DNA from: Longimicrobiales bacterium
GTDB taxonomy: Bacteria; Gemmatimonadota; Gemmatimonadetes; Longimicrobiales; Gaopeijiaceae
Assembly (NCBI GenBank): GCA_965249725.1
Contig: CBDFMQ010000002.1
Location: 2,784,001-2,848,000, forward strand
Direction: 5' to 3'
DNA length: 64,000 nt
In this document: positions 1-64,000 of the stretch, in pieces
Layout of the letters: every line of letters begins with the position of its first letter
How positions within the stretch are numbered: the stretch's first letter is position 1
Notes under the pieces: model-generated
Told to the model about the DNA's origin: nothing
Database searches by the model: none
Seen by the model: the letters and a program-made list of their open reading frames with translations, nothing else
Made by a program: the position numbers and the translations under genes

Positions 1-823
1 TACGGTGGCGCGCCCATCGACTTACCATTCCCTCCGCGCCGATACGCCGGAGCTGCTCTGCCAACGCGTAGAAGAGAGACACCGCAGGTGTGTTGGGCGT
101 CTGGAGATTGTCGAGCTGCTTCGCGAAGAGCTGCAGATCGAAGTAGACGCCTTTGCTGGAAGCCACGTGCGAGCGGTCCATGAGCCTCTCCGAGGCTACC
201 CCGAAGGCCAATCCAGGCGGCAGAGCCAGCGCCTTCTGCGATCCCGTCAGCACGAAGTCCAGTTGCCAATCGTCGGTCTGGACCTCCACCCCTCCCACCC
301 CGGTCACCGAGTCCACGAGGAGCATCACATCGTCGCTTTCGCGAACGGCCTCGGAGATCTGACGAAGGGGATTCAAGGCACCGGTCGACGTCTCCGAGTG
401 GACGACCGTGACCGCATCGTAGTCGCCATTGGTCAGTCGCTCCCGAACTGCATCAGGCGAGATGGTTTGGCCCCACTCGACCTTGAGCGTGTCGACCTCG
501 AATCCGCACGCACCAGCGATATCCCCGTACCGCTCACTGAACGCCCCGTTCACGAGGTTCAGTACTCGGGACCGGGCTCCGTTCCGAAGCGAAGCCTCCA
601 TGAGTCCGGTCGCCGACGACGTTGAAATCAGCACGGGACTGGTGGTGCAGAACACGTCCTTGAGGCCGGTCTGCAGATCACCCATGAGTTTCTTGATCGC
701 GGGCCCGCGGTGGCCGACAACGGGTCGCACCTGAGCCTGGAGCACGTCGGGATGCACTTCGGTGGGGCCGGGCAGAAAAAACCGGCCGAAAGGTGGGACG
801 TCCTCCGGGGGCGGCGGCTCCAC
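1..823 (-). CDS. Class V PLP aminotransferase (alanine-glyoxylate/serine-pyruvate family), 3'-partial
   Basis: Own translation (absent from ORF track): FFLPGPTEVHP, SSATGLMEA, GSQKALA; GTG at 823 with GAGGAG RBS; runs off the window edge. Confidence 0.85.
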   Translation of the reverse strand, partial: MEPPPPEDVPPFGRFFLPGPTEVHPDVLQAQVRPVVGHRGPAIKKLMGDLQTGLKDVFCTTSPVLISTSSATGLMEASLRNGARSRVLNLVNGAFSERYGDIAGACGFEVDTLKVEWGQTISPDAVRERLTNGDYDAVTVVHSETSTGALNPLRQISEAVRESDDVMLLVDSVTGVGGVEVQTDDWQLDFVLTGSQKALALPPGLAFGVASERLMDRSHVASSKGVYFDLQLFAKQLDNLQTPNTPAVSLFYALAEQLRRIGAEGMVSRWARHR

Positions 824-953
824 TTTTTGTCTCCTCACAACGTGACTCGAGCACGGTGTTGCCGGGCGGGGCGCGGGTCCGGTCCGTAGCCGTCCCGCCG
901 AGTTGGACCGGCGCAAGATAACGCCTGCAGTGACGCTGGAAAGACCCGCGAGT

Positions 954-1460
954 TCAACGCCACGACTGCTCCCACCGGATGTACTCGACCGCGGTGACTC
1001 CACCACGCGCCAAGACCTCCAGGCCCGCAGGATCGCGGTAGGCCTGTCGGTAGAACACGTAGGCGACATTGGCCTGGATCATGAGCTTGGCGCAGGCAGA
1101 GCATGGGCTGGCCGTCACGAAGGCGACCTTGCCCCTCAGGGCACCCGGGGACTTGACCAGGGCGTTCTGCTCGGAATGGATGCAGCCGCAGCTTCCCGGC
1201 GTAGGGCTGTCGCAGCGATTCGGGAATCCCCGAGCGTTTCCGTTGTATCCGATGGCCACCACATGCTCGAGGTGCTCGTCGGTAATCACTGTACCGACCT
1301 GGAGCCTCGCACACGTACTGCGCTTGGCAAGCTCCTCGGCCATCCGCATGTAGACCTCGTACAGCGGAGGGCGGACGACGGAGGCCTCCTCGACCGGGTC
1401 GACACCGACATTCAGCGGGTGTGTGTTCGCCGGAACGAGGTCTTTAGGGAAGGTGAGCAT
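954..1460 (-). CDS. dCMP deaminase family protein
   Basis: RSTC..QVG, GYNG, HSEQNA and PCSAC zinc-deaminase motifs. Confidence 0.9.
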   Translation of the reverse strand: MLTFPKDLVPANTHPLNVGVDPVEEASVVRPPLYEVYMRMAEELAKRSTCARLQVGTVITDEHLEHVVAIGYNGNARGFPNRCDSPTPGSCGCIHSEQNALVKSPGALRGKVAFVTASPCSACAKLMIQANVAYVFYRQAYRDPAGLEVLARGGVTAVEYIRWEQSWR

Positions 1461-1466
1461 CGGCCC

Positions 1467-1985
1467 TCAAGCGGCTGGCTCCATCAGATCGAAGATCTCT
1501 CTGAGCATGGTCTGTCCACGGTCCTTGGCATAGTAGCGCCGAACCTGCTTGTAGCGCTCGGCCGAAGGCATCGAGAGCCCTTCCCCTACGAACCACTCCT
1601 GCAAAGGGCCTGGCCTGGGACCCCACCACCCCTGCTCGACGAAGTCGTCGTCCAGCAGCAACACCACCGGGATCGATCGGCTCCGGCCGCCCGTCAGATG
1701 AGCGTCCATCAGGTCGGGGTTTTCGTCGCGAGAGAGAACCCGAAGGTCGAGACCCGAGACCTCTTCCGTAAGACGAGCCAAGACGGGCAGCAGGTTGACC
1801 GCATCGCCGCACCAGTCCTCGGAGAGGGCCAACAGGTGCCACGCTCCGGGAATCCGGCGGGCCTCCTCCAATATCTCCGGCGAGATAGACGCCCGCTCAT
1901 AGATGGCGTGCCAGAGCTCCCTGTTCTTCACCACCGAATCCAAGTAGGACCGGAAGTCCCCAGCGGCGAAGTAACGCTCTCTCAT
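1467..1985 (-). CDS. Thioredoxin-like protein (Thioredoxin_9 type)
   Basis: LSEDWCGDA, RSIPV and WGPRP motifs; start uncertain. Confidence 0.8.
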   Translation of the reverse strand: MRERYFAAGDFRSYLDSVVKNRELWHAIYERASISPEILEEARRIPGAWHLLALSEDWCGDAVNLLPVLARLTEEVSGLDLRVLSRDENPDLMDAHLTGGRSRSIPVVLLLDDDFVEQGWWGPRPGPLQEWFVGEGLSMPSAERYKQVRRYYAKDRGQTMLREIFDLMEPAA

Positions 1986-2010
1986 GTTGGTCGCCAACAC
2001 AGATCTCTGA

Positions 2011-3840
2011 TCACGCCTTGTTGCGAGCTGCCTTCTTGCGGGCATGGATGTCCAGGTGCCGCTTCCGCAGACGGATGTTGTCCGGGGTGATCTCGATGAG
2101 CTCGTCGTCGTCGATGAACTCCAACGCCAGTTCCAGGGTGAGCTCCCGCGGCGTCTCGAGCCGGATATGCTCGTCCGAGGACGTGGTCCGCATGTTGGTG
2201 AGCTTCTTCCCCTTGCAGACGTTCACGTCCAGGTCGCCCGGATGCACGTGCTCGCCCACGATCATGCCGCTGTACACGACCTCGCCGGGCCCGAGGAACA
2301 TGGTGGCCCGCTCCTGGAGGTTGAAGAGCGCGAACCCCACCGAGGTCCCTTCGCGGTCCGCCACCAGCACCCCGCGCTTGCGGCCTGTCAGGGATCCCGC
2401 GTGGGGGCCGTACTCGAGGAACCGATGGTGGAGCGTGCCCTCTCCCCGTGTGTCCGTGAGAAACTCGGACCGATAGCCGAAGAGCCCCCTGGCCGGCACA
2501 CGAAAACGCAGCCGGACCGGTCCACGGTCGGTCGGCTTCATCTCGATCATCTCGCCCCGGCGCGGCCCCATCTTCTCCATGATAGGCCCGATGAACTCCT
2601 CGGGGATTTCGATGACCGCCTCCTCGAACGGCTCCAGGCGGCCTTCGGGTCCCTGCTTCTCGATGACCCGTGGCCGGGAAACCTGAAACTCAAACCCCTC
2701 ACGGCGCATGGTCTCCATGAGGATGCCCAGGTGAAGTTCGCCCCGACCCGACACGGTGAACGTGTCCGGCACTTCGGTGTCCTCCACGCGGAGCGCCACA
2801 TTCCGCTCCAACTCCTTGATGAGTCGGTCCCGGACCTGTCGTGTCGTGACGAACTTCCCTACCCGTCCCGCAAAGGGTGAGTTGTTCACCGTGAAGTCGA
2901 CCGAGAGGGTCGGCTCTTCCACAGCGATTCCGTGGAGGCGCTCCCGCGTCTCGGGATGGGTAAGCGTGGTGCCGATCTCCACACCTTCGAGACCCGCCAC
3001 CGCAACGATCTCACCGGCCGTCGCTTCCTCGATCTCGGCCCGATCCAGGCCCTCGAATCCGTAGAGCTGAGCGACTTTGCCCGGCAGCGCATCCTCGGCC
3101 GACACCTCGCCCGGCTCTCCGAGAGGCAGGAGCGTTACCGCGTCGCCGACGCGCACTTTTCCGCGCTCCACCTTTCCGATGCCGATGCGCCCGACGTAGC
3201 TCGAGTAGTCCAAGGTGGAGATCAGCATCTGGAAGGGACCGTCGGGGTCGACCAGCGGAGCCGGGATGCGCTCCGTAATCGTCTCGAACAAGGGACTCAG
3301 GTCACCACCCGAGGCCTCCGGGTCCGGGCTCGCCCATCCGTCCCGGCCTGCCGCATAAAGGAAGGGGGCATCGAGCTGAGGGTCGGACGCCTCCAGGCTC
3401 ATGAACAGCTCCAGTACCTCGTCGTGCACCTCTTCCGCGCGGGCGTCGGAGCGATCCACCTTGTTGATCAAGACGATGGGCTGCAGGCCCAACTCGAGGG
3501 CCTTTCGAGTGACGAACCTCGTTTGCGGCATGGGCCCTTCGGCCGCATCGACGAGTAGAAGCACGCCGTCCACCATGCGCAGCACCCGCTCGACCTCCCC
3601 ACCGAAGTCGGCATGGCCGGGAGTGTCGACGATGTTGAGCTTCATGTCTCCCCAGCGCACCGAAGTGTTCTTGGCCAGAATCGTGATGCCCCGCTCCCGC
3701 TCCAGAGGATTGGAGTCCATCACGCGCTCCTGGACGGTCTGGTGGTCACTGAATACGCCCGCCTGGCGCAGCATCTGATCCACCAGCGTGGTCTTGCCGT
3801 GATCCACGTGGGCGATGATGGCGACGTTCCTGATGTTCAT
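2011..3840 (-). CDS. typA: Translational GTPase TypA/BipA
   Basis: [42 protein letters not shown]; 609 aa. Confidence 0.97.
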
Positions 3841-3975
3841 CTGCCGACTCTGGGGAGGCGCTCGATGGAGGAGCTCGATTCTCTCGGGCGCCGGTGAGGT
3901 TTCCGATCGGTGGGACCGACCGCCTGAAAGCGGTCGATCGTCAGCCAGAAAAGGTAACGGAAAGACCTCTCGAGA

Positions 3976-4950
3976 TCAGTCTCCCAACACGTGAGAGAAG
4001 ATGAGGGGGGCTACGATGGAGGCGTCGGACTGGATGTGGAAGCGGGGTGTGTCGGCATCCAGCTTCCCCCACGTGATCTTCTCGTTCGGGGGAGCCCCGG
4101 AATAGCCACCGTATGAGGCCGGCGCATCGGTAATCTGCGCGTAGTATCCCCAGAAGGGTGTCTCCAGCTTCAGGTCCTGGAGAATGCAGGGCACCGCACA
4201 GATCGCGAAGTCCCCGGCGATGCCTCCTCCGATCTGGAAGAAACCGACCGAAGGTCCCCCCTCTGCCCCTTTGTGGGCGAGGTACCACTCCATGAGCTGC
4301 TGAAACTGCTCGGTTCCCGACTTCACGCACTGGTGGTGGGGGACCACGCCCGTCATGACGTTGGCCGCGAAGATGTTGCCGGTGGTCGAGTCTTCCCAAC
4401 CCGGGGCGTAGACCGGAATCTCCGCCTCCATGGCCGCGAGGACCCACGAATCCTCGGGATCGATCTGGTAGTGCTCCTCGAGGGCACCGTCCCGCAGAAT
4501 CTCGAAGAGGAACTCAGACGGGAGCCTGCGCTCTCCGCACTCACAGGCCTGCCGCCACCTCTCGGCGAGCCGGCCCTCCACGTGGCGCATGACGTCTTCG
4601 GGGATGCACGTGTCCGTCACGCGATTCATTCCCCTGCGGTAGAGATCCGCCTCGGCCTCAGCACTCAGAGCCCGCCAATCGGGAATGATCTCGTAGTCGT
4701 CGTGAGCGAGGAGATTGAAGACGTCCTCTTCGAGGTTGGCGCCCGTACACGAGACCGCGTGGACCTTTCCCTCTCGGATCATGCGGGCGAGGCTGACTCC
4801 CAACTCACCCGTCGACATGGCACCGGCCAGCGCCACCAGCATTCTTCCACCGGCCGCCACATGGGCGTCATAAGCCAAGGCCGCGGCGTGCGTCTCCCGA
4901 GCGTTGAAGTGCCGGTAGTGGCGTGCCATAAAGCGTCGGATGTGACCCAT
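3976..4950 (-). CDS. Deoxyhypusine synthase family protein
   Basis: LAGAMSTGE, TGANLEED, IGGGIAGDF, GGYSGAPPNEKITWGK. Confidence 0.9.
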   Translation of the reverse strand: MGHIRRFMARHYRHFNARETHAAALAYDAHVAAGGRMLVALAGAMSTGELGVSLARMIREGKVHAVSCTGANLEEDVFNLLAHDDYEIIPDWRALSAEAEADLYRRGMNRVTDTCIPEDVMRHVEGRLAERWRQACECGERRLPSEFLFEILRDGALEEHYQIDPEDSWVLAAMEAEIPVYAPGWEDSTTGNIFAANVMTGVVPHHQCVKSGTEQFQQLMEWYLAHKGAEGGPSVGFFQIGGGIAGDFAICAVPCILQDLKLETPFWGYYAQITDAPASYGGYSGAPPNEKITWGKLDADTPRFHIQSDASIVAPLIFSHVLGD

Positions 4951-5055
4951 TGATTGTCCTCCAAGGCGGCTCCAGAAATTGTTCTGGACTCATGCTCGGT
5001 GATGCTTGTATCGTTGTCGTAGCGTCAAGAACTGCTCCCCTGAAGAGACCAATCC

Positions 5056-5682
5056 GTGCTCGCACTCATCGCCGTGGTCGGACTCCTAGTGATGCTCCTC
5101 GTCGTGACGACGTCCGTGGCGTACCTCGTGCTGCCGCGTGGGCGGATGTGTCCCCGGTGCGGGGGCTCGACGAGCCCTGTCGTCCTCCGGAGAGGACTGC
5201 GCGCTCTGTCACGGTGGATACAGTGGCGTTGGTGCTCCCGTTGTGCATGGGAGGGCCCGGGCAGGAAGGGCCCCGAGTTGGGCATTCTCGATCCCCCGGC
5301 CGACCACGAGTCCGGCTTCCGATGGGGCCATCCGAATCTTCAGGGCGTCCCGGTCTTCTACTGGAAAGACGAGAACGAGCCGACCGAGACCTCGGGTAAG
5401 CCTCCCGTCCATCCCTCCGGGTTCGAGTGGGGTCCGGATGAACGAGCGAAGGCCGACCGACGAGGGACTGAGCGTCGTCGTCCTGAGCCTCCCGACCATC
5501 CGTCGGGCTTCCACTTCCGCACACCTGAGCATAGCGAGCCGGCCGGCTTCCAGTGGGGATCGGCTCCGAAGGCCTCGGATGACGAGGGTCAGCTCCGGCC
5601 CGCATCGCGGCGACCCTGGTATCTTGCGTGGCTCGTCGCCAAGGATGCCCCCGGCTTTCAATGGAAGGCTTCGGGGGACTAG
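5056..5682 (+). CDS. Hypothetical membrane-anchored protein with CxxC pair and repeated (H)xxGFxW motifs
   Basis: N-terminal hydrophobic helix, CPRC and CSRC, five GF-x-W/F repeats. Confidence 0.6.
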   Translation: MLALIAVVGLLVMLLVVTTSVAYLVLPRGRMCPRCGGSTSPVVLRRGLRALSRWIQWRWCSRCAWEGPGRKGPELGILDPPADHESGFRWGHPNLQGVPVFYWKDENEPTETSGKPPVHPSGFEWGPDERAKADRRGTERRRPEPPDHPSGFHFRTPEHSEPAGFQWGSAPKASDDEGQLRPASRRPWYLAWLVAKDAPGFQWKASGD

Positions 5683-5703
5683 GAACCGAGCCCCACCGAT
5701 AGA

Positions 5704-7299
5704 CTACGGGCGCCGCCGTACGACCCGTCCGGACAGTAGACCCGTCAACTCCCCGCGTGACAGAGCCGCCTCTCCGTTTACGAAGACCTCCACCATGCCC
5801 TCGGCTATCTGGTGGGGCTCGGTGTATGTGGCCGGATCGTTCACCCGGGCAAGGTCGAAGACCACGATGTCGGCATAGGCGCCCTCCCGAATCATACCAC
5901 GATCCGGCATCCCGAAGACCTGAGCCGGAAGCGAGGTCATGCTCCGGACGGCGGCGGCGAGATCGACAACGCCCTCCTCCACTACGTAGTACCGGATCTT
6001 TCGAGAAAACACACCGTAGCTCCTGGGATGCGGCACTCCTTCGCCCATCGTCGCCAATCCACCATCGGACGACGTCATGTTCCATGGCTGCACCATGAGC
6101 GTGCGGACGTCGTCTTCGTGCATGTTGTACGAGATGATCGACACGCTCCCCTGACGCAGGAGTCTCGCAGCGGCATCCACGGGGTCCTCTCCTCGCTCGG
6201 CCGCGACATCGGACAGCAGCCGTCCTTCCAAGGACTCGTCGAACACGGCCCGGCGGAACTGGATCCGATCCGCTCCACCCCGGCGAGCCAGGTTCTCTAC
6301 CATCTCTTCGCGGATCCTGGCGAACGTCTCCGGTCGATTGAGCCGGGCATTGAGAGAATCCGCTCCTCCCGCCTCGGCCCATCGCGGTAACAGAGCCGCC
6401 CCGAGACCCGTCGACGAAGCCCCATATGGATACTGATCGCTGTATACGTCGACCCCTTCCTCACGGGCCGCGTCGATTCGTCGAACGATGGCGTGTCCAT
6501 AGCCCCACACCGTGGGACCCAATGCCTTGATGCGGGTGATCACCCCGGGAACTCCCGCCTGGCGTGCCACGTCGATTACCTCCTCCACCGCCTCGATCAC
6601 GCCCACGGTGTAGCTCGACTCGTCCCTGATATGGCTCGTGTACGCGCCCCCGAACTCGGCGACGACCCGGGCCAACTCGACGATCTCCTCAGGTTCGGAG
6701 TAGCTCCCGGGCGCATAGAACGTGCCTGACGACAGACCGAAGGCACCCGCCTCCATCCCCTGTCGAACCGCACCCCTCATCTGGTCCATCTCCGCATCGT
6801 TCGGCGCCCGGTCACCAGAACCGACGATCTCTCGGCGTATGGAGCCGTGGGGTACGAACTGAGCCACGTTCACGCCCATCCCGTGCTCGAGGAGCTGGGT
6901 GCGCTGCCGTGCGAGGTCCACCGGACCACCGCCGTCGGGGTTCACCATCACCGTCGTAAGGCCTTGGGCCAGGAGCGGCTCACCATGGCTCAAGTCGGCC
7001 GTAGCCAATCCAGGGCCCGCATGGGAATGGGAGTCGATGAAGCCCGGAGCCACGTACAAACCGGTGGCGTCGACTTCGCGCCGGGCAGACGCATCAGAGA
7101 GGTCTCCAACCGCCGCGATCCGCTCACCCCGGATCGCTACGTCACCCAGGTACCACGGGTTGCCCGAGCCGTCGAGCACGCGTCCGTTCCGGATGAGCAC
7201 GTCGTACTGCTCCTGGCCGGCAAGGAGCACCGGAACGCACGACAGCAGGAGTGCGAGGACCGCCATGGTCCCCCATGGGAGCCGGGGCAAACCTGTCAC
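5704..7299 (-). CDS. N-acyl-D-amino-acid deacylase (amidohydrolase), secreted
   Basis: APGFIDSHSH, SHIRDE, SSDGG, HPRSYG; signal peptide; start may be at 7266. Confidence 0.88.
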   Translation of the reverse strand: MTGLPRLPWGTMAVLALLLSCVPVLLAGQEQYDVLIRNGRVLDGSGNPWYLGDVAIRGERIAAVGDLSDASARREVDATGLYVAPGFIDSHSHAGPGLATADLSHGEPLLAQGLTTVMVNPDGGGPVDLARQRTQLLEHGMGVNVAQFVPHGSIRREIVGSGDRAPNDAEMDQMRGAVRQGMEAGAFGLSSGTFYAPGSYSEPEEIVELARVVAEFGGAYTSHIRDESSYTVGVIEAVEEVIDVARQAGVPGVITRIKALGPTVWGYGHAIVRRIDAAREEGVDVYSDQYPYGASSTGLGAALLPRWAEAGGADSLNARLNRPETFARIREEMVENLARRGGADRIQFRRAVFDESLEGRLLSDVAAERGEDPVDAAARLLRQGSVSIISYNMHEDDVRTLMVQPWNMTSSDGGLATMGEGVPHPRSYGVFSRKIRYYVVEEGVVDLAAAVRSMTSLPAQVFGMPDRGMIREGAYADIVVFDLARVNDPATYTEPHQIAEGMVEVFVNGEAALSRGELTGLLSGRVVRRRP

Positions 7300-7376
7300 G
7301 ATCAGGCCTTCGTTCAGGGGTGGCGATGCGGTGGGTAGGGCAAGATGGTCCTGGGCTCAGGGGCCGGCAACAAGGG

Positions 7377-7410
7377 CCCCCGACGAACCCCCCGACGAAC
7401 CCCCCGAACC
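7377..7410. repeat. Short tandem repeat (cccccgacgaac-like)
   Basis: About 2.5 copies in the intergenic region. Confidence 0.5.
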
Positions 7411-7446
7411 AGCGCCTCGCACCAGGGCCCCGACGAGCGCGCCCGA

Positions 7447-8322
7447 TCAGCCCCCGAACCGAGTGAAGTACCCGAGTACCAGAGCCCCACCAGCTGGCAG
7501 ATTGCGACCGTCCAAGGGCACCCTCCAACCCACCTCGAACCCTCCCAACGGAGTCTCGTACCAGAGAGACGGCGTCAGTTGAAGGTACTGGCGTTGGCTG
7601 GACTCGATCGTGAGCCCCTCCTGGACCGGGGCATCGGAGTCCCACCCTTCGGCGACGAGCTTGTACTGGAACTTCCCGACGGCTCCACCCACCTGCGCCA
7701 AGAAGAAGATCTCCTCTCCGGGGTCGATCGCCGCCTCTTCATTGAGCTGGCGATACCGATAGCCCACCCATCCGTTCACGTAGAGGGAGCGGGGCCAAAA
7801 CGAGTGCCCGATCTCGACCATGATCTCCCAATCGGTCTGTCCCTCGCTGAGCGGGATGATCTCGGCGTCCACGGGAGAGCTTCCGACGGGCAGCTTCACG
7901 CCACTTCGGATGGCGAACGGAAAGTCCACTCCTGCGTACTTGAGCGGCGCCACCCTCAGCCAGACGTTGACGTCGCCGAGCCCGTCCTCGGAACGGTCAG
8001 CACCGGCGTCGGAGAACGACAGGCGGTTGACGGAGCCTCGGGCCCACAGGTCCCAGTTGGGAATCAAGCCCACGGCCCCCGTAACGAAGAAGGCGGTGGA
8101 CTTCGCGTGCCCGTCGAAGGGGATGGGGCCCTTCACGCCCTCCAGGTCATAGCGGTCCGTAGTGTCCTGGTGGTAGACCTCCGCGCTGACCCACCCCTTT
8201 CCAGGCGCCTCGACCCATTGGCCCGCCACCGCGTTCGGAAGAACCACGGCCGCGACGACGGCAGCCGCCAACAAGGAACGCGCGGCACGGGCCAACGTCG
8301 TGTGAGGCAGGTCGGAGCCCAT
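7447..8322 (-). CDS. Putative outer-membrane beta-barrel/transporter-like protein
   Basis: Signal peptide, GLGDV and GVKLP motifs, amphipathic strands, aromatic C-terminus. Confidence 0.6.
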   Translation of the reverse strand: MGSDLPHTTLARAARSLLAAAVVAAVVLPNAVAGQWVEAPGKGWVSAEVYHQDTTDRYDLEGVKGPIPFDGHAKSTAFFVTGAVGLIPNWDLWARGSVNRLSFSDAGADRSEDGLGDVNVWLRVAPLKYAGVDFPFAIRSGVKLPVGSSPVDAEIIPLSEGQTDWEIMVEIGHSFWPRSLYVNGWVGYRYRQLNEEAAIDPGEEIFFLAQVGGAVGKFQYKLVAEGWDSDAPVQEGLTIESSQRQYLQLTPSLWYETPLGGFEVGWRVPLDGRNLPAGGALVLGYFTRFGG

Positions 8323-8493
8323 TCATATCCCCAAAAAAGAGTCCATTCGCGCGGGCCCACGCTTTACGCGTGCGGCCACTCGTAGAGAATCACGGTGAGT
8401 CGGGAAAGGTTCCGCATGGTGCCCGCGTCCGAGACGGTGTCCGGTGACGGCGCCGAGGAACTGCCGCGTCCGACGGGTGTCCGACTGGGTTCC

Positions 8494-10214
8494 ATGAGCA
8501 CAATGGAGAACCTGGTCGATCTGCTACGAGAGATCGACGGAAGAGGATACAAGGCGTACAAGGCCCTTCGTGGCGTCTGGGCGTTCCCCGGCTTCGTGCT
8601 CCACGTCGATCACGTGCAAGGGGATCCCTTCGCCACGCCGAGCAGGGTCCGAGCTCTACTGCCCCCAGACACCACCCGTCTCGCACCTTGCGCGTGTAGC
8701 AACGCCTCCCGGCGCCGCGGCGTGGCGAGTCTGTTGGCCCGGCGCTTCCACCAGACCGCGGTCGCCACGATGAAGCCCCGGGGTATCGGCAAGAGCGGAG
8801 CGATCGAAATCGAGACCCCCGGCCAAGAGGTCGTGGCTCACACCGCCGCTATCGTGGCCGAAGACGGCGGCGTGGAGGCACGTTTCACCGTCGGCCTCCC
8901 GGCCGCCGGCCGCCGTGTGCTGGCCGAGGAGGCCGTGGCGCTCCTCACCGAAGACGTGCCCGCCGTAGTAAACGACAGTCTGCTGGAGACGGCGGTCGGA
9001 TCCGACGAGGTGCTGAGGCACGCCCTCACCAACGAAGATGCCGACACACTACGCGATTCCCTGAGCGAACACGGCTGGGTCGCCTTCGTGGCCAACGGTT
9101 CCTCCCTCCCGCGCAGGAGCGGCATTGACGACCGGCCGCTATCCGGGGACGGGGTCGTGCCGTTCACCGCACCGTCGAGCCTCTCAGCCAGCGTCGAACT
9201 GCCCAACATCGGTTCCCTGACCGGCATGGCACTTCCCCGCGGTGTAGGCCTCATCGTGGGCGGCGGCTATCACGGGAAGTGCACGCTGCTCAGAGCCCTC
9301 GAGGCCGGTGTCTACAATCACTGTCCGGGAGACGGCCGTGAATTCGCCGTGTCCGACGCGGCCGCCATCAAGGTCCAGGCCGAAGACGGGCGCTCCGTCT
9401 CCGGCGTAGATATCTCTCCGTTCATCGACGGCCTGCCGCAGGGCCAGGACACCAAAGTGTTCTCCACGCCGAACGCCTCCGGATCTACCAGCCAGGCCGC
9501 CTCGATCATGGAGGCGTTGGAGGTCGGCGCAACGACCCTGCTCATCGACGAAGACACGGCAGCCACAAATTTCATGATCCGCGATCGCCGCATGCAGGCT
9601 CTCGTCCCAAGGCAGGGGAGCCCATCACCCCCTTCGTCGACCGAGTAAGGACGCTGTGGGTGGAGAGAGGCGTAAGCTCGGTGATCGTACTCGGCGGAAG
9701 TGGGGACTATCTCGACGTAGCCGACACCGTGGTGGCCATGAGGGAGTTCCGACCACATGACGTGACCGAGGAAGCCAACAAGGTCGCCGAAGATCTCCCT
9801 ACCGGCCGTCACCCGGAAACGCCGGACGAGATGGGTCCGATCCGCCCTCGGGCCCCGGTCCCGCACTCCGTGGATCCGAGCAGGGGGAGGCGTGAGGTGG
9901 ACCTCAAGGTCCGTGATAGGGAGACACTCGTGTTCGGACGGCAGGTGATCGATCTCTCGGCCTTATCACAGTTGGTTTCGCGAGCTCAGACGAGGGCCAT
10001 CGGAAGGGCACTCGTGCTGGCCCGTGAGAGTTTCATGGACGGGCAACGCTCAGTGGGTGAGATTGCGGACCTGATTGCGCGTATCATTGAGAGCGAGGGT
10101 CTGGACGGTCTGGACGAGCGGCGGACCGGTGAACTGGCTGAGTTTCGGCCTTTGGAGTTCGCCGCAACGCTCAACCGTCTTCGCACACTCGAAGTGAACG
10201 TGAACACGGGCTGA
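8494..10214 (+). pseudogene. ABC-class ATPase domain protein (COG3044-like), frameshifted at about 9607
   Basis: DHVQGDPFA, GGGYHGKCT, NASGSTSQAA, DEDTAATNFMIRD; continues as EPITPFVDRV..GGSGDY in another frame; may be a sequencing error. Confidence 0.8.
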
Positions 10215-10293
10215 CGGAGCCGCTCCCCCTCAGCGGACCCGCCGCCTTGATACTCCTGGTGCCCCGATGGGCACTCATAGAGAAGGAAGAGCC

Positions 10294-13119
10294 ATGTCTT
10301 CGCCAACCCGCTGGGCCCTAGCACGGTCCCTACCGAAGTCGCTAGCAAAGTCCCTTGACAGGCTTCTCCCGAAGTCGCTAGCCAGCTTCACCGTCCTTGC
10401 CCTCATGATGGCCGGCCCGGTGTGGAGCCCGCTGTGGAGCCAGGAGGTCACCCGTGTAGGAGAGGTGGAAGGCATCGTGGAGTACCGGCTGGACAACGGG
10501 CTACGCTTCCTTCTCTTCCCCGACGCAAGCAAGCCGACCGCTACGGTCAACGTCACGTACAGCGTGGGATCACGGCACGAAGCCTATGGCGAGACGGGAA
10601 TGGCGCACCTGCTGGAGCATCTCGTCTTCCAGGGGACCCCGGACCACCCGGACATCACGAAGGAGCTGACGGAGCGGGGGGCGCGCCCCAACGGCACGAC
10701 GTCTTTCGACCGCACCAACTACTTCGAGACCTTTCCGGCTAGCGAGGACAACCTCGAGTGGGCCCTCGATCTCGAGTCCGATCGCATGGTCAACTCGTTC
10801 ATCAGCGCGGACGACCTCGACTCAGAGATGACGGTGGTCCGCAATGAGATGGAGTCCGGAGAGAACAGCCCCTTCCGCATTCTCATGGAGCGCACGCTTT
10901 CGACCGCCTACCTCTGGCACAACTACGGGAAGTCGATTATCGGAGCTCGCTCCGACGTGGAGAACGTGCCCATTGATCGGCTTCAGGCCTTTTACAGGAA
11001 GTACTACCAACCGGACAACGCCTTGCTGATCGTCTCGGGAAAATTCGACGATGATCACGCCATCGAGCTCATCGTAGAGACATTCGGGCAGATCCCCCGT
11101 CCCGACCGATCCGGGGCCAACACACTCTGGGACACCTACACTCGTGAGCCTGTGCAGGACGGGGAGCGCATGGTGACCCTCCGGCGCGTCGGCGACGTCC
11201 AGGTCGTGATGATGTCCTATCACGTCCCTCCGGGCTCGCATCCCGACTATGCGGCCGTAGACATCCTGGCGCAGGTGCTGGGCGACCAGCCTTCCGGACG
11301 TCTCTACAAGTCCCTGGTAGAACCCGGGCTCGCCGCGTCTACCGGCGCCTTCGCCTATCAACTCCGCGAGGCGGGTCCGTTGCTCACATTCGCTCAGGTT
11401 CGTCCCGAAGACGACCTCCAGGCCACCTGGACGGCGATGGAGGAGTCTCTGGAAGGTGTCCTTCGCAGCCCCATCACCGGCGAGGAGATCGAGCGCGCCA
11501 GAACGGCGCTCCTAAAGAGCGTCGAGCAAGTGTTCAACAATCCGGAGCGGATTGCCCTGCAGCTGAGTGAATGGGCCGCCATGGGTGACTGGCGGCTCTT
11601 CTTCGTGCACCGGGACCGGATCGAGGCGGTGGTGGCGGCCGACGTGCAGCGGGTCGCCGCCGAGTACCTCAAGCCCGACAACCGAACCGTCGGCCTCTTC
11701 TACCCGACCGAGGATCCCGACCGAGCTGAAGTGCCCGATCTGCCGGACATTGCCGCGGATCTCGAGGGCTACACGGGCCGGGAGGCGGTCGCGGCGGGTG
11801 AAGAGTTCGATCCGTCGCCAGCGAACATCGAGAACCGGACCGTCCGGTACACGTTGCCGAATGGGATCAAGGTGGCGCTGCTCCCCAAGTCGACCCGTGG
11901 AGAGACCGTCGTAGCGCGTTTCCGAGTGATCCTCGGTGACGAGGAGGCTCTGGCTGGTCGAGCGACCGCCGGGAGCATGGCCGGCGCCATGCTGATGCGG
12001 GGATCGAGCGGCCACACGCGTCAACAGATTCAGGACGAGCTCGATCGCCTGCAAGCCTCCGGCTCCGTGTCGGGCAGTGTGAGCCAGGCCTCCGGTCAGG
12101 TGCAGACGACACGCGAGAATCTGGCCGACGTCATTCGACTCATGGCGGAGATCATCCGCACACCCACTTTTCCGACGGACGAGTTCGAGACGCTCAAGGA
12201 GCAGCGTCTCGCCGGGTTGGAGCAGCAGCGCTCCGACCCCAACGCGCTGGCACAGATCGCGGTCGGGAGGCACATGAATCCGGTGCCTGCGGGGCATCCG
12301 AGCTACACGCAGACCGTCGACGAGGCCGTCGACGCCATGGAAGCCGTTACCCTCGATGAAGCTCGGGTATTCTACGAGGACTTCTACGGGCCCCAACTGG
12401 GGACGCTGGGGATTGTCGGCGATTTCGACGAAACCGAAATGCGAGGTGTCATCGAAGCGGCTCTTGGCGACTGGGAAAGCCCGCATGCGGCCGTGCGCAT
12501 CGCCACGGAATTCGTCGACCCACCGGCTGCCGATCTGCAGATCGAGACCCCGGACAAGGCGAACGCCATCTTCGTCGCCCGGCAGAATCTCGCCCTCCGC
12601 GACGACAACCCCGATTACCCGGCCCTCGTGTTGGGCGGATACATGATCGGAGGTGGGGTGATGAACTCGCGCCTGGCGAAGCGCATCCGCCAAGAAGATG
12701 GGCTCAGCTATGGTGTCGGCGGCGGTATCAACGGTCACCCCATCGACGAGTCGGGCTCTTTCCTCGCTTTCGCCATCTACGCCCCTGAAAACGCGGAGGC
12801 GTTGGAGGCGGCGTTCCAGGAGGAGATGCAGAAGGTGCTGGACGGCGGGTTCGCCGAGGAGGAGCTGGAGATCGCGAAGCAGGGGTACCTCCAGTCCCGC
12901 CAGTTGAATCGGGCCCAAGACCCCTCGCTGGTAAGCGCCCTAACGCAGGGTCTCTACTTCGACCGGGACCTGACGTGGGACGCCGAACTGGAGGAGCGGC
13001 TTCAGGCCGTTACGGCCCAGGAGGTCAACGCCGCAGTGCGTCGGTACCTGGACCTGAGTAAGATGACGATCGTGAAGGCTGGCGATTTCGAGGGCGCCGC
13101 AGCCAAGGTGATCCCTTAG
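10294..13119 (+). CDS. M16 (pitrilysin-like) zinc peptidase
   Basis: GMAHLLEH (HxxEH), NGTTSFDRTNY, C-terminal IRQEDGLSYG. Confidence 0.93.
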   Translation: MSSPTRWALARSLPKSLAKSLDRLLPKSLASFTVLALMMAGPVWSPLWSQEVTRVGEVEGIVEYRLDNGLRFLLFPDASKPTATVNVTYSVGSRHEAYGETGMAHLLEHLVFQGTPDHPDITKELTERGARPNGTTSFDRTNYFETFPASEDNLEWALDLESDRMVNSFISADDLDSEMTVVRNEMESGENSPFRILMERTLSTAYLWHNYGKSIIGARSDVENVPIDRLQAFYRKYYQPDNALLIVSGKFDDDHAIELIVETFGQIPRPDRSGANTLWDTYTREPVQDGERMVTLRRVGDVQVVMMSYHVPPGSHPDYAAVDILAQVLGDQPSGRLYKSLVEPGLAASTGAFAYQLREAGPLLTFAQVRPEDDLQATWTAMEESLEGVLRSPITGEEIERARTALLKSVEQVFNNPERIALQLSEWAAMGDWRLFFVHRDRIEAVVAADVQRVAAEYLKPDNRTVGLFYPTEDPDRAEVPDLPDIAADLEGYTGREAVAAGEEFDPSPANIENRTVRYTLPNGIKVALLPKSTRGETVVARFRVILGDEEALAGRATAGSMAGAMLMRGSSGHTRQQIQDELDRLQASGSVSGSVSQASGQVQTTRENLADVIRLMAEIIRTPTFPTDEFETLKEQRLAGLEQQRSDPNALAQIAVGRHMNPVPAGHPSYTQTVDEAVDAMEAVTLDEARVFYEDFYGPQLGTLGIVGDFDETEMRGVIEAALGDWESPHAAVRIATEFVDPPAADLQIETPDKANAIFVARQNLALRDDNPDYPALVLGGYMIGGGVMNSRLAKRIRQEDGLSYGVGGGINGHPIDESGSFLAFAIYAPENAEALEAAFQEEMQKVLDGGFAEEELEIAKQGYLQSRQLNRAQDPSLVSALTQGLYFDRDLTWDAELEERLQAVTAQEVNAAVRRYLDLSKMTIVKAGDFEGAAAKVIP

Positions 13120-13213
13120 CCACCCTGGAGGTCGGATCCGGGAACGGACCCAAAGAAAAAGGCCGATGGACCTGAACGGGTCCACCGGCTTGGAGTCGAG
13201 GGGGCGTCAGGAC

Positions 13214-13414
13214 TCAGTCGGACTTTGCCTCCCCAGAGTATCCACCCTCCGCGAGGAGCTCTTTGAGACGACCCTCACGCTCGGGCAGGTTCGTCTTCGC
13301 GATGGCTCTGGCCAGGGTGATGCGATCTTCATCCGAGACCTTGTCCAAGATGTTGATCGGGGCGCCGTAGCGCAGGAGGATGCGCTTGGCATCGACGACT
13401 ACTGAATCGGACAC
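13214..13414 (-). CDS. Small hypothetical protein
   Basis: GTG start with GGAG RBS; protein-like composition; fills the intergenic gap. Confidence 0.5.
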   Translation of the reverse strand: MSDSVVVDAKRILLRYGAPINILDKVSDEDRITLARAIAKTNLPEREGRLKELLAEGGYSGEAKSD

Positions 13415-13482
13415 TTGAACTCTCCGGACCAGCCGTGGACCATAGACGTGAAATCGGCTAAATGTAGCTCCATCTACCACTT

Positions 13483-14766
13483 ATGCCAACGGATCACGCG
13501 CCCGTGACGCCGCTGGCCCGCTACTCGTTCGCCGTATTGGTTCCCGTAGCCATCGGCGTCCTTGCGGGGCTGTGGGCGACGACTTCCGCGTTCCAGCGAT
13601 GGCAGAAGGAGACCGATCTGCGAGTCGCGGCATCGGCGACGGATCTCATCCTGCAGGAGATGGGCGCCACGCGCGACGCTTTACTGAAGGAAGCCGTCGC
13701 GGTCGAGCCCACCCCCCCCTATCCGCCACAGGTTGAAGCGGCTCTGCGAGGCGATACCGTGCTGGCCATGGGCAGCTCCGAGGAGAGTCTGGAGCTCACC
13801 GTTGCTTACGGAGAGGGGTCCATGGTGCGAATCGCCACGGGTCCATTTCGGCCGACGGTGCTCGAGGTGCTCCCGAGCATCACCGGGTATCGGCTCGCCC
13901 TCTACCTGCGTGGAACCCGTACGGTGACCACCGAACCTCCATTCAGTCCCGAAGTGTTGCACCCGGAGGTGCTCCTGACGTTGGCGCGCCAGGCCGATGG
14001 AATGGTCATCGAGTCGGATGGGGTCACCGGCGCGCTCCGGGCCTTCCAGGCAGTGCCGGGTCGTCCCTCCGACGTCGCGGTGATGGCGACGGCCGAGGAC
14101 GATACTCGCATTCAGGCCAGCGGAACGACCGCCCCAGTGACGGTCTTGATCGTAGTCTTGTTGTTGTCCGGATTCGCCGCCTGGACCACTCATCACCCGC
14201 GTCATGCATCTGCGCCCGACTGGGGTCAGATAGAGCGTTCGACCCTCCAGTGGTCGCTGGTCGTGTTGGTGCCGGTGATCGCGGGCTCGGCGATTCTGCT
14301 GTCCTTCGACCGAGACTTCCGCCAAGGCGCCACGACAAGCATGCGCGAACAGTTGAGTCGGGCCATCATCCTGGTCAAACAGGTCGATCGGCTGAGTTCT
14401 GCTTCGGCGTCGGGCGCGATCACCGGATTCGAAGCGGCACGACTCCGCGCGGGCGTCGTCGAGGCCACGACTCGAGATGAACCCGACCTGATCGAAGCGC
14501 TCCGCCAATTGCGCCCTCCACCCCCGAATTTCACATCGTCGGGCACGCTGGCGGTCGACGACGGCACGCGATTCTACTCGGCCGCGCGTACCCCCAACGG
14601 AGCCACGTTGGTCCTAATCGGGCCGGTCATGGAGGTGCGGTGGGGAGAGGTCCGACGGGCCCTGGGCTTGGCGGGACTCCTGATTCTACTGCCCCCCCTG
14701 CTGTTCCTCTGGTTCTCCGAGCATCCTCGATCGGAATTGATCTCCGAGGAATCCGGCCCGACCTGA
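13483..14766 (+). CDS. Hypothetical membrane protein with two extracytoplasmic (Cache-like?) domains
   Basis: Four hydrophobic segments flanking two soluble domains. Confidence 0.6.
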   Translation: MPTDHAPVTPLARYSFAVLVPVAIGVLAGLWATTSAFQRWQKETDLRVAASATDLILQEMGATRDALLKEAVAVEPTPPYPPQVEAALRGDTVLAMGSSEESLELTVAYGEGSMVRIATGPFRPTVLEVLPSITGYRLALYLRGTRTVTTEPPFSPEVLHPEVLLTLARQADGMVIESDGVTGALRAFQAVPGRPSDVAVMATAEDDTRIQASGTTAPVTVLIVVLLLSGFAAWTTHHPRHASAPDWGQIERSTLQWSLVVLVPVIAGSAILLSFDRDFRQGATTSMREQLSRAIILVKQVDRLSSASASGAITGFEAARLRAGVVEATTRDEPDLIEALRQLRPPPPNFTSSGTLAVDDGTRFYSAARTPNGATLVLIGPVMEVRWGEVRRALGLAGLLILLPPLLFLWFSEHPRSELISEESGPT

Positions 14767-14769
14767 TTC

Positions 14770-15183
14770 TCAGTTCATCAAGTCGGGGTCGTCGGGTCCA
14801 CTGGCGGTAAGGGGCGCCTCGAGGTCGAATCGCGGAATGAGGACGTCGAACTCCTGGCCATCCGGACCCACGAAGGTGTAGTACCCCTCCATGAAACCGG
14901 CCGGCGAATGCAGGATGCAGAAGCTCTCGTACTCGTGTGACTTGCCCGGCTTGAGCGTGGGCTGCTCGCCCACCACGCCCTCTCCGTCCACTTCAGAGTC
15001 CTCGCCCATGGCGTCGTGTATGTGCCAGTGGCGAAAGAGGAGGGTCGCCGGCACATCACCCTGGTTCTCCAACTCGACCAGATAGGTGAAGACGAACCTG
15101 CCCTCCTCGGGCTCGGAGTGAGACAAGGAGAAGCTCGGTTGCACCGACACGCGGATGCCCTTGGTGGTCGTCTCGTAGCTCAT
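14770..15183 (-). CDS. apaG: ApaG protein
   Basis: FVFTY, RHWHIHD, VDGEGVVGEQP, GFMEGYY. Confidence 0.93.
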   Translation of the reverse strand: MSYETTTKGIRVSVQPSFSLSHSEPEEGRFVFTYLVELENQGDVPATLLFRHWHIHDAMGEDSEVDGEGVVGEQPTLKPGKSHEYESFCILHSPAGFMEGYYTFVGPDGQEFDVLIPRFDLEAPLTASGPDDPDLMN

Positions 15184-15314
15184 GAGGGCATCATAGGCCG
15201 ATCGCATTGGCGGCGCCAACACCGTCGGTGGGAGTCGGCCACGCCCGCGGCGGAACACCTCGCCCCAGGTCGCCCCGGGCTTTCCACCCGTTTGGGCTTC
15301 ACGCATGTTTACTC

Positions 15315-16004
15315 ATGAAGGACCGCTCTCCCACACCCCTCAGTCGATCGGTCGAGGACTACCTCAAGGCGGTCTATTCCCTCACCGAACGAGGGGAGGC
15401 CGCATCGACCAACGCCCTCGCCGGAGCCCTGGACGTCCAGCCCGCATCCGTCACGGGCATGGTGAAACGCCTGGCCGAAGGAGGGTACGTCGAGCATGCG
15501 CGCTATCGCGGCGTCAGGCTCACCGAGACGGGTGCTCGGGAAGCGCTGAGGATCATCCGTCGACACCGCATTCTCGAGACGTACCTTCACGTTCAGCTGG
15601 GTTACTCGTGGGATGACGTTCACGCGGAGGCCGAGCGGCTCGAGCACGCCGCCTCTGAGGAACTCATCGACCGCATGGCAACGGTGTTGGAGGATCCCAG
15701 CCACGATCCGCATGGGGCTCCAATCCCCACCCGAGCCGGTGAAATCGAGGCATCCGACTTCGCCACGCTGGACGAGGTGGATTCTGGAGCCACCGTCGAG
15801 ATACGGGCGGTCCAGGACGAAGATCCGGAGCGGTTGCGGTATATGGAGGCGCTAGGCCTGACGCCAGGCACACAGCTCACCGTGGTCGACCATTCTCAGT
15901 ACGATGGTCCCCTGACCGTGTGCGTGGCGAACGCCCCGGGAACCGAGGTCATCGGGTCCGACCTCGCCGGCAAGATTTTCGTCACCCCGGTGGTCGCGGA
16001 GTAG
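15315..16004 (+). CDS. DtxR/MntR family metal-dependent regulator with FeoA domain
   Basis: EDYLKAVY, RRHRILE, EAERLEH, DPHGAPIP. Confidence 0.93.
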   Translation: MKDRSPTPLSRSVEDYLKAVYSLTERGEAASTNALAGALDVQPASVTGMVKRLAEGGYVEHARYRGVRLTETGAREALRIIRRHRILETYLHVQLGYSWDDVHAEAERLEHAASEELIDRMATVLEDPSHDPHGAPIPTRAGEIEASDFATLDEVDSGATVEIRAVQDEDPERLRYMEALGLTPGTQLTVVDHSQYDGPLTVCVANAPGTEVIGSDLAGKIFVTPVVAE

Positions 16005-16035
16005 ATCCCGGCCGCCTCACCCCCGGGCACCTCAC

Positions 16036-17130
16036 CTAGGCTGGAGTGATGATCGCCTTGGTCACCCTCAAGGCAGCCACATCCTCGAGAGCCTGACCGG
16101 CCTCCTCCAGGGTGTAGCGTCCCCCGATCACGGAGGCGAACGGCAGTCGCTCGCTGTGCCGGCCGAGTAGGCGTAGGGCCCCCACGAGGTGATGGAAGTC
16201 CGTGCCCCACTGACCCTTGATGACGGCGTGCTTCCGATTGATCGAGGTGTGTGGGTTGAGAGGGATCTCACCCGCGTCCGTGTAGTGTCCGGCCACGACA
16301 TAGGTGCCTCCGTCGCGCAGCACCTCCAGGCCCTCGGGCACGGCCTGCGGGTTTCCCGAAGCCTCGATGACGACGTCTGCGCCGCGCCCCCCCGTGGCGT
16401 CCCTTATCGCAGCCACACGTTCCTCCACGGTGGTTGCCGCTAGGTCCAGGCACATATCGGCGCCCAACATGCCTCCCAACTCGAGGCGCGCCTCTGGAGC
16501 GCCGATGAGAACGACCCGGCTCGCCCCACGCAGGTTGGCGAAGGCTGCTGCGGACAATCCCACCGGCCCGCAGCCCTGCACGACCACGACGTCGCCCATG
16601 GCGAGGTCGCTCCGGTCGATGGCGGCGAAACCCGTGAAGAGGCCGCACCCTCCGCCGATGACGTCGTCGGCACCCGTTCCGTCGGGGAGCTTCAGGACGC
16701 GGACGCCCGGCTGCAGATAGATCCGCTCCGCCCAACCGCCGAAGGGTCCGTCGTTCGCGCTGTACGTGATCCCGTAGACCTTCCGACTGGGACAGCGGTT
16801 GGGCTGACGCACCACGAGGCAGTGATAGCACGATCCACAGACTTCGTGGACGTCCAGAAAGGTGACCACGTCGCCGGAAACGAGAGGCGCACCCAGCGCA
16901 TCCGTGTCTATCCCCGGTGCCTCCAGAACCCTGCCCACGCTCACATGCCCGGGGACGATCGGGTAGGGCACGCCGGACAAGCGCCCATGATGTAGGTGCA
17001 CATCGGTTCCGCACACCTCACTGGCGATCGTCTCCAGGAGGACCCCACCCTGCTCCACCTCCGGATCCGGAAGGTCCCACATCTCAATCGGTGCCTCGGG
17101 CGCAGTCATCACCGCCGCTTTTATCGGCAT
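16036..17130 (-). CDS. Zinc-binding alcohol dehydrogenase
   Basis: CGTDVH, GH, CGSCYHC..C, GCGPVG. Confidence 0.9.
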   Translation of the reverse strand: MPIKAAVMTAPEAPIEMWDLPDPEVEQGGVLLETIASEVCGTDVHLHHGRLSGVPYPIVPGHVSVGRVLEAPGIDTDALGAPLVSGDVVTFLDVHEVCGSCYHCLVVRQPNRCPSRKVYGITYSANDGPFGGWAERIYLQPGVRVLKLPDGTGADDVIGGGCGLFTGFAAIDRSDLAMGDVVVVQGCGPVGLSAAAFANLRGASRVVLIGAPEARLELGGMLGADMCLDLAATTVEERVAAIRDATGGRGADVVIEASGNPQAVPEGLEVLRDGGTYVVAGHYTDAGEIPLNPHTSINRKHAVIKGQWGTDFHHLVGALRLLGRHSERLPFASVIGGRYTLEEAGQALEDVAALRVTKAIITPA

Positions 17131-17269
17131 GTCTCTAGGAGTTGAGCGGGGGCCAGAAGGAGCATCCTTCTCCCTCGCGGTCCCACCGCGTGCTCGTTAG
17201 TGTCTCTCGTCTCGGGCGTGGCCCGGCTGCTCACAGGCGCTTCTAACATACACCCTAACCCAAGCTGAA

Positions 17270-18259
17270 TTGAACGAAGTCATCACACGGCTCCAAGAGT
17301 GGCCACGGAGCTCATTCGTCAGGGAGCCGACGCCCCTGCTGCAGGCGCCCAACCTCGCGGGCATCCTGGGGCGAGAGCCGTCCGACGTACTCCTCAAGAT
17401 GGACGCCGAGACCTCGTTCGGGCTCGGGGGGAACAAGGCTAGGAAGCTTGAGTTCGAGCTTGCCCCTCCCCGCCTGGCCGGGGCCACCTGCGTCATCACT
17501 TGCGGCGGTGCCCAATCCAACCACTCCCGACTCACCGCCGCGGCCGCAGCGAGGCTTGGCCTCCGATGTATTCTGGTCGTAAACGGTGACATCCCCGACC
17601 CGCCAACCGGCAACGCGTACCTCCACCGACTGCTCGGCGCCGAGATCCATCCAGTCGGCACCCGCGAGGAGCGCGATCCGGCCATGGCCGAAGTCGCGGC
17701 TCGGGTGGAGGCCGAGGGGGGCAAGGCGATCGTCATCCCGTTGGGTGCTTCGACCCCCTTGGGGGCCCTGGGCTACGTGCGGGCTGCGGTGGAAATCGTC
17801 GACCAGTGGGAGACGCAGCCTCCGGCAGAGATCACGTGGGTCTTCGTGTCGGCATCGTCCTGCGGCACCTACGCTGGCCTCGCACTCGGCTTCGCACTGC
17901 TGGAGAGGACTGATGTGCGGTTGGTCGGCGTGAGTCCCGATGTCGACGTAGAAGAGATCTCGGATCTCACCGAGAGCCTCTGCGACGGTGCCGCGGAGCT
18001 GCTCGGGACGTCCGTCCCGCTGCCCTCGACCCTGCTGCTGCCTACGGCCAACTACATCGGGGAGGGGTACGGCATCCCGACCGAACAGTCGAGGGAGGCG
18101 ACGTCGCTCCTGGCTCGGACCGAAGGTGTCCTGCTGGATCCCGTGTACACGGCCAAGACCGCTGCAGCCATGCTCGACTGGGCCCGGACCGGTAGGGTTC
18201 CCTCGGGCGATCGCCTCGTTCTCTGGCACACGGGGGGGTATCCCACAGCCTTCGTCTGA
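17270..18259 (+). CDS. D-cysteine desulfhydrase/ACC deaminase family PLP enzyme
   Basis: GGNKARKLE, QSNH, LLDPVYTAK, HTGG. Confidence 0.9.
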   Translation: MNEVITRLQEWPRSSFVREPTPLLQAPNLAGILGREPSDVLLKMDAETSFGLGGNKARKLEFELAPPRLAGATCVITCGGAQSNHSRLTAAAAARLGLRCILVVNGDIPDPPTGNAYLHRLLGAEIHPVGTREERDPAMAEVAARVEAEGGKAIVIPLGASTPLGALGYVRAAVEIVDQWETQPPAEITWVFVSASSCGTYAGLALGFALLERTDVRLVGVSPDVDVEEISDLTESLCDGAAELLGTSVPLPSTLLLPTANYIGEGYGIPTEQSREATSLLARTEGVLLDPVYTAKTAAAMLDWARTGRVPSGDRLVLWHTGGYPTAFV

Positions 18260-18338
18260 GCCAGGCACGCCGACCGATCCGGTGGAGGGCTCGTAGCGTC
18301 CTCTCCGACCGCTCCCTATCTTCGGGGATTCCCGAGAA

Positions 18339-19298
18339 ATGCCTGTCTCCCAACCCCGTTCCTCCCCTATGGACGCATCGGAGCACCTTCTTCATGTGCC
18401 GCTCTTCGAGGAGCTCGAGCCGGCGGCCGTCGCAAAGTTGGGGGCCCTGACCCGGACTGCCTCTTTTCCGGCGGGTGCGAAAATCGTGGAGATCGGTGAG
18501 TCGGGCGTCTCGCTCTTCGTGATTCTCCACGGGGAGGTACGCGTTCTCTATCCCGCACGAGCGGCCAACTTCGAACTGGCCCGCTTGGGCCCCGGGGACT
18601 TCTTCGGTGAGATGGCTCTTCTGAACGACAAGCCTCGGAGCGCGACGGTCGAAGCCATCGAGGACGTCGAGCTCCTGGTCCTCGAGCAGGACGACTTCCG
18701 CAACGTCTTGCGCGAGGCACCCCCTGTGGCCCTCCAACTCATCGAAAGCCTCTCGGTGCGCATCCGGAGCGTGGACGAGCACATCAGCACGCTGAGCGAC
18801 AAGGCGATGCGTGACCCGCTTACCGGGCTTATGAACCGAAGAGCCTACCGGGAACGCATGAAAGAGGAAGTGGATCGGGCACTACGCTACGAAGAGCGCT
18901 TCTCCCTGATCCTGCTCGATCTGGACCAGTTCAAGTCGATCAACGACACCTTCGGCCACGACGTGGGTGACGTGGTGCTGGGGTGGACCGGCCGGCTCCT
19001 GACGGAGCATACACGGTCGGCCGACACGCCCTTCAGGATCGGCGGTGAGGAGTTCGCGATTCTCGCGCCGAGCACCGAGGGGACAGTCGCCCACATGGTC
19101 ACGCAACGCCTGGTGGATGTGCTCGCGGAGGCTCGCCCGCCCGTGGACTTCGAGTTGAAGGTCACGATGTCGGGTGGCTACGCGTGTTGTCCCGACCACA
19201 CGGCGTCCGCGGAAGCCCTATTCTCGATGGCGGACAAAGCCCTCTTCCAGGCCAAGGCCGAAGGGCGCAACCGGGTCTGCCCGCCCAAGACGGACTGA
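18339..19298 (+). CDS. cNMP-binding domain plus GGDEF diguanylate cyclase
   Basis: FGEMALL..PRSATV; DPLTGLMNRR, INDTFGHDVGD, GGEEF. Confidence 0.92.
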   Translation: MPVSQPRSSPMDASEHLLHVPLFEELEPAAVAKLGALTRTASFPAGAKIVEIGESGVSLFVILHGEVRVLYPARAANFELARLGPGDFFGEMALLNDKPRSATVEAIEDVELLVLEQDDFRNVLREAPPVALQLIESLSVRIRSVDEHISTLSDKAMRDPLTGLMNRRAYRERMKEEVDRALRYEERFSLILLDLDQFKSINDTFGHDVGDVVLGWTGRLLTEHTRSADTPFRIGGEEFAILAPSTEGTVAHMVTQRLVDVLAEARPPVDFELKVTMSGGYACCPDHTASAEALFSMADKALFQAKAEGRNRVCPPKTD

Positions 19299-19535
19299 CC
19301 GAAAAAGAAAGGCCCGGTCAGCTCGATTTGCCAACCGGACCTCTGTCAGAACCGCCCCAGACACCACCACCCCGCATCGTCACGACCCTGCGTCCGCACC
19401 GTACCACCGGGGTCAGTCCCGACCATCGTTCGCACCCACATCCCCAACCCGTCCACTTCCCTTGCAGCTTTCTATACGTGTTGGATGCTCAAAAGATTCA
19501 GTCGGTTGCATCCCGGTCGTGCTGTCCGACGTCCC

Positions 19536-20038
19536 CTAATGATCCTCCTCTACCGAATGGCCGAGCGCCTCGAGCGCCTCGATGATCTCATCCACGTGCT
19601 CACGGCCTCGAGTCTCGAGGTGCATGACGATCTCCACATCGCCCACCGAGATGTCTGCGAAGGCCCGTCGGTGGGCGATCTCCAGAACATTGGCTCCCAA
19701 TTCGGCGGCCAGTCGGGTCAGGCTCGCGAGCGCTCCCGGACGATCTCGCACCTTGACCATCAGACGGGCAAGCCTGCCATCGGCCACCGGGCCTGTGCGT
19801 GGTTGCCGGCACTGGCCGTCACGACCCCGCTCGAGCGCTGACCATCGGTAAGTTGGAGCAGCTTATTGCCGGCACCACGAGCCTTGAACGATCCGGTTCG
19901 CTGCAGATTCTCGAACTTGAAGGCCAGGGTGCAGGGCAGCAGGTCCTCGAAAACACTCGAGGGAGCACAGGGGGTCAGGTTCACGGAGCCCTGTATCCGA
20001 GTACGGGCTTCCTCGATGTCGCGCAGCGTGAGGGCCAT
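19536..20038 (-). pseudogene. ilvA: Threonine ammonia-lyase with large internal deletion
   Basis: N-terminus (KFENLQRTGSFKARG, ASAGNHAQ) joined out of frame at about 19790 to the ACT domain (DRPGAL..LETRG). Confidence 0.85.
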
Positions 20039-20109
20039 ACGGGTACCGAAGGGTCGGGGTTACATCAGGATCTGGATCGGGGGTCGTCCCGATCGGGGTC
20101 CGACGCGCA

Positions 20110-20517
20110 CTAGAGGGCCCGGTAGAGTCCCATCCTCAGCGGCGGGGCGATGCTGCAGTAGAAGTAGAGGCGATTCTCACCCTCGACCACGATGTTCGTC
20201 TGGCGGGTTCGGGTCTTCGGGTAGTCCTGGCCCCTCTCGCTCTCGACGAAGAGCACCTCACCCTCTCCGAGATTCCCGTGGAGGGCCGTGAGCTGGACCA
20301 GCAGGTCGTCAAGCATGACCGACTCGACCTCATCCTGTACATCTCCCTCGGCCTCGGCCGTCAGAGACTGCTCGGAGAGCTTCTCGTAGCCTTCGAGGAA
20401 TCCGTCGGCCTCGATGGAGACTTCGTGGTCCCGCCTGAATCCGATATCGGTGAGGGCCTTGGAGTCGAAATTCAGCTCGACGCTCTGCACGTTCTTCCCG
20501 TATCGGCGCAGTATCAT
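20110..20517 (-). CDS. Hypothetical protein
   Basis: 135-aa ORF in the same-strand run, protein-like composition. Confidence 0.6.
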   Translation of the reverse strand: MILRRYGKNVQSVELNFDSKALTDIGFRRDHEVSIEADGFLEGYEKLSEQSLTAEAEGDVQDEVESVMLDDLLVQLTALHGNLGEGEVLFVESERGQDYPKTRTRQTNIVVEGENRLYFYCSIAPPLRMGLYRAL

Positions 20518-20563
20518 TCCGCAGTCCTGGAATCAGAGTTGTCCTTAGAAGGTCAACAGCCTT

Positions 20564-21877
20564 CTAATACTCGAGGAGCTTCGCCAGCTCTTCGTCGGTC
20601 AGGTCGTCCGCAGGGCGAGATCCCATCCCGGTCGGGGAGCGGGAGTGGCGGCCCCGTGTGGTGGACGCGCTCTCCGCCGTCTGCGGCGTACCCGCATAGT
20701 CGAACTCGGGCAGGTGTACACGATCGAGGTCACGTTCGATGTGGTAGGTGAGAGACTTGAACGACCCCAGGTCGCCGGCCGCGACAAACGTGACGGCCGT
20801 GCCGATCGCGCCGGCGCGGGCCGTGCGACCGATGCGGTGCGTGTAGTCCTCGGGATCCTGCGGCACGTCGTAGTTGACCACGTGAGAAATGCCCTCAACG
20901 TCGAGGCCGCGCTGGGCGATGTCCGTCGCGACGAGGACCCGCACCTGCTTCTCCGCGAACCGCTCCAAGGCCCGAGTACGATGAGCCATGCGGAGATTCG
21001 AGTGCAAGGCCTCCGTCTTGATTCCGTGGCGATCGAGGCGCGCCTTCAGCGCGTCGGCACCCGCCTTGGTCCTCGTGAAAACCAACACCTGCTCCCACTC
21101 GGGGTCCTCGAGGAGCTTCAGCAAGAGGTCCGGCTTCATCTCCGGCTTCACGGAGTACACCACCTCGGTGATGCCCTCGGCCTTGGTGCCGGAGCGCGCC
21201 GCCTCGACCCATACCGCTTCCTTGGTGAGGCGCGAGGCCAGGTCATGAACGCCGTGGGGCATGGTCGCGGAGAACAGCATGGTCTGCCGTTTGTGCGACA
21301 TTCCCCTCAGGACGTCCTCGATCTGTGGGCGAAAGCCCATATCGAGCATGCGATCGGCTTCGTCGAGGATGAGCGTGCGAACACCACCGAGTTTCACCCG
21401 GCCGCGCCCCATGTGATCGATGAAGCGTCCGGGCGTCGCGACCATCACTTCGGTACCGTTCTCGAGCGCCTCCAACTGGGGTCCGTAGCTGACGCCACCG
21501 TAGATGGCCGCCGACCGAATTTTCGTGCCCTTGGCCAGGGCGTCGGTATCGTCGCAGACCTGCTGGGCAAGCTCACGGGTCGGGCAAAGCACCAGGACCT
21601 GGAGCCCCTCGCCCGCCTCGATCCGCTCCAGACACGGGATCATGAACGCACCCGTCTTTCCCGTGCCCGTCTGGGCGATCCCCACCAGATCGTGCCCATC
21701 CAGCCCCGCGGGAATGCCTTTGACCTGAATGGGAGTCGGATGTTCCCAACCCAAGGCTTCGATGGCGGCGCGTAGCGGCGCCGAAACACCCAGATCCTCG
21801 AACGTCGGGGTCTGGGGGGCTTCCTCTTTCGACTCTTCTTCCACGGGTTCCTTCTCGGGGGGAGCCGGCAGGACCAC
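20564..21877 (-). CDS. DEAD-box RNA helicase
   Basis: PTPIQ, AQTGTGKT, PTRELA, DEAD, SAT, HRIGRTAR. Confidence 0.95.
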   Translation of the reverse strand: MVLPAPPEKEPVEEESKEEAPQTPTFEDLGVSAPLRAAIEALGWEHPTPIQVKGIPAGLDGHDLVGIAQTGTGKTGAFMIPCLERIEAGEGLQVLVLCPTRELAQQVCDDTDALAKGTKIRSAAIYGGVSYGPQLEALENGTEVMVATPGRFIDHMGRGRVKLGGVRTLILDEADRMLDMGFRPQIEDVLRGMSHKRQTMLFSATMPHGVHDLASRLTKEAVWVEAARSGTKAEGITEVVYSVKPEMKPDLLLKLLEDPEWEQVLVFTRTKAGADALKARLDRHGIKTEALHSNLRMAHRTRALERFAEKQVRVLVATDIAQRGLDVEGISHVVNYDVPQDPEDYTHRIGRTARAGAIGTAVTFVAAGDLGSFKSLTYHIERDLDRVHLPEFDYAGTPQTAESASTTRGRHSRSPTGMGSRPADDLTDEELAKLLEY

Positions 21878-21972
21878 GGTTCGACATGAATGTGGGGTGC
21901 GGCCGGCTCGGAATCAGCCTATAACTTGACGGTAAAGGCTTGAGATTCAAAGACGTGCGCCACCGGAACACC

Positions 21973-22467
21973 ATGACGAGCAATCACGAGATTTCCGTTC
22001 TATTCGTCTGCCTGGGTAACATCTGCCGCTCACCGCTGGCCGAGGGGGTCCTGGCCCATCAACTGAACGAAGCGGGGTTGTCGGACCGGGTCCATGTCGA
22101 CTCGGCCGGCACGGGTGCCTGGCACGTCGGACAGGCTCCGGACACCCGGTCCATAGCGGTCGCGGCACAGAACGGCATCGAACTCACCGGGAGCGCACGC
22201 CGGGTGCGCCTGGAGGACTTCTTCGAGTTCGAGCTCGTCTTGGCGATGGATCGCGGCAATCTCGCGGACCTGAAGGACCTCGAGTCCGGGACTGGGTCCG
22301 ACGCCGCGATCAAGCTCTTCCTGGATTTCGACTCCGATCCCACCGGCGATCCAGACGTGCCGGATCCCTACTACGGCGGATCGGACGGCTTTCAACAGGT
22401 GTTCGAGATGGTCGATCGCACGTGTGCGGCCCTGGTGGATCATCTTCGGGACCAGCTCCCCTCTTGA
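21973..22467 (+). CDS. Low-molecular-weight protein tyrosine phosphatase
   Basis: VCLGNICRSP, DSAGT, DVPDPYYG. Confidence 0.95.
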   Translation: MTSNHEISVLFVCLGNICRSPLAEGVLAHQLNEAGLSDRVHVDSAGTGAWHVGQAPDTRSIAVAAQNGIELTGSARRVRLEDFFEFELVLAMDRGNLADLKDLESGTGSDAAIKLFLDFDSDPTGDPDVPDPYYGGSDGFQQVFEMVDRTCAALVDHLRDQLPS

Positions 22468-23373
22468 GCGTGGGGCTTCCTCCCGGGCTGGTACCTTCGA
22501 TTCAACAACGCCTCTCCGAGATCGACGGACAGGCACGCGTCATCGTCGGGACGGAAGAGGTGACCGGCGGATGCATCCACAACAGTCTGAGGATCTCGAC
22601 GGAGGATGGAGAGTCCTTCTTCCTCAAGTGGAGCCCCGAGTCGACGGAGGAGGCCTTCCTCACAGAGGCGGACGGCCTGGAGGCCCTCGCCTCCTCCGGA
22701 ACTCTGAGGGTCCCTGCGGTGGTGGGGTATTCGACGCCCGGGGAGTCACCCTCATGGCTCCTCCTGGAGTTCGTCCCCCATGGCCATCCCGCAGACGACT
22801 ACTGGGAGGCACTGGGCCGAGGGCTTGCCGACCTCCATCAGGATCGGTCGAGGCCGTATGGCTGGGAGCGAGCCAACTACATCGGCTCCCTACCTCAGGC
22901 CAATGACGTGGCAGACGATTGGGATGAGTTCTGGTGGACTCGGCGGCTCCTGCCTCAACTGACGATGGCTCGTGACGCCAATCGGCTGGCCCGGGCGTTG
23001 GGACGATTGGGAGCTGCTGAAGACGAACCTCCCGAACCTGACCGGTACCGACGGCCTGGAACCGTCGATCCTACACGGCGACCTGTGGAGTGGGAACGTA
23101 TTCGCCGGCCCGTCGGGCGAACCGGTTCTTGTGGATCCGGCCGTATACCGGGGTCACTCCGAGGTCGATCTGGCGATGACCGAGCTGTTCGGCGGCTTTC
23201 CTGGTCCGTTCTACTCAGCCTACGCGGAAGTGCGTCCCCTCGCGGATGGCTATCGGGAAGTCCGGCGCTCTTTGTATCAGCTGTACCCTCTGCTGGTGCA
23301 CGTGAATCTGTTCGGGGGATCCTACGTGGCGTCTACCCACCGGACGCTGAGAACGGTGCTGGCGCAGACCTGA
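22464..23373 (+). pseudogene. Fructosamine kinase family protein, frameshifted at about 22985
   Basis: GGCIH, FFLK, EADGL, NYIGSLPQ in one frame; LHGDLWSGN, DPA, HSEVDLAM in the next; may be a sequencing error. Confidence 0.82.
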
Positions 23374-23432
23374 CGCCCGGGCAATCAGGGAGACTGAAGG
23401 GGCTCGAGAAGGGGTTCGAGCAGGTCGCCGGA

Positions 23433-24641
23433 TCAGCCGGCTGCGGACGCCGACTCCTTCACTGCGCCGGCCACCTTCTCGATCGCTCGTTGCAGCAGTT
23501 CGTCCGAGGTCGCGAAGCTGATGCGGACGTACCGATCATCACCAAAGGCGACCCCGGGCACCATCGCGACCCCGGTCTCCTCGATGAACCACGTACAGAG
23601 GTCCGCCGAGCCCGAGATGCCGTTCCGGAAGAGTGAGTCCACCCGAATGAAGAAGTAGAACGCCCCTTTGGGCTCCACGAATGGGAGCCCCGGAAGGAGG
23701 TCACTCAGGAGCTCGACCACCAGATCTCTCCGCCGCCGAAACGCACCGACCATCTCCTGGGCTGCTGCGCGCGCGCGGGGGGGGTCTCCGAAAGCACTCA
23801 ATGCGGCCATCTGAGACGGAGCCGCCGCGTTCGAAGTGGTGTGGCTCTGGAGAGCGTTCAGCTTCTTCGCCAACTCTACGTCGGAGTAGGAAAAGCCGAT
23901 CCGCCACCCCGTCATCGCGAAGGCCTTCGAGGCACCGTCGATCAGCACATACTCCCCGACCGACTCCTGAGGCAACTCGAGGATGCTGGGAGCCGTGGCC
24001 CGATCGCCACCGAAGTAGATCCCCCGGTAGATCTCATCGACCAAAAGAACCACGTCACGGTCACGCGCCCATTCGGTGATCGCCAGCAGCTCGGCCAGGG
24101 AATAGACGGCTCCCGTGGGATTGCACGGTGAGCAAAGAAGGAGCCCCTTCGTCCGCTCCGTCGACGCGGATTCGAGATCGTCGGGCGTCAGCAGGAAGTT
24201 TCTATCCGGGCTCCCGGACACCGCTACGGGCTCAGCCCGGGCGAGGGAGATCATCTGGGGGTAACTCGTCCAGTATGGAGTCGCTACGAGCACCTCGTCG
24301 CCCGGTCCGAACAGGGAGAAGATCGCGTTGAACAGCGACTGCTTGGCGCCGTTTCCGACGACCACGCCCTCCCAATCGATGGGGCGTCCCGCGATCGACT
24401 CCAGGTATCCCGCGATGGCACGCCTGAGCTCCGGCATGCCGGGGGTGGGAGTGTAGCGCGTCTTGCCGGCGTGTATGCCGTCGACCGCCGCTTGCGAGAT
24501 CCACTCGGGCGTATCGAAATCGGGCTCCCCCGCACTCAGGTCGATGATGTCACGACCTTCGGCCCGGAGGCGCTTAGCTAGGGAGCTTACTGCGATCGTG
24601 GCGGACGGGCGGAGCTGGGAGATGTTGTCGCTGTATGTCAT
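23433..24641 (-). CDS. Class I/II PLP aminotransferase (aspartate aminotransferase-like)
   Basis: AGEPDF, PCNPTG, DEIY, SKAFAMTGWRIG. Confidence 0.93.
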   Translation of the reverse strand: MTYSDNISQLRPSATIAVSSLAKRLRAEGRDIIDLSAGEPDFDTPEWISQAAVDGIHAGKTRYTPTPGMPELRRAIAGYLESIAGRPIDWEGVVVGNGAKQSLFNAIFSLFGPGDEVLVATPYWTSYPQMISLARAEPVAVSGSPDRNFLLTPDDLESASTERTKGLLLCSPCNPTGAVYSLAELLAITEWARDRDVVLLVDEIYRGIYFGGDRATAPSILELPQESVGEYVLIDGASKAFAMTGWRIGFSYSDVELAKKLNALQSHTTSNAAAPSQMAALSAFGDPPRARAAAQEMVGAFRRRRDLVVELLSDLLPGLPFVEPKGAFYFFIRVDSLFRNGISGSADLCTWFIEETGVAMVPGVAFGDDRYVRISFATSDELLQRAIEKVAGAVKESASAAG

Positions 24642-24770
24642 CCGGAAATATCGAGAGAGGGCATCCCCCAATCAAGTAAGTCCCCTGTACTCGGAGACCG
24701 AAGCCGGGCCCCCCTTCAGGGGCCGGGCAGCGAGGTTGATCCCACCCCCCGGGTGCGGCAGGTTCAACGC

Positions 24771-25358
24771 GTGAACGAACAAGAGAAGGTCGTCTTCTAT
24801 TTCGACTACGTCGATCCTGGGTCCTACTTGATGGACATCCAGTTGCATCGGCTTCTAGCCCCCGGCGTGACGGTCGTCCGCCACCCGTTCGAGCTCAGGC
24901 CGCCACCCATGGACGTGGTGGATGCTGCGAGCCCGGAGTGGGTGACGTATCGAGAGTCCGCCATCGCGCTCGGGGCCGGACTCGATGTCGACCTGGCCGA
25001 GTCCGACTTCATACCCTGGACCCGCAAGGCTCATGAGCTTCGGCTCCACGCCGCCGAGAAGGGGCTGGAGCGACGTATGCACGACGCTCTGTTCGAGGCA
25101 CGGTTCGCGCACGGAGCCGACGTCGGGCGGGTCGATGTCTTGGTGGGTCTGGCTGTGGGCCTGGGCTTGGATCTGACGGAAACCAAGGCCGTGCTCGACG
25201 TGGACCGCCACGCCGATGAAGTCGAGGAGTTGAGAAGGCGAGCGATGGCAGACGGGATCACGCGCACACCCACCCTCACCGTCGGCTCACAGAGCCTTGA
25301 AGGTCCGCGCCAGATCGACGACCTTCGAGGGCTCTTGAAGGCGGCCAATCTGACGTAA
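24771..25358 (+). CDS. DSBA-like thioredoxin-fold protein
   Basis: FYFDYVDPGSY, PFELRP, TRKAHEL, GITRTPT. Confidence 0.75.
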   Translation: MNEQEKVVFYFDYVDPGSYLMDIQLHRLLAPGVTVVRHPFELRPPPMDVVDAASPEWVTYRESAIALGAGLDVDLAESDFIPWTRKAHELRLHAAEKGLERRMHDALFEARFAHGADVGRVDVLVGLAVGLGLDLTETKAVLDVDRHADEVEELRRRAMADGITRTPTLTVGSQSLEGPRQIDDLRGLLKAANLT

Positions 25359-25415
25359 GTTGTAGCTCCGCAAGGCACCGGATGCGTCGCACCGGGCGAC
25401 ACGGAAGGACATCCC

Positions 25416-25718
25416 ATGGCAGGATATCAGCGTAAGACGGCTCTCTCTCCCACGGAGGTTCTCTCGAAGGCGGAGGAGCTCCTTCCCGAATGGATCGGCC
25501 TCGCCAAGTCGAAGAGTTCGACCCATAGCGCTACGTACACAGGTGGAGAAGGGACGGTGACGCTCTCCGCCCATCGTCACGGCCCGTATACCGAGGTGGT
25601 CGCGTCGAGCGATCGCCTTCGCACCTCCCGCATGGACTACGAGATTCAGAAGTTCCTGACCGAACTTCCGTATGAGCCCGGGGACGCGGGCGGACGGGGC
25701 TCCGGGAACCCTTCGTGA
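25416..25718 (+). CDS. Hypothetical protein
   Basis: RBS plus ATG; stop overlaps the next start (GTGA). Confidence 0.6.
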   Translation: MAGYQRKTALSPTEVLSKAEELLPEWIGLAKSKSSTHSATYTGGEGTVTLSAHRHGPYTEVVASSDRLRTSRMDYEIQKFLTELPYEPGDAGGRGSGNPS

Positions 25719-27310
25719 GCCATTCCTTCGAGGACCTGGAAGTCGCCCCCGAACTCGTCGAGGCGCTGTCGGCCGAAGGGCTCGAGGAGCCGACCGAGTT
25801 CCAGCGAGCCGCCATTTCGGTCGTGCGCCGCGGCAACAACCTTCTTGGAGCGGTCGGACCCGGTGCCGGTACGCTTGTCGCCTACGGCGTAGCGCTTCTC
25901 GAGCGCATCGACGCCGGAGCCGGACGACCCGGGGCCGTGGTCCTCACGGCGACCAGCGAGGCCGCTACGGCGCTCGCTGAGTCGCTGGGACGAATCGCAT
26001 TGGCCACAGGCCACACCGTCGGGGCGTTCGGAGGGACATGGGCGCTGCCGGAGAAGTCGGACGTCCTGTTCGGCATCGCTGGGAACGTACGGGCGGCGGT
26101 GGACGGCTCTCAACTCACCCTCGAAGGCGTTCAAAGCGTGGTCGTGGACGGCGCCAGTGCCATCGAAGCCGGCTCCGGCTTGGAGCCGGTAGGGGCCCTC
26201 TTCGAGTATCTGACCCCAGGGATCCAGCGCATCGTTCTCAGCCTGCCGGTCACCGAGGCCGTCGACGCACTCGTCTCGGCGCACGTGCCCAAGGCAGTTC
26301 AGATACCACCCCGGCCCATCTCCGACGAGCCTGGAGAGAAGCCGCCGGCCAGGGGAGAGTTGCGCTTCCGGATCACACCTGAAGACAAGGTCGAGGGCCT
26401 ACTCCGTCTCGTGGCCGAGCTCTTCGCGGACGGGGCTCGGCATGTGCTCGTGTATTGCCGCTCCGAGGACCGCGTCGCCGATGTCAGCGACTACCTGGCC
26501 CTTCATGGCTACCTGGCGGGAGCCCCGGGAGATGAGTCGCTTCCCCTCTGGTTGTCCGTCGCGCCCCTCGAGGCACGGGAGGCGATGGCCACACTTCCCA
26601 CGCAGGAGGGCGTGTCCATCGTCAGTCTGGACTGTCCCCCGGATGTGGACACGCTCGACCGGCGGCACGGCGGGGGCGGCGAGGGCACGGTAGTGCTCCT
26701 CTCAAGAGAGATCCCCCACTTTCGGGACACCTCCCGGCGAGCCGGCTATGGCGTCCGGCCGCTTCCGCCGCCGCCGTCCGTGGTGGAGGATCACGTCAGC
26801 GAGATCCGACAACGGCTGGCGGACACGGCGAAGCGCGAAGACCTCGCGCCGCACTATCTGATCCTGGAGCCGCTGTTGGAGCGCTTCAGCCCTCAGGAGC
26901 TCGCCGCCGCCGCTCTGGCTCTTCTGTCGAAGCCGACCGCCGGAACCGCGGACCACCACTCCACAACCAGCCACCCGGCGGCCAAAGCCCGGGCCGAGCA
27001 GGCCAGTGGAACCGACGGCTGGACGCGCCTTTTCGTCAGCATCGGCGATATGGAGGGCGTAAGTCCGGGGAGCCTCTTAGGCACCCTGGCGGGCGAATCG
27101 GGCGTGGACGGTTCTCAGTTCGGGAAGATCGAGATCCGAGAGACCTTCTCGCTGGTGGAGGTACGCCCTGCACAGGCCGAGAAGGTGATCAAGGCGGTCA
27201 ACGGCCTGAGTATCCGGGGACGAAGCACCCGGGTGGACTATGACCGCGGCGCGGGGAGCAAGGGCAGTAAGCCGGCGAATCGTCCGGGGTCGCGCCCCCG
27301 TCCCCGCTGA
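25715..27310 (+). CDS. Degenerate DEAD-box helicase-like protein with DbpA RNA-binding domain
   Basis: SFEDLEV..PTEFQ Q-motif region; C-terminal RLFVSIG..GKIEIRETFSLVEV; catalytic motifs eroded. Confidence 0.75.
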   Translation: MSHSFEDLEVAPELVEALSAEGLEEPTEFQRAAISVVRRGNNLLGAVGPGAGTLVAYGVALLERIDAGAGRPGAVVLTATSEAATALAESLGRIALATGHTVGAFGGTWALPEKSDVLFGIAGNVRAAVDGSQLTLEGVQSVVVDGASAIEAGSGLEPVGALFEYLTPGIQRIVLSLPVTEAVDALVSAHVPKAVQIPPRPISDEPGEKPPARGELRFRITPEDKVEGLLRLVAELFADGARHVLVYCRSEDRVADVSDYLALHGYLAGAPGDESLPLWLSVAPLEAREAMATLPTQEGVSIVSLDCPPDVDTLDRRHGGGGEGTVVLLSREIPHFRDTSRRAGYGVRPLPPPPSVVEDHVSEIRQRLADTAKREDLAPHYLILEPLLERFSPQELAAAALALLSKPTAGTADHHSTTSHPAAKARAEQASGTDGWTRLFVSIGDMEGVSPGSLLGTLAGESGVDGSQFGKIEIRETFSLVEVRPAQAEKVIKAVNGLSIRGRSTRVDYDRGAGSKGSKPANRPGSRPRPR

Positions 27311-27338
27311 TCCGAAAACCCACAGCTCTGAAAATAGA

Positions 27339-27378
27339 AGAGGCCACGCCCCCCTGACCGCGTCGGGGCGTGGCCTCT
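27339..27378. terminator. Probable bidirectional terminator hairpin
   Basis: agaggccacgcccc / ggggcgtggcctct 14-bp inverted repeat between convergent genes. Confidence 0.7.
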
Positions 27379-27424
27379 ATCCGATCCTTATGTCCTCAGG
27401 GGGGCTAACCCGCCCCGGCCGTTC

Positions 27425-27706
27425 CTACTGAATGGCGTCTTTCAGACCCTTACCGGCACGGAAGCCGGGGGTCTTGGAAGCCGGAATGTGAATCGTGGCG
27501 CCCGTGCGAGGGTTGCGACCCATACGGGCCTTACGATGCTTCGCCTCGAACGTGCCAAAGCCTGTGATCTGAACGCGTTCGTCTCTCCTCAGTGCCCCGG
27601 CGACAATGCCGCCTGAGCCGAAGAGTGCGTCCATGGCCCGAGAGGCGTCAGCCTTGGTCATGCCGGCGCGGTCGGCAAGGGCGTCTACCAGATCGGATTT
27701 GTTCAT
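27425..27706 (-). CDS. hup: HU family DNA-binding protein
   Basis: MNKSDLV, VQITGFGTF, GRNPRTG, PGFRAGKGLK. Confidence 0.95.
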   Translation of the reverse strand: MNKSDLVDALADRAGMTKADASRAMDALFGSGGIVAGALRRDERVQITGFGTFEAKHRKARMGRNPRTGATIHIPASKTPGFRAGKGLKDAIQ

Positions 27707-27930
27707 TGCGGTTCTCCTCAAGAAATGTGATGAGATTCTGATCGCGGCCTCTGCTGGCCTTCATCGAGCCCCGTATGGGATCCTTGCGCCTCGGGCCTTT
27801 CGCGCAAGCGATCCGGGACAAATGGGCCGCGACTCATTCGGGCGAGCTTCGGTCTGGTCTACGGTAAGGCCCACCCATCGGAGCGTCAAGGAGAAAATTG
27901 GCCGAAAACCCGCATCCTGCCTAGCTTCTC

Positions 27931-28188
27931 ATGGCAGATGGCCTGGAGCTCCGTTTCGAGCAGGCCGCCATCCAATCCGATTCGAAGCTCGCGGGCCGCA
28001 CCCTCATGGAAGCACGCATTCCTCAGGAGACGGGCTTGATCGTGATCGCGGTGAGAAAGCTGACCGACGAGACCCATCAGTTCATCTTCAACCCGGTGGC
28101 CGATACGAGATTAGAGCCGGGCGATGAGATGATCGAGTTGGGTCAGCCAAATCAGGTCGAGAAGTTACGGAAATACACCCGGGACTGA
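27931..28188 (+). CDS. Stand-alone TrkA-C (RCK_C) domain, possibly a remnant of a K+ channel gene
   Basis: SKLAGRTL..TGLIVIAVRK..FNP..LEPGDEMI. Confidence 0.65.
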   Translation: MADGLELRFEQAAIQSDSKLAGRTLMEARIPQETGLIVIAVRKLTDETHQFIFNPVADTRLEPGDEMIELGQPNQVEKLRKYTRD

Positions 28189-28202
28189 GGGCACGGACGA
28201 GA

Positions 28203-28400
28203 TCAGTCCTCGTCGTCTCCGTCGCTTGCCGTGGAGCCGGTGCGGTAACGCTTGAAGAGCGTCAATACCGCATACCCAACCGCCATGATCAGGGCGAACT
28301 TGAGCACCATGCCCACAATCGGAAGGACGAGCGCGCCCAGGACCTTCCAGAGAACCACCCCCGAGAAGCCCGCCAGGGCGACTTGACCAAGCATCCTCAT
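28203..28400 (-). CDS. Small membrane protein
   Basis: Two hydrophobic helices, GAGG RBS. Confidence 0.6.
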   Translation of the reverse strand: MRMLGQVALAGFSGVVLWKVLGALVLPIVGMVLKFALIMAVGYAVLTLFKRYRTGSTASDGDDED

Positions 28401-28626
28401 CTCGACCTCTCATTCCGTTGAGCCATACGATCGTGGTGTCCCGCGCGGCTTGACCGCGCGACCACCCCCTACGGCTTGACCGCAGGACCGTGGTGTGCCC
28501 TACGGACGGTACGGTGGTGGAGTTTCGCGATGATCGGGAGGCACATACGGCAACGGAGGCTGCCGCCCATCTACCAACTGCGAGCGGTCGGGAGAGAGGA
28601 GCGTGCTGCGGGGACTCGACCGGCGT

Positions 28627-28842
28627 CTACTTGTAGCGGTAGGTCACGCGGCCCTTGCTGAGGTCGTACGGAGACAACTCGACCTTCACCCGGTCGCCCT
28701 CGAGAACGCGGATGTAGTGCTGCCGCATCTTCCCAGAAAGATATGCGAGCACTTCATGGCCGTTCTCCAACTCCACCCTGAACCTGGCGTTGGGGAGGAC
28801 CTCGCTCACAGTCCCTTCGATCTCAATCGCTTCTTTCGCCAC
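28627..28842 (-). CDS. infA: Translation initiation factor IF-1
   Basis: [37 protein letters not shown]. Confidence 0.97.
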
Positions 28843-28925
28843 TCAGCCTCACATCCGGTCATTTGATTGCGGGAATGGACGATAGCACGCCCCCACAAGG
28901 CGAGCAACGACGCCGGCACAGGCCA

Positions 28926-31325
28926 TTATAGGCGGAACCGATAGCTGAGCTTCGCGAACAAGCCGTCCGCCGTTGGGTGAACGTCCTCGAAACCAAAGCG
29001 GCTGGCGTCTTCCATCTGTCGCGTATAGCCGAAGAAGAACACGGTGCCCGGCGAAGGCTCATAGGACAGGAGTCCCTCGACCAGGATGCCGTTGTCCGAA
29101 GACCCTTCAAGCGGATCACACCCTTCCTCGTCACACGACTCCAGCGGCAGGCCGGTCACTGGATCTCTGACCTCGCCTAGTTCGGCGCTGGCGTATTCCA
29201 CCGTCGCCCTCAGGAATAGCGCACGGTTGAACTGGTACTGGGCGTTGATCCTGGGAATGGTCGCCCGCGAATACCGGGACCCGTCCAGCTTACGATTGAG
29301 GACGGCATGTCGCACGGCCGCCTCCATCGACAGGAAGCGACTGGGAAGGATCGTCAGGCTGATCTCCCCACCCCAGCTGTTCGCGACGTCCACGGGAGCA
29401 CCGGTGGACCGATAGAAGATCGGCACTTCCTTGAAATCAGCGCTGATTCGACCGCGCAGCCGCTCATATCCGCTTGCATACATGAAGGCGTTGAAGCTAT
29501 TCAGCCCGGTGAACTGGTCGCTGTCCGGGAGGAATGGCTGGGGCACGCCCCCCGGCCGAGTAGCGAGTCCATCATAGTCTTCGGCCGGCGCTGAGAACTC
29601 CGACCTTCTCGCCGTTAGCCAGACACTGACGTTGTTGCGGAGGGATAGGCTCATCATGAGCCGGGCCTCGGCCTCGTTCCATCGATTGCCGTCCCAGAAG
29701 GACTCGTGGTCCCAGTACCCCTGCACTTCGAGGCTCGGGCCCCAGCGCTCCACGAGAGCCCCTCGGCCACCGTACCAATTGTATGAGACCTGAGTCTGAG
29801 CATGCGCCTCGGCCAAGCGGCGGATGAAGCCGCTTTCCGGCTTGAAGTCCGTGCTCAGGTCCTCGAAGAGGGCGCTGAAGGTCAGGCCTCGCCCGGCCCT
29901 CGCCAACTGCGCGTAAAAGAGGCCACCCGTTGTGGTCGAGCCACCGTCGTCCCGATCCCAGCTTCCGGCCCCCTGGACCTGGAGGGTGTACCGCCGCGCC
30001 ATCACGAAACGCCCCTCCAAACCCGTGACCCGGTTGAAGTCGGCGCTACTCCTGGTCCGATCCGTATAGATCGCCCCCACCGTGGACGCCGCCCCGAGGT
30101 CCTGCCGGAGTCGAACCAGGTTCACATAGGTGTCCCCGTCATCGCCCGCCTGGTCCGCGGCGCCCAGGTACCCGACGCTGGCCCCACCCACCTTGCCGGT
30201 GAGCTTTGCCCCCGTGATCGGATCCACGATGGTCCGCGTAAACACGAGCTGTTTGGGAAGGCCGAAGATCTCGGTGCCTTCGAGGAAGAACGGCCGCTTC
30301 TCGGGGAAAAACAGCGGAAACCGTGTCAGGTTGGTGCGCTGCTCATCCACCTCGACCTGCGCGAAGTCGGTGTTGGTGGTGAGATCCAGCGTAAGGGACG
30401 GCGTCAGCGTGATCTTCGCGTCTCCGCCGATCTCGCTGGGATAGTCGGTGTCACCAGCAGAGTTCACGTAATCACGCTCGACCGACGTCAGTAAGTAGGG
30501 ACTGACGGTCGCCGCCCGCTGGGTGGGCACCGGAACACCCGCGAGGTCCCCGGCGAGAGAGAGCCGGACGAGGTTGTACTGACGCGGGACGGGCGCCCAA
30601 AAGGATTCCTCGTTCCGTCGACGGATGCGCCGCACCATGTTGAGACCCCACGTCTGGACCGATCCGCCCGCATAGCGGAGCGTGGCGAAGGGGATCTTGA
30701 ACTCCGCGTACCACCCGTCTCCGTTCCTGGTGGTCGCGACCTCCCAGCTCGCGTCCCAGTTCAGGTTGAATCCGCCGGACGAGCCCCGCTGCTGCCGATT
30801 GCTTCCCGCGACCCGTCCCCCGCCCTCTCCCTCGTTGACCACCTGGCCATCGTATTCGATGGAGGACGGAGTGGTCGCGAACACGAACCCGTTTTGCCGG
30901 TCCCTGTACGTATCGAGGATGATGCCGAAGTGGTCGGCTACCTGAATGTTCGCGTCCCGCAGCCTCTCGCCCGAAACGATCTCGTCGGGGTTCCGATCGT
31001 AAAGCCACGCCCCCAGATAGAGCGCCTCTCCGTCGGAAACGATCCTTACCTCCGTGCGTTCCGAGACCGGGTCGCCCTCTACGGGCTCACGCTGAAAAAA
31101 CGCGGTGAGGGGCTCGCCCAGGGACCAGGCTTCGTCGTCGAGCCGGCCGTCGATGATCGGTGGGGCACCCGTGATGCGAGTCACAACGGCCACCGGACCG
31201 CTTTCGCGGCTCGCTACGCTCTGCTGCGCAGCAAGGACGACGGGGGTGAGGGAGGCCCATACAACCAGCGGAAGCGCCCGAGCGATCCTGGGGCGCCTGG
31301 ATACCGGACTATCCGGGAAAATCAT
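28926..31325 (-). CDS. CBM9-like plus DUF5916 outer-membrane protein
   Basis: IDGRLDDEAW, AEFKIPF, NTDFAQVE, FFPEKRPFFLEG, C-terminal KLSYRF. Confidence 0.85.
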   Translation of the reverse strand: MIFPDSPVSRRPRIARALPLVVWASLTPVVLAAQQSVASRESGPVAVVTRITGAPPIIDGRLDDEAWSLGEPLTAFFQREPVEGDPVSERTEVRIVSDGEALYLGAWLYDRNPDEIVSGERLRDANIQVADHFGIILDTYRDRQNGFVFATTPSSIEYDGQVVNEGEGGGRVAGSNRQQRGSSGGFNLNWDASWEVATTRNGDGWYAEFKIPFATLRYAGGSVQTWGLNMVRRIRRRNEESFWAPVPRQYNLVRLSLAGDLAGVPVPTQRAATVSPYLLTSVERDYVNSAGDTDYPSEIGGDAKITLTPSLTLDLTTNTDFAQVEVDEQRTNLTRFPLFFPEKRPFFLEGTEIFGLPKQLVFTRTIVDPITGAKLTGKVGGASVGYLGAADQAGDDGDTYVNLVRLRQDLGAASTVGAIYTDRTRSSADFNRVTGLEGRFVMARRYTLQVQGAGSWDRDDGGSTTTGGLFYAQLARAGRGLTFSALFEDLSTDFKPESGFIRRLAEAHAQTQVSYNWYGGRGALVERWGPSLEVQGYWDHESFWDGNRWNEAEARLMMSLSLRNNVSVWLTARRSEFSAPAEDYDGLATRPGGVPQPFLPDSDQFTGLNSFNAFMYASGYERLRGRISADFKEVPIFYRSTGAPVDVANSWGGEISLTILPSRFLSMEAAVRHAVLNRKLDGSRYSRATIPRINAQYQFNRALFLRATVEYASAELGEVRDPVTGLPLESCDEEGCDPLEGSSDNGILVEGLLSYEPSPGTVFFFGYTRQMEDASRFGFEDVHPTADGLFAKLSYRFRL

Positions 31326-32631
31326 GAACCGTGTATTGCTCGATCTTCTGGTCGTCGAACTCCCAGCCGATGCCCGGTCCGGTAGGAACCTCGATGTAGC
31401 CGTCCCTCAATTCCAATGGCTCCTTCACCAGCAGGTCGTGCAGCATGATCTCGGTGAATTCGACGACTGGGTCGGCGTTCTTAATCGCGCATCCCAGGTG
31501 CACCTTTGAAGCGACTATGTGACCAAGTCCATACTCGGTTCCAATAACGATGGGTTTCTCTGCCGCCTCGGCGACTGCAGCCCATTTCTTGACCCCCGAT
31601 ATCCCTCCCGCTTTGGAGCATTTCGTGTTGATGATATCGCAAGCATCGTTCTTGAGAAGCTGAAAGACCTGTTGAAGGGTGTCTGCAGCTTCGTCTGCCT
31701 CTACCGGTACATGTACTGTCTCGGAGATTCTTCTGGCACCCTCGAAATCAGTATTCGCCGTCGGTTGCTCAAGCAGCTCGAGCCCTACGTCGTATTCCTC
31801 GGCCAACCTGCAGAATCGAATCGCCTCATGTACCGTGTATCGTCGATTCGCATCAGCCCTCAGGCTGATCTCGTCTCCTAGGGCTTCTCTGATGGCCCTC
31901 AGAGATCGCGCATCTCTGTCGGGGTCCGTTCCGACCTTGGCCTTGATGCCCCTTATCCCCTGGTTGTAGTACTCCACGCTATGGGCGGCCATCTCATCCG
32001 AAGGACCTCCCGGGACCTCGACCGCGGCCAGTACCTTGTTTCGGTGCAGGCCACCCACCAGGGTGTAGAGCGGTACGTTCAACGCCTTCCCCAGGATGTC
32101 ATACAGGGCGTAGTTGATCGCTGCCGCGGCGTGGCGTGTCTTCACTCGTCCGTTCTGACGTAACGACACGATCTCGTTGTTGCGATCGATGTCGAACGGA
32201 CTCAGACCGATGAGATTGGGGGCCATATATCGGTCGATGGTGAGCTTCACTGTTTCGAGAGTCTCCACGCGATCCGTCGGCGCCTCACCCATGCCAACAA
32301 GGCCACTGTCCGTATAGACCTTCACCAGCACGTAGTCCATCAGCAGGTGCCCCTCGTCGTTCCGTTTTCTCCTTCTCGGTAGGGGTTCCCCTTCGTAGTA
32401 CTTGCTCGGTGCAGCCTTTGCGCCGGTCTTGTCGACTCCATCGGCAAACGGCCTCATAGGGAGACTCAACGGAATGGCTTCGATCCCCGTAATCGTCGCG
32501 GAGAGAGCATCCAAGTTGTTGAGGATACCATCCAAGTCGGTGAGGCCACCGGCTCTCGCAGCATAAGCCGTGATCCCCAGAGCAGCAGGGCCGCCCAGAA
32601 ACGCGCGCCGACTCCATGTCTCAGATTTCAT
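31309..32631 (-). CDS. Mandelate racemase/muconate lactonizing enzyme family, Tat signal
   Basis: SRRAFL; GMGE, ALYDILGK, KAK, DAN, EQP, ADE, PTGPGIG. Confidence 0.9.
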   Translation of the reverse strand: MKSETWSRRAFLGGPAALGITAYAARAGGLTDLDGILNNLDALSATITGIEAIPLSLPMRPFADGVDKTGAKAAPSKYYEGEPLPRRRKRNDEGHLLMDYVLVKVYTDSGLVGMGEAPTDRVETLETVKLTIDRYMAPNLIGLSPFDIDRNNEIVSLRQNGRVKTRHAAAAINYALYDILGKALNVPLYTLVGGLHRNKVLAAVEVPGGPSDEMAAHSVEYYNQGIRGIKAKVGTDPDRDARSLRAIREALGDEISLRADANRRYTVHEAIRFCRLAEEYDVGLELLEQPTANTDFEGARRISETVHVPVEADEAADTLQQVFQLLKNDACDIINTKCSKAGGISGVKKWAAVAEAAEKPIVIGTEYGLGHIVASKVHLGCAIKNADPVVEFTEIMLHDLLVKEPLELRDGYIEVPTGPGIGWEFDDQKIEQYTVHDFPG

Positions 32632-32888
32632 GACACACCTCGCATCGAAGAAGTAATCTCCGCCGATCCCCCTCGAGGGCTCTCACGGATAAGGCGCTTC
32701 GGAGGACTGTCGAAAGGGCGGGCGATGATTTGTTCCAGCTAGATCTGACGAAGTCCTCAGCGTGGGGCAGATACGTCGGCGGTCAACATCCGAGAGCGGC
32801 CTGTGAGGCGCAAGCTGAGGGGGCGGCGAGGTCTTCGAAGAGTGTATCGCCGAGCTGGGACCGCGTCCCTTTCTCGAGGGCTGGTGAG

Positions 32889-34085
32889 TTACTGTCGGAG
32901 AATGGCGCCCACCACCCGTTCGATCGCCTCCTGACGCCTGAGCGCTGGCTGGCCGGAGAGGATGTTCCACGCCGTGAACACGAGGACTAGATCGTGCTCC
33001 GGGATGGCCACCGGGATCTGCCCGCCGAAGCCCGAACCGGCCCAGGCCAGTCGTGTCATGTCCGAGCCATAGGGCACCAGCCACCACTGAAGACCGTAGC
33101 TGATGCCGGGCCTTCCGGTGGACGCCAAGGCCGGCGTCACCGATGCCGTGACCCATTCAGGGTCGACGATGGATTCACCCTCCCAGCTTCCCTGCTGGAG
33201 GAACATCTGCCAGATCTTCGCGAGGTCGCGCGGACGAAGATAAAGGCCGCCTTCCGTGTCGATGAGGCCTGCCGGCGACCGTTTCCAGAACCACGCATCG
33301 ATATCGAGCGGCCTGAATAGATGGCGGGCGGCGTACTCCTCGATATCCGAGCCGGTGGCCGAGCGAAAAATGTCAGCCAACAGCGCCGACACGCCGCTGC
33401 TGTAGTTGAAGCGTGTCCCGGGCTCCTCACTCATAGGCCGGTTGATGGTGAACTCGACCCAGTCGGGGCTATCCTCGAGCTGCACCGCCGTATTAGCGGG
33501 ATCGGAGTAGGGTAGGCTCTCGTTCCAGTCTATGCCCGCGGTCATGGTCAACATGTGGCGAATCGTCATGCGCCGCTTGCGATCGTCGAGGCTCGCGATG
33601 CGTGTGGTATCGAAGAACTGGATCGCGGGGGTGTCGATGTCGGGGAAGTCACCACGACGCACCGCGACGCCGATAACCACCGAGGCGACGGTCTTGGTCA
33701 CCGACTGGAGTGAATGGAGATCACCGCGCCGATAGAACGGGTGCCACCAAGGGTTGAAGTAGTTGTAGGGTCCCGTCGGGTGGCTTGCGTTGAGGGTCGA
33801 GGGACGTTTCGCCTCCTCCCCGTAGGCCCGGTCGTAGTCGTTCGTGTAGGAACGCTCGAAGGCCACTCTGCCGTGGCGAATCACCAGCATGCCGTCGACA
33901 TGGCCGTAATTGCCGGAGGTGATGTCGGCGTCGAGCTCCGCGAGGGCGAGCGAGTCGAGGTCGACGGCGGTCGGGCGAGCGGTGGGCCACTGCCACGCGC
34001 TGGCCTGACCCTGAGCCAAGGCGGGTTGGGCCCCAGCGGCAAGCAGGAATGCGGCGAAACCGACTGAACGACAACGCATGATCAT
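32889..34085 (-). CDS. Serine hydrolase, beta-lactamase family
   Basis: SVTK (SxxK), LTMTAG, FNYSS, GSGFGGQ; signal peptide. Confidence 0.9.
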   Translation of the reverse strand: MIMRCRSVGFAAFLLAAGAQPALAQGQASAWQWPTARPTAVDLDSLALAELDADITSGNYGHVDGMLVIRHGRVAFERSYTNDYDRAYGEEAKRPSTLNASHPTGPYNYFNPWWHPFYRRGDLHSLQSVTKTVASVVIGVAVRRGDFPDIDTPAIQFFDTTRIASLDDRKRRMTIRHMLTMTAGIDWNESLPYSDPANTAVQLEDSPDWVEFTINRPMSEEPGTRFNYSSGVSALLADIFRSATGSDIEEYAARHLFRPLDIDAWFWKRSPAGLIDTEGGLYLRPRDLAKIWQMFLQQGSWEGESIVDPEWVTASVTPALASTGRPGISYGLQWWLVPYGSDMTRLAWAGSGFGGQIPVAIPEHDLVLVFTAWNILSGQPALRRQEAIERVVGAILRQ

Positions 34086-34482
34086 TCTCCGGGTCCGAGC
34101 CTGATGAGCTTCCACGAGGAATAGGCATTCTAGAGACCCTTTCACTAAACCGCTGCGCGGTGGGTGATGGGGCCTTCCCGGCAGGTCTTGATCCTAACAT
34201 GTGAGGTAGGCTGCGTTCAGGCGGGTAACGGGAACAGACATGGCCGCAACATGCGGCTATGGTGCGGAAAGCCACAAGGAAAGCCTGGAGCGAGGGATGA
34301 TCGGTCACGCTCGAGTATTCGATTCCCAAGCACAACGACGATGAGGACCAAGCTCCCGGTCGCATCGTGCTGGCTGACCACGCCGGTAGAACACGTGTAC
34401 TGGACGACACACGTCCCGAAGAGTGGCTCGCGAGGGAACTCATTGGCGGGACCCGGCGGCAGCCGCCCCGTGTCAACGCTCC

Positions 34483-35859
34483 CTAGCGTCCCCTCTCCCA
34501 GACCCCCTCTTGGGCCATGAGCGCTTCGATCTCGTCCGGCTCGATGGGCGAGTGGCCGGTCAGCCACTCGTGCCCGTCCTCAGTAACCAGGATCACGTCC
34601 TCGAAGCGAATCGACCAATCCTCGTGGCTTACGCTCCACTCGATGACGAAGCACATGCCCGGTTCCCAAGGGATGTCATAGAAGCCGACGTCGTGGATCT
34701 CCATACCGACGAAGTGACTGATGCCGTAGGTGTTGGTTGCGTCACGGAGTCCGACGTCGTCCATTAGCCGGTCCTTGAGGGCCTGGCTGCCGGCGAACGT
34801 CCCCCCGGGTTTCACGGCAGCGATCAGTTGTTTTTGTACGCGGGTCACGACCTCGGCGATGCGCCGCTGTTCCGGTGTGTACTCTCCGCTGACCGGAATC
34901 GTGCGCCCGAAGTCCGACGTGAAGTGTGCGTACTCGGCACCGATGTCGTAGCTCACCATCTGGCCGTCACTCACGTGCCAGGGGCCGACTCTGGGGCGGA
35001 CTCCACGGGGCCAGTCAGGGCCCCCGCTTCTCTGGGCGACCCCCGGGCCGGACGGGACGACCCCCGTGCGGAAGGACCGGGCCGCGTGTTCATACTCGAA
35101 CGTGAAGTTGACGATGGCTGCGATCTGCTGCGTGGTCATCTCCTCGCGGACAGACTTGGCCGACTCCATGAACGCCTGGACCGTGATATCGGACGCCTTG
35201 CGGAGCATCGCGATCGAATACTCGTCGTGGATCATGCGAAGCCGGTTGAGGATGTCCGATGCGTCCTTCATCTGGACCTCGGGCGAGAAGTACTGAAGTC
35301 GATTGGCCAGGTCGAGTCGCTCGGGCGGCGATGCGTCCAGGTTCAGGAACCGTTGGTAGTTGAAGTAGATGTTCTTGTCTTCTCCGAGGGACCGTGAGAG
35401 ATCACTTGCGAGATCCTTGCTGCCTCGCTGGTGGGTCCTAAGGAGCGAAAAAGCCGTGATGGCGTCGGAAAGATGCTCGGTCAACAGCTCGTACGAGTAG
35501 ACGTGCTCGATGCCGGTCAGGTCCACCATCGCCTCTGGATCCTGAGAGGTGTAGAGGATCTCTCGGTAGGTCTCAGCGTCGGGTGCGAGGACGAGCGCCG
35601 ATCCATAGGCGTCGCCCGCTTCGAGCCCCGTCAGGTAGATAAAGTCATGCAGATCCGAGTGATCCACGAAGCCCTCGTAGATCCTATTCTGGTTCTCGAT
35701 GGCCGCGGCGACGAGGGCGATTCCACCGTCCATCGCGTCGCGGAAGTTGGCGCGACGCTGACTATGGAGCGCCTTGTCAGGCGGCTCGAAGGCACCTTGG
35801 CCCTGGAGAGGCGATGCGATCGCGAGCGCTGCCGTGAGAAGTGGTAGGGTCTGTTTCAT
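34483..35859 (-). CDS. Xaa-Pro aminopeptidase (M24), secreted
   Basis: DIGAEY..SDFGRT, SHFVGMEIHD, IRFED. Confidence 0.88.
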   Translation of the reverse strand: MKQTLPLLTAALAIASPLQGQGAFEPPDKALHSQRRANFRDAMDGGIALVAAAIENQNRIYEGFVDHSDLHDFIYLTGLEAGDAYGSALVLAPDAETYREILYTSQDPEAMVDLTGIEHVYSYELLTEHLSDAITAFSLLRTHQRGSKDLASDLSRSLGEDKNIYFNYQRFLNLDASPPERLDLANRLQYFSPEVQMKDASDILNRLRMIHDEYSIAMLRKASDITVQAFMESAKSVREEMTTQQIAAIVNFTFEYEHAARSFRTGVVPSGPGVAQRSGGPDWPRGVRPRVGPWHVSDGQMVSYDIGAEYAHFTSDFGRTIPVSGEYTPEQRRIAEVVTRVQKQLIAAVKPGGTFAGSQALKDRLMDDVGLRDATNTYGISHFVGMEIHDVGFYDIPWEPGMCFVIEWSVSHEDWSIRFEDVILVTEDGHEWLTGHSPIEPDEIEALMAQEGVWERGR

Positions 35860-35861
35860 GA

Positions 35862-36507
35862 TCAGTTCCTCCACACGAAGTCAGCGTCCATCATCACCCA
35901 TGTGTCCGGGTCGAGCACGACCGATCCGGGTTCCCCGTCCACGGCGATCGTGAATCGGTTGGTTCTGTCGTTCACCTGCAGGAGCTCGGTGCCCACCTCG
36001 CTCCCGTCGGGAGCGTAGATCCCCAACTGGACCAGCATTTTGGACGAGTAGCCATCCTGGACCTGGTTCAGTTCAACCTCGATGGTGCCTGCACCGGAGT
36101 CGTAGCGCCACCCCCCTCCTAGTCGAGCCAGCCACACTGGTTGAGCCACTGCTGGAAGAACTCCGAGAGATCTTGTCCTGAAGATTCTTCCATGGCCCGT
36201 CGGAAGTCGTCGGTAGTGGCGTTCTTGTCCTGGCATCTGGCGTAGTATGCCTGGATCCCGCTCCAAAAGGCCTCGTCCCCGATGACGCCGCGCAGCATGT
36301 GCAGGGTACATCCGCCTTTCTGGTACGTCTGCGAGCTGGTGACCCGACCCATGTCGTCCAGGTTGTCGTGGACGATGGTGTAGTCGGGATTCTCTGCCTG
36401 GAACGTGCGTACGCGGTCCCTGCTGTTCTCGAGTCCCGCCACGAAGTCGTCCCGGCCGTACTGGTGCTCACGGAAGAGGAGCGTGAAGTAGGTCGCGAAG
36501 CCTTCGC
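35862..36507 (-). pseudogene. C-terminal fragment of an M1 aminopeptidase, 5'-truncated and frameshifted
   Basis: EGFATYF, YQKG..LHMLR, FFQQWL, LDPD; the HExxH region is missing. Confidence 0.8.
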
Positions 36508-36520
36508 CCCTTCTCGCGCT

Positions 36521-36621
36521 ACCTAACGGATCGGCGATTCTGATGCGCGGCTAAGATGCCGACCGCGAGCGAAGCGCGCGAGCCGGATGACTACCGCGAC
36601 TGCAGCCATCGCTTGTTAGGC
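36521..36621 (-). repeat. attC-like site B1 (100-bp family)
   Basis: acctaac...gttaggc; imperfect hairpin with central GCGAAGC; homologous to B2. Confidence 0.82.
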
Positions 36622-36702
36622 AGAGCCGCTACCGATTCCGAGCGAGCTCCGCATCGATCCGCTCGACAAGGTCTCTGGCACGCGCATCGGCAGGGCCGAC
36701 CC

Positions 36703-38928
36703 CTATTGGTCCTTGATTCGGGCTAGCAGCGCCTCAAAAGACGGCTCACCCTGCAGACTACTCAACAGCGCCTGATCCTCTGCCAGGAGCGCATGGTTCG
36801 ACAGCCCTCCGTTCACGCAATGTTCTAGGGACGAGACCGCGTCCTCCACCTCCCCGAGGTAAGCCAGGCAGCCTCCGAGCAGCCAGGAGAACTGGAGATT
36901 CGACCTGGCCCATTCAGCGAGCGACTCGGTGACGTTTTCCAGGGCCTGCTGCTTCTCATCTCTCAGCGCGTGCCGAAGCACGATACCCAATCTGGCGAAG
37001 GGCTCGTCTCCACTCCTGATCTCGTCGAGAACCTCCAAGGCCTCATCCGATCGCTGCCCGTACACTAGTGCCCAGGCAAGTGTGACCCGGGGAGCAAGGT
37101 TGTTCGGATCGTGCTGAAGTGACCGACGGCCAGCAGCCACGGCCTCCTCGTACTGGCCGGTCCAGATATTGGCCAACGGAACCCAAGGCTCCACGTTGAG
37201 CGGGTCGACCTCGCGCAGTCTTTGGGTGCACCATCGCGCCTCCTCCGTTCGCCCCCCCCAGGCAAACAAGATCGACGTGATCAAGAGCGTCTCCGGATCG
37301 TTGGGTTCCAACGAGAGCGCGCGGTCGGCGTACGGAAGGGCCTCGCGAAGCCGGAACGTGTCGTTGTAGATCCAAGCGATGACGAGGTTCGCCTTCGCCG
37401 AGTCGGGGTCTAACTCCAGCGCTCGCCTCGCGGCGGCTTCGGCCCGATCCATGAGGTCGGGGGATGCGTCGCGACCTCCAGTGACGAAGGAATACAAGAC
37501 CAAGGCCTGTCCCAAGCCCGCGAGTAGCAGCGCACTGTCGCCCACGACCTCGAGGCCCTCCTCGAAGTGTCGAATCGCTCGCGCTAGCGATTCGTCCTCC
37601 ACGCGGGCCAGATCGTGCCGACCTCTGAGGTAGAACTCGAGCTCGCGAACGTCAGCGACGGGCCTCCGCTCCATCTCGCGTTCTTCTTCGGGCGTAAGCG
37701 TGAGGACCAGCGCATCGGCGATTTCGCGTGAGACACGCTCCTGCATCCCGAAGACGTCGTCCATCGTTCCCGCAAACTTGTCGCCCCATAACGGAACGTC
37801 GTCTTCGGCATCCACGAGTTGAGCCGTAATCCTGAGGCTGTCACCAGCTTTCCGGACGCTCCCTTCGAGGACATAACGCACTCCCAATTCCCTCCCGATG
37901 CTCTTCAAGTCCTTGTCGGTGCCCTTTAGTTGCATCGCGGAAGTACGGGATATGACGCGCAACGCCTGTAGCCGTGAAAGGTCGCTGATGATTTCTTCCG
38001 TCAGACCATCACTGAAATACTCGTTGTCCGGGTCGGGACTGCTGTTCACAAAGGGTAGTACGACGATGGATTTCTTTTCCGGTGGAGTCGCCTCGTCAGC
38101 GGCCAGTAGGCTGTCCAGAAACGCCCGTGCGCTCGAGAATCGGTCGACCGCGGTCTTGGCCCACGCAACCGTAACGGTCCGATCGACGGATGCCGGTACT
38201 GCGGGCCGGAGTCTTCGGACAGAGGGAACGGGGTCGGTCGCTTGCTTGATTAGCAGGCTCTGAACCGTGCGTCCGGAGTAGGGCGGCTCACCCGCCAACA
38301 TCTCATAAAGCAAACACCCGAGGCTGTAGATGTCCGTCCGGTGATCTACGTCCTGGCCTTCGAACGCTTGCTCGGGGCTCATGTACTCCGGAGTCCCGAG
38401 GGACAACCCGGTTTGAGTGAGCCGGGTTTCAGACGCGGACTCCAGAGCCAACGCGACACCGAAGTCCGAAACGACAGCATGGCCCCCGTCGATCAAGACG
38501 TTCTCTGGCTTCACATCACGGTGTACAATCCCGGCAGCGTGGGCCACTTCGAGGGCTTCAGCCACCTCGCTCACGATCCGCAGCGCATCGTCCAGCGGAA
38601 GCTGCCCGTCGCGGTTCATGATGTCGCGCAACGAACCGCCGTCGGCGAGGGGCATCACGTAGTAGAGAAGCCCGTCGGCTTCACCGGAATCGTAGAGCGG
38701 GAGAATATGTGGGTGGCGCAGGCTCGCGGTGGTCGAGATCTCGCGAAGAAAACGATCCGCTCCAACCGCAACGGCGAGTTCGGGATTCAGCACCTTGATC
38801 GCGACCTTCCGCGCGTGTTTCAGATCTTCCGCCACGAATACGGTGGCCATCCCACCAGCGCCCAGTTCACTCTCGACCACGTAACTCTTCGAGAGCGTTG
38901 AGCTGAGGGTGTGGAAGATGTCGGACAT
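36703..38928 (-). CDS. Ser/Thr protein kinase with TolB-N-like and TPR domains (cassette-borne)
   Basis: GAGGMA, VAIK, HRDVKPEN, DFG, GTPEYMSPE; SIVVLPF..YFSDGLTEEII; TPR-like helices. Confidence 0.93.
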   Translation of the reverse strand: MSDIFHTLSSTLSKSYVVESELGAGGMATVFVAEDLKHARKVAIKVLNPELAVAVGADRFLREISTTASLRHPHILPLYDSGEADGLLYYVMPLADGGSLRDIMNRDGQLPLDDALRIVSEVAEALEVAHAAGIVHRDVKPENVLIDGGHAVVSDFGVALALESASETRLTQTGLSLGTPEYMSPEQAFEGQDVDHRTDIYSLGCLLYEMLAGEPPYSGRTVQSLLIKQATDPVPSVRRLRPAVPASVDRTVTVAWAKTAVDRFSSARAFLDSLLAADEATPPEKKSIVVLPFVNSSPDPDNEYFSDGLTEEIISDLSRLQALRVISRTSAMQLKGTDKDLKSIGRELGVRYVLEGSVRKAGDSLRITAQLVDAEDDVPLWGDKFAGTMDDVFGMQERVSREIADALVLTLTPEEEREMERRPVADVRELEFYLRGRHDLARVEDESLARAIRHFEEGLEVVGDSALLLAGLGQALVLYSFVTGGRDASPDLMDRAEAAARRALELDPDSAKANLVIAWIYNDTFRLREALPYADRALSLEPNDPETLLITSILFAWGGRTEEARWCTQRLREVDPLNVEPWVPLANIWTGQYEEAVAAGRRSLQHDPNNLAPRVTLAWALVYGQRSDEALEVLDEIRSGDEPFARLGIVLRHALRDEKQQALENVTESLAEWARSNLQFSWLLGGCLAYLGEVEDAVSSLEHCVNGGLSNHALLAEDQALLSSLQGEPSFEALLARIKDQ

Positions 38929-39038
38929 CTATGAAGTCTGGAAGAAGCGATTGCGTGACGCCGCGAGAATCGACCGGCGACCCCAGAAGTGGCAAAATCG
39001 ACCCGATTCGCCCCCAACTCTCTATAAGGCAGGCCGCT

Positions 39039-39138
39039 GCCTAACGGATTGCGATTCTGCTGCGAGATCAAGATGCCGACCGCAAGCGAAGCGCGCGAGC
39101 CGGACGCCTACCGCGTCAGTAGCAATCGCTTGTTAGGG
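39039..39138 (-). repeat. attC-like site B2 (100-bp family)
   Basis: gcctaac...gttaggg; GCGATT-CTGCTG pairs with CAGTAG-C-AATCGC with one bulged base. Confidence 0.85.
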
Positions 39139-40219
39139 CGCACCCCGCTTGGCCTGGCGCTTCGGTTGTCTGCTCCACAGTGGTTCCGAAATCGTCGTCA
39201 AGCCCGGCCTTCGGGAGGTGCCTACGGAGCCCGGTAATGATGAGCGCCACAACTCCAGCGGCCCCGAACGAAGCGAATGAACTGGGTAGACGTGCGGCAG
39301 CCGTAAGCCACGACGTAAACACTTCCTCGAGGACGGCGAACAAGAAGACCGCGAGTCCGCCTCCGACGCCATACAGGGATCCAGTTCGTAGAACAAGATC
39401 GCCCCCTGCAGCACCTTTGAAGAACACGGCATAGGCCACAGCAAGGACAGCGAAGAGCGTCCCCACGGTTGAGGGGAGTGACCACAAGTGGAATGTCGAG
39501 GAGCCCCCCGCCTCCACCGCACTCCTGAAGACGACCACGCCGAGCAAGAAAGCCAGCGAGCCGTGGATGAGCCACACGCCGCGGCTTCTGGTGACCTCAT
39601 TCGAGACCATCGCAGACCGCCAGAGCCTCGCCCCGCACAGCACGAGAACAGCATACAGCGGCGCGTAGCCCAGAAAGTGAACAGAGGTGCTGCGGAGGGT
39701 CTCATTCAGGACGGCAGACCCGAGATAAGCCACGGCCACCAAGGTCCAGACCCAGCCTGAGCCCAGGACCCGCCAAAGCCCGCCCGTCAGTTGCACATCT
39801 TTATCGCCGTACACTCGACTCAACTGAATGAACGCCCCGACGGCAAGGAGCAACGAGATCGTGCCCAGCGTTCCAAACAAATCTGTCACCACTCGCGGGA
39901 GGCTAGGGCTCCCGTCTCCCGGCGGGATGACCTGGAGCACCCACAAGCTAGTGAGGGCCTGAGACGCACCGACAGCCACCACGAACACGGCCAAGATCGG
40001 GACATGCGGGGCCAAGGAACGGTTCCGAGCGGAAGCCAGGCCAACCCAGATGGCCAAGCCAGCCGCGATGGCGGGCAGAATCCCGCGGAGGAGTACGAAC
40101 GTACCGGCCCGGCCGAGGACCACGTCCTCATCGACAAATGGGGGGCTCACAACGAGCGAGATCAGTGTCCAAGAGATGGCGAGAACTGCAGCCGCCGCAA
40201 ACACCGTCAGCATCCCCAT
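39116..40219 (-). CDS. Polytopic membrane protein (cassette-borne), probably 5'-truncated by IS
   Basis: About 10 hydrophobic segments; frame stays open up to the IS end; stop lies inside site B2. Confidence 0.65.
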   Translation of the reverse strand: MGMLTVFAAAAVLAISWTLISLVVSPPFVDEDVVLGRAGTFVLLRGILPAIAAGLAIWVGLASARNRSLAPHVPILAVFVVAVGASQALTSLWVLQVIPPGDGSPSLPRVVTDLFGTLGTISLLLAVGAFIQLSRVYGDKDVQLTGGLWRVLGSGWVWTLVAVAYLGSAVLNETLRSTSVHFLGYAPLYAVLVLCGARLWRSAMVSNEVTRSRGVWLIHGSLAFLLGVVVFRSAVEAGGSSTFHLWSLPSTVGTLFAVLAVAYAVFFKGAAGGDLVLRTGSLYGVGGGLAVFLFAVLEEVFTSWLTAAARLPSSFASFGAAGVVALIITGLRRHLPKAGLDDDFGTTVEQTTEAPGQAGCALTSDCY

Positions 40220-40266
40220 CAGGAAGCGGAGCCTGTCAACGCCAGTGAGACACTCTTGGGAATTAA

Positions 40267-41274
40267 TTAGAGAGCAATCTCCTGTGTCGTGAGGGAGGGG
40301 GTTGGAGGATTGATCCAGACGGCCTCCGGGAGCGGTTTGGGCTTCGGCTCACCGGAGACGAAGCGGTCGGGATGAGCGGCCCAGGCCTCGCGTAGCACGG
40401 CCTGCCTGCCGGCGATGACCTGATCTGCATTCCCGAAGTGGACCTGTTCGGGGGTCAGCATCGAGATACCACCATGGCGGTGCTCGGCGTTGTACCAGCG
40501 GAAGAACGAGCGACAGAAGGTTTTGGCCTGGCCCTGATCCTCGAACCGTCCAGGAAACGAGGGATGGTACTTCAAGGTCTTGAACTGGGCTTCGGAGAAC
40601 GGATTCTCATCCGACACCTGAGGTCGGCTCAGCGAGCGGGTCACCCCGAGATCGGCGAGGAGCTGAGCCGTGCATTGGCTCGTCATCGGAGCTCCTCGAT
40701 CCGAGTGCAAGGTCAGGACCTGGGGCTGGACGCCATGCTTCAGGCAACTCTGCTGGATCAGGCGCCCGGCCAAGGCCGAGCTCTCCCGATCCGCCACCAT
40801 CCATCCCACGATGTAGCGGCTGAAGATGTCCATGATAACGTAGAGGTAGAAGTAGCTCCACTTCCTCGGCCCCAGCAGCCGTGTGATATCCCAGGACCAG
40901 ACCTGGCCCGGGCCCGTCGCCATCAACTCGGGTTTCTGGTATTCGGGATGACTCCGCTGCGCTCGGCGCTCTCGAACTGGCACTTGGGAGGCCAGAACGC
41001 GATACATCGTACGTTCGCTGCACAGGTAGACGTCTTCGTCGAGCAGGGTCGCCACAACCTCGGCCGGGGACCGGTCCACGAATCGCTCCGAACACAGCGT
41101 GTCGAAGACCTTGTCTCGTTCCTTCTCGCTCAAGGCACGGGCTGGGGTCGGGCGGGGCTGCTGATGCCCGGTCGATGGCCTCCGACGACGATAGAACGTG
41201 GCTCGGGCGACCCTGAGCGCATCGCACGCGGGCTTTACCCCTACGTACGTGGCCAGCGCCTCGGCCGCCTTCAC
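40267..41274 (-). CDS. IS3-family transposase OrfB (DDE)
   Basis: WSWDIT, DIFSRYIVGW, HSDRG, NPFSEAQFKTLK, WYN..HRH. Confidence 0.92.
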   Translation of the reverse strand: MKAAEALATYVGVKPACDALRVARATFYRRRRPSTGHQQPRPTPARALSEKERDKVFDTLCSERFVDRSPAEVVATLLDEDVYLCSERTMYRVLASQVPVRERRAQRSHPEYQKPELMATGPGQVWSWDITRLLGPRKWSYFYLYVIMDIFSRYIVGWMVADRESSALAGRLIQQSCLKHGVQPQVLTLHSDRGAPMTSQCTAQLLADLGVTRSLSRPQVSDENPFSEAQFKTLKYHPSFPGRFEDQGQAKTFCRSFFRWYNAEHRHGGISMLTPEQVHFGNADQVIAGRQAVLREAWAAHPDRFVSGEPKPKPLPEAVWINPPTPSLTTQEIAL

Positions 41275-41495
41275 GAGTTCGTCCCGTCCTTGAGGCTCAA
41301 TCCCAGCAGCCCTGCAACTTTTCCCTGGACGTCGAGGATCAGGCGCGCCTTCTCGAGTTCCTTCTCCAGGCGAGTGTTCTCGCGCTCCAGCTTGCGCACT
41401 TTCCCCTCCAGCGGATTCCGTTCGCTCGGCTTTCGACCTCGTCTCTTCGACAGCGCTCTCAGCGACCCACTCCGCACCGCCTTGCGCCATGTCGA
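41271..41495 (-). pseudogene. IS3 OrfA, N-terminal HTH missing
   Basis: STWRK..KRRGRKP..LERENTRLEKELEKARLILDVQGKV coiled coil. Confidence 0.8.
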
Positions 41496-42211
41496 TCCCG
41501 GCACCTATGCTCCCCCCTTCCGACGGACTTGCGTGGCGCGAGGAGATCCGCGGCTTCGAAGGCAGCGTGGCCTTGGACGTCCTCCTCGAAGACCTGTGGA
41601 CTCGCGGGATTCCCGTCGTTCCAATCCACATGCTGCCGGTGCCTAGCTTCCAGGGACTTGCCGCAGTGGTAGAGGGCAGGCCCGTGGTCGTGTCGGGCTA
41701 CAGGCATGACGAACCGGGACGGGTCGCGTTTCGCATCTCGCATGAGGCTGGTCACATCGCAAAGGGGGACTGCACGTCTGATGCTCCCGTGGTCGACAAG
41801 GATGAAGAGATTCTGTCGGATGACGCGATGGAGAAGCTCGCTGACCAGTATGCAATCCGAGTGCTCGTGGGCGAAGACACGATTCCTGAGCTAGGCCGCA
41901 GTGCTTTCGACAACTTCCGGGACTTGGCTAATCGGGCCGCTGCGGTGGAGCGGGAGACAGGTGCCGACGCCGGAGCGATCATCTTCTCATGGGCACGTAC
42001 CACGGGCGACTATGCGACTGCCACCATGGCGACCAAGGCGCTGTACCTCTCAACCGGAGCCACCCGAAGTCTAAGGGCCACGGAAAGTCTCATTGCGAGG
42101 GTTGCGCCTCGATCAAGGCAGCCGCGGACGGCCAGCCGCGCCTCGGGTCACCCGAGGTGTGGCGACGCATTGGAACCGTCCATCACATCACCGAAGTCAC
42201 GCAGACGTTGA
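41489..42211 (+). pseudogene. ImmA/IrrE-family metallopeptidase, N-terminally truncated
   Basis: RVAFRISHEAGHI (HExxH), EKLADQYA; abuts the broken IS; C-terminus likely shifted. Confidence 0.7.
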
Positions 42212-42784
42212 GGTCTCTACCCGAGTCCTAAGCCGATATCGGACCGCTGACCGGATCTCGGGCACGTCGAGAACCTCGCATACACGGTCCCACACCGCCG
42301 GTCTCGGCTTGCTTCGCACACCTGCCACTGCGTTGTGGTACGCAAGTAGTTCCAGGGCCTCGTCGCGCCAAAGCAGCTCGACCAACGCACGTGGATCTTG
42401 GTCAGGGTTCTCAGCGGCAGGGCGAAACGGATCGAGCGTGAGTGCCTCGACACTGCCGCGAACCAAGAGCACGCCCCACCACCCGGGGACGAGCTGGAGA
42501 GCAGCCTCGATATGCTTTGGACCAACAACAAGGGTGACGCGGTCCAACACACGACTATACGTCGCAGCCTGGGAGGCCAACCGAGTCAACCGGTCCCGAT
42601 TCGACTTGATCTCGTAGCCATGAAGAACACCGCTCACTGTCGCCAAGTCGATCCGAGCCTGGCCTTGGCAGAGCCCCAGTTCCTCGATCAATAGCGTGTC
42701 CGGGTGTGCCAACTCCTGTTGCTCCAGATACGTCCGAAGCGCCGGTCGCACCTCCGCATCTCGGATCACGTTGTGAGATGTCAA
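42197..42784 (-). CDS. sce7726-family protein (PD-(D/E)xK-like)
   Basis: IEELGL..RIDLA..LHGYEIKSNRDRLTRL..Q..YSRVLD..WWG. Confidence 0.75.
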   Translation of the reverse strand: MTSHNVIRDAEVRPALRTYLEQQELAHPDTLLIEELGLCQGQARIDLATVSGVLHGYEIKSNRDRLTRLASQAATYSRVLDRVTLVVGPKHIEAALQLVPGWWGVLLVRGSVEALTLDPFRPAAENPDQDPRALVELLWRDEALELLAYHNAVAGVRSKPRPAVWDRVCEVLDVPEIRSAVRYRLRTRVETSTSA

Positions 42785-43125
42785 TTCAGCACGGGAGAAA
42801 AGATGACCACCGGCCAGAAGGCAAGATAGCGCGTCGCAAGCTGAGTCTGCTACCGCTGGCCCAGGAGTTCGGCAACGTAAACACGGCGGATGTGGACGCC
42901 CCCCTGGTTGGCAAGTTTGACCTCAAATCGAGGTCGGTGGCGTTCAGGTCAGGTACTGTCGTATGTGCGACATCTTGATGCGACACTTCTGGCCGCGGGC
43001 CCGTATGGTGTTTGTGAGATCGGATCCAAATGGTGCCAGCGGAACTCGGCGGCCCTTCGCCTTGCACGGGTTTCCCGACCCGTCTTGTCGCCCGCGGGCC
43101 CTACCTTGTCCGACATCTGCACTAT

Positions 43126-43650
43126 TCAGTGGGAACCTCCGTGGCTGGTGCACGCCATCGCGCGGAAGCCATGCTGAATCATCCGTTCCGGGGGGTTGTC
43201 CAAGGCACGTAGTGCGGACGGCCGACCGCGCGACCGGACTCGGGCCCGAACGCCTCTCCGTCCTCGCATACGCCGGGACGCCGGTGCGTGGAACGGATTG
43301 CCGAAGAGCTGCGATCCCTGGACCGTCGCGCCCTCGACGCCTTGGACAAGGCCGCGCGCGTCCTCGAATCGCTCGAGACGAAGCTGCCCGTCGTACGCTG
43401 ATTCCGTCCTTGATGCCAAGGAGCCGGGCTTGCAAAATACGTAACCAAAATGGGTACTGATTCCCATGGGCATAGGCCGGCCGTAGAGGCGACGGATGTC
43501 TTCTGTGCATTGGCCGATGCGCCGCGCCGCATCATCCTCCACCAGCAGCCATAGATCGCCCCATCCGATATCTTGAGAGCCTCGATGTAGTCTGCCCGCC
43601 CGGCATCGGTCACCACCAGCGGAAACCACCCCGCGCGGAGCATCACCAGC
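43126..43650 (-). pseudogene. Degraded Fic-family C-terminal fragment
   Basis: LRAGWFPLVV..RADYIEAL..GDL resembles the segment after the Fic motif; multiple frameshifts. Confidence 0.45.
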
Positions 43651-43814
43651 GTCCGACACGGGACCAGACACGACCCGGATTCCCGCTATTTGATGCGGTT
43701 TTCCCGCTATTTCAGTACGGCGGAACCAGATATGGTCTAACGGCAAGAACGGCAGATCGTGCAGTCCTAGTTGAACTTAGGCGATTTCTTGCCGTGAATC
43801 ACATCATCCGTACT

Positions 43815-43835
43815 ACGCCTGATAAGCGTGAGGTC
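43815..43835 (+). other. tRNA-Ile(GAT) anticodon-arm fragment, likely att scar
   Basis: acgcctgataagcgtgaggtc matches the typical tRNA-Ile anticodon arm and variable loop; no acceptor, D or T arms. Confidence 0.65.
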
Positions 43836-43907
43836 CCCGTCTCGTCTTCCCGCGCGGTTTACGCAGGAGCGATCTGATTGGCTCGCCCGATGACCCGAAG
43901 TCATGTC

Positions 43908-44063
43908 ATATAACGTTCAGGGCCTCCGAACCGGCCCACGTTTCAGTGCCTTACATCAAGGACAGATCCACAGCCGCTTCCGCTGACCGAAGCCCATTTG
44001 ATCGAGGGCCGGTTGGGCCGAGGGCCGCCTACAGCGGCCCGAGCCGGAGGCCCCGTGTTACAC
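43908..44063 (-). repeat. att site A1 (154-bp family)
   Basis: TAACGTTCAGGGCCTCCGAACCGGCCC, 69-nt variable loop, conserved 47-nt arm, GTTACAC. Confidence 0.9.
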
Positions 44064-44179
44064 GGCGTTTCCCCACGCGCCTCTTCAATCCGCTCCTAAT
44101 CTGGTGAGACAATCGGGAATGCGACTGTATTTGGCACTGGCGTGAACTAGCGGATTGCAATTCGGCCGCTGCACCTTCC

Positions 44180-44977
44180 TTATCCCGGCACCAACGCCAG
44201 GCACGCCCCCACCGGATCCTGAACCACCGCACATTCGTACTCCCCATCGTGCCCCCGTGTGGCCTTGATGATCTTACCCCCTCCCTCCCCTACGCGACGG
44301 AGACTTTCGGCGAGGTCGCCAACGGGGAGGAAAATCATCCAGATAGGCGGCAAACCTAGGTTCACGCCGCGCGCATGGCAGACTCCCGCCGCCGGGTTTC
44401 CGTCATCGCCGAACAAGTGGTAGTCGGCATAGGGCCCGCTTGCGTCCTCCATCTCGACGTCCTGCGCGGACCAGTGAACGACCTGTCGGTAGAAGTCACG
44501 AGTTGCCGAGGCGTCAGAGACCGTCAGGTCGAGCCAGGAGATGCGTCCCACACGCGCCGCAGCGTCGCGCGATGCGGCGCCGTCAGTTGGGAGGATCGCC
44601 TCCGCAGAAACGACGGGGATGATCCCGAACGCCGCCCCATTCGGATCGAGCAGCACCGCCCACTGACTCTTTCCAGCGTCGCCTTTGGCATGCATGAGCT
44701 CACTCCCGCCCAGATCCAGCGCTCGCCCCACACTGGCTGCGACATCGGCGACCTGAATGTGCGGCATCCATTGGAGCGGGAGGTGAGCATATTCCGCGCT
44801 GCGCGCGCCCAAGCCGATGATCGGCATGCCCAGGTTGTTCATCAGATCCTCGCGCCAAAGCGGATTCTCGCCCGTGCTGAGTACACGTGAGTAGAAGCGC
44901 ACTTCACGTTCGTGTTCGGGAACGGCGATGTCGGCGCTGAGGATTCCGCCGACGCGTGGGACAAGGGGGTCACTCAT
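44180..44977 (-). CDS. VOC/glyoxalase family protein, two domains (cassette)
   Basis: WMPHIQVADV..DPNGAAFG; ISWLDLTVSD..RDFY..DPVGA. Confidence 0.85.
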   Translation of the reverse strand: MSDPLVPRVGGILSADIAVPEHEREVRFYSRVLSTGENPLWREDLMNNLGMPIIGLGARSAEYAHLPLQWMPHIQVADVAASVGRALDLGGSELMHAKGDAGKSQWAVLLDPNGAAFGIIPVVSAEAILPTDGAASRDAAARVGRISWLDLTVSDASATRDFYRQVVHWSAQDVEMEDASGPYADYHLFGDDGNPAAGVCHARGVNLGLPPIWMIFLPVGDLAESLRRVGEGGGKIIKATRGHDGEYECAVVQDPVGACLALVPG

Positions 44978-45316
44978 GGTTCGCGTCCTGGTTGACATCA
45001 TGTTGGGTCAAGGTTCATTGGCCAGATATGGACTTCAATGGGCATCGCGGCAACGATTCTCGAGGCAGGGGCCCGAGACCTTCTCGAAGAATGGTACCGG
45101 GTGAGGCCACAGTCCGTGCGGGTGATCCGGAGGCGGCCTAGCTAGGAATTGGCCTGTACCAATCCGGGTCTGATACTGTGCTCATCTCTGCGATAATCCC
45201 GCCCCATGGCGCAGACCGCACACCCGGACACGGTTCTGCGAACCTGCAAAGGGCCCCGTTGTTCCGCATTTCGGACGACCTACATGAGAAATGTCGATCT
45301 CATCTACGACAATGAC

Positions 45317-45470
45317 GTGTAACGTTCAGGGCCTCCGAACCGGCCCACATTCGTGGGTTACTTCTGCTCTCTTCCACGTACCACTTCCGTAACTCCACGT
45401 CCTCCCGGTCGTGGCCGGTTGGGTCGAGGGCCGCCTACAGCGGCCCGAGCCGGAGGCCCATTTGTTATCA
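45317..45470 (-). repeat. att site A2
   Basis: Same 27-nt and 47-nt arms; 66-nt loop; ends GTTATCA. Confidence 0.9.
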
Positions 45471-45484
45471 GGCGTTGCCGTGTT

Positions 45485-45817
45485 TCACGACAGCACTAGG
45501 TAGGCGGCCACTTCGTCGTCCTCGAACTCGTAAATCCGAGCCGAGTTGGACCGCAGGATCCTCTCTGTTTCTTGGACGCTACAATTGCCGCGGCGTATCC
45601 AGATGACCTTCGGAGGGGGGCCGAAGACGAAGCTCATTTGCTGGAAATCGTTGTCCTTCGACACGATTACCAAGTTCGCCTCCCTCGCATGGTCCCAGAT
45701 CTCTGAATCCGACGCTCTTGTCATCCCCAAATCCCGAACGTGTACAGAATCAGGGAAGATGTCGGCGAGGGCGTGAGCTAAGCGTGGGGCCAGGTTCTCA
45801 TCGAAAAGGAGCTTCAC
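45485..45817 (-). CDS. DUF5615 PIN-like toxin
   Basis: KLLFDENL, SDSEIW, IVSKDNDF, PPKVIWIR.GN. Confidence 0.88.
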   Translation of the reverse strand: MKLLFDENLAPRLAHALADIFPDSVHVRDLGMTRASDSEIWDHAREANLVIVSKDNDFQQMSFVFGPPPKVIWIRRGNCSVQETERILRSNSARIYEFEDDEVAAYLVLS

Positions 45818-45821
45818 CGCC

Positions 45822-46049
45822 TCACGCCGGAGGCAGCGCGATCAGGCGACGCTCCCGTTCTGCAGCGAACGCCAGGGCCGCCTTGATGTCCTCCCTCTCC
45901 AGATCCGGCAACTCCGCCAGGATCTCGTCCTCCGTCATTCCGGAGGCTAGGTAGTCGAGCACATCGGACACCGTGATCCGCATCCCGCGGATACACGGCT
46001 TCCCACTTCTCTTGCCTGACTCGATCGTGATTCGGTCTCGGTAGTCCAT
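45822..46049 (-). CDS. DUF433 antitoxin
   Basis: GKPCIRGMRITV..GMTEDEIL..DLEREDI.AAL.FAA. Confidence 0.9.
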   Translation of the reverse strand: MDYRDRITIESGKRSGKPCIRGMRITVSDVLDYLASGMTEDEILAELPDLEREDIKAALAFAAERERRLIALPPA

Positions 46050-46217
46050 GCCTCAAATACCCCCAACCTCTTCGGAAGGGTCAAGCTTGCATTGCCAACA
46101 CTGACTCGGCACACGATCGCCTGCAAGATCCTTCTGCTCGAATCGCTTCACCTGTGCGAGCCCAGAACTCGATCGGTCGCCCTCGCCCTGGCCGTTTTCT
46201 CTGCCGGAGCAATGTCC

Positions 46218-46372
46218 TGATAACGTTCTAGGGTGCCGACGTTGCCCGTCGCATGCGCCGCACGAACCCGCCGGCACCAGATGCACCAATACCGCTCACG
46301 CGCGAGCCACGTCAAAGGGCAATGTACAGCGTAGCGAACGAAGTGAGCGCAGCCGGCACCCGGTTGTTATCG
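46218..46372 (-). repeat. att site A3 (divergent sequence, same fold and length)
   Basis: TAACGTTC; GGGTGCCG/CGGCACCC; ACGTTGCCC/GGGCAATGT; side hairpin; GTTATCG. Confidence 0.82.
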
Positions 46373-46439
46373 GAAGTGACCGTGCTGGCCACCCTTGGTC
46401 GTGCTGAGCGTAGGCGCCGACCCTATCCCTTGCTAGCAC

Positions 46440-46455
46440 ATAGCAGTACTGCTAT
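46440..46455. promoter_or_regulatory. Palindromic operator upstream of a TA operon
   Basis: atagcagtactgctat, perfect 16-bp palindrome 8 bp before the toxin ATG. Confidence 0.65.
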
Positions 46456-46463
46456 TCTCCATC

Positions 46464-46836
46464 ATGTCCTCGCCGGCCCGGAAACCGCTCCACTTCGTGG
46501 CCTCAAGCATCAAGGATCTCCGCGGTCTGCCGGAGGAGATCAAGGATGTGTTCGGGGCCGCCTTGCCTTGACGCTCAATACGGGGACCACCCCGCAGGAG
46601 CGAAACCATTCGGCGAGGGAGTGCCACGGGAGGTCATGAAACTGGTAGAGGACTACGACGGCAATACGTACCGCGCCGCCTACACGGTCGCGCTGAAGAG
46701 CGCGGTCTACGTACTCCATGTCTTCACCAAGAAGTCGAAGCGGGGAATCGGCACGCCACGTCCGGACAAGGATGCGATTCGGTCAAGACTCCAGGCGGCG
46801 AGGGAACACCACGCGAGGTACTACGAGAAGAGTTAA
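46464..46836 (+). pseudogene. RelE/Gp49-like toxin, frameshifted at about 46566
   Basis: KPLHFVASSIKDLRGLP.. then GNTYRAAY..VYVLHVFTKKS; one extra C in ttgccttgac. Confidence 0.8.
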
Positions 46837-46861
46837 AGGCAGTTCTAGAGGAGAAGATGCA

Positions 46862-47200
46862 ATGAGCGACGATCTGAAGATTCACGACAGCACGGGCAAC
46901 GTCTTCGCCGACATCGGCGCCCGCGACGCCGAGGAGCTGCTCGCAAAGGCGGAACTCGCGCGTCTCATCCGACACGAGCTCACACGGCGCGGACTCACGC
47001 AGGCCGTGGCTGCAGACCTCCTCGGCATGAAGCAGCCTGATGTCTCGGACCTGGTACGCGGGAAGCTGTCCCGCTTCAGCCTATCGCGGCTTGAGAGACT
47101 GCTGAACGCTCTCGACCTTGAGATTCGAATCCAGGTCGGGCCGAAGCCTGCCGACAAGGCTCAGGCCGGCATCACTGTTGAGCTCGTCGAGTCATTCTGA
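46862..47200 (+). CDS. XRE/HTH_37 antitoxin
   Basis: STGNVFADIG, LTQ..AA.LLG..QPDVSDL.RGK..FS. Confidence 0.88.
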   Translation: MSDDLKIHDSTGNVFADIGARDAEELLAKAELARLIRHELTRRGLTQAVAADLLGMKQPDVSDLVRGKLSRFSLSRLERLLNALDLEIRIQVGPKPADKAQAGITVELVESF

Positions 47201-47239
47201 CCTGCGGCCTCGGCCCTCCACATAGTGCACGGTCATTTC

Positions 47240-47393
47240 CGATAACGTTCAGGGCCTCCGAACCGGCCCTCACTTCGGTTCTTGGTTCTGCTCCAACTCA
47301 GCTATCAATCCCGTCGACCAATCGCCCCGGTCGCGGGCCGGTTGGGTCGAGGGCCGCCTATAGCGGCCCGAGCCGGAGACCCCTCTGTTAGAC
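47240..47393 (-). repeat. att site A4
   Basis: Conserved arms; 66-nt loop; ends GTTAGAC. Confidence 0.9.
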
Positions 47394-47412
47394 GATGCCG
47401 TTCCACACTCGT

Positions 47413-47718
47413 CTACTTCGTCGTCGTTCCTGCTTCAGCGTGTAGCTTGATCCCAAGAGCCTTGACCACCTTCAGGATTGTGTCAAAGCCCGGGCTACGC
47501 TCGCCGGACAACGCCTTGTACAGGCTCTCTCGAGACAGTCCAGCGTCTCTGGCCACCTGAGTCATTCCCTTGGCCCGGGCGATGTCTCCAAGGGCCTTGG
47601 CCACAAATGCGGCGTCACCATCCGCCTCCTCGAGGCACGCCTCTAGGTACGCAGCCATTTCTTCTGGCGTCCTGAGATGTTCAGCAACGTCGTATCGGGT
47701 CGTCTGAGTCGTTCCCAT
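47413..47718 (-). CDS. Addiction-module antidote (HTH antitoxin)
   Basis: YDVAEHL..ALGDIARAKGMTQVA..GLSRESLYKALS. Confidence 0.9.
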   Translation of the reverse strand: MGTTQTTRYDVAEHLRTPEEMAAYLEACLEEADGDAAFVAKALGDIARAKGMTQVARDAGLSRESLYKALSGERSPGFDTILKVVKALGIKLHAEAGTTTK

Positions 47719-47724
47719 GCTCTT

Positions 47725-48021
47725 TTACTCCGATAGATCGCGAGCGAGGCGTAGCGCAGCCTTGATGTCCTTGGTCTGCGAACTCTTATCCCCTCCCGCA
47801 AGCAAGATGATCAGCTCCCGCCCATACCGTTTGAAATAGACTCGGTATCCGGGTCCGTAATCGATTCGTAGTTCCGAGACACCCTCACCAACGGGCCTGA
47901 CATCCCCTGGATTGCCGACAGCAAGCCGCTCAATCCGGACCTGAACGCGGGCTCTCGCCCGCATATCTCGGAGGTCGTCTAGCCACCGCGCGAAGAACTC
48001 AGTCTTACGGATCTCGATCAT
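47725..48021 (-). CDS. Addiction-module killer (RelE/ParE superfamily toxin)
   Basis: GNPGDV.PVGEGVSELRIDYGPGYRVY, LLAGGDKSSQ. Confidence 0.9.
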   Translation of the reverse strand: MIEIRKTEFFARWLDDLRDMRARARVQVRIERLAVGNPGDVRPVGEGVSELRIDYGPGYRVYFKRYGRELIILLAGGDKSSQTKDIKAALRLARDLSE

Positions 48022-48026
48022 GTCCA

Positions 48027-48055
48027 AGTGTAGCCACGTGGCTACAGTCGGTCAA
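48027..48055 (-). promoter_or_regulatory. Sigma70-type promoter overlapped by an 18-bp palindrome, probably leaderless
   Basis: TTGACC-17 bp-TACACT on the minus strand; tgtagccacgtggctaca at 48029-48046; ATG 5 nt after the -10. Confidence 0.7.
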
Positions 48056-48090
48056 TCCAATAGCTGCGGTCGCGGTCGGTGTCGATTGCC

Positions 48091-48372
48091 TCACCAGTAC
48101 CACCCGGCCTCACGCGGATGAACATACGACCTCGCCTCACACTGCCCACGTTTGATCGCAGCTTGCGAACGCCGACGCTCCCGCCGGTTCAAGCGATTCC
48201 TGTACCACCGCGGAGGCACACACAGCCACTCGCATCCCCGCGAGCTAGCCTTCCATCCCTTGATCCGGCCGCCCGGCAGGATCTTCCACCTTCTCTGAGC
48301 CATTTCGCCCTCCCTGTAGAGTGCTACAGGAAGGGCGCCCTTTCCTTCAGAATCATACGTGCCATCTGTCAA
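48091..48372 (-). CDS. Small basic Trp-rich hypothetical protein
   Basis: PPRWYRNRLNRRERRR..GWYW; GGAGG upstream; start uncertain. Confidence 0.45.
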   Translation of the reverse strand: MTDGTYDSEGKGALPVALYREGEMAQRRWKILPGGRIKGWKASSRGCEWLCVPPRWYRNRLNRRERRRSQAAIKRGQCEARSYVHPREAGWYW

Positions 48373-48495
48373 ACCTCCTTTACCAGCGTTCTTGCCCCGT
48401 CGACAACATCAAGCGCACGCCTGCCGCCTACGTGCCGCAATGCGCTCCTCCAGCCAGGTCGCGTAGCTCTCCGCAGATCTTGTTTCAAGGCCAGG

Positions 48496-48519
48496 TAGTT
48501 ATTACCGTTGTTATAACTA
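48496..48519. promoter_or_regulatory. AT-rich inverted repeat upstream of the AbrB-Doc operon
   Basis: tagttat-N10-ataacta. Confidence 0.5.
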
Positions 48520-48539
48520 TCACAAACGAGGACTCGCTC

Positions 48540-48767
48540 ATGCCCAAGCAAACCACGATCCGCGCTATCGGCAACTCGGCCGGTACGACCATCCCAAAGC
48601 CTATGCTCGAGCGTTATCACTTGGGCGAAGGCGACGCCGTCCATTTGGTTGAGACCGAGGAAGGCATCCTGATCACTCCCTTCGATCCAGACTTCGATGA
48701 GGCCATGGAGATCTACGCAGAGGGTGCCAAGCGCTATCGCAATGCCATGCGTGAACTCGCCAAGTGA
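48540..48767 (+). CDS. AbrB/MazE-type antitoxin
   Basis: IRAIGNSAGTTIPK..GD.V.L..GILITP; stop overlaps the Doc start. Confidence 0.85.
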   Translation: MPKQTTIRAIGNSAGTTIPKPMLERYHLGEGDAVHLVETEEGILITPFDPDFDEAMEIYAEGAKRYRNAMRELAK

Positions 48768-49153
48768 CCGAGCCACGTTGGCTTTCTCAAGTACAAGTCC
48801 TCTCCATCCATTCTGATCAGATCCAAGCCCACGGCGGATCCCTTGGGCTCCGGGACAGGGGACTCCTGGAGTCCGCCCTCGAACGCCCTCGCAATCGCTT
48901 CCATTACGATCCCGAGGCCGACCTCCCTTCTCTCGCGGCCGCGTACGGGTTTGGACTTTCAAGCAATCATCCCTTCGTGGACGGCAACAAGCGCATCGCC
49001 TTTCAAGCCATGTATCTCTTCCTCGGTTTGAACGGCTTCCGCATTGATGCCTCTGAAGAAGAGGTCGCCACTACTATCCTTTCTCTGGCGCGCGGTGACC
49101 TCGACGAACCCACCCTGGCTGACTGGCTCCGTCACAACATCTCTCCTCGCTGA
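48764..49153 (+). CDS. Death-on-curing (Doc/Fic) toxin
   Basis: GLRDRGLLESAL.RP, NHPFVDGNKR. Confidence 0.92.
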   Translation: MTEPRWLSQVQVLSIHSDQIQAHGGSLGLRDRGLLESALERPRNRFHYDPEADLPSLAAAYGFGLSSNHPFVDGNKRIAFQAMYLFLGLNGFRIDASEEEVATTILSLARGDLDEPTLADWLRHNISPR

Positions 49154-49179
49154 CTCAGCCCCTTCATTCGAGGCATTGC

Positions 49180-49333
49180 GGCTAACGTTCAGGGCCTCCG
49201 AACCGGCCCCACCTTCCGTTCTCTACTCTACGGCAGATCCGCTGCCGCCTTCGTTGACCGAAGACCTCCCGGTCGCGGCCGGTTGGGTCGAGGGCCGCTT
49301 ACAGCGGCCCGAGTCGGAGGCCCCGTGTTATGT
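49180..49333 (-). repeat. att site A5
   Basis: Conserved arms; 67-nt loop; ends GTTATGT. Confidence 0.9.
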
Positions 49334-49422
49334 GACGTCGTGACCACGCAAGACCGTTCCCTTCTCTGCCAACGGCGACACGAACGCGCGCGGTCCGCGC
49401 GAGCACCACACCCGCACCCCTC

Positions 49423-49881
49423 CTATCGTGAAACCTCAAGCCACTGGTCCATGAACTCCGCAAAGTCTCCTGGCATGTCTGGACGGGACGCCACCCATGC
49501 CTCCCGAGCATATGGGAGCCGCAGAGTCTCCGCGAGCAAGAGGTCCAAGGCGGTCGGAGGAAGGACGTCATTGTCTACCTGACGCCACACGAGTTCCGCT
49601 TGACGGAAGAGGGCCTCCAGCCTAAAGGCGACAAGCATTCGCTCCTCAGTGCTGAAGTCGTCACGGAGCGCTCCGCTACGTATCCGACTGTACAAGGCAA
49701 GCCACTCTCGGTCTCCCGCCATCGTCGTGACCAAGTCGGTCGTGAAGATCGCGACGTCGCGGTATGCCTCGGCCCGGGCTACTGCCGTGTTCTGTCGTAT
49801 CTCTAGCCCCACGAAGACTAGAGAAAAAGTCACACCGAGTATGCCGATCAATTCCTTCAGAGCCGTGCGTTTCGCCATCAT
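49423..49881 (-). CDS. Hypothetical protein with N-terminal TM helix (cassette)
   Basis: ELIGILGVTFSLVFVGLEIRQNT; sole long ORF of its cassette; GGAG RBS. Confidence 0.7.
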   Translation of the reverse strand: MMAKRTALKELIGILGVTFSLVFVGLEIRQNTAVARAEAYRDVAIFTTDLVTTMAGDREWLALYSRIRSGALRDDFSTEERMLVAFRLEALFRQAELVWRQVDNDVLPPTALDLLLAETLRLPYAREAWVASRPDMPGDFAEFMDQWLEVSR

Positions 49882-50029
49882 GGATCACTCCCGACAAGAT
49901 CGGCCAGAGTCGATGAGCCACGTTCCTTGCGTCGACCCCGTAAGTTGAACCGCGCCATCCATGCACGCCGACTCCATCTTCTTATCCCTTGCCCTTCCAT
50001 TCCACAACTATGCTTGCCTGAGCGATTGC

Positions 50030-50182
50030 ACATAACGTTCAGGGCCTCCGAACCGGCCCCACATTCGTTTCTTGCTTCTGCTCCAATCTTCTATCACACA
50101 GTTCGACCGAAGTCCAACCGGTTGCGGCCGGTTGGGTCGAGGGCCGCCTTCAGCGGCCCGAGCCGGAGGCCCAGTGTTATAT
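50030..50182 (-). repeat. att site A6
   Basis: Conserved arms; 66-nt loop; ends GTTATAT. Confidence 0.9.
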
Positions 50183-50241
50183 GATGTGACGCTGGTCAAC
50201 TAAGTACTGCTGTTGATACTTCGGCGGGACGGGTCCTAGAG

Positions 50242-52911
50242 TCAGTTGGGCACCCGCTCCTTCAACTCCTCGAAGAAGTTGTCGACGAGAATCAATTGGC
50301 TGTCGAGATCAAGCGATCTCATCAGCATCAGGCGTTGGTCGTCCGGGCTGATGTCATAACCCGCGCTGCCGTTTCCGATCTGGTAGTCGGTCGAAGAGAA
50401 TAGGACTCGCTGCTGTCCTACAGAAAATGATGGATCGACGTTGATTTCGGCGACCATCTGTGTCCCTCCGACCGACTCACCCTGGTAGAACAACTCTCTG
50501 CCGCTGTGTGCCCACACGGACTCATCGCCGTAGGTAGTGGAGACCTGCCACAGGCCCGCGTCGACGTCGGGGAATGGACGCACGTACACCTGAGCCCGAT
50601 CCTCGGGGTTCGCTCTCCAGGTATACGAGAGCCAGCGCCCGTCCGGGGAAAGCGAGATCTCGGTCGCCCGCACTCCATCCGTGACCAACGGAGTCGCTAG
50701 ACTGTCCAATTCTGGCCGTATCGCGAAGATGTCCGCGTTGGCAACCAGGCCGTCAGATTCGACGAATACGAGCCACGTGCCATCGGGCGTGTACGCGAAT
50801 TCCTGAATGGGCCGCTCCCTGTCCAGGACGAGTTCAGCCGAGCCACTCCCGTCTGCTCTCTTTCTCCACAGATCGCGTTGCCCGGCCCGATTCGACACGA
50901 ACGTGACGAACTCCGCATCCCTCGACCACCGAGGCCTGAGATTCTCAGTCCCCTCGAATGTGAGTCGGGACAGCGGGCCTGAGTCCAATTGCTTGACATA
51001 CAAGTCCGCAGTCCCGTCAGCGTCGATGATCGACGCGACGAGCCTCGTGCCGCCCGGGGAAATGGCAAGACTGACCATGAAGGCGTCGGTGGGAAACGCC
51101 CAACCGGGATCAACTTCTTGGACAGTCCCGTCTCGGTCGACCCAGACAGGGGTGTGGAGGCCTCCGCCCACACCCGCCCGGTACACAAGCCTGTCCGACT
51201 CTGACACGTCGAAGTACGGTAGTCCTTGGCTTTGCAGCACTCCCTCTACGACTGGTTCCACAGCACCCATGAGTTCCAGGTTCGTCACGTCGAAGAGTGC
51301 CGCCAAGAGAGTCCCCTCGGTCGGGTTCACGAAGAGCAGATGTCCGGTGGAGACGTAGCGCGGGGCCTGGCCCGGCGTGAGGTCTTTGGTTTCGCCGGTC
51401 TCCAGGTCCAAGGCTTGGATTCGCTGGCCAGAAGCAGACCCCCGCACCTGATACAGGAGGCTACTGCTACCCGGCAGCACCTGCGCGAAGCTGTGGGAAA
51501 CGTCTCCGGCTGCGGTATCCACTCGGGTAACGACCTCGGACGGCCCACCGGTCGCTGGTACGCGGCTCAGTCCTCGCGCCGAGTCTCTGTAGTAGACCCA
51601 ATCACCCTCCCGACTCCACGTTGGGCAGCAGCTGGCAGATTCGGTGAGGATGCGCACTGCCCCCCCATCAAGGGGGACGACCCTAACCGAACCGCCGGAA
51701 GTATGGAAAGCCACCTCCCTATCATCCGGAGAAATAGTCGGGGCGTATGCATTCCCTGCATTCCGGATCGGAGTGGCGCTCAACGCGTCCCACCGCCTCA
51801 TCATCAGTGCGAGTTGCCCCTCCTCATCCACGCCCTTGTACACCATGAATGATCCATCGGCCGAAAGGTCTAGGCTTCCAAACGTGGACGCAAAGGACTG
51901 GCCTACTCCCATCAGCACTGAGACGCGTGTGACCGACTCTGGAGGCTCGGGACGGAGAAGTGACCAGCCCTGACTGAGCGCGAGCACCGCCGCCAGAGAG
52001 GCGAAAGCCATTGTCGACCGCTTCCACGGACCTGCATCTGAAGCGCCGACTCCGACGACCGCCTCGCCATATCGGAAGTGTTCATCTCCCAGCGCCGTCG
52101 CGAACTCCTGAGACGACTTGAACCGATCCGCAGGGAGCTTCTCCAACGCCTTCCGCAGCGCAGCGTCAACATTCGCCGGGATCGAAGCCCGCTTCTCGGT
52201 GGCCGAGATTGGTCGGGAGGAAATGATCTGGCCCAAGACGGCCTGAGCGGTTTTCCCCACGTATGGCGGGTCGCCCGTCAGCATCTCATATAGGACGGAG
52301 CCCAAGGCGTAGGTGTCCGTCGAAGCACCCACGAACTGATCGCCCGTTGCCTGCTCGGGGCTCATATAGAACGGGGTCCCCAGACTCAGGCCGGTCTCCG
52401 TCAGACGCCCTCCACCAGCCGCTCCAACAGCCAGCGCGATCCCAAAGTCGGCGATTAGTGGTCGCCCTTCGTGGAGCAAGATGTTGGCTGGCTTGATGTC
52501 TCGGTGGATGATCTTGTGGCGGTGAGCGTAGTCGAGCGCCTCTGCTAGGTCCGTGGTAATCTTCACCGCTTCGTCCACGGGGAGTTGATGCTCACGGTCC
52601 AGCCTGTCCCGTAACGACTCTCCCTCGATGTAGGGCATCACGTAGTAGAGGAAGCTGTCGGCTTCGCCCGAGTCGTGGAGCGGCAGGATGTTCGGGTGGG
52701 TCAGGTTGGCCGTAGTTTCGATCTCGGCCAGGAATCGCTCAGCGCCTACCACCGCTGCCAACTCGGGCTTCAGGACCTTCAAGGCCACGTTGCGGTTGTG
52801 CTTCAGGTCCTTGGCGAGATAGACCGTAGCCATCCCACCCTCGCCGAGCTCACGCTCGATGACGTACCGATTCTCAAGGGCTCCGTTCAGGCGAGAGACT
52901 GAATCGGACAC
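50242..52911 (-). CDS. Membrane Ser/Thr kinase with TolB/PD40-like beta-propeller (first cassette)
   Basis: GEGGMA, VALK, HRDIKPAN, DFG; TM helix; SPDG repeats. Confidence 0.93.
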   Translation of the reverse strand: MSDSVSRLNGALENRYVIERELGEGGMATVYLAKDLKHNRNVALKVLKPELAAVVGAERFLAEIETTANLTHPNILPLHDSGEADSFLYYVMPYIEGESLRDRLDREHQLPVDEAVKITTDLAEALDYAHRHKIIHRDIKPANILLHEGRPLIADFGIALAVGAAGGGRLTETGLSLGTPFYMSPEQATGDQFVGASTDTYALGSVLYEMLTGDPPYVGKTAQAVLGQIISSRPISATEKRASIPANVDAALRKALEKLPADRFKSSQEFATALGDEHFRYGEAVVGVGASDAGPWKRSTMAFASLAAVLALSQGWSLLRPEPPESVTRVSVLMGVGQSFASTFGSLDLSADGSFMVYKGVDEEGQLALMMRRWDALSATPIRNAGNAYAPTISPDDREVAFHTSGGSVRVVPLDGGAVRILTESASCCPTWSREGDWVYYRDSARGLSRVPATGGPSEVVTRVDTAAGDVSHSFAQVLPGSSSLLYQVRGSASGQRIQALDLETGETKDLTPGQAPRYVSTGHLLFVNPTEGTLLAALFDVTNLELMGAVEPVVEGVLQSQGLPYFDVSESDRLVYRAGVGGGLHTPVWVDRDGTVQEVDPGWAFPTDAFMVSLAISPGGTRLVASIIDADGTADLYVKQLDSGPLSRLTFEGTENLRPRWSRDAEFVTFVSNRAGQRDLWRKRADGSGSAELVLDRERPIQEFAYTPDGTWLVFVESDGLVANADIFAIRPELDSLATPLVTDGVRATEISLSPDGRWLSYTWRANPEDRAQVYVRPFPDVDAGLWQVSTTYGDESVWAHSGRELFYQGESVGGTQMVAEINVDPSFSVGQQRVLFSSTDYQIGNGSAGYDISPDDQRLMLMRSLDLDSQLILVDNFFEELKERVPN

Positions 52912-53065
52912 AGGCGTACTCCGGCACTATCAGGCGGCGGGCAGCATCGCGTGGGGGGCGTGGATAACGTGAGGGGCAGGAGCGGGCGGGTCAACAAGAG
53001 GCTTGGCCCCGGGCCCTGACTGCCGTACGCCCTGGGCGATGCTGGTTCACAAGTGAACCGCCCGA

Positions 53066-53216
53066 AGTCATATCATATAACGTTTGTATCTCCGACGTAC
53101 TACAAGTCCCCGTTTGGGATTCGGACCCGAGACGCGCGGGTAATGATCCGGTAGCCGGAGATTACCGAACTAGTTCGCGTAAGGGCCTTATAGTTCGTGG
53201 TCAGATCTTGACGAAC
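53066..53216 (-). other. Candidate attI/primary recombination site region
   Basis: TAAC at 53078-53081 whose left flank complements the A6 right flank; no closing GTTA; palindromes at 53166-53177 and 53193-53216. Confidence 0.65.
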
Positions 53217-53426
53217 AACTACACCGGGCCGGCCTGCGCGATGAGATCGCTGGGGGGCAGTGGGCCGATCCGGGCTCTCCGGCGGACATCCCTACTCCGC
53301 AGGATCGTGCCAATATGCTGATCGTGGCTCCAGGACGCCAACCAGCCCCTCGTGGCGTCGTCTAACGCTTCGGTCCAGGACCGATTCCGCCATGGCTCCG
53401 CCCGTCGTGTCTTGCGACCGTGGACC

Positions 53427-53951
53427 ATGGACTCCGACTCACCCCGAAACACGCCGTCCAGCCCGCAGCCGACCCAGCTACCGTCTGGGAGTGACATCGA
53501 GGTGACTGTCCGGGCGGGCGCAATCGTGCTACGCGGGCCCTACCGGGAGGATGTTGTCTCGCTGATCCGCTCCCTCCCCGGACGGCGCTGGGACCGCCGC
53601 GAACGCGTTTGGCGCCTACCGGATACATCACTGGTCAGAGCCGCTCTATGGGATAAACTGGGTATCCGTCTCGACCCGGAGCCCCGCGCCGACCGAAAGA
53701 CCCACTTGCGGTCCGACGAGCGGGAGGGCTTATCACTCCGCTTCGATGAAGAGATGCGGCTCCGCGGCTACGCTCCGCGCACTCGACGCGCGTATGGAGG
53801 CCACATCCGCCGCCTTCTCTCCGATGTCGGTGACGCGGAGGACCTGCCGGAAGCACTGCGCGAGCACGTACTCCGCCGGGTCGCCACCGACAAGGTATCT
53901 CGCTCCTACCACAACCAACTGATCAGCGCGCTTCGCTCTCACGAGGTCTGA
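53427..53951 (+). pseudogene. Tyrosine recombinase N-terminal fragment (extra N-terminal domain plus SAM_4-like domain); catalytic domain lost
   Basis: EEMRLRGYAPRTRRAY..HIRR and VSRSYHNQLISALR; breaks off at about 53937. Confidence 0.8.
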
Positions 53952-54026
53952 AGCGGCGCATCCAATCACCACTCGCCCCGATATTGCTATTCCTAGTCGA
54001 GGTTACTTGCAATTTCTAGTGTTATT

Positions 54027-54315
54027 TTGTTTGCAACCGCAGGCGCAGAAGTGCTCCAGTACCGGGACAACGTTGGCCTCGAAATCGACGCCATCGTACA
54101 AACACGAGACGGTCGATGGGCCGCCTTTGAGATCAAACTGGGCCAAGCAAGAGTGGATGAGGCCGCCAAAGACGCTCCTCAGGTTCCGAGACAAGAGGGT
54201 CGACACGAGCAAGACAGGTGAGCCCGCCATGCTCGCCGTCATCGTCAGCAACGGCCTCAGCTATATGCGTGAGGATGGAGTCGCCGTAGTCTCGCTCGGC
54301 GCCCTCGGGCCTTAG
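54027..54315 (+). pseudogene. C-terminal fragment of an AAA+/DUF4143 ATP-binding protein, frameshifted
   Basis: YRD..GLEIDAIV..GRWAAFEIKLG then LAVIV..REDGVAVVSLGALGP. Confidence 0.7.
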
Positions 54316-54499
54316 CCCCATCATGGATCCCCTAGCCGGCACGAACTGGAGCGCCCCGTCCACGGTGAGCGGCTTCGCCCAGGCTGACCCCGAACTGTCG
54401 GTAGGCCACCGGCCGAAGCACCGCAGTCGTTGACGTCCCCCTTATACCCTCCGATGTTCGACTCATGACGGACCGACACACGTTTCTGAGCCGGCAGAC

Positions 54500-55117
54500 A
54501 TGACGGTCCATCGGCTTGCGCACGCTGCTGGCGCGGTGGGCATGAGCTTGGTCTTCCTTCTGCTAGTCGGCTTGGCCATACCCCCCGCTGAGAAGTTTCC
54601 CGACTCCCTCGTTTCCGCATTCCACACGTTCTTCGTGGGTACCCTTATCCACCAAGAGGGACTTCCGGCCGAGAGCGATCCGGGGTGGATGGCAAAGGCC
54701 GAGCCCGGAGACGTGCTCTTTTTCTCCCGGGGGCATGTGGCCTGGGGTGAATGGTCGCACGTGGCGATGGTCGTACGAGCGCCCGACGACGCTGTCTGGG
54801 TGAAGCCAGGCACGCTGGCCGTCTTCGACGCCTCCATCTACGACGGGATGTACCTCTCTCCGCTCGAAGCCTACGGCGACTATCCCAGGGTCGTGGTACG
54901 GCGGGCCTCCGATGATCCCGAGGTCCGGCGACGCATGGCCGAGGCCGCCCTCACTCACCGGACGAGGATCTTCGTCGGCGTCGCCCGAAACGGGGCCCCC
55001 TACACCAACTGCACGACGTCGGTCATCTCAGCGTTGCAGTCTGTGGGGATCCAACCCCACCTCCCAGGGTGGAGGACCCCAGACGAGCTTCTCCGAAGCG
55101 AGATATGGCTCGACTGA
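54500..55117 (+). CDS. Permuted papain-like NlpC/P60 (YiiX/YebB-like) protein
   Basis: PGDVLF, WSHVAM (His before Cys), NCTT, TPDEL; N-terminal TM. Confidence 0.7.
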   Translation: MTVHRLAHAAGAVGMSLVFLLLVGLAIPPAEKFPDSLVSAFHTFFVGTLIHQEGLPAESDPGWMAKAEPGDVLFFSRGHVAWGEWSHVAMVVRAPDDAVWVKPGTLAVFDASIYDGMYLSPLEAYGDYPRVVVRRASDDPEVRRRMAEAALTHRTRIFVGVARNGAPYTNCTTSVISALQSVGIQPHLPGWRTPDELLRSEIWLD

Positions 55118-55617
55118 TCTGGCGGGGGTGGGCTGCTCTCTGCCTCCTGTCCGGTGCCGTCGTAGTACCCCTGTTCCTCGAGGTGTTTTCCGGTGGCTCG
55201 TGGCTGCACTTCACCGCGCTGGTCCTGCGATACGCGTGGCTCTGGCTGCTCGGGCTCCCCATCCTCCGCGAGGGGTGGCTCCCGGCTCGATGGGCCGCCG
55301 TCACCCTCCTCGGGTTTTGCGCACTGGTCTCAGGCATGGTCATGACGGACCTGCTGGGGTACGGGTCCGTGCACCCCGGCTGGTTCCTCGGCCTCGAATG
55401 GTGGCAGCGTCCGATTTATCCTTGGATCGACTTGCTTCCGCGCTGGCATTTCCGGTCCCGGCCTGGATACCTCTGGATCGTCTGCGTGTGGAACGTCGTG
55501 GAGGCAGCGGCGGTGAGCCTGGTCGTCTGGAAGATCCGCGGGCGCGGACGGGAGATCGGGGAGCCGCCCGCTCCCCAGGCGGCTCCCACGTCCATACCGA
55601 CCCCCCGCCTCAGCTGA
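55105..55617 (+). CDS. Hypothetical membrane protein
   Basis: Four hydrophobic segments; start overlaps the upstream stop region. Confidence 0.55.
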   Translation: MARLIWRGWAALCLLSGAVVVPLFLEVFSGGSWLHFTALVLRYAWLWLLGLPILREGWLPARWAAVTLLGFCALVSGMVMTDLLGYGSVHPGWFLGLEWWQRPIYPWIDLLPRWHFRSRPGYLWIVCVWNVVEAAAVSLVVWKIRGRGREIGEPPAPQAAPTSIPTPRLS

Positions 55618-57946
55618 TCAAACGGCTCGGCTTCGCCTTCACCACGAACAGCCCCTCGCTCATGCTCGTGATGATGATCATGCCGCTCTTGAAGTACGGG
55701 TAATTGCTCCATGAACCACCGCCACCGTACGGCGTGGTATCGATGAAGCCGACTTCGGACGGGTTCACCGGATCGGAGATGTCGAGGATACGGAGCCCGC
55801 TGCCGTAGTTCGACTGGTACATCGTGTCGCCTTTGATGTACAAGTTGTGATCCGTGGTCGTGGTCTCGGCGATGTGCTCGTTCACGAGAATCGGGTCATC
55901 CAGATCCGTGACATCCCATACCAAAGTCCGCGTGCCCGCAACCAGGCCCTGCGGCTCGTCGCCCTCGTCGTTGAGGTAGAAGTAACGCTGGTCCTCGGTC
56001 AGCCAACCCTGGTGCGTGTAAGCCACGTTGGGGTAGCTCGCCGTGGAGATTCCGATCGGATTCGCCTTGTCGGTGACGTCGGCTATGCTCAGGGCCGTCT
56101 CGTTGGCGCCCATGCAGATCTCTTTGCCCTGATACTCTTCGTCCGGCCCGTTGTAGACGACGCACTGCGCGTCGTGGGAGTAGCCGGTCCCGCTACGACC
56201 CGTGGATGGGTCGGCAAAGCACCCTGCGAACGTCGGACGGCTCGGATTCTCCAGGTTGATCATGTGAAGTCCGCCGCCACACGTCTCTCCACCGCTGCTG
56301 CTTCCGACCGAATAGGCGAAGCCGGACTCCTCGTTGATCACGATGTTGTGCGCGCTGGCGATGCCGTCGTAGATGAAATCCGCCTCGAACATGGCTGGAA
56401 CGGCCCCCGGGTTTCGCAGCCGGGTCAGATCGAACACCTGCACGCCGTGCTGGTTGGCGGCATCCGCGACGATGTACGCGTGATCCTTATAGGTCTTCAT
56501 GTCACGCCAGATGCTGCTTTGCGATCCGGGGGTCATGGGCAAATCGCCGACGAAGACCGGCCGAGACGGGTCGCTCAAATCCACGAACGACGTCCCGTCG
56601 GTACGCCCGATGATGGCGTACTCTTTGTCGGTTTGCGGATCGGTCCAACCCCATATGTCGTTTACCCTGGTGCCGCGCGCGCCACCGAGGTCCTTGATCG
56701 GCACGAACGACACGATGTCTACGTCGCTGCACTCGAATCCTGCCACTGATTCGTCCTCGCACTCCACTTCCTCGCCGGCTATCGCATCGAGGCCCTTCCA
56801 TTCATTGATGACGGTATTGCGTTCCGACCACGTGTTGCCGGTGCGCTCGAAGATGACGGCGGCGCCTTCCCTGGAATCCACGCCCGTTGCTCCGATCGCG
56901 GCCACCTCACCCGCGATCACGACCGCTCCACCAAAGCCGGCACCGTCGGGCAGCGTGTTGCTGGTCAGTTTCGTTGCTCCGGCCCAGCTACGTGAGCCGT
57001 CCCGCTCGAAGAGGTAGAAGGCGCCGGCACCACCAGTACCAGGAGCACCGACCCAGGTCGTCTCACCGTCGAACGTGATCGACGAGCCGAACTGGGCATT
57101 CGGCTGGGCATCAAACGGGCCCAGAGTGCCCTGCCTCTCCCAAGCGGCGGCTTGTGCGTCATACTCGAAAACGAACACGGCACCGACCCGCTGCCCCGTC
57201 GACGGCGCACCCACCAAAGCCATACCAGAGTCGAGGCCCAGGGACGTCCCGAGTCCGCTCGAGCCATCCATCTGGAGCTTGCCGGTCTCCACCAATCCAC
57301 TCGTGCCGTATTGGAACGCATACGCCGCTCCAGGAGCTCCACGTCCGCCCGGAGCCCCCACCAGTGCTATGCTCCCGTCGAAAGCCAGCGTGGCACCGAA
57401 GTTGTCGCCCGGCGCGGCGTCGCTGCCCGAGGACCTTCCGACTTGGCCCCACGAACCGCTCGCTGAGCGGCTGAACGCGTAGACAGCACCGGCACCGTCA
57501 TTCGCGCCGGTCGCCGAGATCAAGGCGACGTCCCCTTCGATGGCCACGACGGTCCCGAACCCGTCCCCTTCGATGCCATCGTTGGCGGAGAATCGTCCGA
57601 CCTCAGACCACGCGCCGGATCCGTCCCTGCCAAAAACGAAGACCGCGCCCGGCCCATCGAATCTCGCCGGGCTCCCGATCAACAGGGTCCCGCCGTCGCT
57701 GGCCAACCCCCGACCGAAACCGTCCGGCGCACCCCCGGCGTCAGAGGCGGTCAGCTGAGCCACCTCCTGCCATGCGCTGCCGGAGCGGCTGTACACGTAG
57801 ACAATCCCAGGAAACAGGCCGTTCCCGGTCTCACCGATGAGGATGTTCTCACCGCTTACGGTGAGCGCCCCACCGAAACCCTGGGCGGTCAACATCAAAG
57901 GAGCGATCAGCAGCGGGGCAAGTGCGGCTAGAAGACAACGTTTCAT
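55610..57946 (-). CDS. Choice-of-anchor B family protein with FG-GAP repeats
   Basis: FG..LVGAP..GAVY repeats; NDIWGWTDP, WRDMK, YSHDAQC, YTHQGWL, WSNYPYF. Confidence 0.88.
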   Translation of the reverse strand: MKRCLLAALAPLLIAPLMLTAQGFGGALTVSGENILIGETGNGLFPGIVYVYSRSGSAWQEVAQLTASDAGGAPDGFGRGLASDGGTLLIGSPARFDGPGAVFVFGRDGSGAWSEVGRFSANDGIEGDGFGTVVAIEGDVALISATGANDGAGAVYAFSRSASGSWGQVGRSSGSDAAPGDNFGATLAFDGSIALVGAPGGRGAPGAAYAFQYGTSGLVETGKLQMDGSSGLGTSLGLDSGMALVGAPSTGQRVGAVFVFEYDAQAAAWERQGTLGPFDAQPNAQFGSSITFDGETTWVGAPGTGGAGAFYLFERDGSRSWAGATKLTSNTLPDGAGFGGAVVIAGEVAAIGATGVDSREGAAVIFERTGNTWSERNTVINEWKGLDAIAGEEVECEDESVAGFECSDVDIVSFVPIKDLGGARGTRVNDIWGWTDPQTDKEYAIIGRTDGTSFVDLSDPSRPVFVGDLPMTPGSQSSIWRDMKTYKDHAYIVADAANQHGVQVFDLTRLRNPGAVPAMFEADFIYDGIASAHNIVINEESGFAYSVGSSSGGETCGGGLHMINLENPSRPTFAGCFADPSTGRSGTGYSHDAQCVVYNGPDEEYQGKEICMGANETALSIADVTDKANPIGISTASYPNVAYTHQGWLTEDQRYFYLNDEGDEPQGLVAGTRTLVWDVTDLDDPILVNEHIAETTTTDHNLYIKGDTMYQSNYGSGLRILDISDPVNPSEVGFIDTTPYGGGGSWSNYPYFKSGMIIITSMSEGLFVVKAKPSRLIS

Positions 57947-58044
57947 GATTCACCAGAAGTCTAGAAGGAGTGTGGGACCTGGATCGTACGGACGGGACAG
58001 TCTTATTAGGCCCTACTGCCTCGAGAGACAAGGACCCCAGCGGG

Positions 58045-60693
58045 TCAGTTCGGCACCCGCTCCTTGAGCTCCTCGAAGAAATTCTGCACCACGACGATAT
58101 CCGACAGACCACCTGCGGTTCCCGACATGAGCATCAGGAACTCTTCGTCATTCGGATGTACGTCGTACACCTGGTGAAACCCGCTTACGACGAATCCATC
58201 CAAGGAGAAAAGCACATCCCGGCTCTCCACGGAGAAGGACGAACCTCCCGGAATCTGAGCAGCGACCAACTCACGGTTCCGATTCAGGTAGAAGAGCTCC
58301 TCCCCGCTGTGCGCCCAGACCGGCTCCGCCCCGCCTTCCCTGGAGACGGTATAGCGCGCGGAAGCGACACCCTCTGGAAAGGGCACCACGTAGAGCTCGT
58401 ACCGACCCGATTCGTTGGACGAATAAGCGAGCCATCGGCCGTCGGGAGACAGAGCCGGGCTCCGCTCGGTGAAGTCGGACGTGACGACCACCGAAACAGT
58501 CTCGCCGTCGGCTCCGAGTCTTCTGGCGTAGATGTCGCCAGCGCCGTACCCGGTTCGGTAGACCAGCCATTCGCCGTCTCCGGAGACCAGGGACTCCCAT
58601 ATCTGTTCCTCGGCCTCGGCCAAGAGCTCCGGCGAGCCGCTTCCGTCTGCCCTTCTCGTCCAGACGGCGTCTGGTCCCTCACCACGGTTGGAGAGGAAGA
58701 CGACCTCGTCGCCCGACGGTGTCCAGCTCGGCCTGAGGTTCGCACTCCCGTCGACCGTGAGCTTCGTCACGGGGCCATCATCGAGTTGCTTGACCCAAAC
58801 GTCGAGTCCGGACTCGACGGACGAGTAGGCGAGTCGGTCCCCGCTCGGGGAGAGCGTCAAGCCGAGTTGATTGTTCGGTGCCCCACGGATCGTCCACCGC
58901 GGATCGATTTCCCGAGGGTTACCCTCGCGGTCCACCCAAGCGGGTCGATATCCAGCCTCAGCGGCGCCCGCCGGCAAGTAGGCAAGGGTGCCGGTCTCGG
59001 AAAGGGCAAATTGCGAAGCGGACCCTGTCTTCACCTGAATGCCCTCGAGGATGGCGACCGAGGGTCCCGTCATCTCGAGGCTCTCGAGGTCGAACGGAGC
59101 AGCCATCAAGGTGCCTTGGGCCGTCGTGTATACGATGTGGCCGGACAACGCATACCGTGCCATGGCGCCTGCTATGAGCTGGCGAACCGCTCCGCCCTCC
59201 GGCCCGACAACCGCGATACCACTCTCCTCCAGGTTGCCTCGGTTGATGGTGAGGAGTAGGCCGCTGCCGTCCGGAAGCACCGCGGGGTACTTGAGATCGA
59301 CGTCCGGCATCCGGGCGAACTCCATAGGCTCGCCCCCGGCGGCCGGAATACGCCAGATGATCCCAGAGGTGATAACCCTGTAATAGATCATTCCATCCGA
59401 ACCGAACGCAGCATTGCTCCCACCTGGGACGATCCGTACGGGTGGCCCCCCCGCAAAGGGCATGACGGACGGTCCGCCGCCGCCCGAGAACACCATAGTG
59501 CTGCCGTCCGGACTGATGGCTGGACTCTGCCGCCCCACCGTGCCGGGGATCGGGCGAGCTGTCAGATCGTCCATCGATCTCTCCCAGAGCTGGTAGCGAT
59601 TCTCCGGAGCCGATCCACGGTACACGATTCTGGAACCATCGGGAGAAATGGCCAGGTCGATGCCGGAGTTCGAGCGTCCGAGCACGCCGTTCTCGCCCAG
59701 CGGCAATTCAAATCGGGCGATCGGCGGGGGGGCGTCACTCGGGCCCAGGCCGGCCCAGAGCAGAGCCACCACCGTCGTCGCCGCGAAGAAGGCTGCCGTC
59801 CCCCTCCAGTATCCCCGCTGGCCGGCCCCCGAGAGCGTTACCTCGTCTCCGTGTCTGAACCCTGGGTCGGCCAGTGCCTTGGCGAAGCGGTCAGCCCCCG
59901 TGAACCGGTCCGCAGGCAGCTTTTCGAGCGCTTTCCGCAGGGCAGCATCGACGTTGGCCGGGATCGACCTTCGCACCGAAGTCGCCGACACTGGCAGGCC
60001 TTGGATGATCTTGCCGAGCACCGCCTGGGCAGTACTGCCGATGTAGGGCGGGTCGCCCACCAGCATCTCGTACAGCACGCACGCGAGGGCATAGGTGTCG
60101 CTTGCAGGGCCCACGATCTGATCGCCCGTTGCTTGCTCCGGCGACATGTAGAAGGGCGTCCCGACGGACAGGCCTGTCTCGGTCAGGCGGTTGCCGCCCG
60201 CAGCGCCTACAGCCAAGGCGATCCCGAAGTCGGCCACGAGAGGCTCACCTCGACTGAGCAGGATGTTGCCGGGCTTGATGTCCCGATGGACGATCCCCTG
60301 CTCGTGCGCGGTATGCAGCGCATTGGCCACGGCAGTCGCGATGCCCAGGGCCTCGTCGACCGGCAGCTGCTTATCCCGGTCGATCCGCTCCCGAAGGGTC
60401 TCCCCCTCGATGTACGGCATCGCGTAAAAGAGGAAGGTGTCCGCCTCGCCCGAATCGAACAGCGGAAGGATGTGCGGATGCTGGAGGTTGGCGGTGGTCT
60501 CGATCTCGGCGAGGAATCGCTCGGCACCGACCACCGCAGCCAACTCGGGCTTCAAGACCTTCAGCGCGACGTTGCGGTTGTGCTTCAGGTCTTTGGCCAG
60601 GTAGACGGTGGCCATGCCACCCTCACCCAACTCGCCCTCGATGGCGTAGCGGCCCTCGAGGGCGGTATTGAGTCGTTCGATGGGATCGGACAT
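58045..60693 (-). CDS. Membrane Ser/Thr kinase with TolB/PD40-like beta-propeller
   Basis: GEGGMA, HRDIKPGN, DFG; TM; SPDG repeats; paralog of 50242-52911. Confidence 0.93.
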   Translation of the reverse strand: MSDPIERLNTALEGRYAIEGELGEGGMATVYLAKDLKHNRNVALKVLKPELAAVVGAERFLAEIETTANLQHPHILPLFDSGEADTFLFYAMPYIEGETLRERIDRDKQLPVDEALGIATAVANALHTAHEQGIVHRDIKPGNILLSRGEPLVADFGIALAVGAAGGNRLTETGLSVGTPFYMSPEQATGDQIVGPASDTYALACVLYEMLVGDPPYIGSTAQAVLGKIIQGLPVSATSVRRSIPANVDAALRKALEKLPADRFTGADRFAKALADPGFRHGDEVTLSGAGQRGYWRGTAAFFAATTVVALLWAGLGPSDAPPPIARFELPLGENGVLGRSNSGIDLAISPDGSRIVYRGSAPENRYQLWERSMDDLTARPIPGTVGRQSPAISPDGSTMVFSGGGGPSVMPFAGGPPVRIVPGGSNAAFGSDGMIYYRVITSGIIWRIPAAGGEPMEFARMPDVDLKYPAVLPDGSGLLLTINRGNLEESGIAVVGPEGGAVRQLIAGAMARYALSGHIVYTTAQGTLMAAPFDLESLEMTGPSVAILEGIQVKTGSASQFALSETGTLAYLPAGAAEAGYRPAWVDREGNPREIDPRWTIRGAPNNQLGLTLSPSGDRLAYSSVESGLDVWVKQLDDGPVTKLTVDGSANLRPSWTPSGDEVVFLSNRGEGPDAVWTRRADGSGSPELLAEAEEQIWESLVSGDGEWLVYRTGYGAGDIYARRLGADGETVSVVVTSDFTERSPALSPDGRWLAYSSNESGRYELYVVPFPEGVASARYTVSREGGAEPVWAHSGEELFYLNRNRELVAAQIPGGSSFSVESRDVLFSLDGFVVSGFHQVYDVHPNDEEFLMLMSGTAGGLSDIVVVQNFFEELKERVPN

Positions 60694-60776
60694 GGCCAAC
60701 TCCCGAATCAGGCGGTGCCTAACATCCTATCCGCAGGTCGTGAGGCGCAAGCACGACCGGGGGGTAGGTCGCCCCG

Positions 60777-61265
60777 CTACGAGCCCGTGCTCGGCGGGTA
60801 CGACTCGTGCACCTGCACGACCTTCCACTCGCCATCGATCCGATGCACCACGATGCTCCAGACCTCATGACCGCTGATGGGCTCGCCATCCTCGCCGATA
60901 TTGGTCGAGTGAATGTAGGACGTGGCCACCGCGGCGTCCCGGCCCAATACGTGGACTCGGCTGTCTCCCAGCTCGAAGTGCACGTTCTTTCCGACACCGG
61001 GGAAGTACTCCTTCATGGATTCACGATGTGACTCCAGCGGACTGGTTTCCCCGCGGCTCGCCCAGGCGAAGTCGGGACCATCCAGGTGATATCCGATGAA
61101 GCCGTCCACATCGTGACGGTCGACGGTCTCGACCATCTCGTTGGCGAACTGCCTCACGGAGTCGGCAAGCGCCGCACGCTCGGCATCCGTGAGCTCCGCA
61201 TCACTGCTCCCGGCGCACCCGGCCAACACTACGGACAAGCTCAAGACTGAGGCTAGCCTTCTCAT
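60777..61265 (-). CDS. SnoaL/NTF2-like lipoprotein
   Basis: LAGC lipobox; VHVLGRDAAV; DGEWKVVQVHES. Confidence 0.8.
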   Translation of the reverse strand: MRRLASVLSLSVVLAGCAGSSDAELTDAERAALADSVRQFANEMVETVDRHDVDGFIGYHLDGPDFAWASRGETSPLESHRESMKEYFPGVGKNVHFELGDSRVHVLGRDAAVATSYIHSTNIGEDGEPISGHEVWSIVVHRIDGEWKVVQVHESYPPSTGS

Positions 61266-61644
61266 GACTGACACTCCGGTTGAATGGCTCGGGGTCGGGC
61301 ATGCTTCCATGGCACCGCGGCGAGATTCAGCATGGTAGGGCCGCGGCCGTTAACCGGCCAGCCGCAACCCAAAGGCCGCTGATACGGAAGGGAGAGGTCT
61401 CCTCCCTCGCAGTTCTGGAGAGAGCGGCGCATCTGCTCGGGAAAAAACTTGACGTGGTGGTGCGATCTTCGACTCCGTCTTGATCCCCTCCTGATCCGGT
61501 CGGGAGGCGTGCGCGCACAGGGTGCGGTTCCAGGCGCCGGTTGTCCGCCCGCTCGCCCCCGCCTACTCTCAACCGAGCGACCCGCGCGGCCCTACACGCG
61601 CCCGATTCCGCGGATCGCACGATGCAAGTAGAAGGAGGCCGCAA

Positions 61645-63810
61645 ATGCCGCGTTCCGAACGACTGAACTGGCCACCACTGCGCGGGCTGATCGGGCTCGC
61701 CGCACTCGTCGCGCTCACCGCTTGTGATCCCGCTGGCGGGCCGCCAACCATCGACGACAACGACATTGCGGGCCTCGTGACCGGATCGGGCGGACCGGAG
61801 GCCGGCGTCTGGGTCATCGCGGAGACCACCGACCTGCCGACACGCTTCGCCAAGATCGTGGTGACCGACGACCGGGGTCGTTACCTGATTCCCGACCTAC
61901 CCGAAGCGAGCTACGACGTATGGGTGCGTGGCTACGGACTTGTGGATTCAGAGAAGCTGCGCGCCTCACCCGGCATGACTCGGAATCTGACCGCGGTGCC
62001 TGCGCCCGACGAGCGAACGGCGGCGGAGTACTATCCGGCGGGCTATTGGCTGTCCCTGCTCCACATGCCCGAAGATGACCAGTTCCCCGGTACCGGACCC
62101 GCGGGGAACGGCATCTCGCCGAACCTTCAGAACCAGGCCCAACTCATAAGGCTCGTGAAGTCGGGGAACTGCACCGCCTGCCATCAGCTCGGAACGCTTG
62201 GCACCCGAAAGATCCCGGAGGCTCTGGGCCACTTCGCGTCCTCGGTCGAAGCGTGGGACCGTCGGATCAAGTCGGGCCAGGCCGGCGCAGGGATGAGCGC
62301 AGGCCTAGACGGGATGGGCCGGCAGGCGATGCTGGAGATGTTCGCGGACTGGACCGACCGGATCGCCGGGGGTGAGACACCGCCGGCACCTCCCCGACCG
62401 ACTGGTGTGGAGCGCAACGTGGTCGTCACGGTGTGGGACTGGGCTGATCCGAAGGCGTACCTGCACGACGAGGTCTCCACGGATAGGCGGAATCCTACGG
62501 TCAACGCTAACGGCCCCATCTACGGGGCGCTGGAGGCCAGCGCTGACTACACGCCGGTCTTGGATCCGACGAGCCACACGGCGAGCCAGATCCCTTTGAC
62601 GGTCCGCGATCCGAGCACGCAGCCGGCCTCGGGGCCGAGCATGCTTGCGCCGTCGCCCTATTGGGGCGACGAGCCCATCTGGACGAGCAAGAGCAACGTC
62701 CACAACCCCATGTTGGACGAGCGGGGGCGGGTCTGGCTCACATCCACCGTCAGGCCGAGGGACAATCCGGCCTTCTGCAAGGAGGGCTCGGATCATCCGT
62801 CGGCGAAGCTCTTCCCGACGACCCGGGCCCGGCGCCACCTGGCGATGTACGATCCGGAGACGAAGGAGCTCACGCACATCAGCACCTGTTTCGGCACCCA
62901 CCACCTCATGTTCGCCGAGGACGACGACAACACGCTCTGGACTAGTGGCGGCGGGCAGGTCGTGGGCTGGCTGAACACGAGGATGTTCGACGAGACCGGC
63001 GACGAGGCAGCCTCACAGGGCTGGACCGCGCTCATCCTCGATACCAACGGCAATGGCGAACGGGACCACTATGTGGAGCCCGACCAGCCTGTCGATCCCG
63101 CGCTGGACAAGAGGATTCAGGCCGGTTTCTACTCCGTGGCGCCCGCTCCCGACGGCTCGGTGTGGGCGACTTCTCTGGGCTACCCGGGCGCGGTCGTTCG
63201 GTTGGACCCTGGATCGAACCCGCCAGAGACCGCACTGGCCGAGCTGTACGAACTGCCACTGGACGACTCGGGTGAGCCGATCGAGGGGTTTTCGCCGCGA
63301 GGTGGAGACGTCGACCGGAATGGGGTGATGTGGGCGGCGCTCGCTAGCGGACACATGGCCAGCTTCGACCGGAGCAAGTGCACGGGACCGCTCAACGGAC
63401 CCGCGGCCACGGGCCAGCACTGTCCGCAGGGGTGGACCTTCTATACGGAGCCGCTACCGCAGATCCGGGGGGTGACCAGCCCCGGGAGCGCCGAGGCGAG
63501 CTACTACACGTGGGTTGATCAGTTCAACACGTTGGGACTCGGCGAGAACGTACCGATCGACACCGGCAACGCATCCGAGGGGCTGTTGGCCCTCGTGGAC
63601 GGAGAGTGGGTTGTTCTGCGCGTGCCCTATCCGCTCGGCTTCTACACCAAGTGGATGGACGGCCGCATCGACGATCCGGACGGGGGCTGGAAGGGTAGGG
63701 GCGTCTGGTCCACCGTGAGTACGCGGGCGCCGTTCCACATGGAAGGCGGTAAGGGCACGCCCAGCAAGGTGCTGAAGTTCCAGCTTCGGCCGGATCCGCT
63801 GGCGCGGTGA
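61645..63810 (+). CDS. Lipoprotein with carboxypeptidase-regulatory-like domain, CxxCH heme motif and beta-propeller
   Basis: AAGGAGG RBS, LTAC lipobox, VTDDRGRY..WVRGYGL, CTACH. Confidence 0.8.
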   Translation: MPRSERLNWPPLRGLIGLAALVALTACDPAGGPPTIDDNDIAGLVTGSGGPEAGVWVIAETTDLPTRFAKIVVTDDRGRYLIPDLPEASYDVWVRGYGLVDSEKLRASPGMTRNLTAVPAPDERTAAEYYPAGYWLSLLHMPEDDQFPGTGPAGNGISPNLQNQAQLIRLVKSGNCTACHQLGTLGTRKIPEALGHFASSVEAWDRRIKSGQAGAGMSAGLDGMGRQAMLEMFADWTDRIAGGETPPAPPRPTGVERNVVVTVWDWADPKAYLHDEVSTDRRNPTVNANGPIYGALEASADYTPVLDPTSHTASQIPLTVRDPSTQPASGPSMLAPSPYWGDEPIWTSKSNVHNPMLDERGRVWLTSTVRPRDNPAFCKEGSDHPSAKLFPTTRARRHLAMYDPETKELTHISTCFGTHHLMFAEDDDNTLWTSGGGQVVGWLNTRMFDETGDEAASQGWTALILDTNGNGERDHYVEPDQPVDPALDKRIQAGFYSVAPAPDGSVWATSLGYPGAVVRLDPGSNPPETALAELYELPLDDSGEPIEGFSPRGGDVDRNGVMWAALASGHMASFDRSKCTGPLNGPAATGQHCPQGWTFYTEPLPQIRGVTSPGSAEASYYTWVDQFNTLGLGENVPIDTGNASEGLLALVDGEWVVLRVPYPLGFYTKWMDGRIDDPDGGWKGRGVWSTVSTRAPFHMEGGKGTPSKVLKFQLRPDPLAR

Positions 63811-63842
63811 ACACATGACACGCGGCCGCCCGGTGCGCTCGA

Positions 63843-64000
63843 TCAGGTGGGCGGCGGACTCGCCCAGATACCGACCCCTTCCGCCTCCGCAGCCGAACGC
63901 AACCCTTCATCCAGCGTGGCCAACGGGATCTCATAGCGGCGCGCCAACTCCAGGTAGCACGCGTCGTATGCGGTGAGGCCGTGTGTACTCGCTAGGCCGG
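63843..64000 (-). CDS. VapC/PIN toxin, 5'-partial
   Basis: Own translation: HGLTAYDACYLELARR..PLATLDEGLRSAA. Confidence 0.8.
   Translation of the reverse strand, partial: GLASTHGLTAYDACYLELARRYEIPLATLDEGLRSAAEAEGVGIWASPPPT

Follow-up and report, generated by a model that had tools for sequence, protein, structure and literature searches.

The window, which is the whole 64,000-nucleotide stretch of DNA analysed here, probably contains a sedentary array of gene cassettes that belongs to a second type of integron and is dead in this genome. The array functions like an integron, yet tests of membership place it neither with IntI nor with attC. Six folded sites divide six cassettes (units 1 to 6), with a head region at one end and a divergent, truncated tyrosine recombinase beyond it. 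The features, in the direction in which the array is read, are the following:

53427..53951, plus strand: truncated tyrosine recombinase, pointing away from the array, with an apparently HARP-like domain and the larger part of the core-binding domain
53078..53260, minus strand: head (attI-like) region, with hairpin arms at ~53086-53094 and ~53156-53166 and a 12-bp palindrome at ~53167-53178
50176..53081, minus strand: unit 1, 2906 bp, Ser/Thr kinase with a PD40 beta-propeller (gene 50242-52911; Pfam/NCBIfam)
50030..50182, minus strand: site 1, attC-like, with a flush inner stem and a side hairpin
49327..50036, minus strand: unit 2, 710 bp, 152-aa protein (gene 49423-49881)
49180..49333, minus strand: site 2, between units 2 and 3
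47387..49186, no single strand: unit 3, 1800 bp, fused cassette with two toxin-antitoxin pairs
48540-49153, plus strand: AbrB-type antitoxin and Doc pair of unit 3 (TIGR02609, TIGR01550)
47413-48021, minus strand: HI1419/HI1420-type toxin-antitoxin pair of unit 3 (TIGR02683, TIGR02684)
47240..47393, minus strand: site 3, between units 3 and 4
46366..47246, plus strand: unit 4, 881 bp, Gp49-like toxin (46464-46836) and HTH antitoxin (46862-47200) (Pfam)
46218..46372, minus strand: site 4, divergent in sequence, with a compensated inner stem (100 bits with model R1, described below, which was built with site 4)
45464..46224, minus strand: unit 5, 761 bp, pair of DUF433 (45820-46049) and DUF5615/PIN (45485-45817) proteins (Pfam)
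45317..45470, minus strand: site 5, between units 5 and 6
44057..45323, minus strand: unit 6, 1267 bp, two-domain glyoxalase/VOC protein (gene ~44180-44980; Pfam)
43908..44063, minus strand: site 6, the last site of the array
43894..43914, minus strand: stretch beyond the last site, identical in 20 of 21 bases to the start of unit 1

All six sites, and the cores listed for them in the preliminary description of this DNA, were found at the positions given there. The length of 153-156 bp that it assigned to the sites is right if the 7-nt boxes are counted; the span from TAAC to GTTA alone is 147-150 nt, with starts at 43911, 45320, 46221, 47243, 49183 and 50033. Read on the minus strand, every unit opens with GTT, and its close is the complement of its opening. 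The unit ends show 23 matches out of 24 at core positions 5-8, the best of 720 permutations (mean 12.8), and no other pairing is as good, which bears out the unit-specific end-pairing proposed earlier; the two cores within one site, as placed in the array, show only one to three matches out of four. That description did not include the pairing outside the core, nor its constant mismatch at position 11: positions 9-16 of the window unit ends show 24 matches out of 48 (equally high in 14 of 720 permutations), and the mismatch is in register in five of the six units and displaced by a one-base slip in the sixth. The ends of unit 1 pair in 14 of the first 15 bases, and those of unit 4 form a 20-nt repeat (95%). 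Five of the window sites are similar in sequence and site 4 diverges; the five window sites detected by the site finder have a flush inner stem. Site 1 folds better than its shuffles (z -4.1), and site 4, taken alone, folds no better than them (z +0.56). Solitary and partial copies of the site are also present elsewhere in the genome.

The preliminary description had the array end in a half site followed by a recombinase fragment. The fragment is there; the half site is instead a head site at 53078 with hairpin arms of its own and a motif shared with other heads, in which crossover at G|TT would fall at 53081/53080. A head homologous to it (92% over 53136-53255) precedes a different first cassette in L157/G301, and a CGGAGAT-like motif ahead of GTT is common to the heads of L064, L011, L106 and L083. 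A consensus scan scored no sigma-70 promoter or terminator at the window head, Rfam matched nothing within 40000-58000, and a search of plasmids with a window site gave no match. At the other end of the array, the stretch at 43894..43914 and the start of unit 1 form a 24-nt direct repeat (96%), of which the genome holds only these two copies; this stretch is the head site's original right half or else the remains of a lost seventh cassette.

The cargo of the array includes four toxin-antitoxin pairs, one of them with a frameshifted toxin, the Gp49-like toxin of unit 4, whose reading frame is broken near its start. The protein of unit 1 has at least 18 further near-full-length paralogues (41-59%) among the 25 best of 31 matches, and the 152-aa protein of unit 2 matched no Pfam or NCBIfam family. 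Comparison of sequences shows unit 3 to be two fused cassettes, each found separately elsewhere, which accounts for the one imperfect pair of ends in the array (47387/49186); its Doc half occurs by itself, as a cassette whose ends match, in L246 (92%), L175 and L217. The cassette of unit 5 recurs at 80-88% identity in L254, L194, L247 and L168, and in the first two of these the copies show GTTA and TAAC at both ends.

The recombinase frame, which opens at 53427 in agreement with the divergent fragment described earlier, matches residues 1-171 of a 385-aa relative and then breaks off, and it has no catalytic domain. It is 75-76% identical to P0002-P0004, proteins of 385-423 aa, and its Pfam matches are below cut-off (HARP, E 9e-4; Phage_int_SAM_4, E 3e-4). 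An assembly error was ruled out as the source of the truncation, since contigs of four out of four sequencing runs, one of which may be the source sample, bridge the break. The absent C-terminal half was not found elsewhere in the genome, and the sole other copy of this recombinase family in the genome (C3:2292762-2293479) is frameshifted. Since the local gene ends earlier, the 41-residue IntI insertion was judged on homologues, in an alignment that leaves out loci with frames shorter than 250 aa. This insertion is absent from 94 of 94 intact family relatives and from none of 25 IntI. The catalytic residues R, K, H, R and Y are intact in all 94 and the second H in 93 of them; the spacing from catalytic K to H is 64-67 in 93 and 72 in one, against 106-107 in all 25 IntI, and it is 71-72 in two XerC/D-like proteins of the window's genome. 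Aligned with VchIntIA (PDB 2a3v), which is the best match by sequence and by fold, the family shows a gap opposite residues 178-239; archaeal XerA is the second-best structural match. The IntI model TIGR02249 gives 191-226 bits, split in two, in eight of eight tested relatives (curated cut-off 265), and TIGR02224 and TIGR02225 (XerC, XerD) give 171-198 bits in the same eight against cut-offs of 330-335. In a quick tree, whose IntI rows all come from Gemmatimonadota and in which long branches meet, the family and IntI stand together against the XerC/D-like pair (support 98) and the family lies outside the IntI clade (support 100). The preliminary description would have given way had full-length homologues carried the insertion and clustered within IntI; they do neither, and its claim that the recombinase departs from IntI holds.

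The family enzyme also has an additional N-terminal domain of about 60 residues, with a confidently predicted fold, which looks HARP-like: four tests agree, each of them weak. In Foldseek its top match is the HARP domain of SMARCAL1 (4o66; weak, E 0.13); the VIA comparison with HARP gives Z 4.0, rmsd 1.9 and 46 aligned residues at rank 14 of a list headed by unrelated folds, with Z below 5; Pfam HARP matches at E ~1e-3, below cut-off; and the Atlas neighbours are SWI/SNF, HARP (21% of members) and the XPB DRD, at 0.88-0.90. A profile built from the family detects the domain in 84 of 94 family rows, for which the test is circular, and in 0 of 25 IntI.

Sites of the two classes, those of family arrays and canonical ones, were compared with one and the same site finder, and a few of the family entries are false calls. 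The best fit of canonical sites has a one-base bulge in 162 of 164, whereas family sites are flush in 82 of 112, and a held-out set from Bacteroidota shows a flush inner stem in 94 of 99 sites. The unbroken stem extends to at least position 11 in 98 of 112 family sites and in 6 of 164 canonical ones; the unpaired central spacer and the paired inner (L) stem are both present in family sites. Family cassette ends pair up to position 9-10, almost never at position 11 (0.05) and again at positions 12-14, where 0.85-0.89 are matched in cognate pairs against 0.27-0.34 in non-cognate pairs with the same core; in canonical cassettes the pairing fades past position 9. On the top strand, A faces C at position 11 (a G-T pair on the bottom strand) in 53 of the 65 pairs from family arrays, as against 3 of the 117 canonical pairs; among the held-out Bacteroidota cassettes it is unpaired in 51 of 52, and 12 of the 52 are mismatched on both strands. 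In family arrays, 65 of the 87 pairs of neighbouring sites agree at every one of core positions 5-7, and one cassette of genome G249 alters the GTT triplet itself at both ends. The inner stems covary: cells with changes on both sides number 9, whereas shuffles give 3.7 and none of 500 reaches 9, a result that kinship can inflate. Whole-site folding energy shows no strand preference, the bottom strand being lower in 55 of 112 sites.

Covariance models of the two classes do not detect each other's sites. At E<=0.1 the model built from 12 family sites (R1) has no match in any of 20 IntI loci, and it matches family loci as far as Desulfitobacterium; the preliminary description had asked which recombinase clade sits beside such hits. 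A home-built model of 46 canonical attC from the same phylum (R2) matches none of the six window sites at E<=1 and reaches just E 0.15-0.9 on two other family arrays. In the window it finds two canonical attC, at 36521-36621 and 39039-39138, on the same strand and 5-7 kb from the array. The proposed departure of the site fold from attC is supported.

The same sites could be read as double-stranded modules of the pdif or transposon type, moved by the family enzyme through their terminal inverted repeats, with the hairpins serving transcription or RNA stability. The Xer-like spacing and the lack of the IntI insertion in the enzyme, the structural match with XerA, the folding energy without strand bias and the 13-20 bp repeats formed by the cassette ends are in keeping with this reading, which we nevertheless consider unlikely: recognition by a protein would favour one consensus, but the ends covary cassette by cassette at positions 12-14 and the inner stems covary as well, and the insertion of a PCR fragment after natural transformation in Riemerella (described below) fits a single-stranded donor.

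Under the preferred reading of a second integron type, we infer that the family enzyme carries out the recombination, on a folded single strand. In the fold of the cassette circle or single strand, the two ends would pair as an outer stem of ~15 bp that contains the position-11 mismatch; next would come an unpaired, asymmetric spacer (~1-4 against 5-7 nt), and then a flush inner stem of 9-11 bp. The folded strand would imitate a double-stranded site for two monomers, so that an enzyme without the base-flipping insertion could bind it. Exchange of one strand would then take place at G|TT, with either the head site or another cassette site as partner, and replication would resolve the junction, by analogy with integrons and with CTX phage/XerCD. 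Two further steps are speculative: the HARP-like domain may take hold of the branch where the inner stem ends, and the G-T pair at position 11 may mark the bottom strand, the latter being speculative because folding energies are unbiased and because of the Bacteroidota cassettes mismatched on both strands.

The enzyme family travels with such arrays. Among 34 loci with at least 2.5 kb downstream, drawn from 92 family loci and searched with a finder tuned to family-type sites, 23 have at least one site, 16 have at least two and 11 have none detected downstream; 106 of these sites are on the recombinase strand and one is on the opposite strand. The upstream control, 72 loci with at least 2.5 kb upstream, shows three sites in 660 kb. 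The held-out set contains 74 Bacteroidota loci (five repeats of earlier records were dropped): 31 of 38 loci with at least 2 kb downstream have a site, with 95 sites on the gene strand against one, and a head is found in 53 loci, mostly ~105 nt past the gene. The first cassettes differ in 53 of 53, and behind conserved heads the homology ends exactly at GTT. Carriers of the family include Flavobacterium, Desulfitobacterium, Paenibacillus, Nitrospirota and an Altarchaeum, and the enzyme stands at the head of arrays of this kind in Gemmatimonadota, Bacteroidota and Bacillota. The usual array is co-oriented with the recombinase and that of the window is divergent, a layout also found in the close relatives G279 and G239 (by eye) and in G302, which retains just a C-terminal piece. 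In the phylum sample, 11 of 301 genomes have the family (E<=1e-60) and 125 of 301 have IntI above cut-off, a tally that includes two unpublished genomes. Three genomes (G249, G288 and G270) show arrays directly behind the family gene and no IntI above cut-off, and G301 shows an array and, at the thresholds applied, neither the family gene nor IntI. Repeats near G179 and G116 were rejected as sites, being coding repeats; the sites on the Chryseobacterium plasmid L234 are confounded by a symmetric 142-nt element, and the site search gave none on L235.

These distributions bear on a second alternative, in which the window holds an ordinary orphan array of an integron (CALIN) with odd attC served in trans by IntI, and the recombinase fragment is a bystander. 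The genome does contain an open-frame canonical IntI (C3:1028959-1030107, 335 bits against the cut-off of 265) and the window has two canonical attC on the same strand; IntI1 has been reported to recombine some attC stripped of their extrahelical bases (PMC5027507), and insertion-less recombinases near attC were judged non-integrases by Cury 2016 (PMC4889954). Nevertheless, site type tracks enzyme type, with R1 matching many family loci and no IntI locus; genomes without IntI have arrays behind the family gene; the Bacteroidota head lies at a fixed distance from that gene; and a Riemerella chromosome has 17 sites in 20 kb and no IntI above cut-off. We therefore regard service in trans by IntI as very unlikely, and retain an array of the family's own type.

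Homologous cassettes recur beside other neighbours, unit 5 in four loci and the halves of unit 3 separately; a genome of the same genus shows the same head with no adjoining recombinase and another first cassette; and identical cassette borders occur beside differing site sequences. On these sequence comparisons the cassettes are mobile and reordering, and gene order among relatives is not invariant; an invariant order would have told against the earlier description. A passive origin, in which the sites are REP- or MITE-like repeats or terminators between which genes collect by homologous recombination, agrees with the solitary and partial copies elsewhere in the genome, but it leaves unexplained the end-pairing across each gene, the same borders beside different sites and the homology break exactly at GTT behind conserved heads, and we hold it to be extremely improbable. 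As for the state of the cassette array in the window itself, its order is unchanged wherever contigs of the four runs bridged the sites, and no clear circle or excision junction was found among the assembled contigs. Two joints, 50185->53076 (side 23) and 44064->45316 (side 30), were left unused, being short, of 90% likeness and probably from related strains. Since both enzyme copies of the genome are broken, the array is probably frozen, and its four toxin-antitoxin pairs probably hold it in place.

Sites of the same design are found beside resistance genes in the duck pathogen Riemerella anatipestifer. In this species aph(3')-IVb has been reported to insert without homology, together with 27 bp from its upstream side and 140 bp from its downstream side, the insert being a PCR fragment taken up through natural transformation; the report describes an attC-like fold of 140 bp and names RCAD0416 as plasmid carrier (PMC13148043). 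The RCAD0416 plasmid NZ_CP073240.1 shows a 262-codon APH(3') gene between two family-type crossovers, located 28 bases before the start and 139 after the stop, 167 in total, as in 27 + 140. The ends of this cassette pair, with A/G at position 11. Judged by length, the published insertion fits a family-type cassette. The section of that report on the insertion names no recombinase, array or site rules (PMC13148043), and no tyrosine recombinase was found on the plasmid. The complete R. anatipestifer chromosome mentioned above has, besides its 17 sites in 20 kb, one intact family gene. No site was found within ~17 kb downstream of this gene, and ~455 kb separate it from the array examined.

The system resembles sedentary chromosomal integrons, such as that of VchIntIA, in having a recombinase, a head site and an array, an AAC/GTT core, paired cassette ends, an asymmetric unpaired spacer and toxin-antitoxin cargo. 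Unlike IntI, the family enzyme lacks the 41-residue insertion and carries the extra HARP-like domain; unlike attC, its sites have no extrahelical base in the inner stem, and show a longer outer stem with a fixed mismatch. With CTX phage and IMEX, which use XerCD, it shares a folded single strand that mimics a duplex without extrahelical bases and an enzyme without the insertion (PMC4792948), but here there are one dedicated enzyme, an adjoining array and multi-cassette arrays.

Insertion-less recombinases have been noted before. Smyshlyaev 2021 reported that conservation of the insertion is incomplete in the 'integron-like' subgroup (PMC8138268; NCBIfam NF040815), and the portion of the paper available assigns no cassette arrays or sites to insertion-less members. 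Of 18,808 insertion-less recombinases, Cury 2016 found just 50 to lie near an attC, which it dismissed, and it set aside four intermediate enzymes, each with fewer than three attC; the first 29 of the 45 Flavobacteriales rows in its per-genome table show no element (PMC4889954). Integrons have been reported as very rare in Bacteroidetes and Firmicutes (PMC9024848). A search confined to open-access literature, with subscription papers outside its scope, found no description of such a system, and a second integron class is apparently undescribed. Given that a duck pathogen has sites of this design on either side of resistance genes, an entire class of gene-capture systems has probably gone unnoticed.

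To a broader reading we give slightly less than even weight: the family may be a widespread and still active integron class of the stage before the I2 insertion, which recombines folded single-stranded sites without an extrahelical base, fills the supposed gap of integrons in Bacteroidota and Bacillota, reaches the Archaea and is the unexplained route of resistance cassettes into Flavobacteriia such as Riemerella, canonical IntI having arisen from within or beside it. Which came first, the I2 domain or the extrahelical bases, is a chicken-and-egg problem already stated in the literature (PMC4792948), and the family makes it directly testable. Both the definition of integrons and the searches for them rely on the IntI insertion and on attC models; a parallel class that escapes both would widen the known range of cassette capture. 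The family may likewise account for a route of resistance-gene capture that has so far lacked an explanation, a point of relevance to surveillance.

The family-type array of the window (43894-53951), whose attC-like sites have a flush inner stem, is followed after the break in its truncated recombinase by a gene fragment:
window 54000-54315, ATPase-associated gene fragment.

Since the contigs of all four sequencing runs compared differ from the window by one base at 54030 and at 54168, the two differences suggest sequencing slips in the window sequence. At 46387-46390, the contigs of runs X1, X4 and X5 end with about 28 letters that have no match and the X8 contig continues through; this is probably an insertion polymorphism accompanied by a duplication of 4 bp. 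The head region contains a perfect 12-bp palindrome (53167-53178), which differs by one base in the copy of locus L157 and which may resemble a LexA-type operator. At the cassette starts, the first 11 bases past the crossover may resemble the XerD arm of dif.

Further family-type sites of this genome are in these other regions:
C3:2280566-2293479, third array with ten observed sites, behind a recombinase that is frameshifted and lacks the IntI insertion
C2:265318-266457, sites and a head-like site
C3:651737-662191, sites and a head-like site
C3:1934680-1938031, sites

The third array shows the same mismatch at position 11 of the outer stem as the array of the window, in all three pairs. No recombinase is near the C2:265318-266457 and C3:651737-662191 sites. 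The C2 head is ahead of one gene, phosphotransferase-like in our reading of the sequence.

In other genomes, the Riemerella plasmid NZ_CP073240.1 has 10 flush sites, which stand behind aadS, tet(X), lnu(I), a toxin-antitoxin pair, estT and APH(3'), and 20 kb of the Riemerella chromosome NZ_CP081184.1 holds 17 sites; of 15 pairs there, 12 carry A/G at position 11. In the array of locus L103 (genome G270), many short cassettes, nearly identical and each about 340 bp long, lie in tandem.

Canonical elements are found in the same genome as the window, where the canonical attC model gives 18 sites across the whole genome at E<=0.1. These elements, and the ground between the two kinds of array, are:
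C3:1022190-1030107, canonical integron with an open-frame IntI and four attC, each about 100 nt long and with an extrahelical G
window 36521-36621, minus strand, canonical attC, 36.8 bits
window 39039-39138, minus strand, canonical attC, 54.9 bits
window 40267-41500 and 41489-42784, between the canonical and family-type arrays, rve-type insertion sequence, peptidase-like fragment and 195-aa gene

Copies of the insertion sequence in genome G301 show 84% likeness. The 195-aa gene has no Pfam match and looks like a member of the sce7726 family. The attC pair of the window delimits a 2.4-kb cassette whose cargo is a kinase gene (36703-38928), and one expanded host kinase family is captured by both cassette systems of this genome.

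Follow-up and report, generated by a model that had tools for sequence, protein, structure and literature searches.

A Gemmatimonadota cassette array with attC-like sites that appear to fold into bulge-free three-way junctions, headed by a tyrosine recombinase of a type without the I2 insertion

Within positions 43908-50182 of a 64,000-nucleotide stretch of DNA from a Gemmatimonadota host (the window, meaning the whole of this stretch), six attC-like sites delimit six cassettes. We think it reasonably probable that these repeats mark the cassette ends in an integron-like array, their three-way fold, to which covariation points, lacking an extrahelical base, and that a SAM_4 tyrosine recombinase without the I2 insertion of IntI recombines them in the form of folded bottom strands, strand choice being made mainly by a lopsided spacer and the side branch of the fold serving as a clade-specific helper. 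Direct observations are the chaining of the cassettes, the covariation of the helices, the lack of bulges, the match between type of site and type of enzyme, and the site geometry. An attI-like site and a truncated tyrosine recombinase stand at the head of the array, whose cassettes carry toxin-antitoxin pairs, a glyoxalase, a kinase and one gene of unassigned function (Table 1). Since the enzyme in the window is truncated, this array is probably frozen.

Table 1. Coordinates of the array and its parts in the window.
Feature	Position	Strand	Basis or content
Site A1, attC-like	43908-44063	+ (+ strand = bottom strand)	sequence, RNAalifold, covariation
Site A1, sub-parts	TAAC 43911-14; stem 1 43920-28/44045-53; stem 2 43929-36/44007-14; branch 44019-43; GTTA 44057-60		
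Site A2, attC-like three-way junction	45317-45470	+	sequence, RNAalifold
Site A3, divergent sequence, same topology	46218-46372	+	alignment; not recovered by single-sequence folding
Branch of A3, with GNA/GA motifs	46330-46353		
Site A4, one C.A mismatch in stem 1	47240-47393	+	sequence
Site A5	49180-49333	+	sequence
Site A6	50030-50182	+	sequence
Putative attI-like site	53075-53095	-	YCG motif 12 nt before GTTA; hairpin partner absent
3'-truncated tyrosine recombinase	53427-53951	+	HARP-like domain and SAM_4, without catalytic domain; divergent from array
Cassette 1 (likely)	50036-53080	-	Ser/Thr kinase with PD40 repeats, 50242-52911
Cassette 2	49186-50035	-	152-aa protein, 49423-49881, no Pfam match
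Cassette 3	47246-49185	-	two toxin-antitoxin pairs: Gp49-like/HI1420 (47413-48027, -) and MazE-like/Fic-Doc (48540-49153, +)
Cassette 4	46224-47245	-	Gp49-like toxin and HTH_37 antitoxin, 46546-47200, + strand
Cassette 5	45323-46223	-	DUF433 and DUF5615 (PIN-like) pair, 45485-46049
Cassette 6	43914-45322	-	two-domain glyoxalase/VOC protein, 44180-45001

The repeats are chained as cassettes are, the flank of each site matching the start of its own cassette. Among adjacent site pairs, 48 of 65 show a 4/4 flank match, compared with 6% under random pairing. All six links match in the window, one of them with a single mismatch in 7 core bases, and in the attI link 14 of 15 nt agree between the 3' flank of the attI-like site and the R'' flank of A6. 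Other attI-like sites, whose attI function is likewise putative, lie 73-767 nt behind nine intact or frameshifted recombinase genes and in front of two relatives. R box and conserved CG are 12-13 nt apart on the R'' arm and in most attI-like sites, and 14-16 nt apart on the R' arm. The array has a G+C content of ~60%. Public contigs from four runs in four studies cover it piecewise, with 0-3 differing letters per listed piece, and contigs of those four runs, one of which may be the source sample, span the truncation point of the recombinase unchanged. A clean excision joint was absent among the 15 joints shown of 50 in public contigs, from which absence cannot be proved. The sigma-70 consensus expected of a Pc promoter was not found in 52850-53500 by a scan that may not suit Gemmatimonadota.

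A sequence-only reading of this DNA had described the sites as a family folding into a three-way junction, and all six are present where it placed them. As it claimed, stem 1 pairs without the bulge of canonical attC: it is a perfect 8-9 bp helix in five of six sites, and the C.A mismatch of A4 is unbulged. Stem 2 (AACCGGCC/GGCCGGTT) is intact in all five main-type sites and holds one G.T pair in the A3 version, while the side hairpin GGGCCGC-N5-GCGGCCC was confirmed, with GA next to it on either side. The variable loop, earlier given as 66-69 nt, measures 67-70 nt between the 8-bp stem-2 arms, and the pyrimidine richness ascribed to it holds for four of six sites (0.66-0.70) and fails for A1 (0.54) and A3 (0.51). 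This skew of the long bottom-strand loop is opposite to the purine skew that the accessible part of PMC5027507 gives for canonical attC. A bulge-tolerant detector placed an extrahelical base in none of the six window sites, and we therefore reject their reading as plain hairpins with a canonical bulge.

Five sites folded better than shuffled sequences on both strands (z -2.5 to -4.7). Site A3 folded no better than its shuffles (z ~+0.3), and the structure predicted for it at minimum energy differs from the junction, so that the topology it was said to share with the others stands by alignment and covariation and fails in single-sequence folding. On the bottom strand, the full junction reached an ensemble probability of 0.003-0.36; the nearest-neighbour DNA model does not account for sheared G.A pairs. 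Folding both strands did not favour the bottom one: in 6/6 sites the top strand equalled it in energy or lay as much as 3 kcal/mol below it.

The covariation claimed for the fold was borne out on an expanded alignment of 43 sites from 15 genomes, aligned with plain MAFFT, in which RNAalifold by itself found the three-way junction and 17 of 21 pairs were compensatory. Paired cells amounted to 94.8% (slid controls, 31-45%), 20 of 28 pairs had changed on both sides, which was as high in 0 of 500 shuffles, and corrected mutual information put proposed pairs in all of the first 8 places among 10,585 column pairs, figures that are inflated by the relatedness of the sequences. Both this set and a larger one of 114 sites (119 unique sites minus five of other types, namely L212 twice, L215, L049:6485 and L055:1991) were chosen for a stem 1 of at least 7 pairs, with stem 2 and branch left free, so the pairing of stem 1 is partly by construction. 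The complementary R''/R' cores, TAAC and GTTA, are invariant (43/43), a G.A stands at the junction in 42 of 43 sites, and on the bottom strand G.T (28 times) outnumbers A.C (5 times), indirect signals that this strand is the folded one. In the larger set, a G(N)A x G(N)A motif, likewise such a signal, occurs in 105 of 114 sites. The R' arm exceeds the R'' arm in all 108 measurable sites, although a longer R' arm is also a selection criterion of the detector and is shared by IntI-linked sites of the phylum. This lopsided spacer is a more constant asymmetry than the branch.

The window recombinase is 75% identical to the intact 385-aa proteins P0001-P0003; three genomes of the genus contained no intact member of its subclade. 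Intact relatives align with a gap at I2 and conserve the catalytic residues, and their catalytic-motif interval spans 59-60 residues versus 100 in IntI (4 of 48 loci with short frames were left out). They score 191-205 bits against TIGR02249 (cut-off 265), and NF040815, 'site-specific tyrosine recombinase/integron integrase', was the first or second NCBIfam match of the four proteins scanned (191-196 bits; cut-off 220). The top Foldseek match of the recombinase was 2a3v (VchIntIA with VCR), and a quick tree placed IntI as one clade (support 100), grouped with the I2-less enzymes apart from XerC/D. The N-terminal domain resembles HARP in three weak tests: a Pfam match below cut-off in 13 of 47 homologues (E up to 0.01), 4o66 as Foldseek rank 1 at a weak E of 0.12, and a profile match to 4o66 at E 0.012. 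A wide structural search with this domain returned nothing at Z of at least 5, and HARP reached only Z 3.6 (rmsd 2.9, 53 aligned), below unrelated folds. The accessible part of PMC9368896 holds nothing on HARP-domain binding.

With one bulge-tolerant detector applied to both kinds of locus, site type and enzyme type proved to be paired. All 26 sites at IntI loci (6 of 21 loci) are bulged at positions 15-17. The 110 sites at I2-less loci (14 of 22 loci) comprise 93 that are bulge-free, one with a bulge at position 16 and 16 bulged in the spacer only. This segregation holds within G000 and G088, each of which has both systems; the genome that holds the window retains bulged sites behind its own IntI. 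The existence of a cognate recombinase other than IntI, which the sequence-only reading supposed, is supported.

Relatives usually carry their arrays downstream and co-oriented; no array was found upstream of intact recombinases in 20 loci, and the divergent layout is the one seen in the P0001 subclade (G000, G002, G156 and G315). In the wider family, arrays follow 12 of 73 loci with at least 2.5 kb downstream (13 including one IntI control), counts that are lower bounds since the chain-filtered detector, which retained few arrays outside Gemmatimonadota, overlooked the arrays of IntI and of family C in G000. Related enzymes with arrays are present in Bacteroidota, where sites of that type have no branch. 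Several wider-family arrays consist of plain hairpins, or of plain 48-nt sites mixed with branched ones; L117 and L192 are mixed. Sites at L133, L186, L260 and L276 are unbranched at the junction and adjoin recombinases whose match reaches into the N-terminal domain, so a tie between HARP domain and branch is not supported. Family C sites, sisters of the present ones beside another I2-less recombinase in the same genome, have the branch on the opposite (R') arm and keep the cassette orientation.

These distributions bear on the proposal that, within the same system, the branch replaces extrahelical bases as the strand determinant, possibly read by the HARP-like domain. As to its premise, that IntI relies on extrahelical bases for strand choice, these bases are important for IntI1 without being the sole determinant, and two sites stripped of them still recombine, according to the accessible part of PMC5027507. 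Within this clade 113 of 114 sites retain the branch; its G.A clamp is near-invariant, and it emerges from the bottom strand's R'' arm, the arm from which canonical extrahelical bases protrude (PMC5027507, same part); the three HARP matches would supply a reader. Against it stand the opposite-arm branch of family C with unchanged orientation, the plain-hairpin, unbranched and mixed arrays, the model folding energies, which favour the bottom strand in none of the six sites, and the rank of HARP under unrelated folds. The branch as setter of strand choice is therefore not established, and we regard it as unlikely. Similarly doubtful is the further idea that the contact between I2 and extrahelical bases is replaced by recognition of a G.A-clamped DNA three-way junction through a HARP-like domain, which would make this a second, I2-independent route of single-strand cassette recombination and the family a relic of the pre-I2 state from which IntI arose.

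Recombination of the sites in trans, as an atypical attC class, by the host's true IntI would reduce the I2-less gene to a bystander. The genome does encode an insertion-bearing IntI (C3:1028959-1030107), co-oriented bulged sites of family B are found 4.8 kb away from A1, and the two bulge-stripped sites were recombined by IntI1. We nevertheless hold this very improbable: IntI loci carry bulge-less sites in 0 of 26 cases and I2-less loci a canonical bulge in 1 of 110, the segregation persists where both systems share a genome, the B and A chains of the window are unlinked, and attI-like sites directly adjoin I2-less genes. Only slightly less improbable is an ordinary double-stranded, Xer-like exchange at the R'-L' arm, with the fold serving cassette genesis, an RNA signal or something else. 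The enzyme scores equally high against archaeal XerA and IntI, it lacks the domain credited with single-strand chemistry (PMC7790495), and the sequence of the attI-like site is similar to that of the L'-R' arm. However, attI spacing equals that of the R'' arm rather than the R' arm, which fits a folded substrate only; R'' flanks follow the start of their own cassette; GNA triloops are a DNA motif (accessible part of PMC3201870); and Rfam at gathering thresholds gave no match in the window.

The favoured reading, strand choice mainly by the lopsided spacer, would work as follows. On the bottom strand, stems 1 and 2 would stack into one duplex, as suggested by 106 of 114 sites, in which no base of the 5' arm separates them, and through its 12-13 nt R''-arm spacing this duplex would mimic a double-stranded attI-like site, so that the longer R' arm would have to loop out 2-3 nt. 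The R-box monomer would cut within R' AAC, and only the bottom strand would offer the long-spacer arm. The branch, with a G.A clamp and a frequent C-GNA-G loop cap that are both predicted for the bottom strand only, would interrupt the conserved L motif on the strand that the L monomer would cut; it would aid folding and hinder a second exchange, resolution being left to replication, as in integrons.

Arrays with integron logic and with neither I2 nor extrahelical bases occur across many Gemmatimonadota, with relatives in other phyla. The I2 helix and extrahelical bases are held to enable folded single-strand recombination by integrons (PMC7790495); the need for I2 in oriented cassette capture, and the nature of the ancestor, become testable, and genomes holding both systems with separate site types provide a natural orthogonality control. 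Tools built on IntI and attC models would likely miss or misfile such arrays, so gene-capture platforms may be undercounted. If true, integrons could be built in a second way, and an orthogonal structure-specific recombinase would be useful for engineering.

In a literature search that covered few subscription papers, only the rAID-1 clusters and a remark on one recombinase subgroup touched on such sites or on an I2-less integron mechanism. In rAID-1 clusters of Bacteroidales (Ross et al., bioRxiv 10.1101/471110), an XerD-family recombinase precedes arrays of co-directional genes whose intergenic repeats are called 'reminiscent of integrons'; the accessible text defines them by 44% identity to one B. 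fragilis protein (BF9343_RS08045), at least two co-directional downstream genes and G+C of at most 41%, and gives no fold or mechanism for the repeats. By contrast, the window array has its higher G+C, lies upstream and divergent and is without recognised immunity genes; co-directional downstream genes are missing here and present in many relatives. The 'integron-like' subgroup of Smyshlyaev et al. (2021, PMC8138268) likewise has members whose insertion is 'not fully conserved', yet the accessible part of that paper calls the insertion essential for integron function and leaves arrays and sites of insertion-less members undescribed. Archaeal XerA, linked with NF040815, is the best PDB sequence match of the recombinase. 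XerA acts on double-stranded dif sites, whereas the genes here head cassette arrays with folded sites. Integrons (IntI1/attCaadA7 and VchIntIA/VCR, 2a3v, co-oriented integrons included) share the R''/R' AAC-GTT cores, the cassette chain, one-orientation arrays, toxin-antitoxin cassettes and an attI-like site adjoining a SAM_4 tyrosine recombinase. They differ in that the enzymes here lack I2 and have an extra HARP-like N-terminal domain, and in that the sites here reach 164 nt, lack an extrahelical base at 16 or 23/24, and carry a hairpin that branches 12-13 nt from the R'' core, within the L region, rather than as a terminal structure.

The six repeats that the sequence-only reading had placed at 43908-50182 are indeed there, and both the array and a truncated recombinase recur in contigs of four runs belonging to four studies. 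On the + strand a site reads TAAC, a spacer of 5-6 nt, stem 1, stem 2 and a variable loop of 67-70 nt (A3, the divergent third site, is similar), followed by the second strand of stem 2 and, after a short linker, by a hairpin bordered by GA or GNA, the second strand of stem 1, a spacer of 3-4 nt and GTTA. As had been claimed, stem 1 lacks a bulge in all six, pairing perfectly in five and with one mismatch in A4. Folding compared with shuffles reproduced only part of the earlier picture: five sites folded far better, whereas A3 did no better and its predicted fold is not the junction.

A detector demanding a stem 1 of at least 7 pairs and a longer R' spacer (R' and R'' being the two core-bearing arms), and neither stem 2 nor the branch, as we call the side hairpin, gave 119 unique sites across 25 loci; 5/119 were dropped as other types, and 43 long, non-redundant sites from 15 genomes were aligned with MAFFT. 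On this expanded alignment RNAalifold yielded the three-way junction unaided, with two-sided changes in 17 of 21 pairs, bearing out the covariation proposed earlier. With figures inflated by kinship and stem 1 partly selected by the detector, 94.8% of cells in the named structure are paired and 20 of 28 pairs vary on both sides (by helix, 8/9 in stem 1, 6/8 in stem 2 and 6/7 in the branch with its closing pair), none of 500 shuffles matched this covariation, slid controls paired 31-45%, and the top eight of 10,585 corrected mutual-information pairs are all proposed pairs. Compensated stem 1 variants also occur in sites found with a sequence-only profile (L053, L054, L055 and L058). Among 114 sites of 18 genomes, a branch segment of at least 15 nt is kept in 113, stem 1 runs into stem 2 on the 5' arm with no unpaired base in 106, and 105 show a G(N)A x G(N)A motif that a Watson-Crick pair closes. 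The three-way junction of the family A sites stands.

These six sites are cassette boundaries. In all six window links the bases past a site's GTTA match the bases opening that site's cassette, which lie at the next site up, and among adjacent site pairs of relatives less than 1.6 kb apart, 48 of 65 showed a 4/4 flank match, versus 6% at random. The cargo comprises four toxin-antitoxin pairs in three cassettes, one glyoxalase and one unknown protein, and likely a kinase. Every site has the same orientation, yet two toxin-antitoxin pairs run against the array; an upstream promoter driving expression is therefore probably not the whole reason for that orientation. By its named homologues the host belongs to Gemmatimonadota, Longimicrobiales. 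A kinase paralogue that lies outside the array shares about 70% identity over part of its length, and cassettes may have fed the kinase expansion of the phylum.

Coordinates of features in the window, in the host genome (G000; contigs C2 and C3) and at locus L051
Feature	Position	Remark
attI-like site, unpaired	53075-53095	target of last cassette link
Repeat just past A1, the last site	43894-43917	23/24 nt of 53061-53084 (attI-like crossover), similarity ending there; may be old right half of attI or relic of duplicated cassette
Flank of 31 nt after A site	50170-50200; C3:1938009-1938039; L051:12055-12025	genes beyond differ, suggesting a single ancestral cassette end, later rearranged
Gp49-like bacterial toxin frame	46465-46836	natural start apparently missing, frameshifted look; one contig from compared runs agrees
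Large Ser/Thr kinases	50242-52911; 36703-38928; 58045-60699	appear as cassette cargo in both site families; second is kinase-TPR, bounded by family B pair
Family B sites	36524-36618; 39042-39135	bases 16 and 23 extrahelical
IS3-type transposase, then two proteins	40267-42784	between B and A arrays
Non-coding repeat	43670-43840	three further genome copies, 77-85% identical; very deep in sequencing runs compared
Single-base indels	53223; 54030; 54168	versus 2-3 sequencing runs, none inside recombinase frame; possibly assembly errors or strain differences
Second attI-like site (L015)	C2:265352-266308	a single cassette plus one half of an A site, remainder replaced by toxin-antitoxin-like pair; no recombinase match found nearby
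Family C array (L017, L227)	C3:2281722-2288162	sites of 136-143 nt, GNA-rich branches
Family C I2-less recombinase	C3:2292762-2293400	match to window remnant starts at SAM domain
Family B site, opposite orientation	C3:2314286-2318481	between two family C sites

The truncated recombinase lies divergently, 350 bp past the attI-like site, and 67 of 301 genomes in the order hold a match to it. Intact relatives, 385 aa long and 75% identical to it, keep the catalytic residues and lack I2, the IntI-specific insertion; with models of IntI and of archaeal XerA they score under the cut-off. Their N-terminal domain may be HARP-like, with weak sequence, profile and structure matches; a wide structural search gave HARP a Z of 3.6, lower than for unrelated folds. 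Most of the relatives examined have the array downstream, co-oriented and beginning at an attI-like GTTA; the closest subclade shares the divergent layout. In a quick tree IntI forms a single clade that groups with the I2-less enzymes and away from XerC/D, and the tree sets no order between these two.

Site type goes with enzyme type. A single bulge-tolerant detector, applied to both classes, showed a bulge at positions 15-17 in all 26 sites at IntI loci (found in 6 of 21), 18 of them at 16; of 110 sites at I2-less loci (14 of 22) 93 had no bulge, one was bulged at 16, and 16 sites had a bulge in the spacer only. Three families occur in the host genome itself: its own IntI is followed by bulged 94-nt sites, family C stands behind a second I2-less gene, which is frameshifted, and family A is the third. 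The bulged family B pair in the window chains internally and not with A1, and a motif search gives 25 such sites genome-wide. Of the proteins following the IS3-type transposase, one weakly resembles CapP/PD-Lambda-2 B and the other matches PADLOC 'cll' (E 1e-21).

Under the integron convention (PMC5027507) the + strand of the window is the bottom strand. Its use is favoured by 28 G.T versus 5 A.C in helix cells, by a G.A apposition (compare sheared tandem G.A) at the closure of the branch in 42 of 43 sites, and by a C-GNA-G motif, which the branch region shows in 96 of 114 sites on the bottom strand and in 34 on the top. GNA triloops are described as stable DNA loops in PMC3201870. Against the bottom strand, the long loop is pyrimidine-rich there, opposite to canonical attC, and folding of both strands gave the top strand a model energy no higher than that of the bottom strand at all six sites.

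The sequence-only reading had suggested that the branch may set strand choice. The branch leaves the arm on which extrahelical bases lie, at a distance of 12-13 nt from the R'' core, where it interrupts a conserved YCG motif; attI-like sites carry this motif too, 12-13 nt before GTTA. However, the family C branch sits on the R' arm instead, in several other arrays the sites are plain hairpins, often carrying a stem mismatch, and two arrays (L117, L192) mix plain and branched sites. These two are metagenome arrays, with nearly identical 48-nt unbranched mini-sites beside the branched ones. The R' arm exceeds the R'' arm in every site type seen, a length that the detectors demanded and that IntI-linked sites of the phylum share. 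We therefore infer that the spacer probably ranks first as strand determinant, with the branch as a likely helper. Even with IntI1, extrahelical bases are one determinant among others, as published deletions show (PMC5027507).

A literature search of limited library coverage found neither this fold nor this mechanism described. As far as the available text of each source goes, the nearest published layout is rAID-1 (10.1101/471110), from which the window departs in two of three criteria; an integron-like subgroup includes insertion-less members, with no arrays noted (PMC8138268); and integrons are very rare in Bacteroidetes and Firmicutes (PMC9024848). The array would work like that of integrons, but two of their defining features, I2 and extrahelical bases, are missing here, and we therefore do not class it as an integron proper. 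It is a real feature, a variant within the integron kind.
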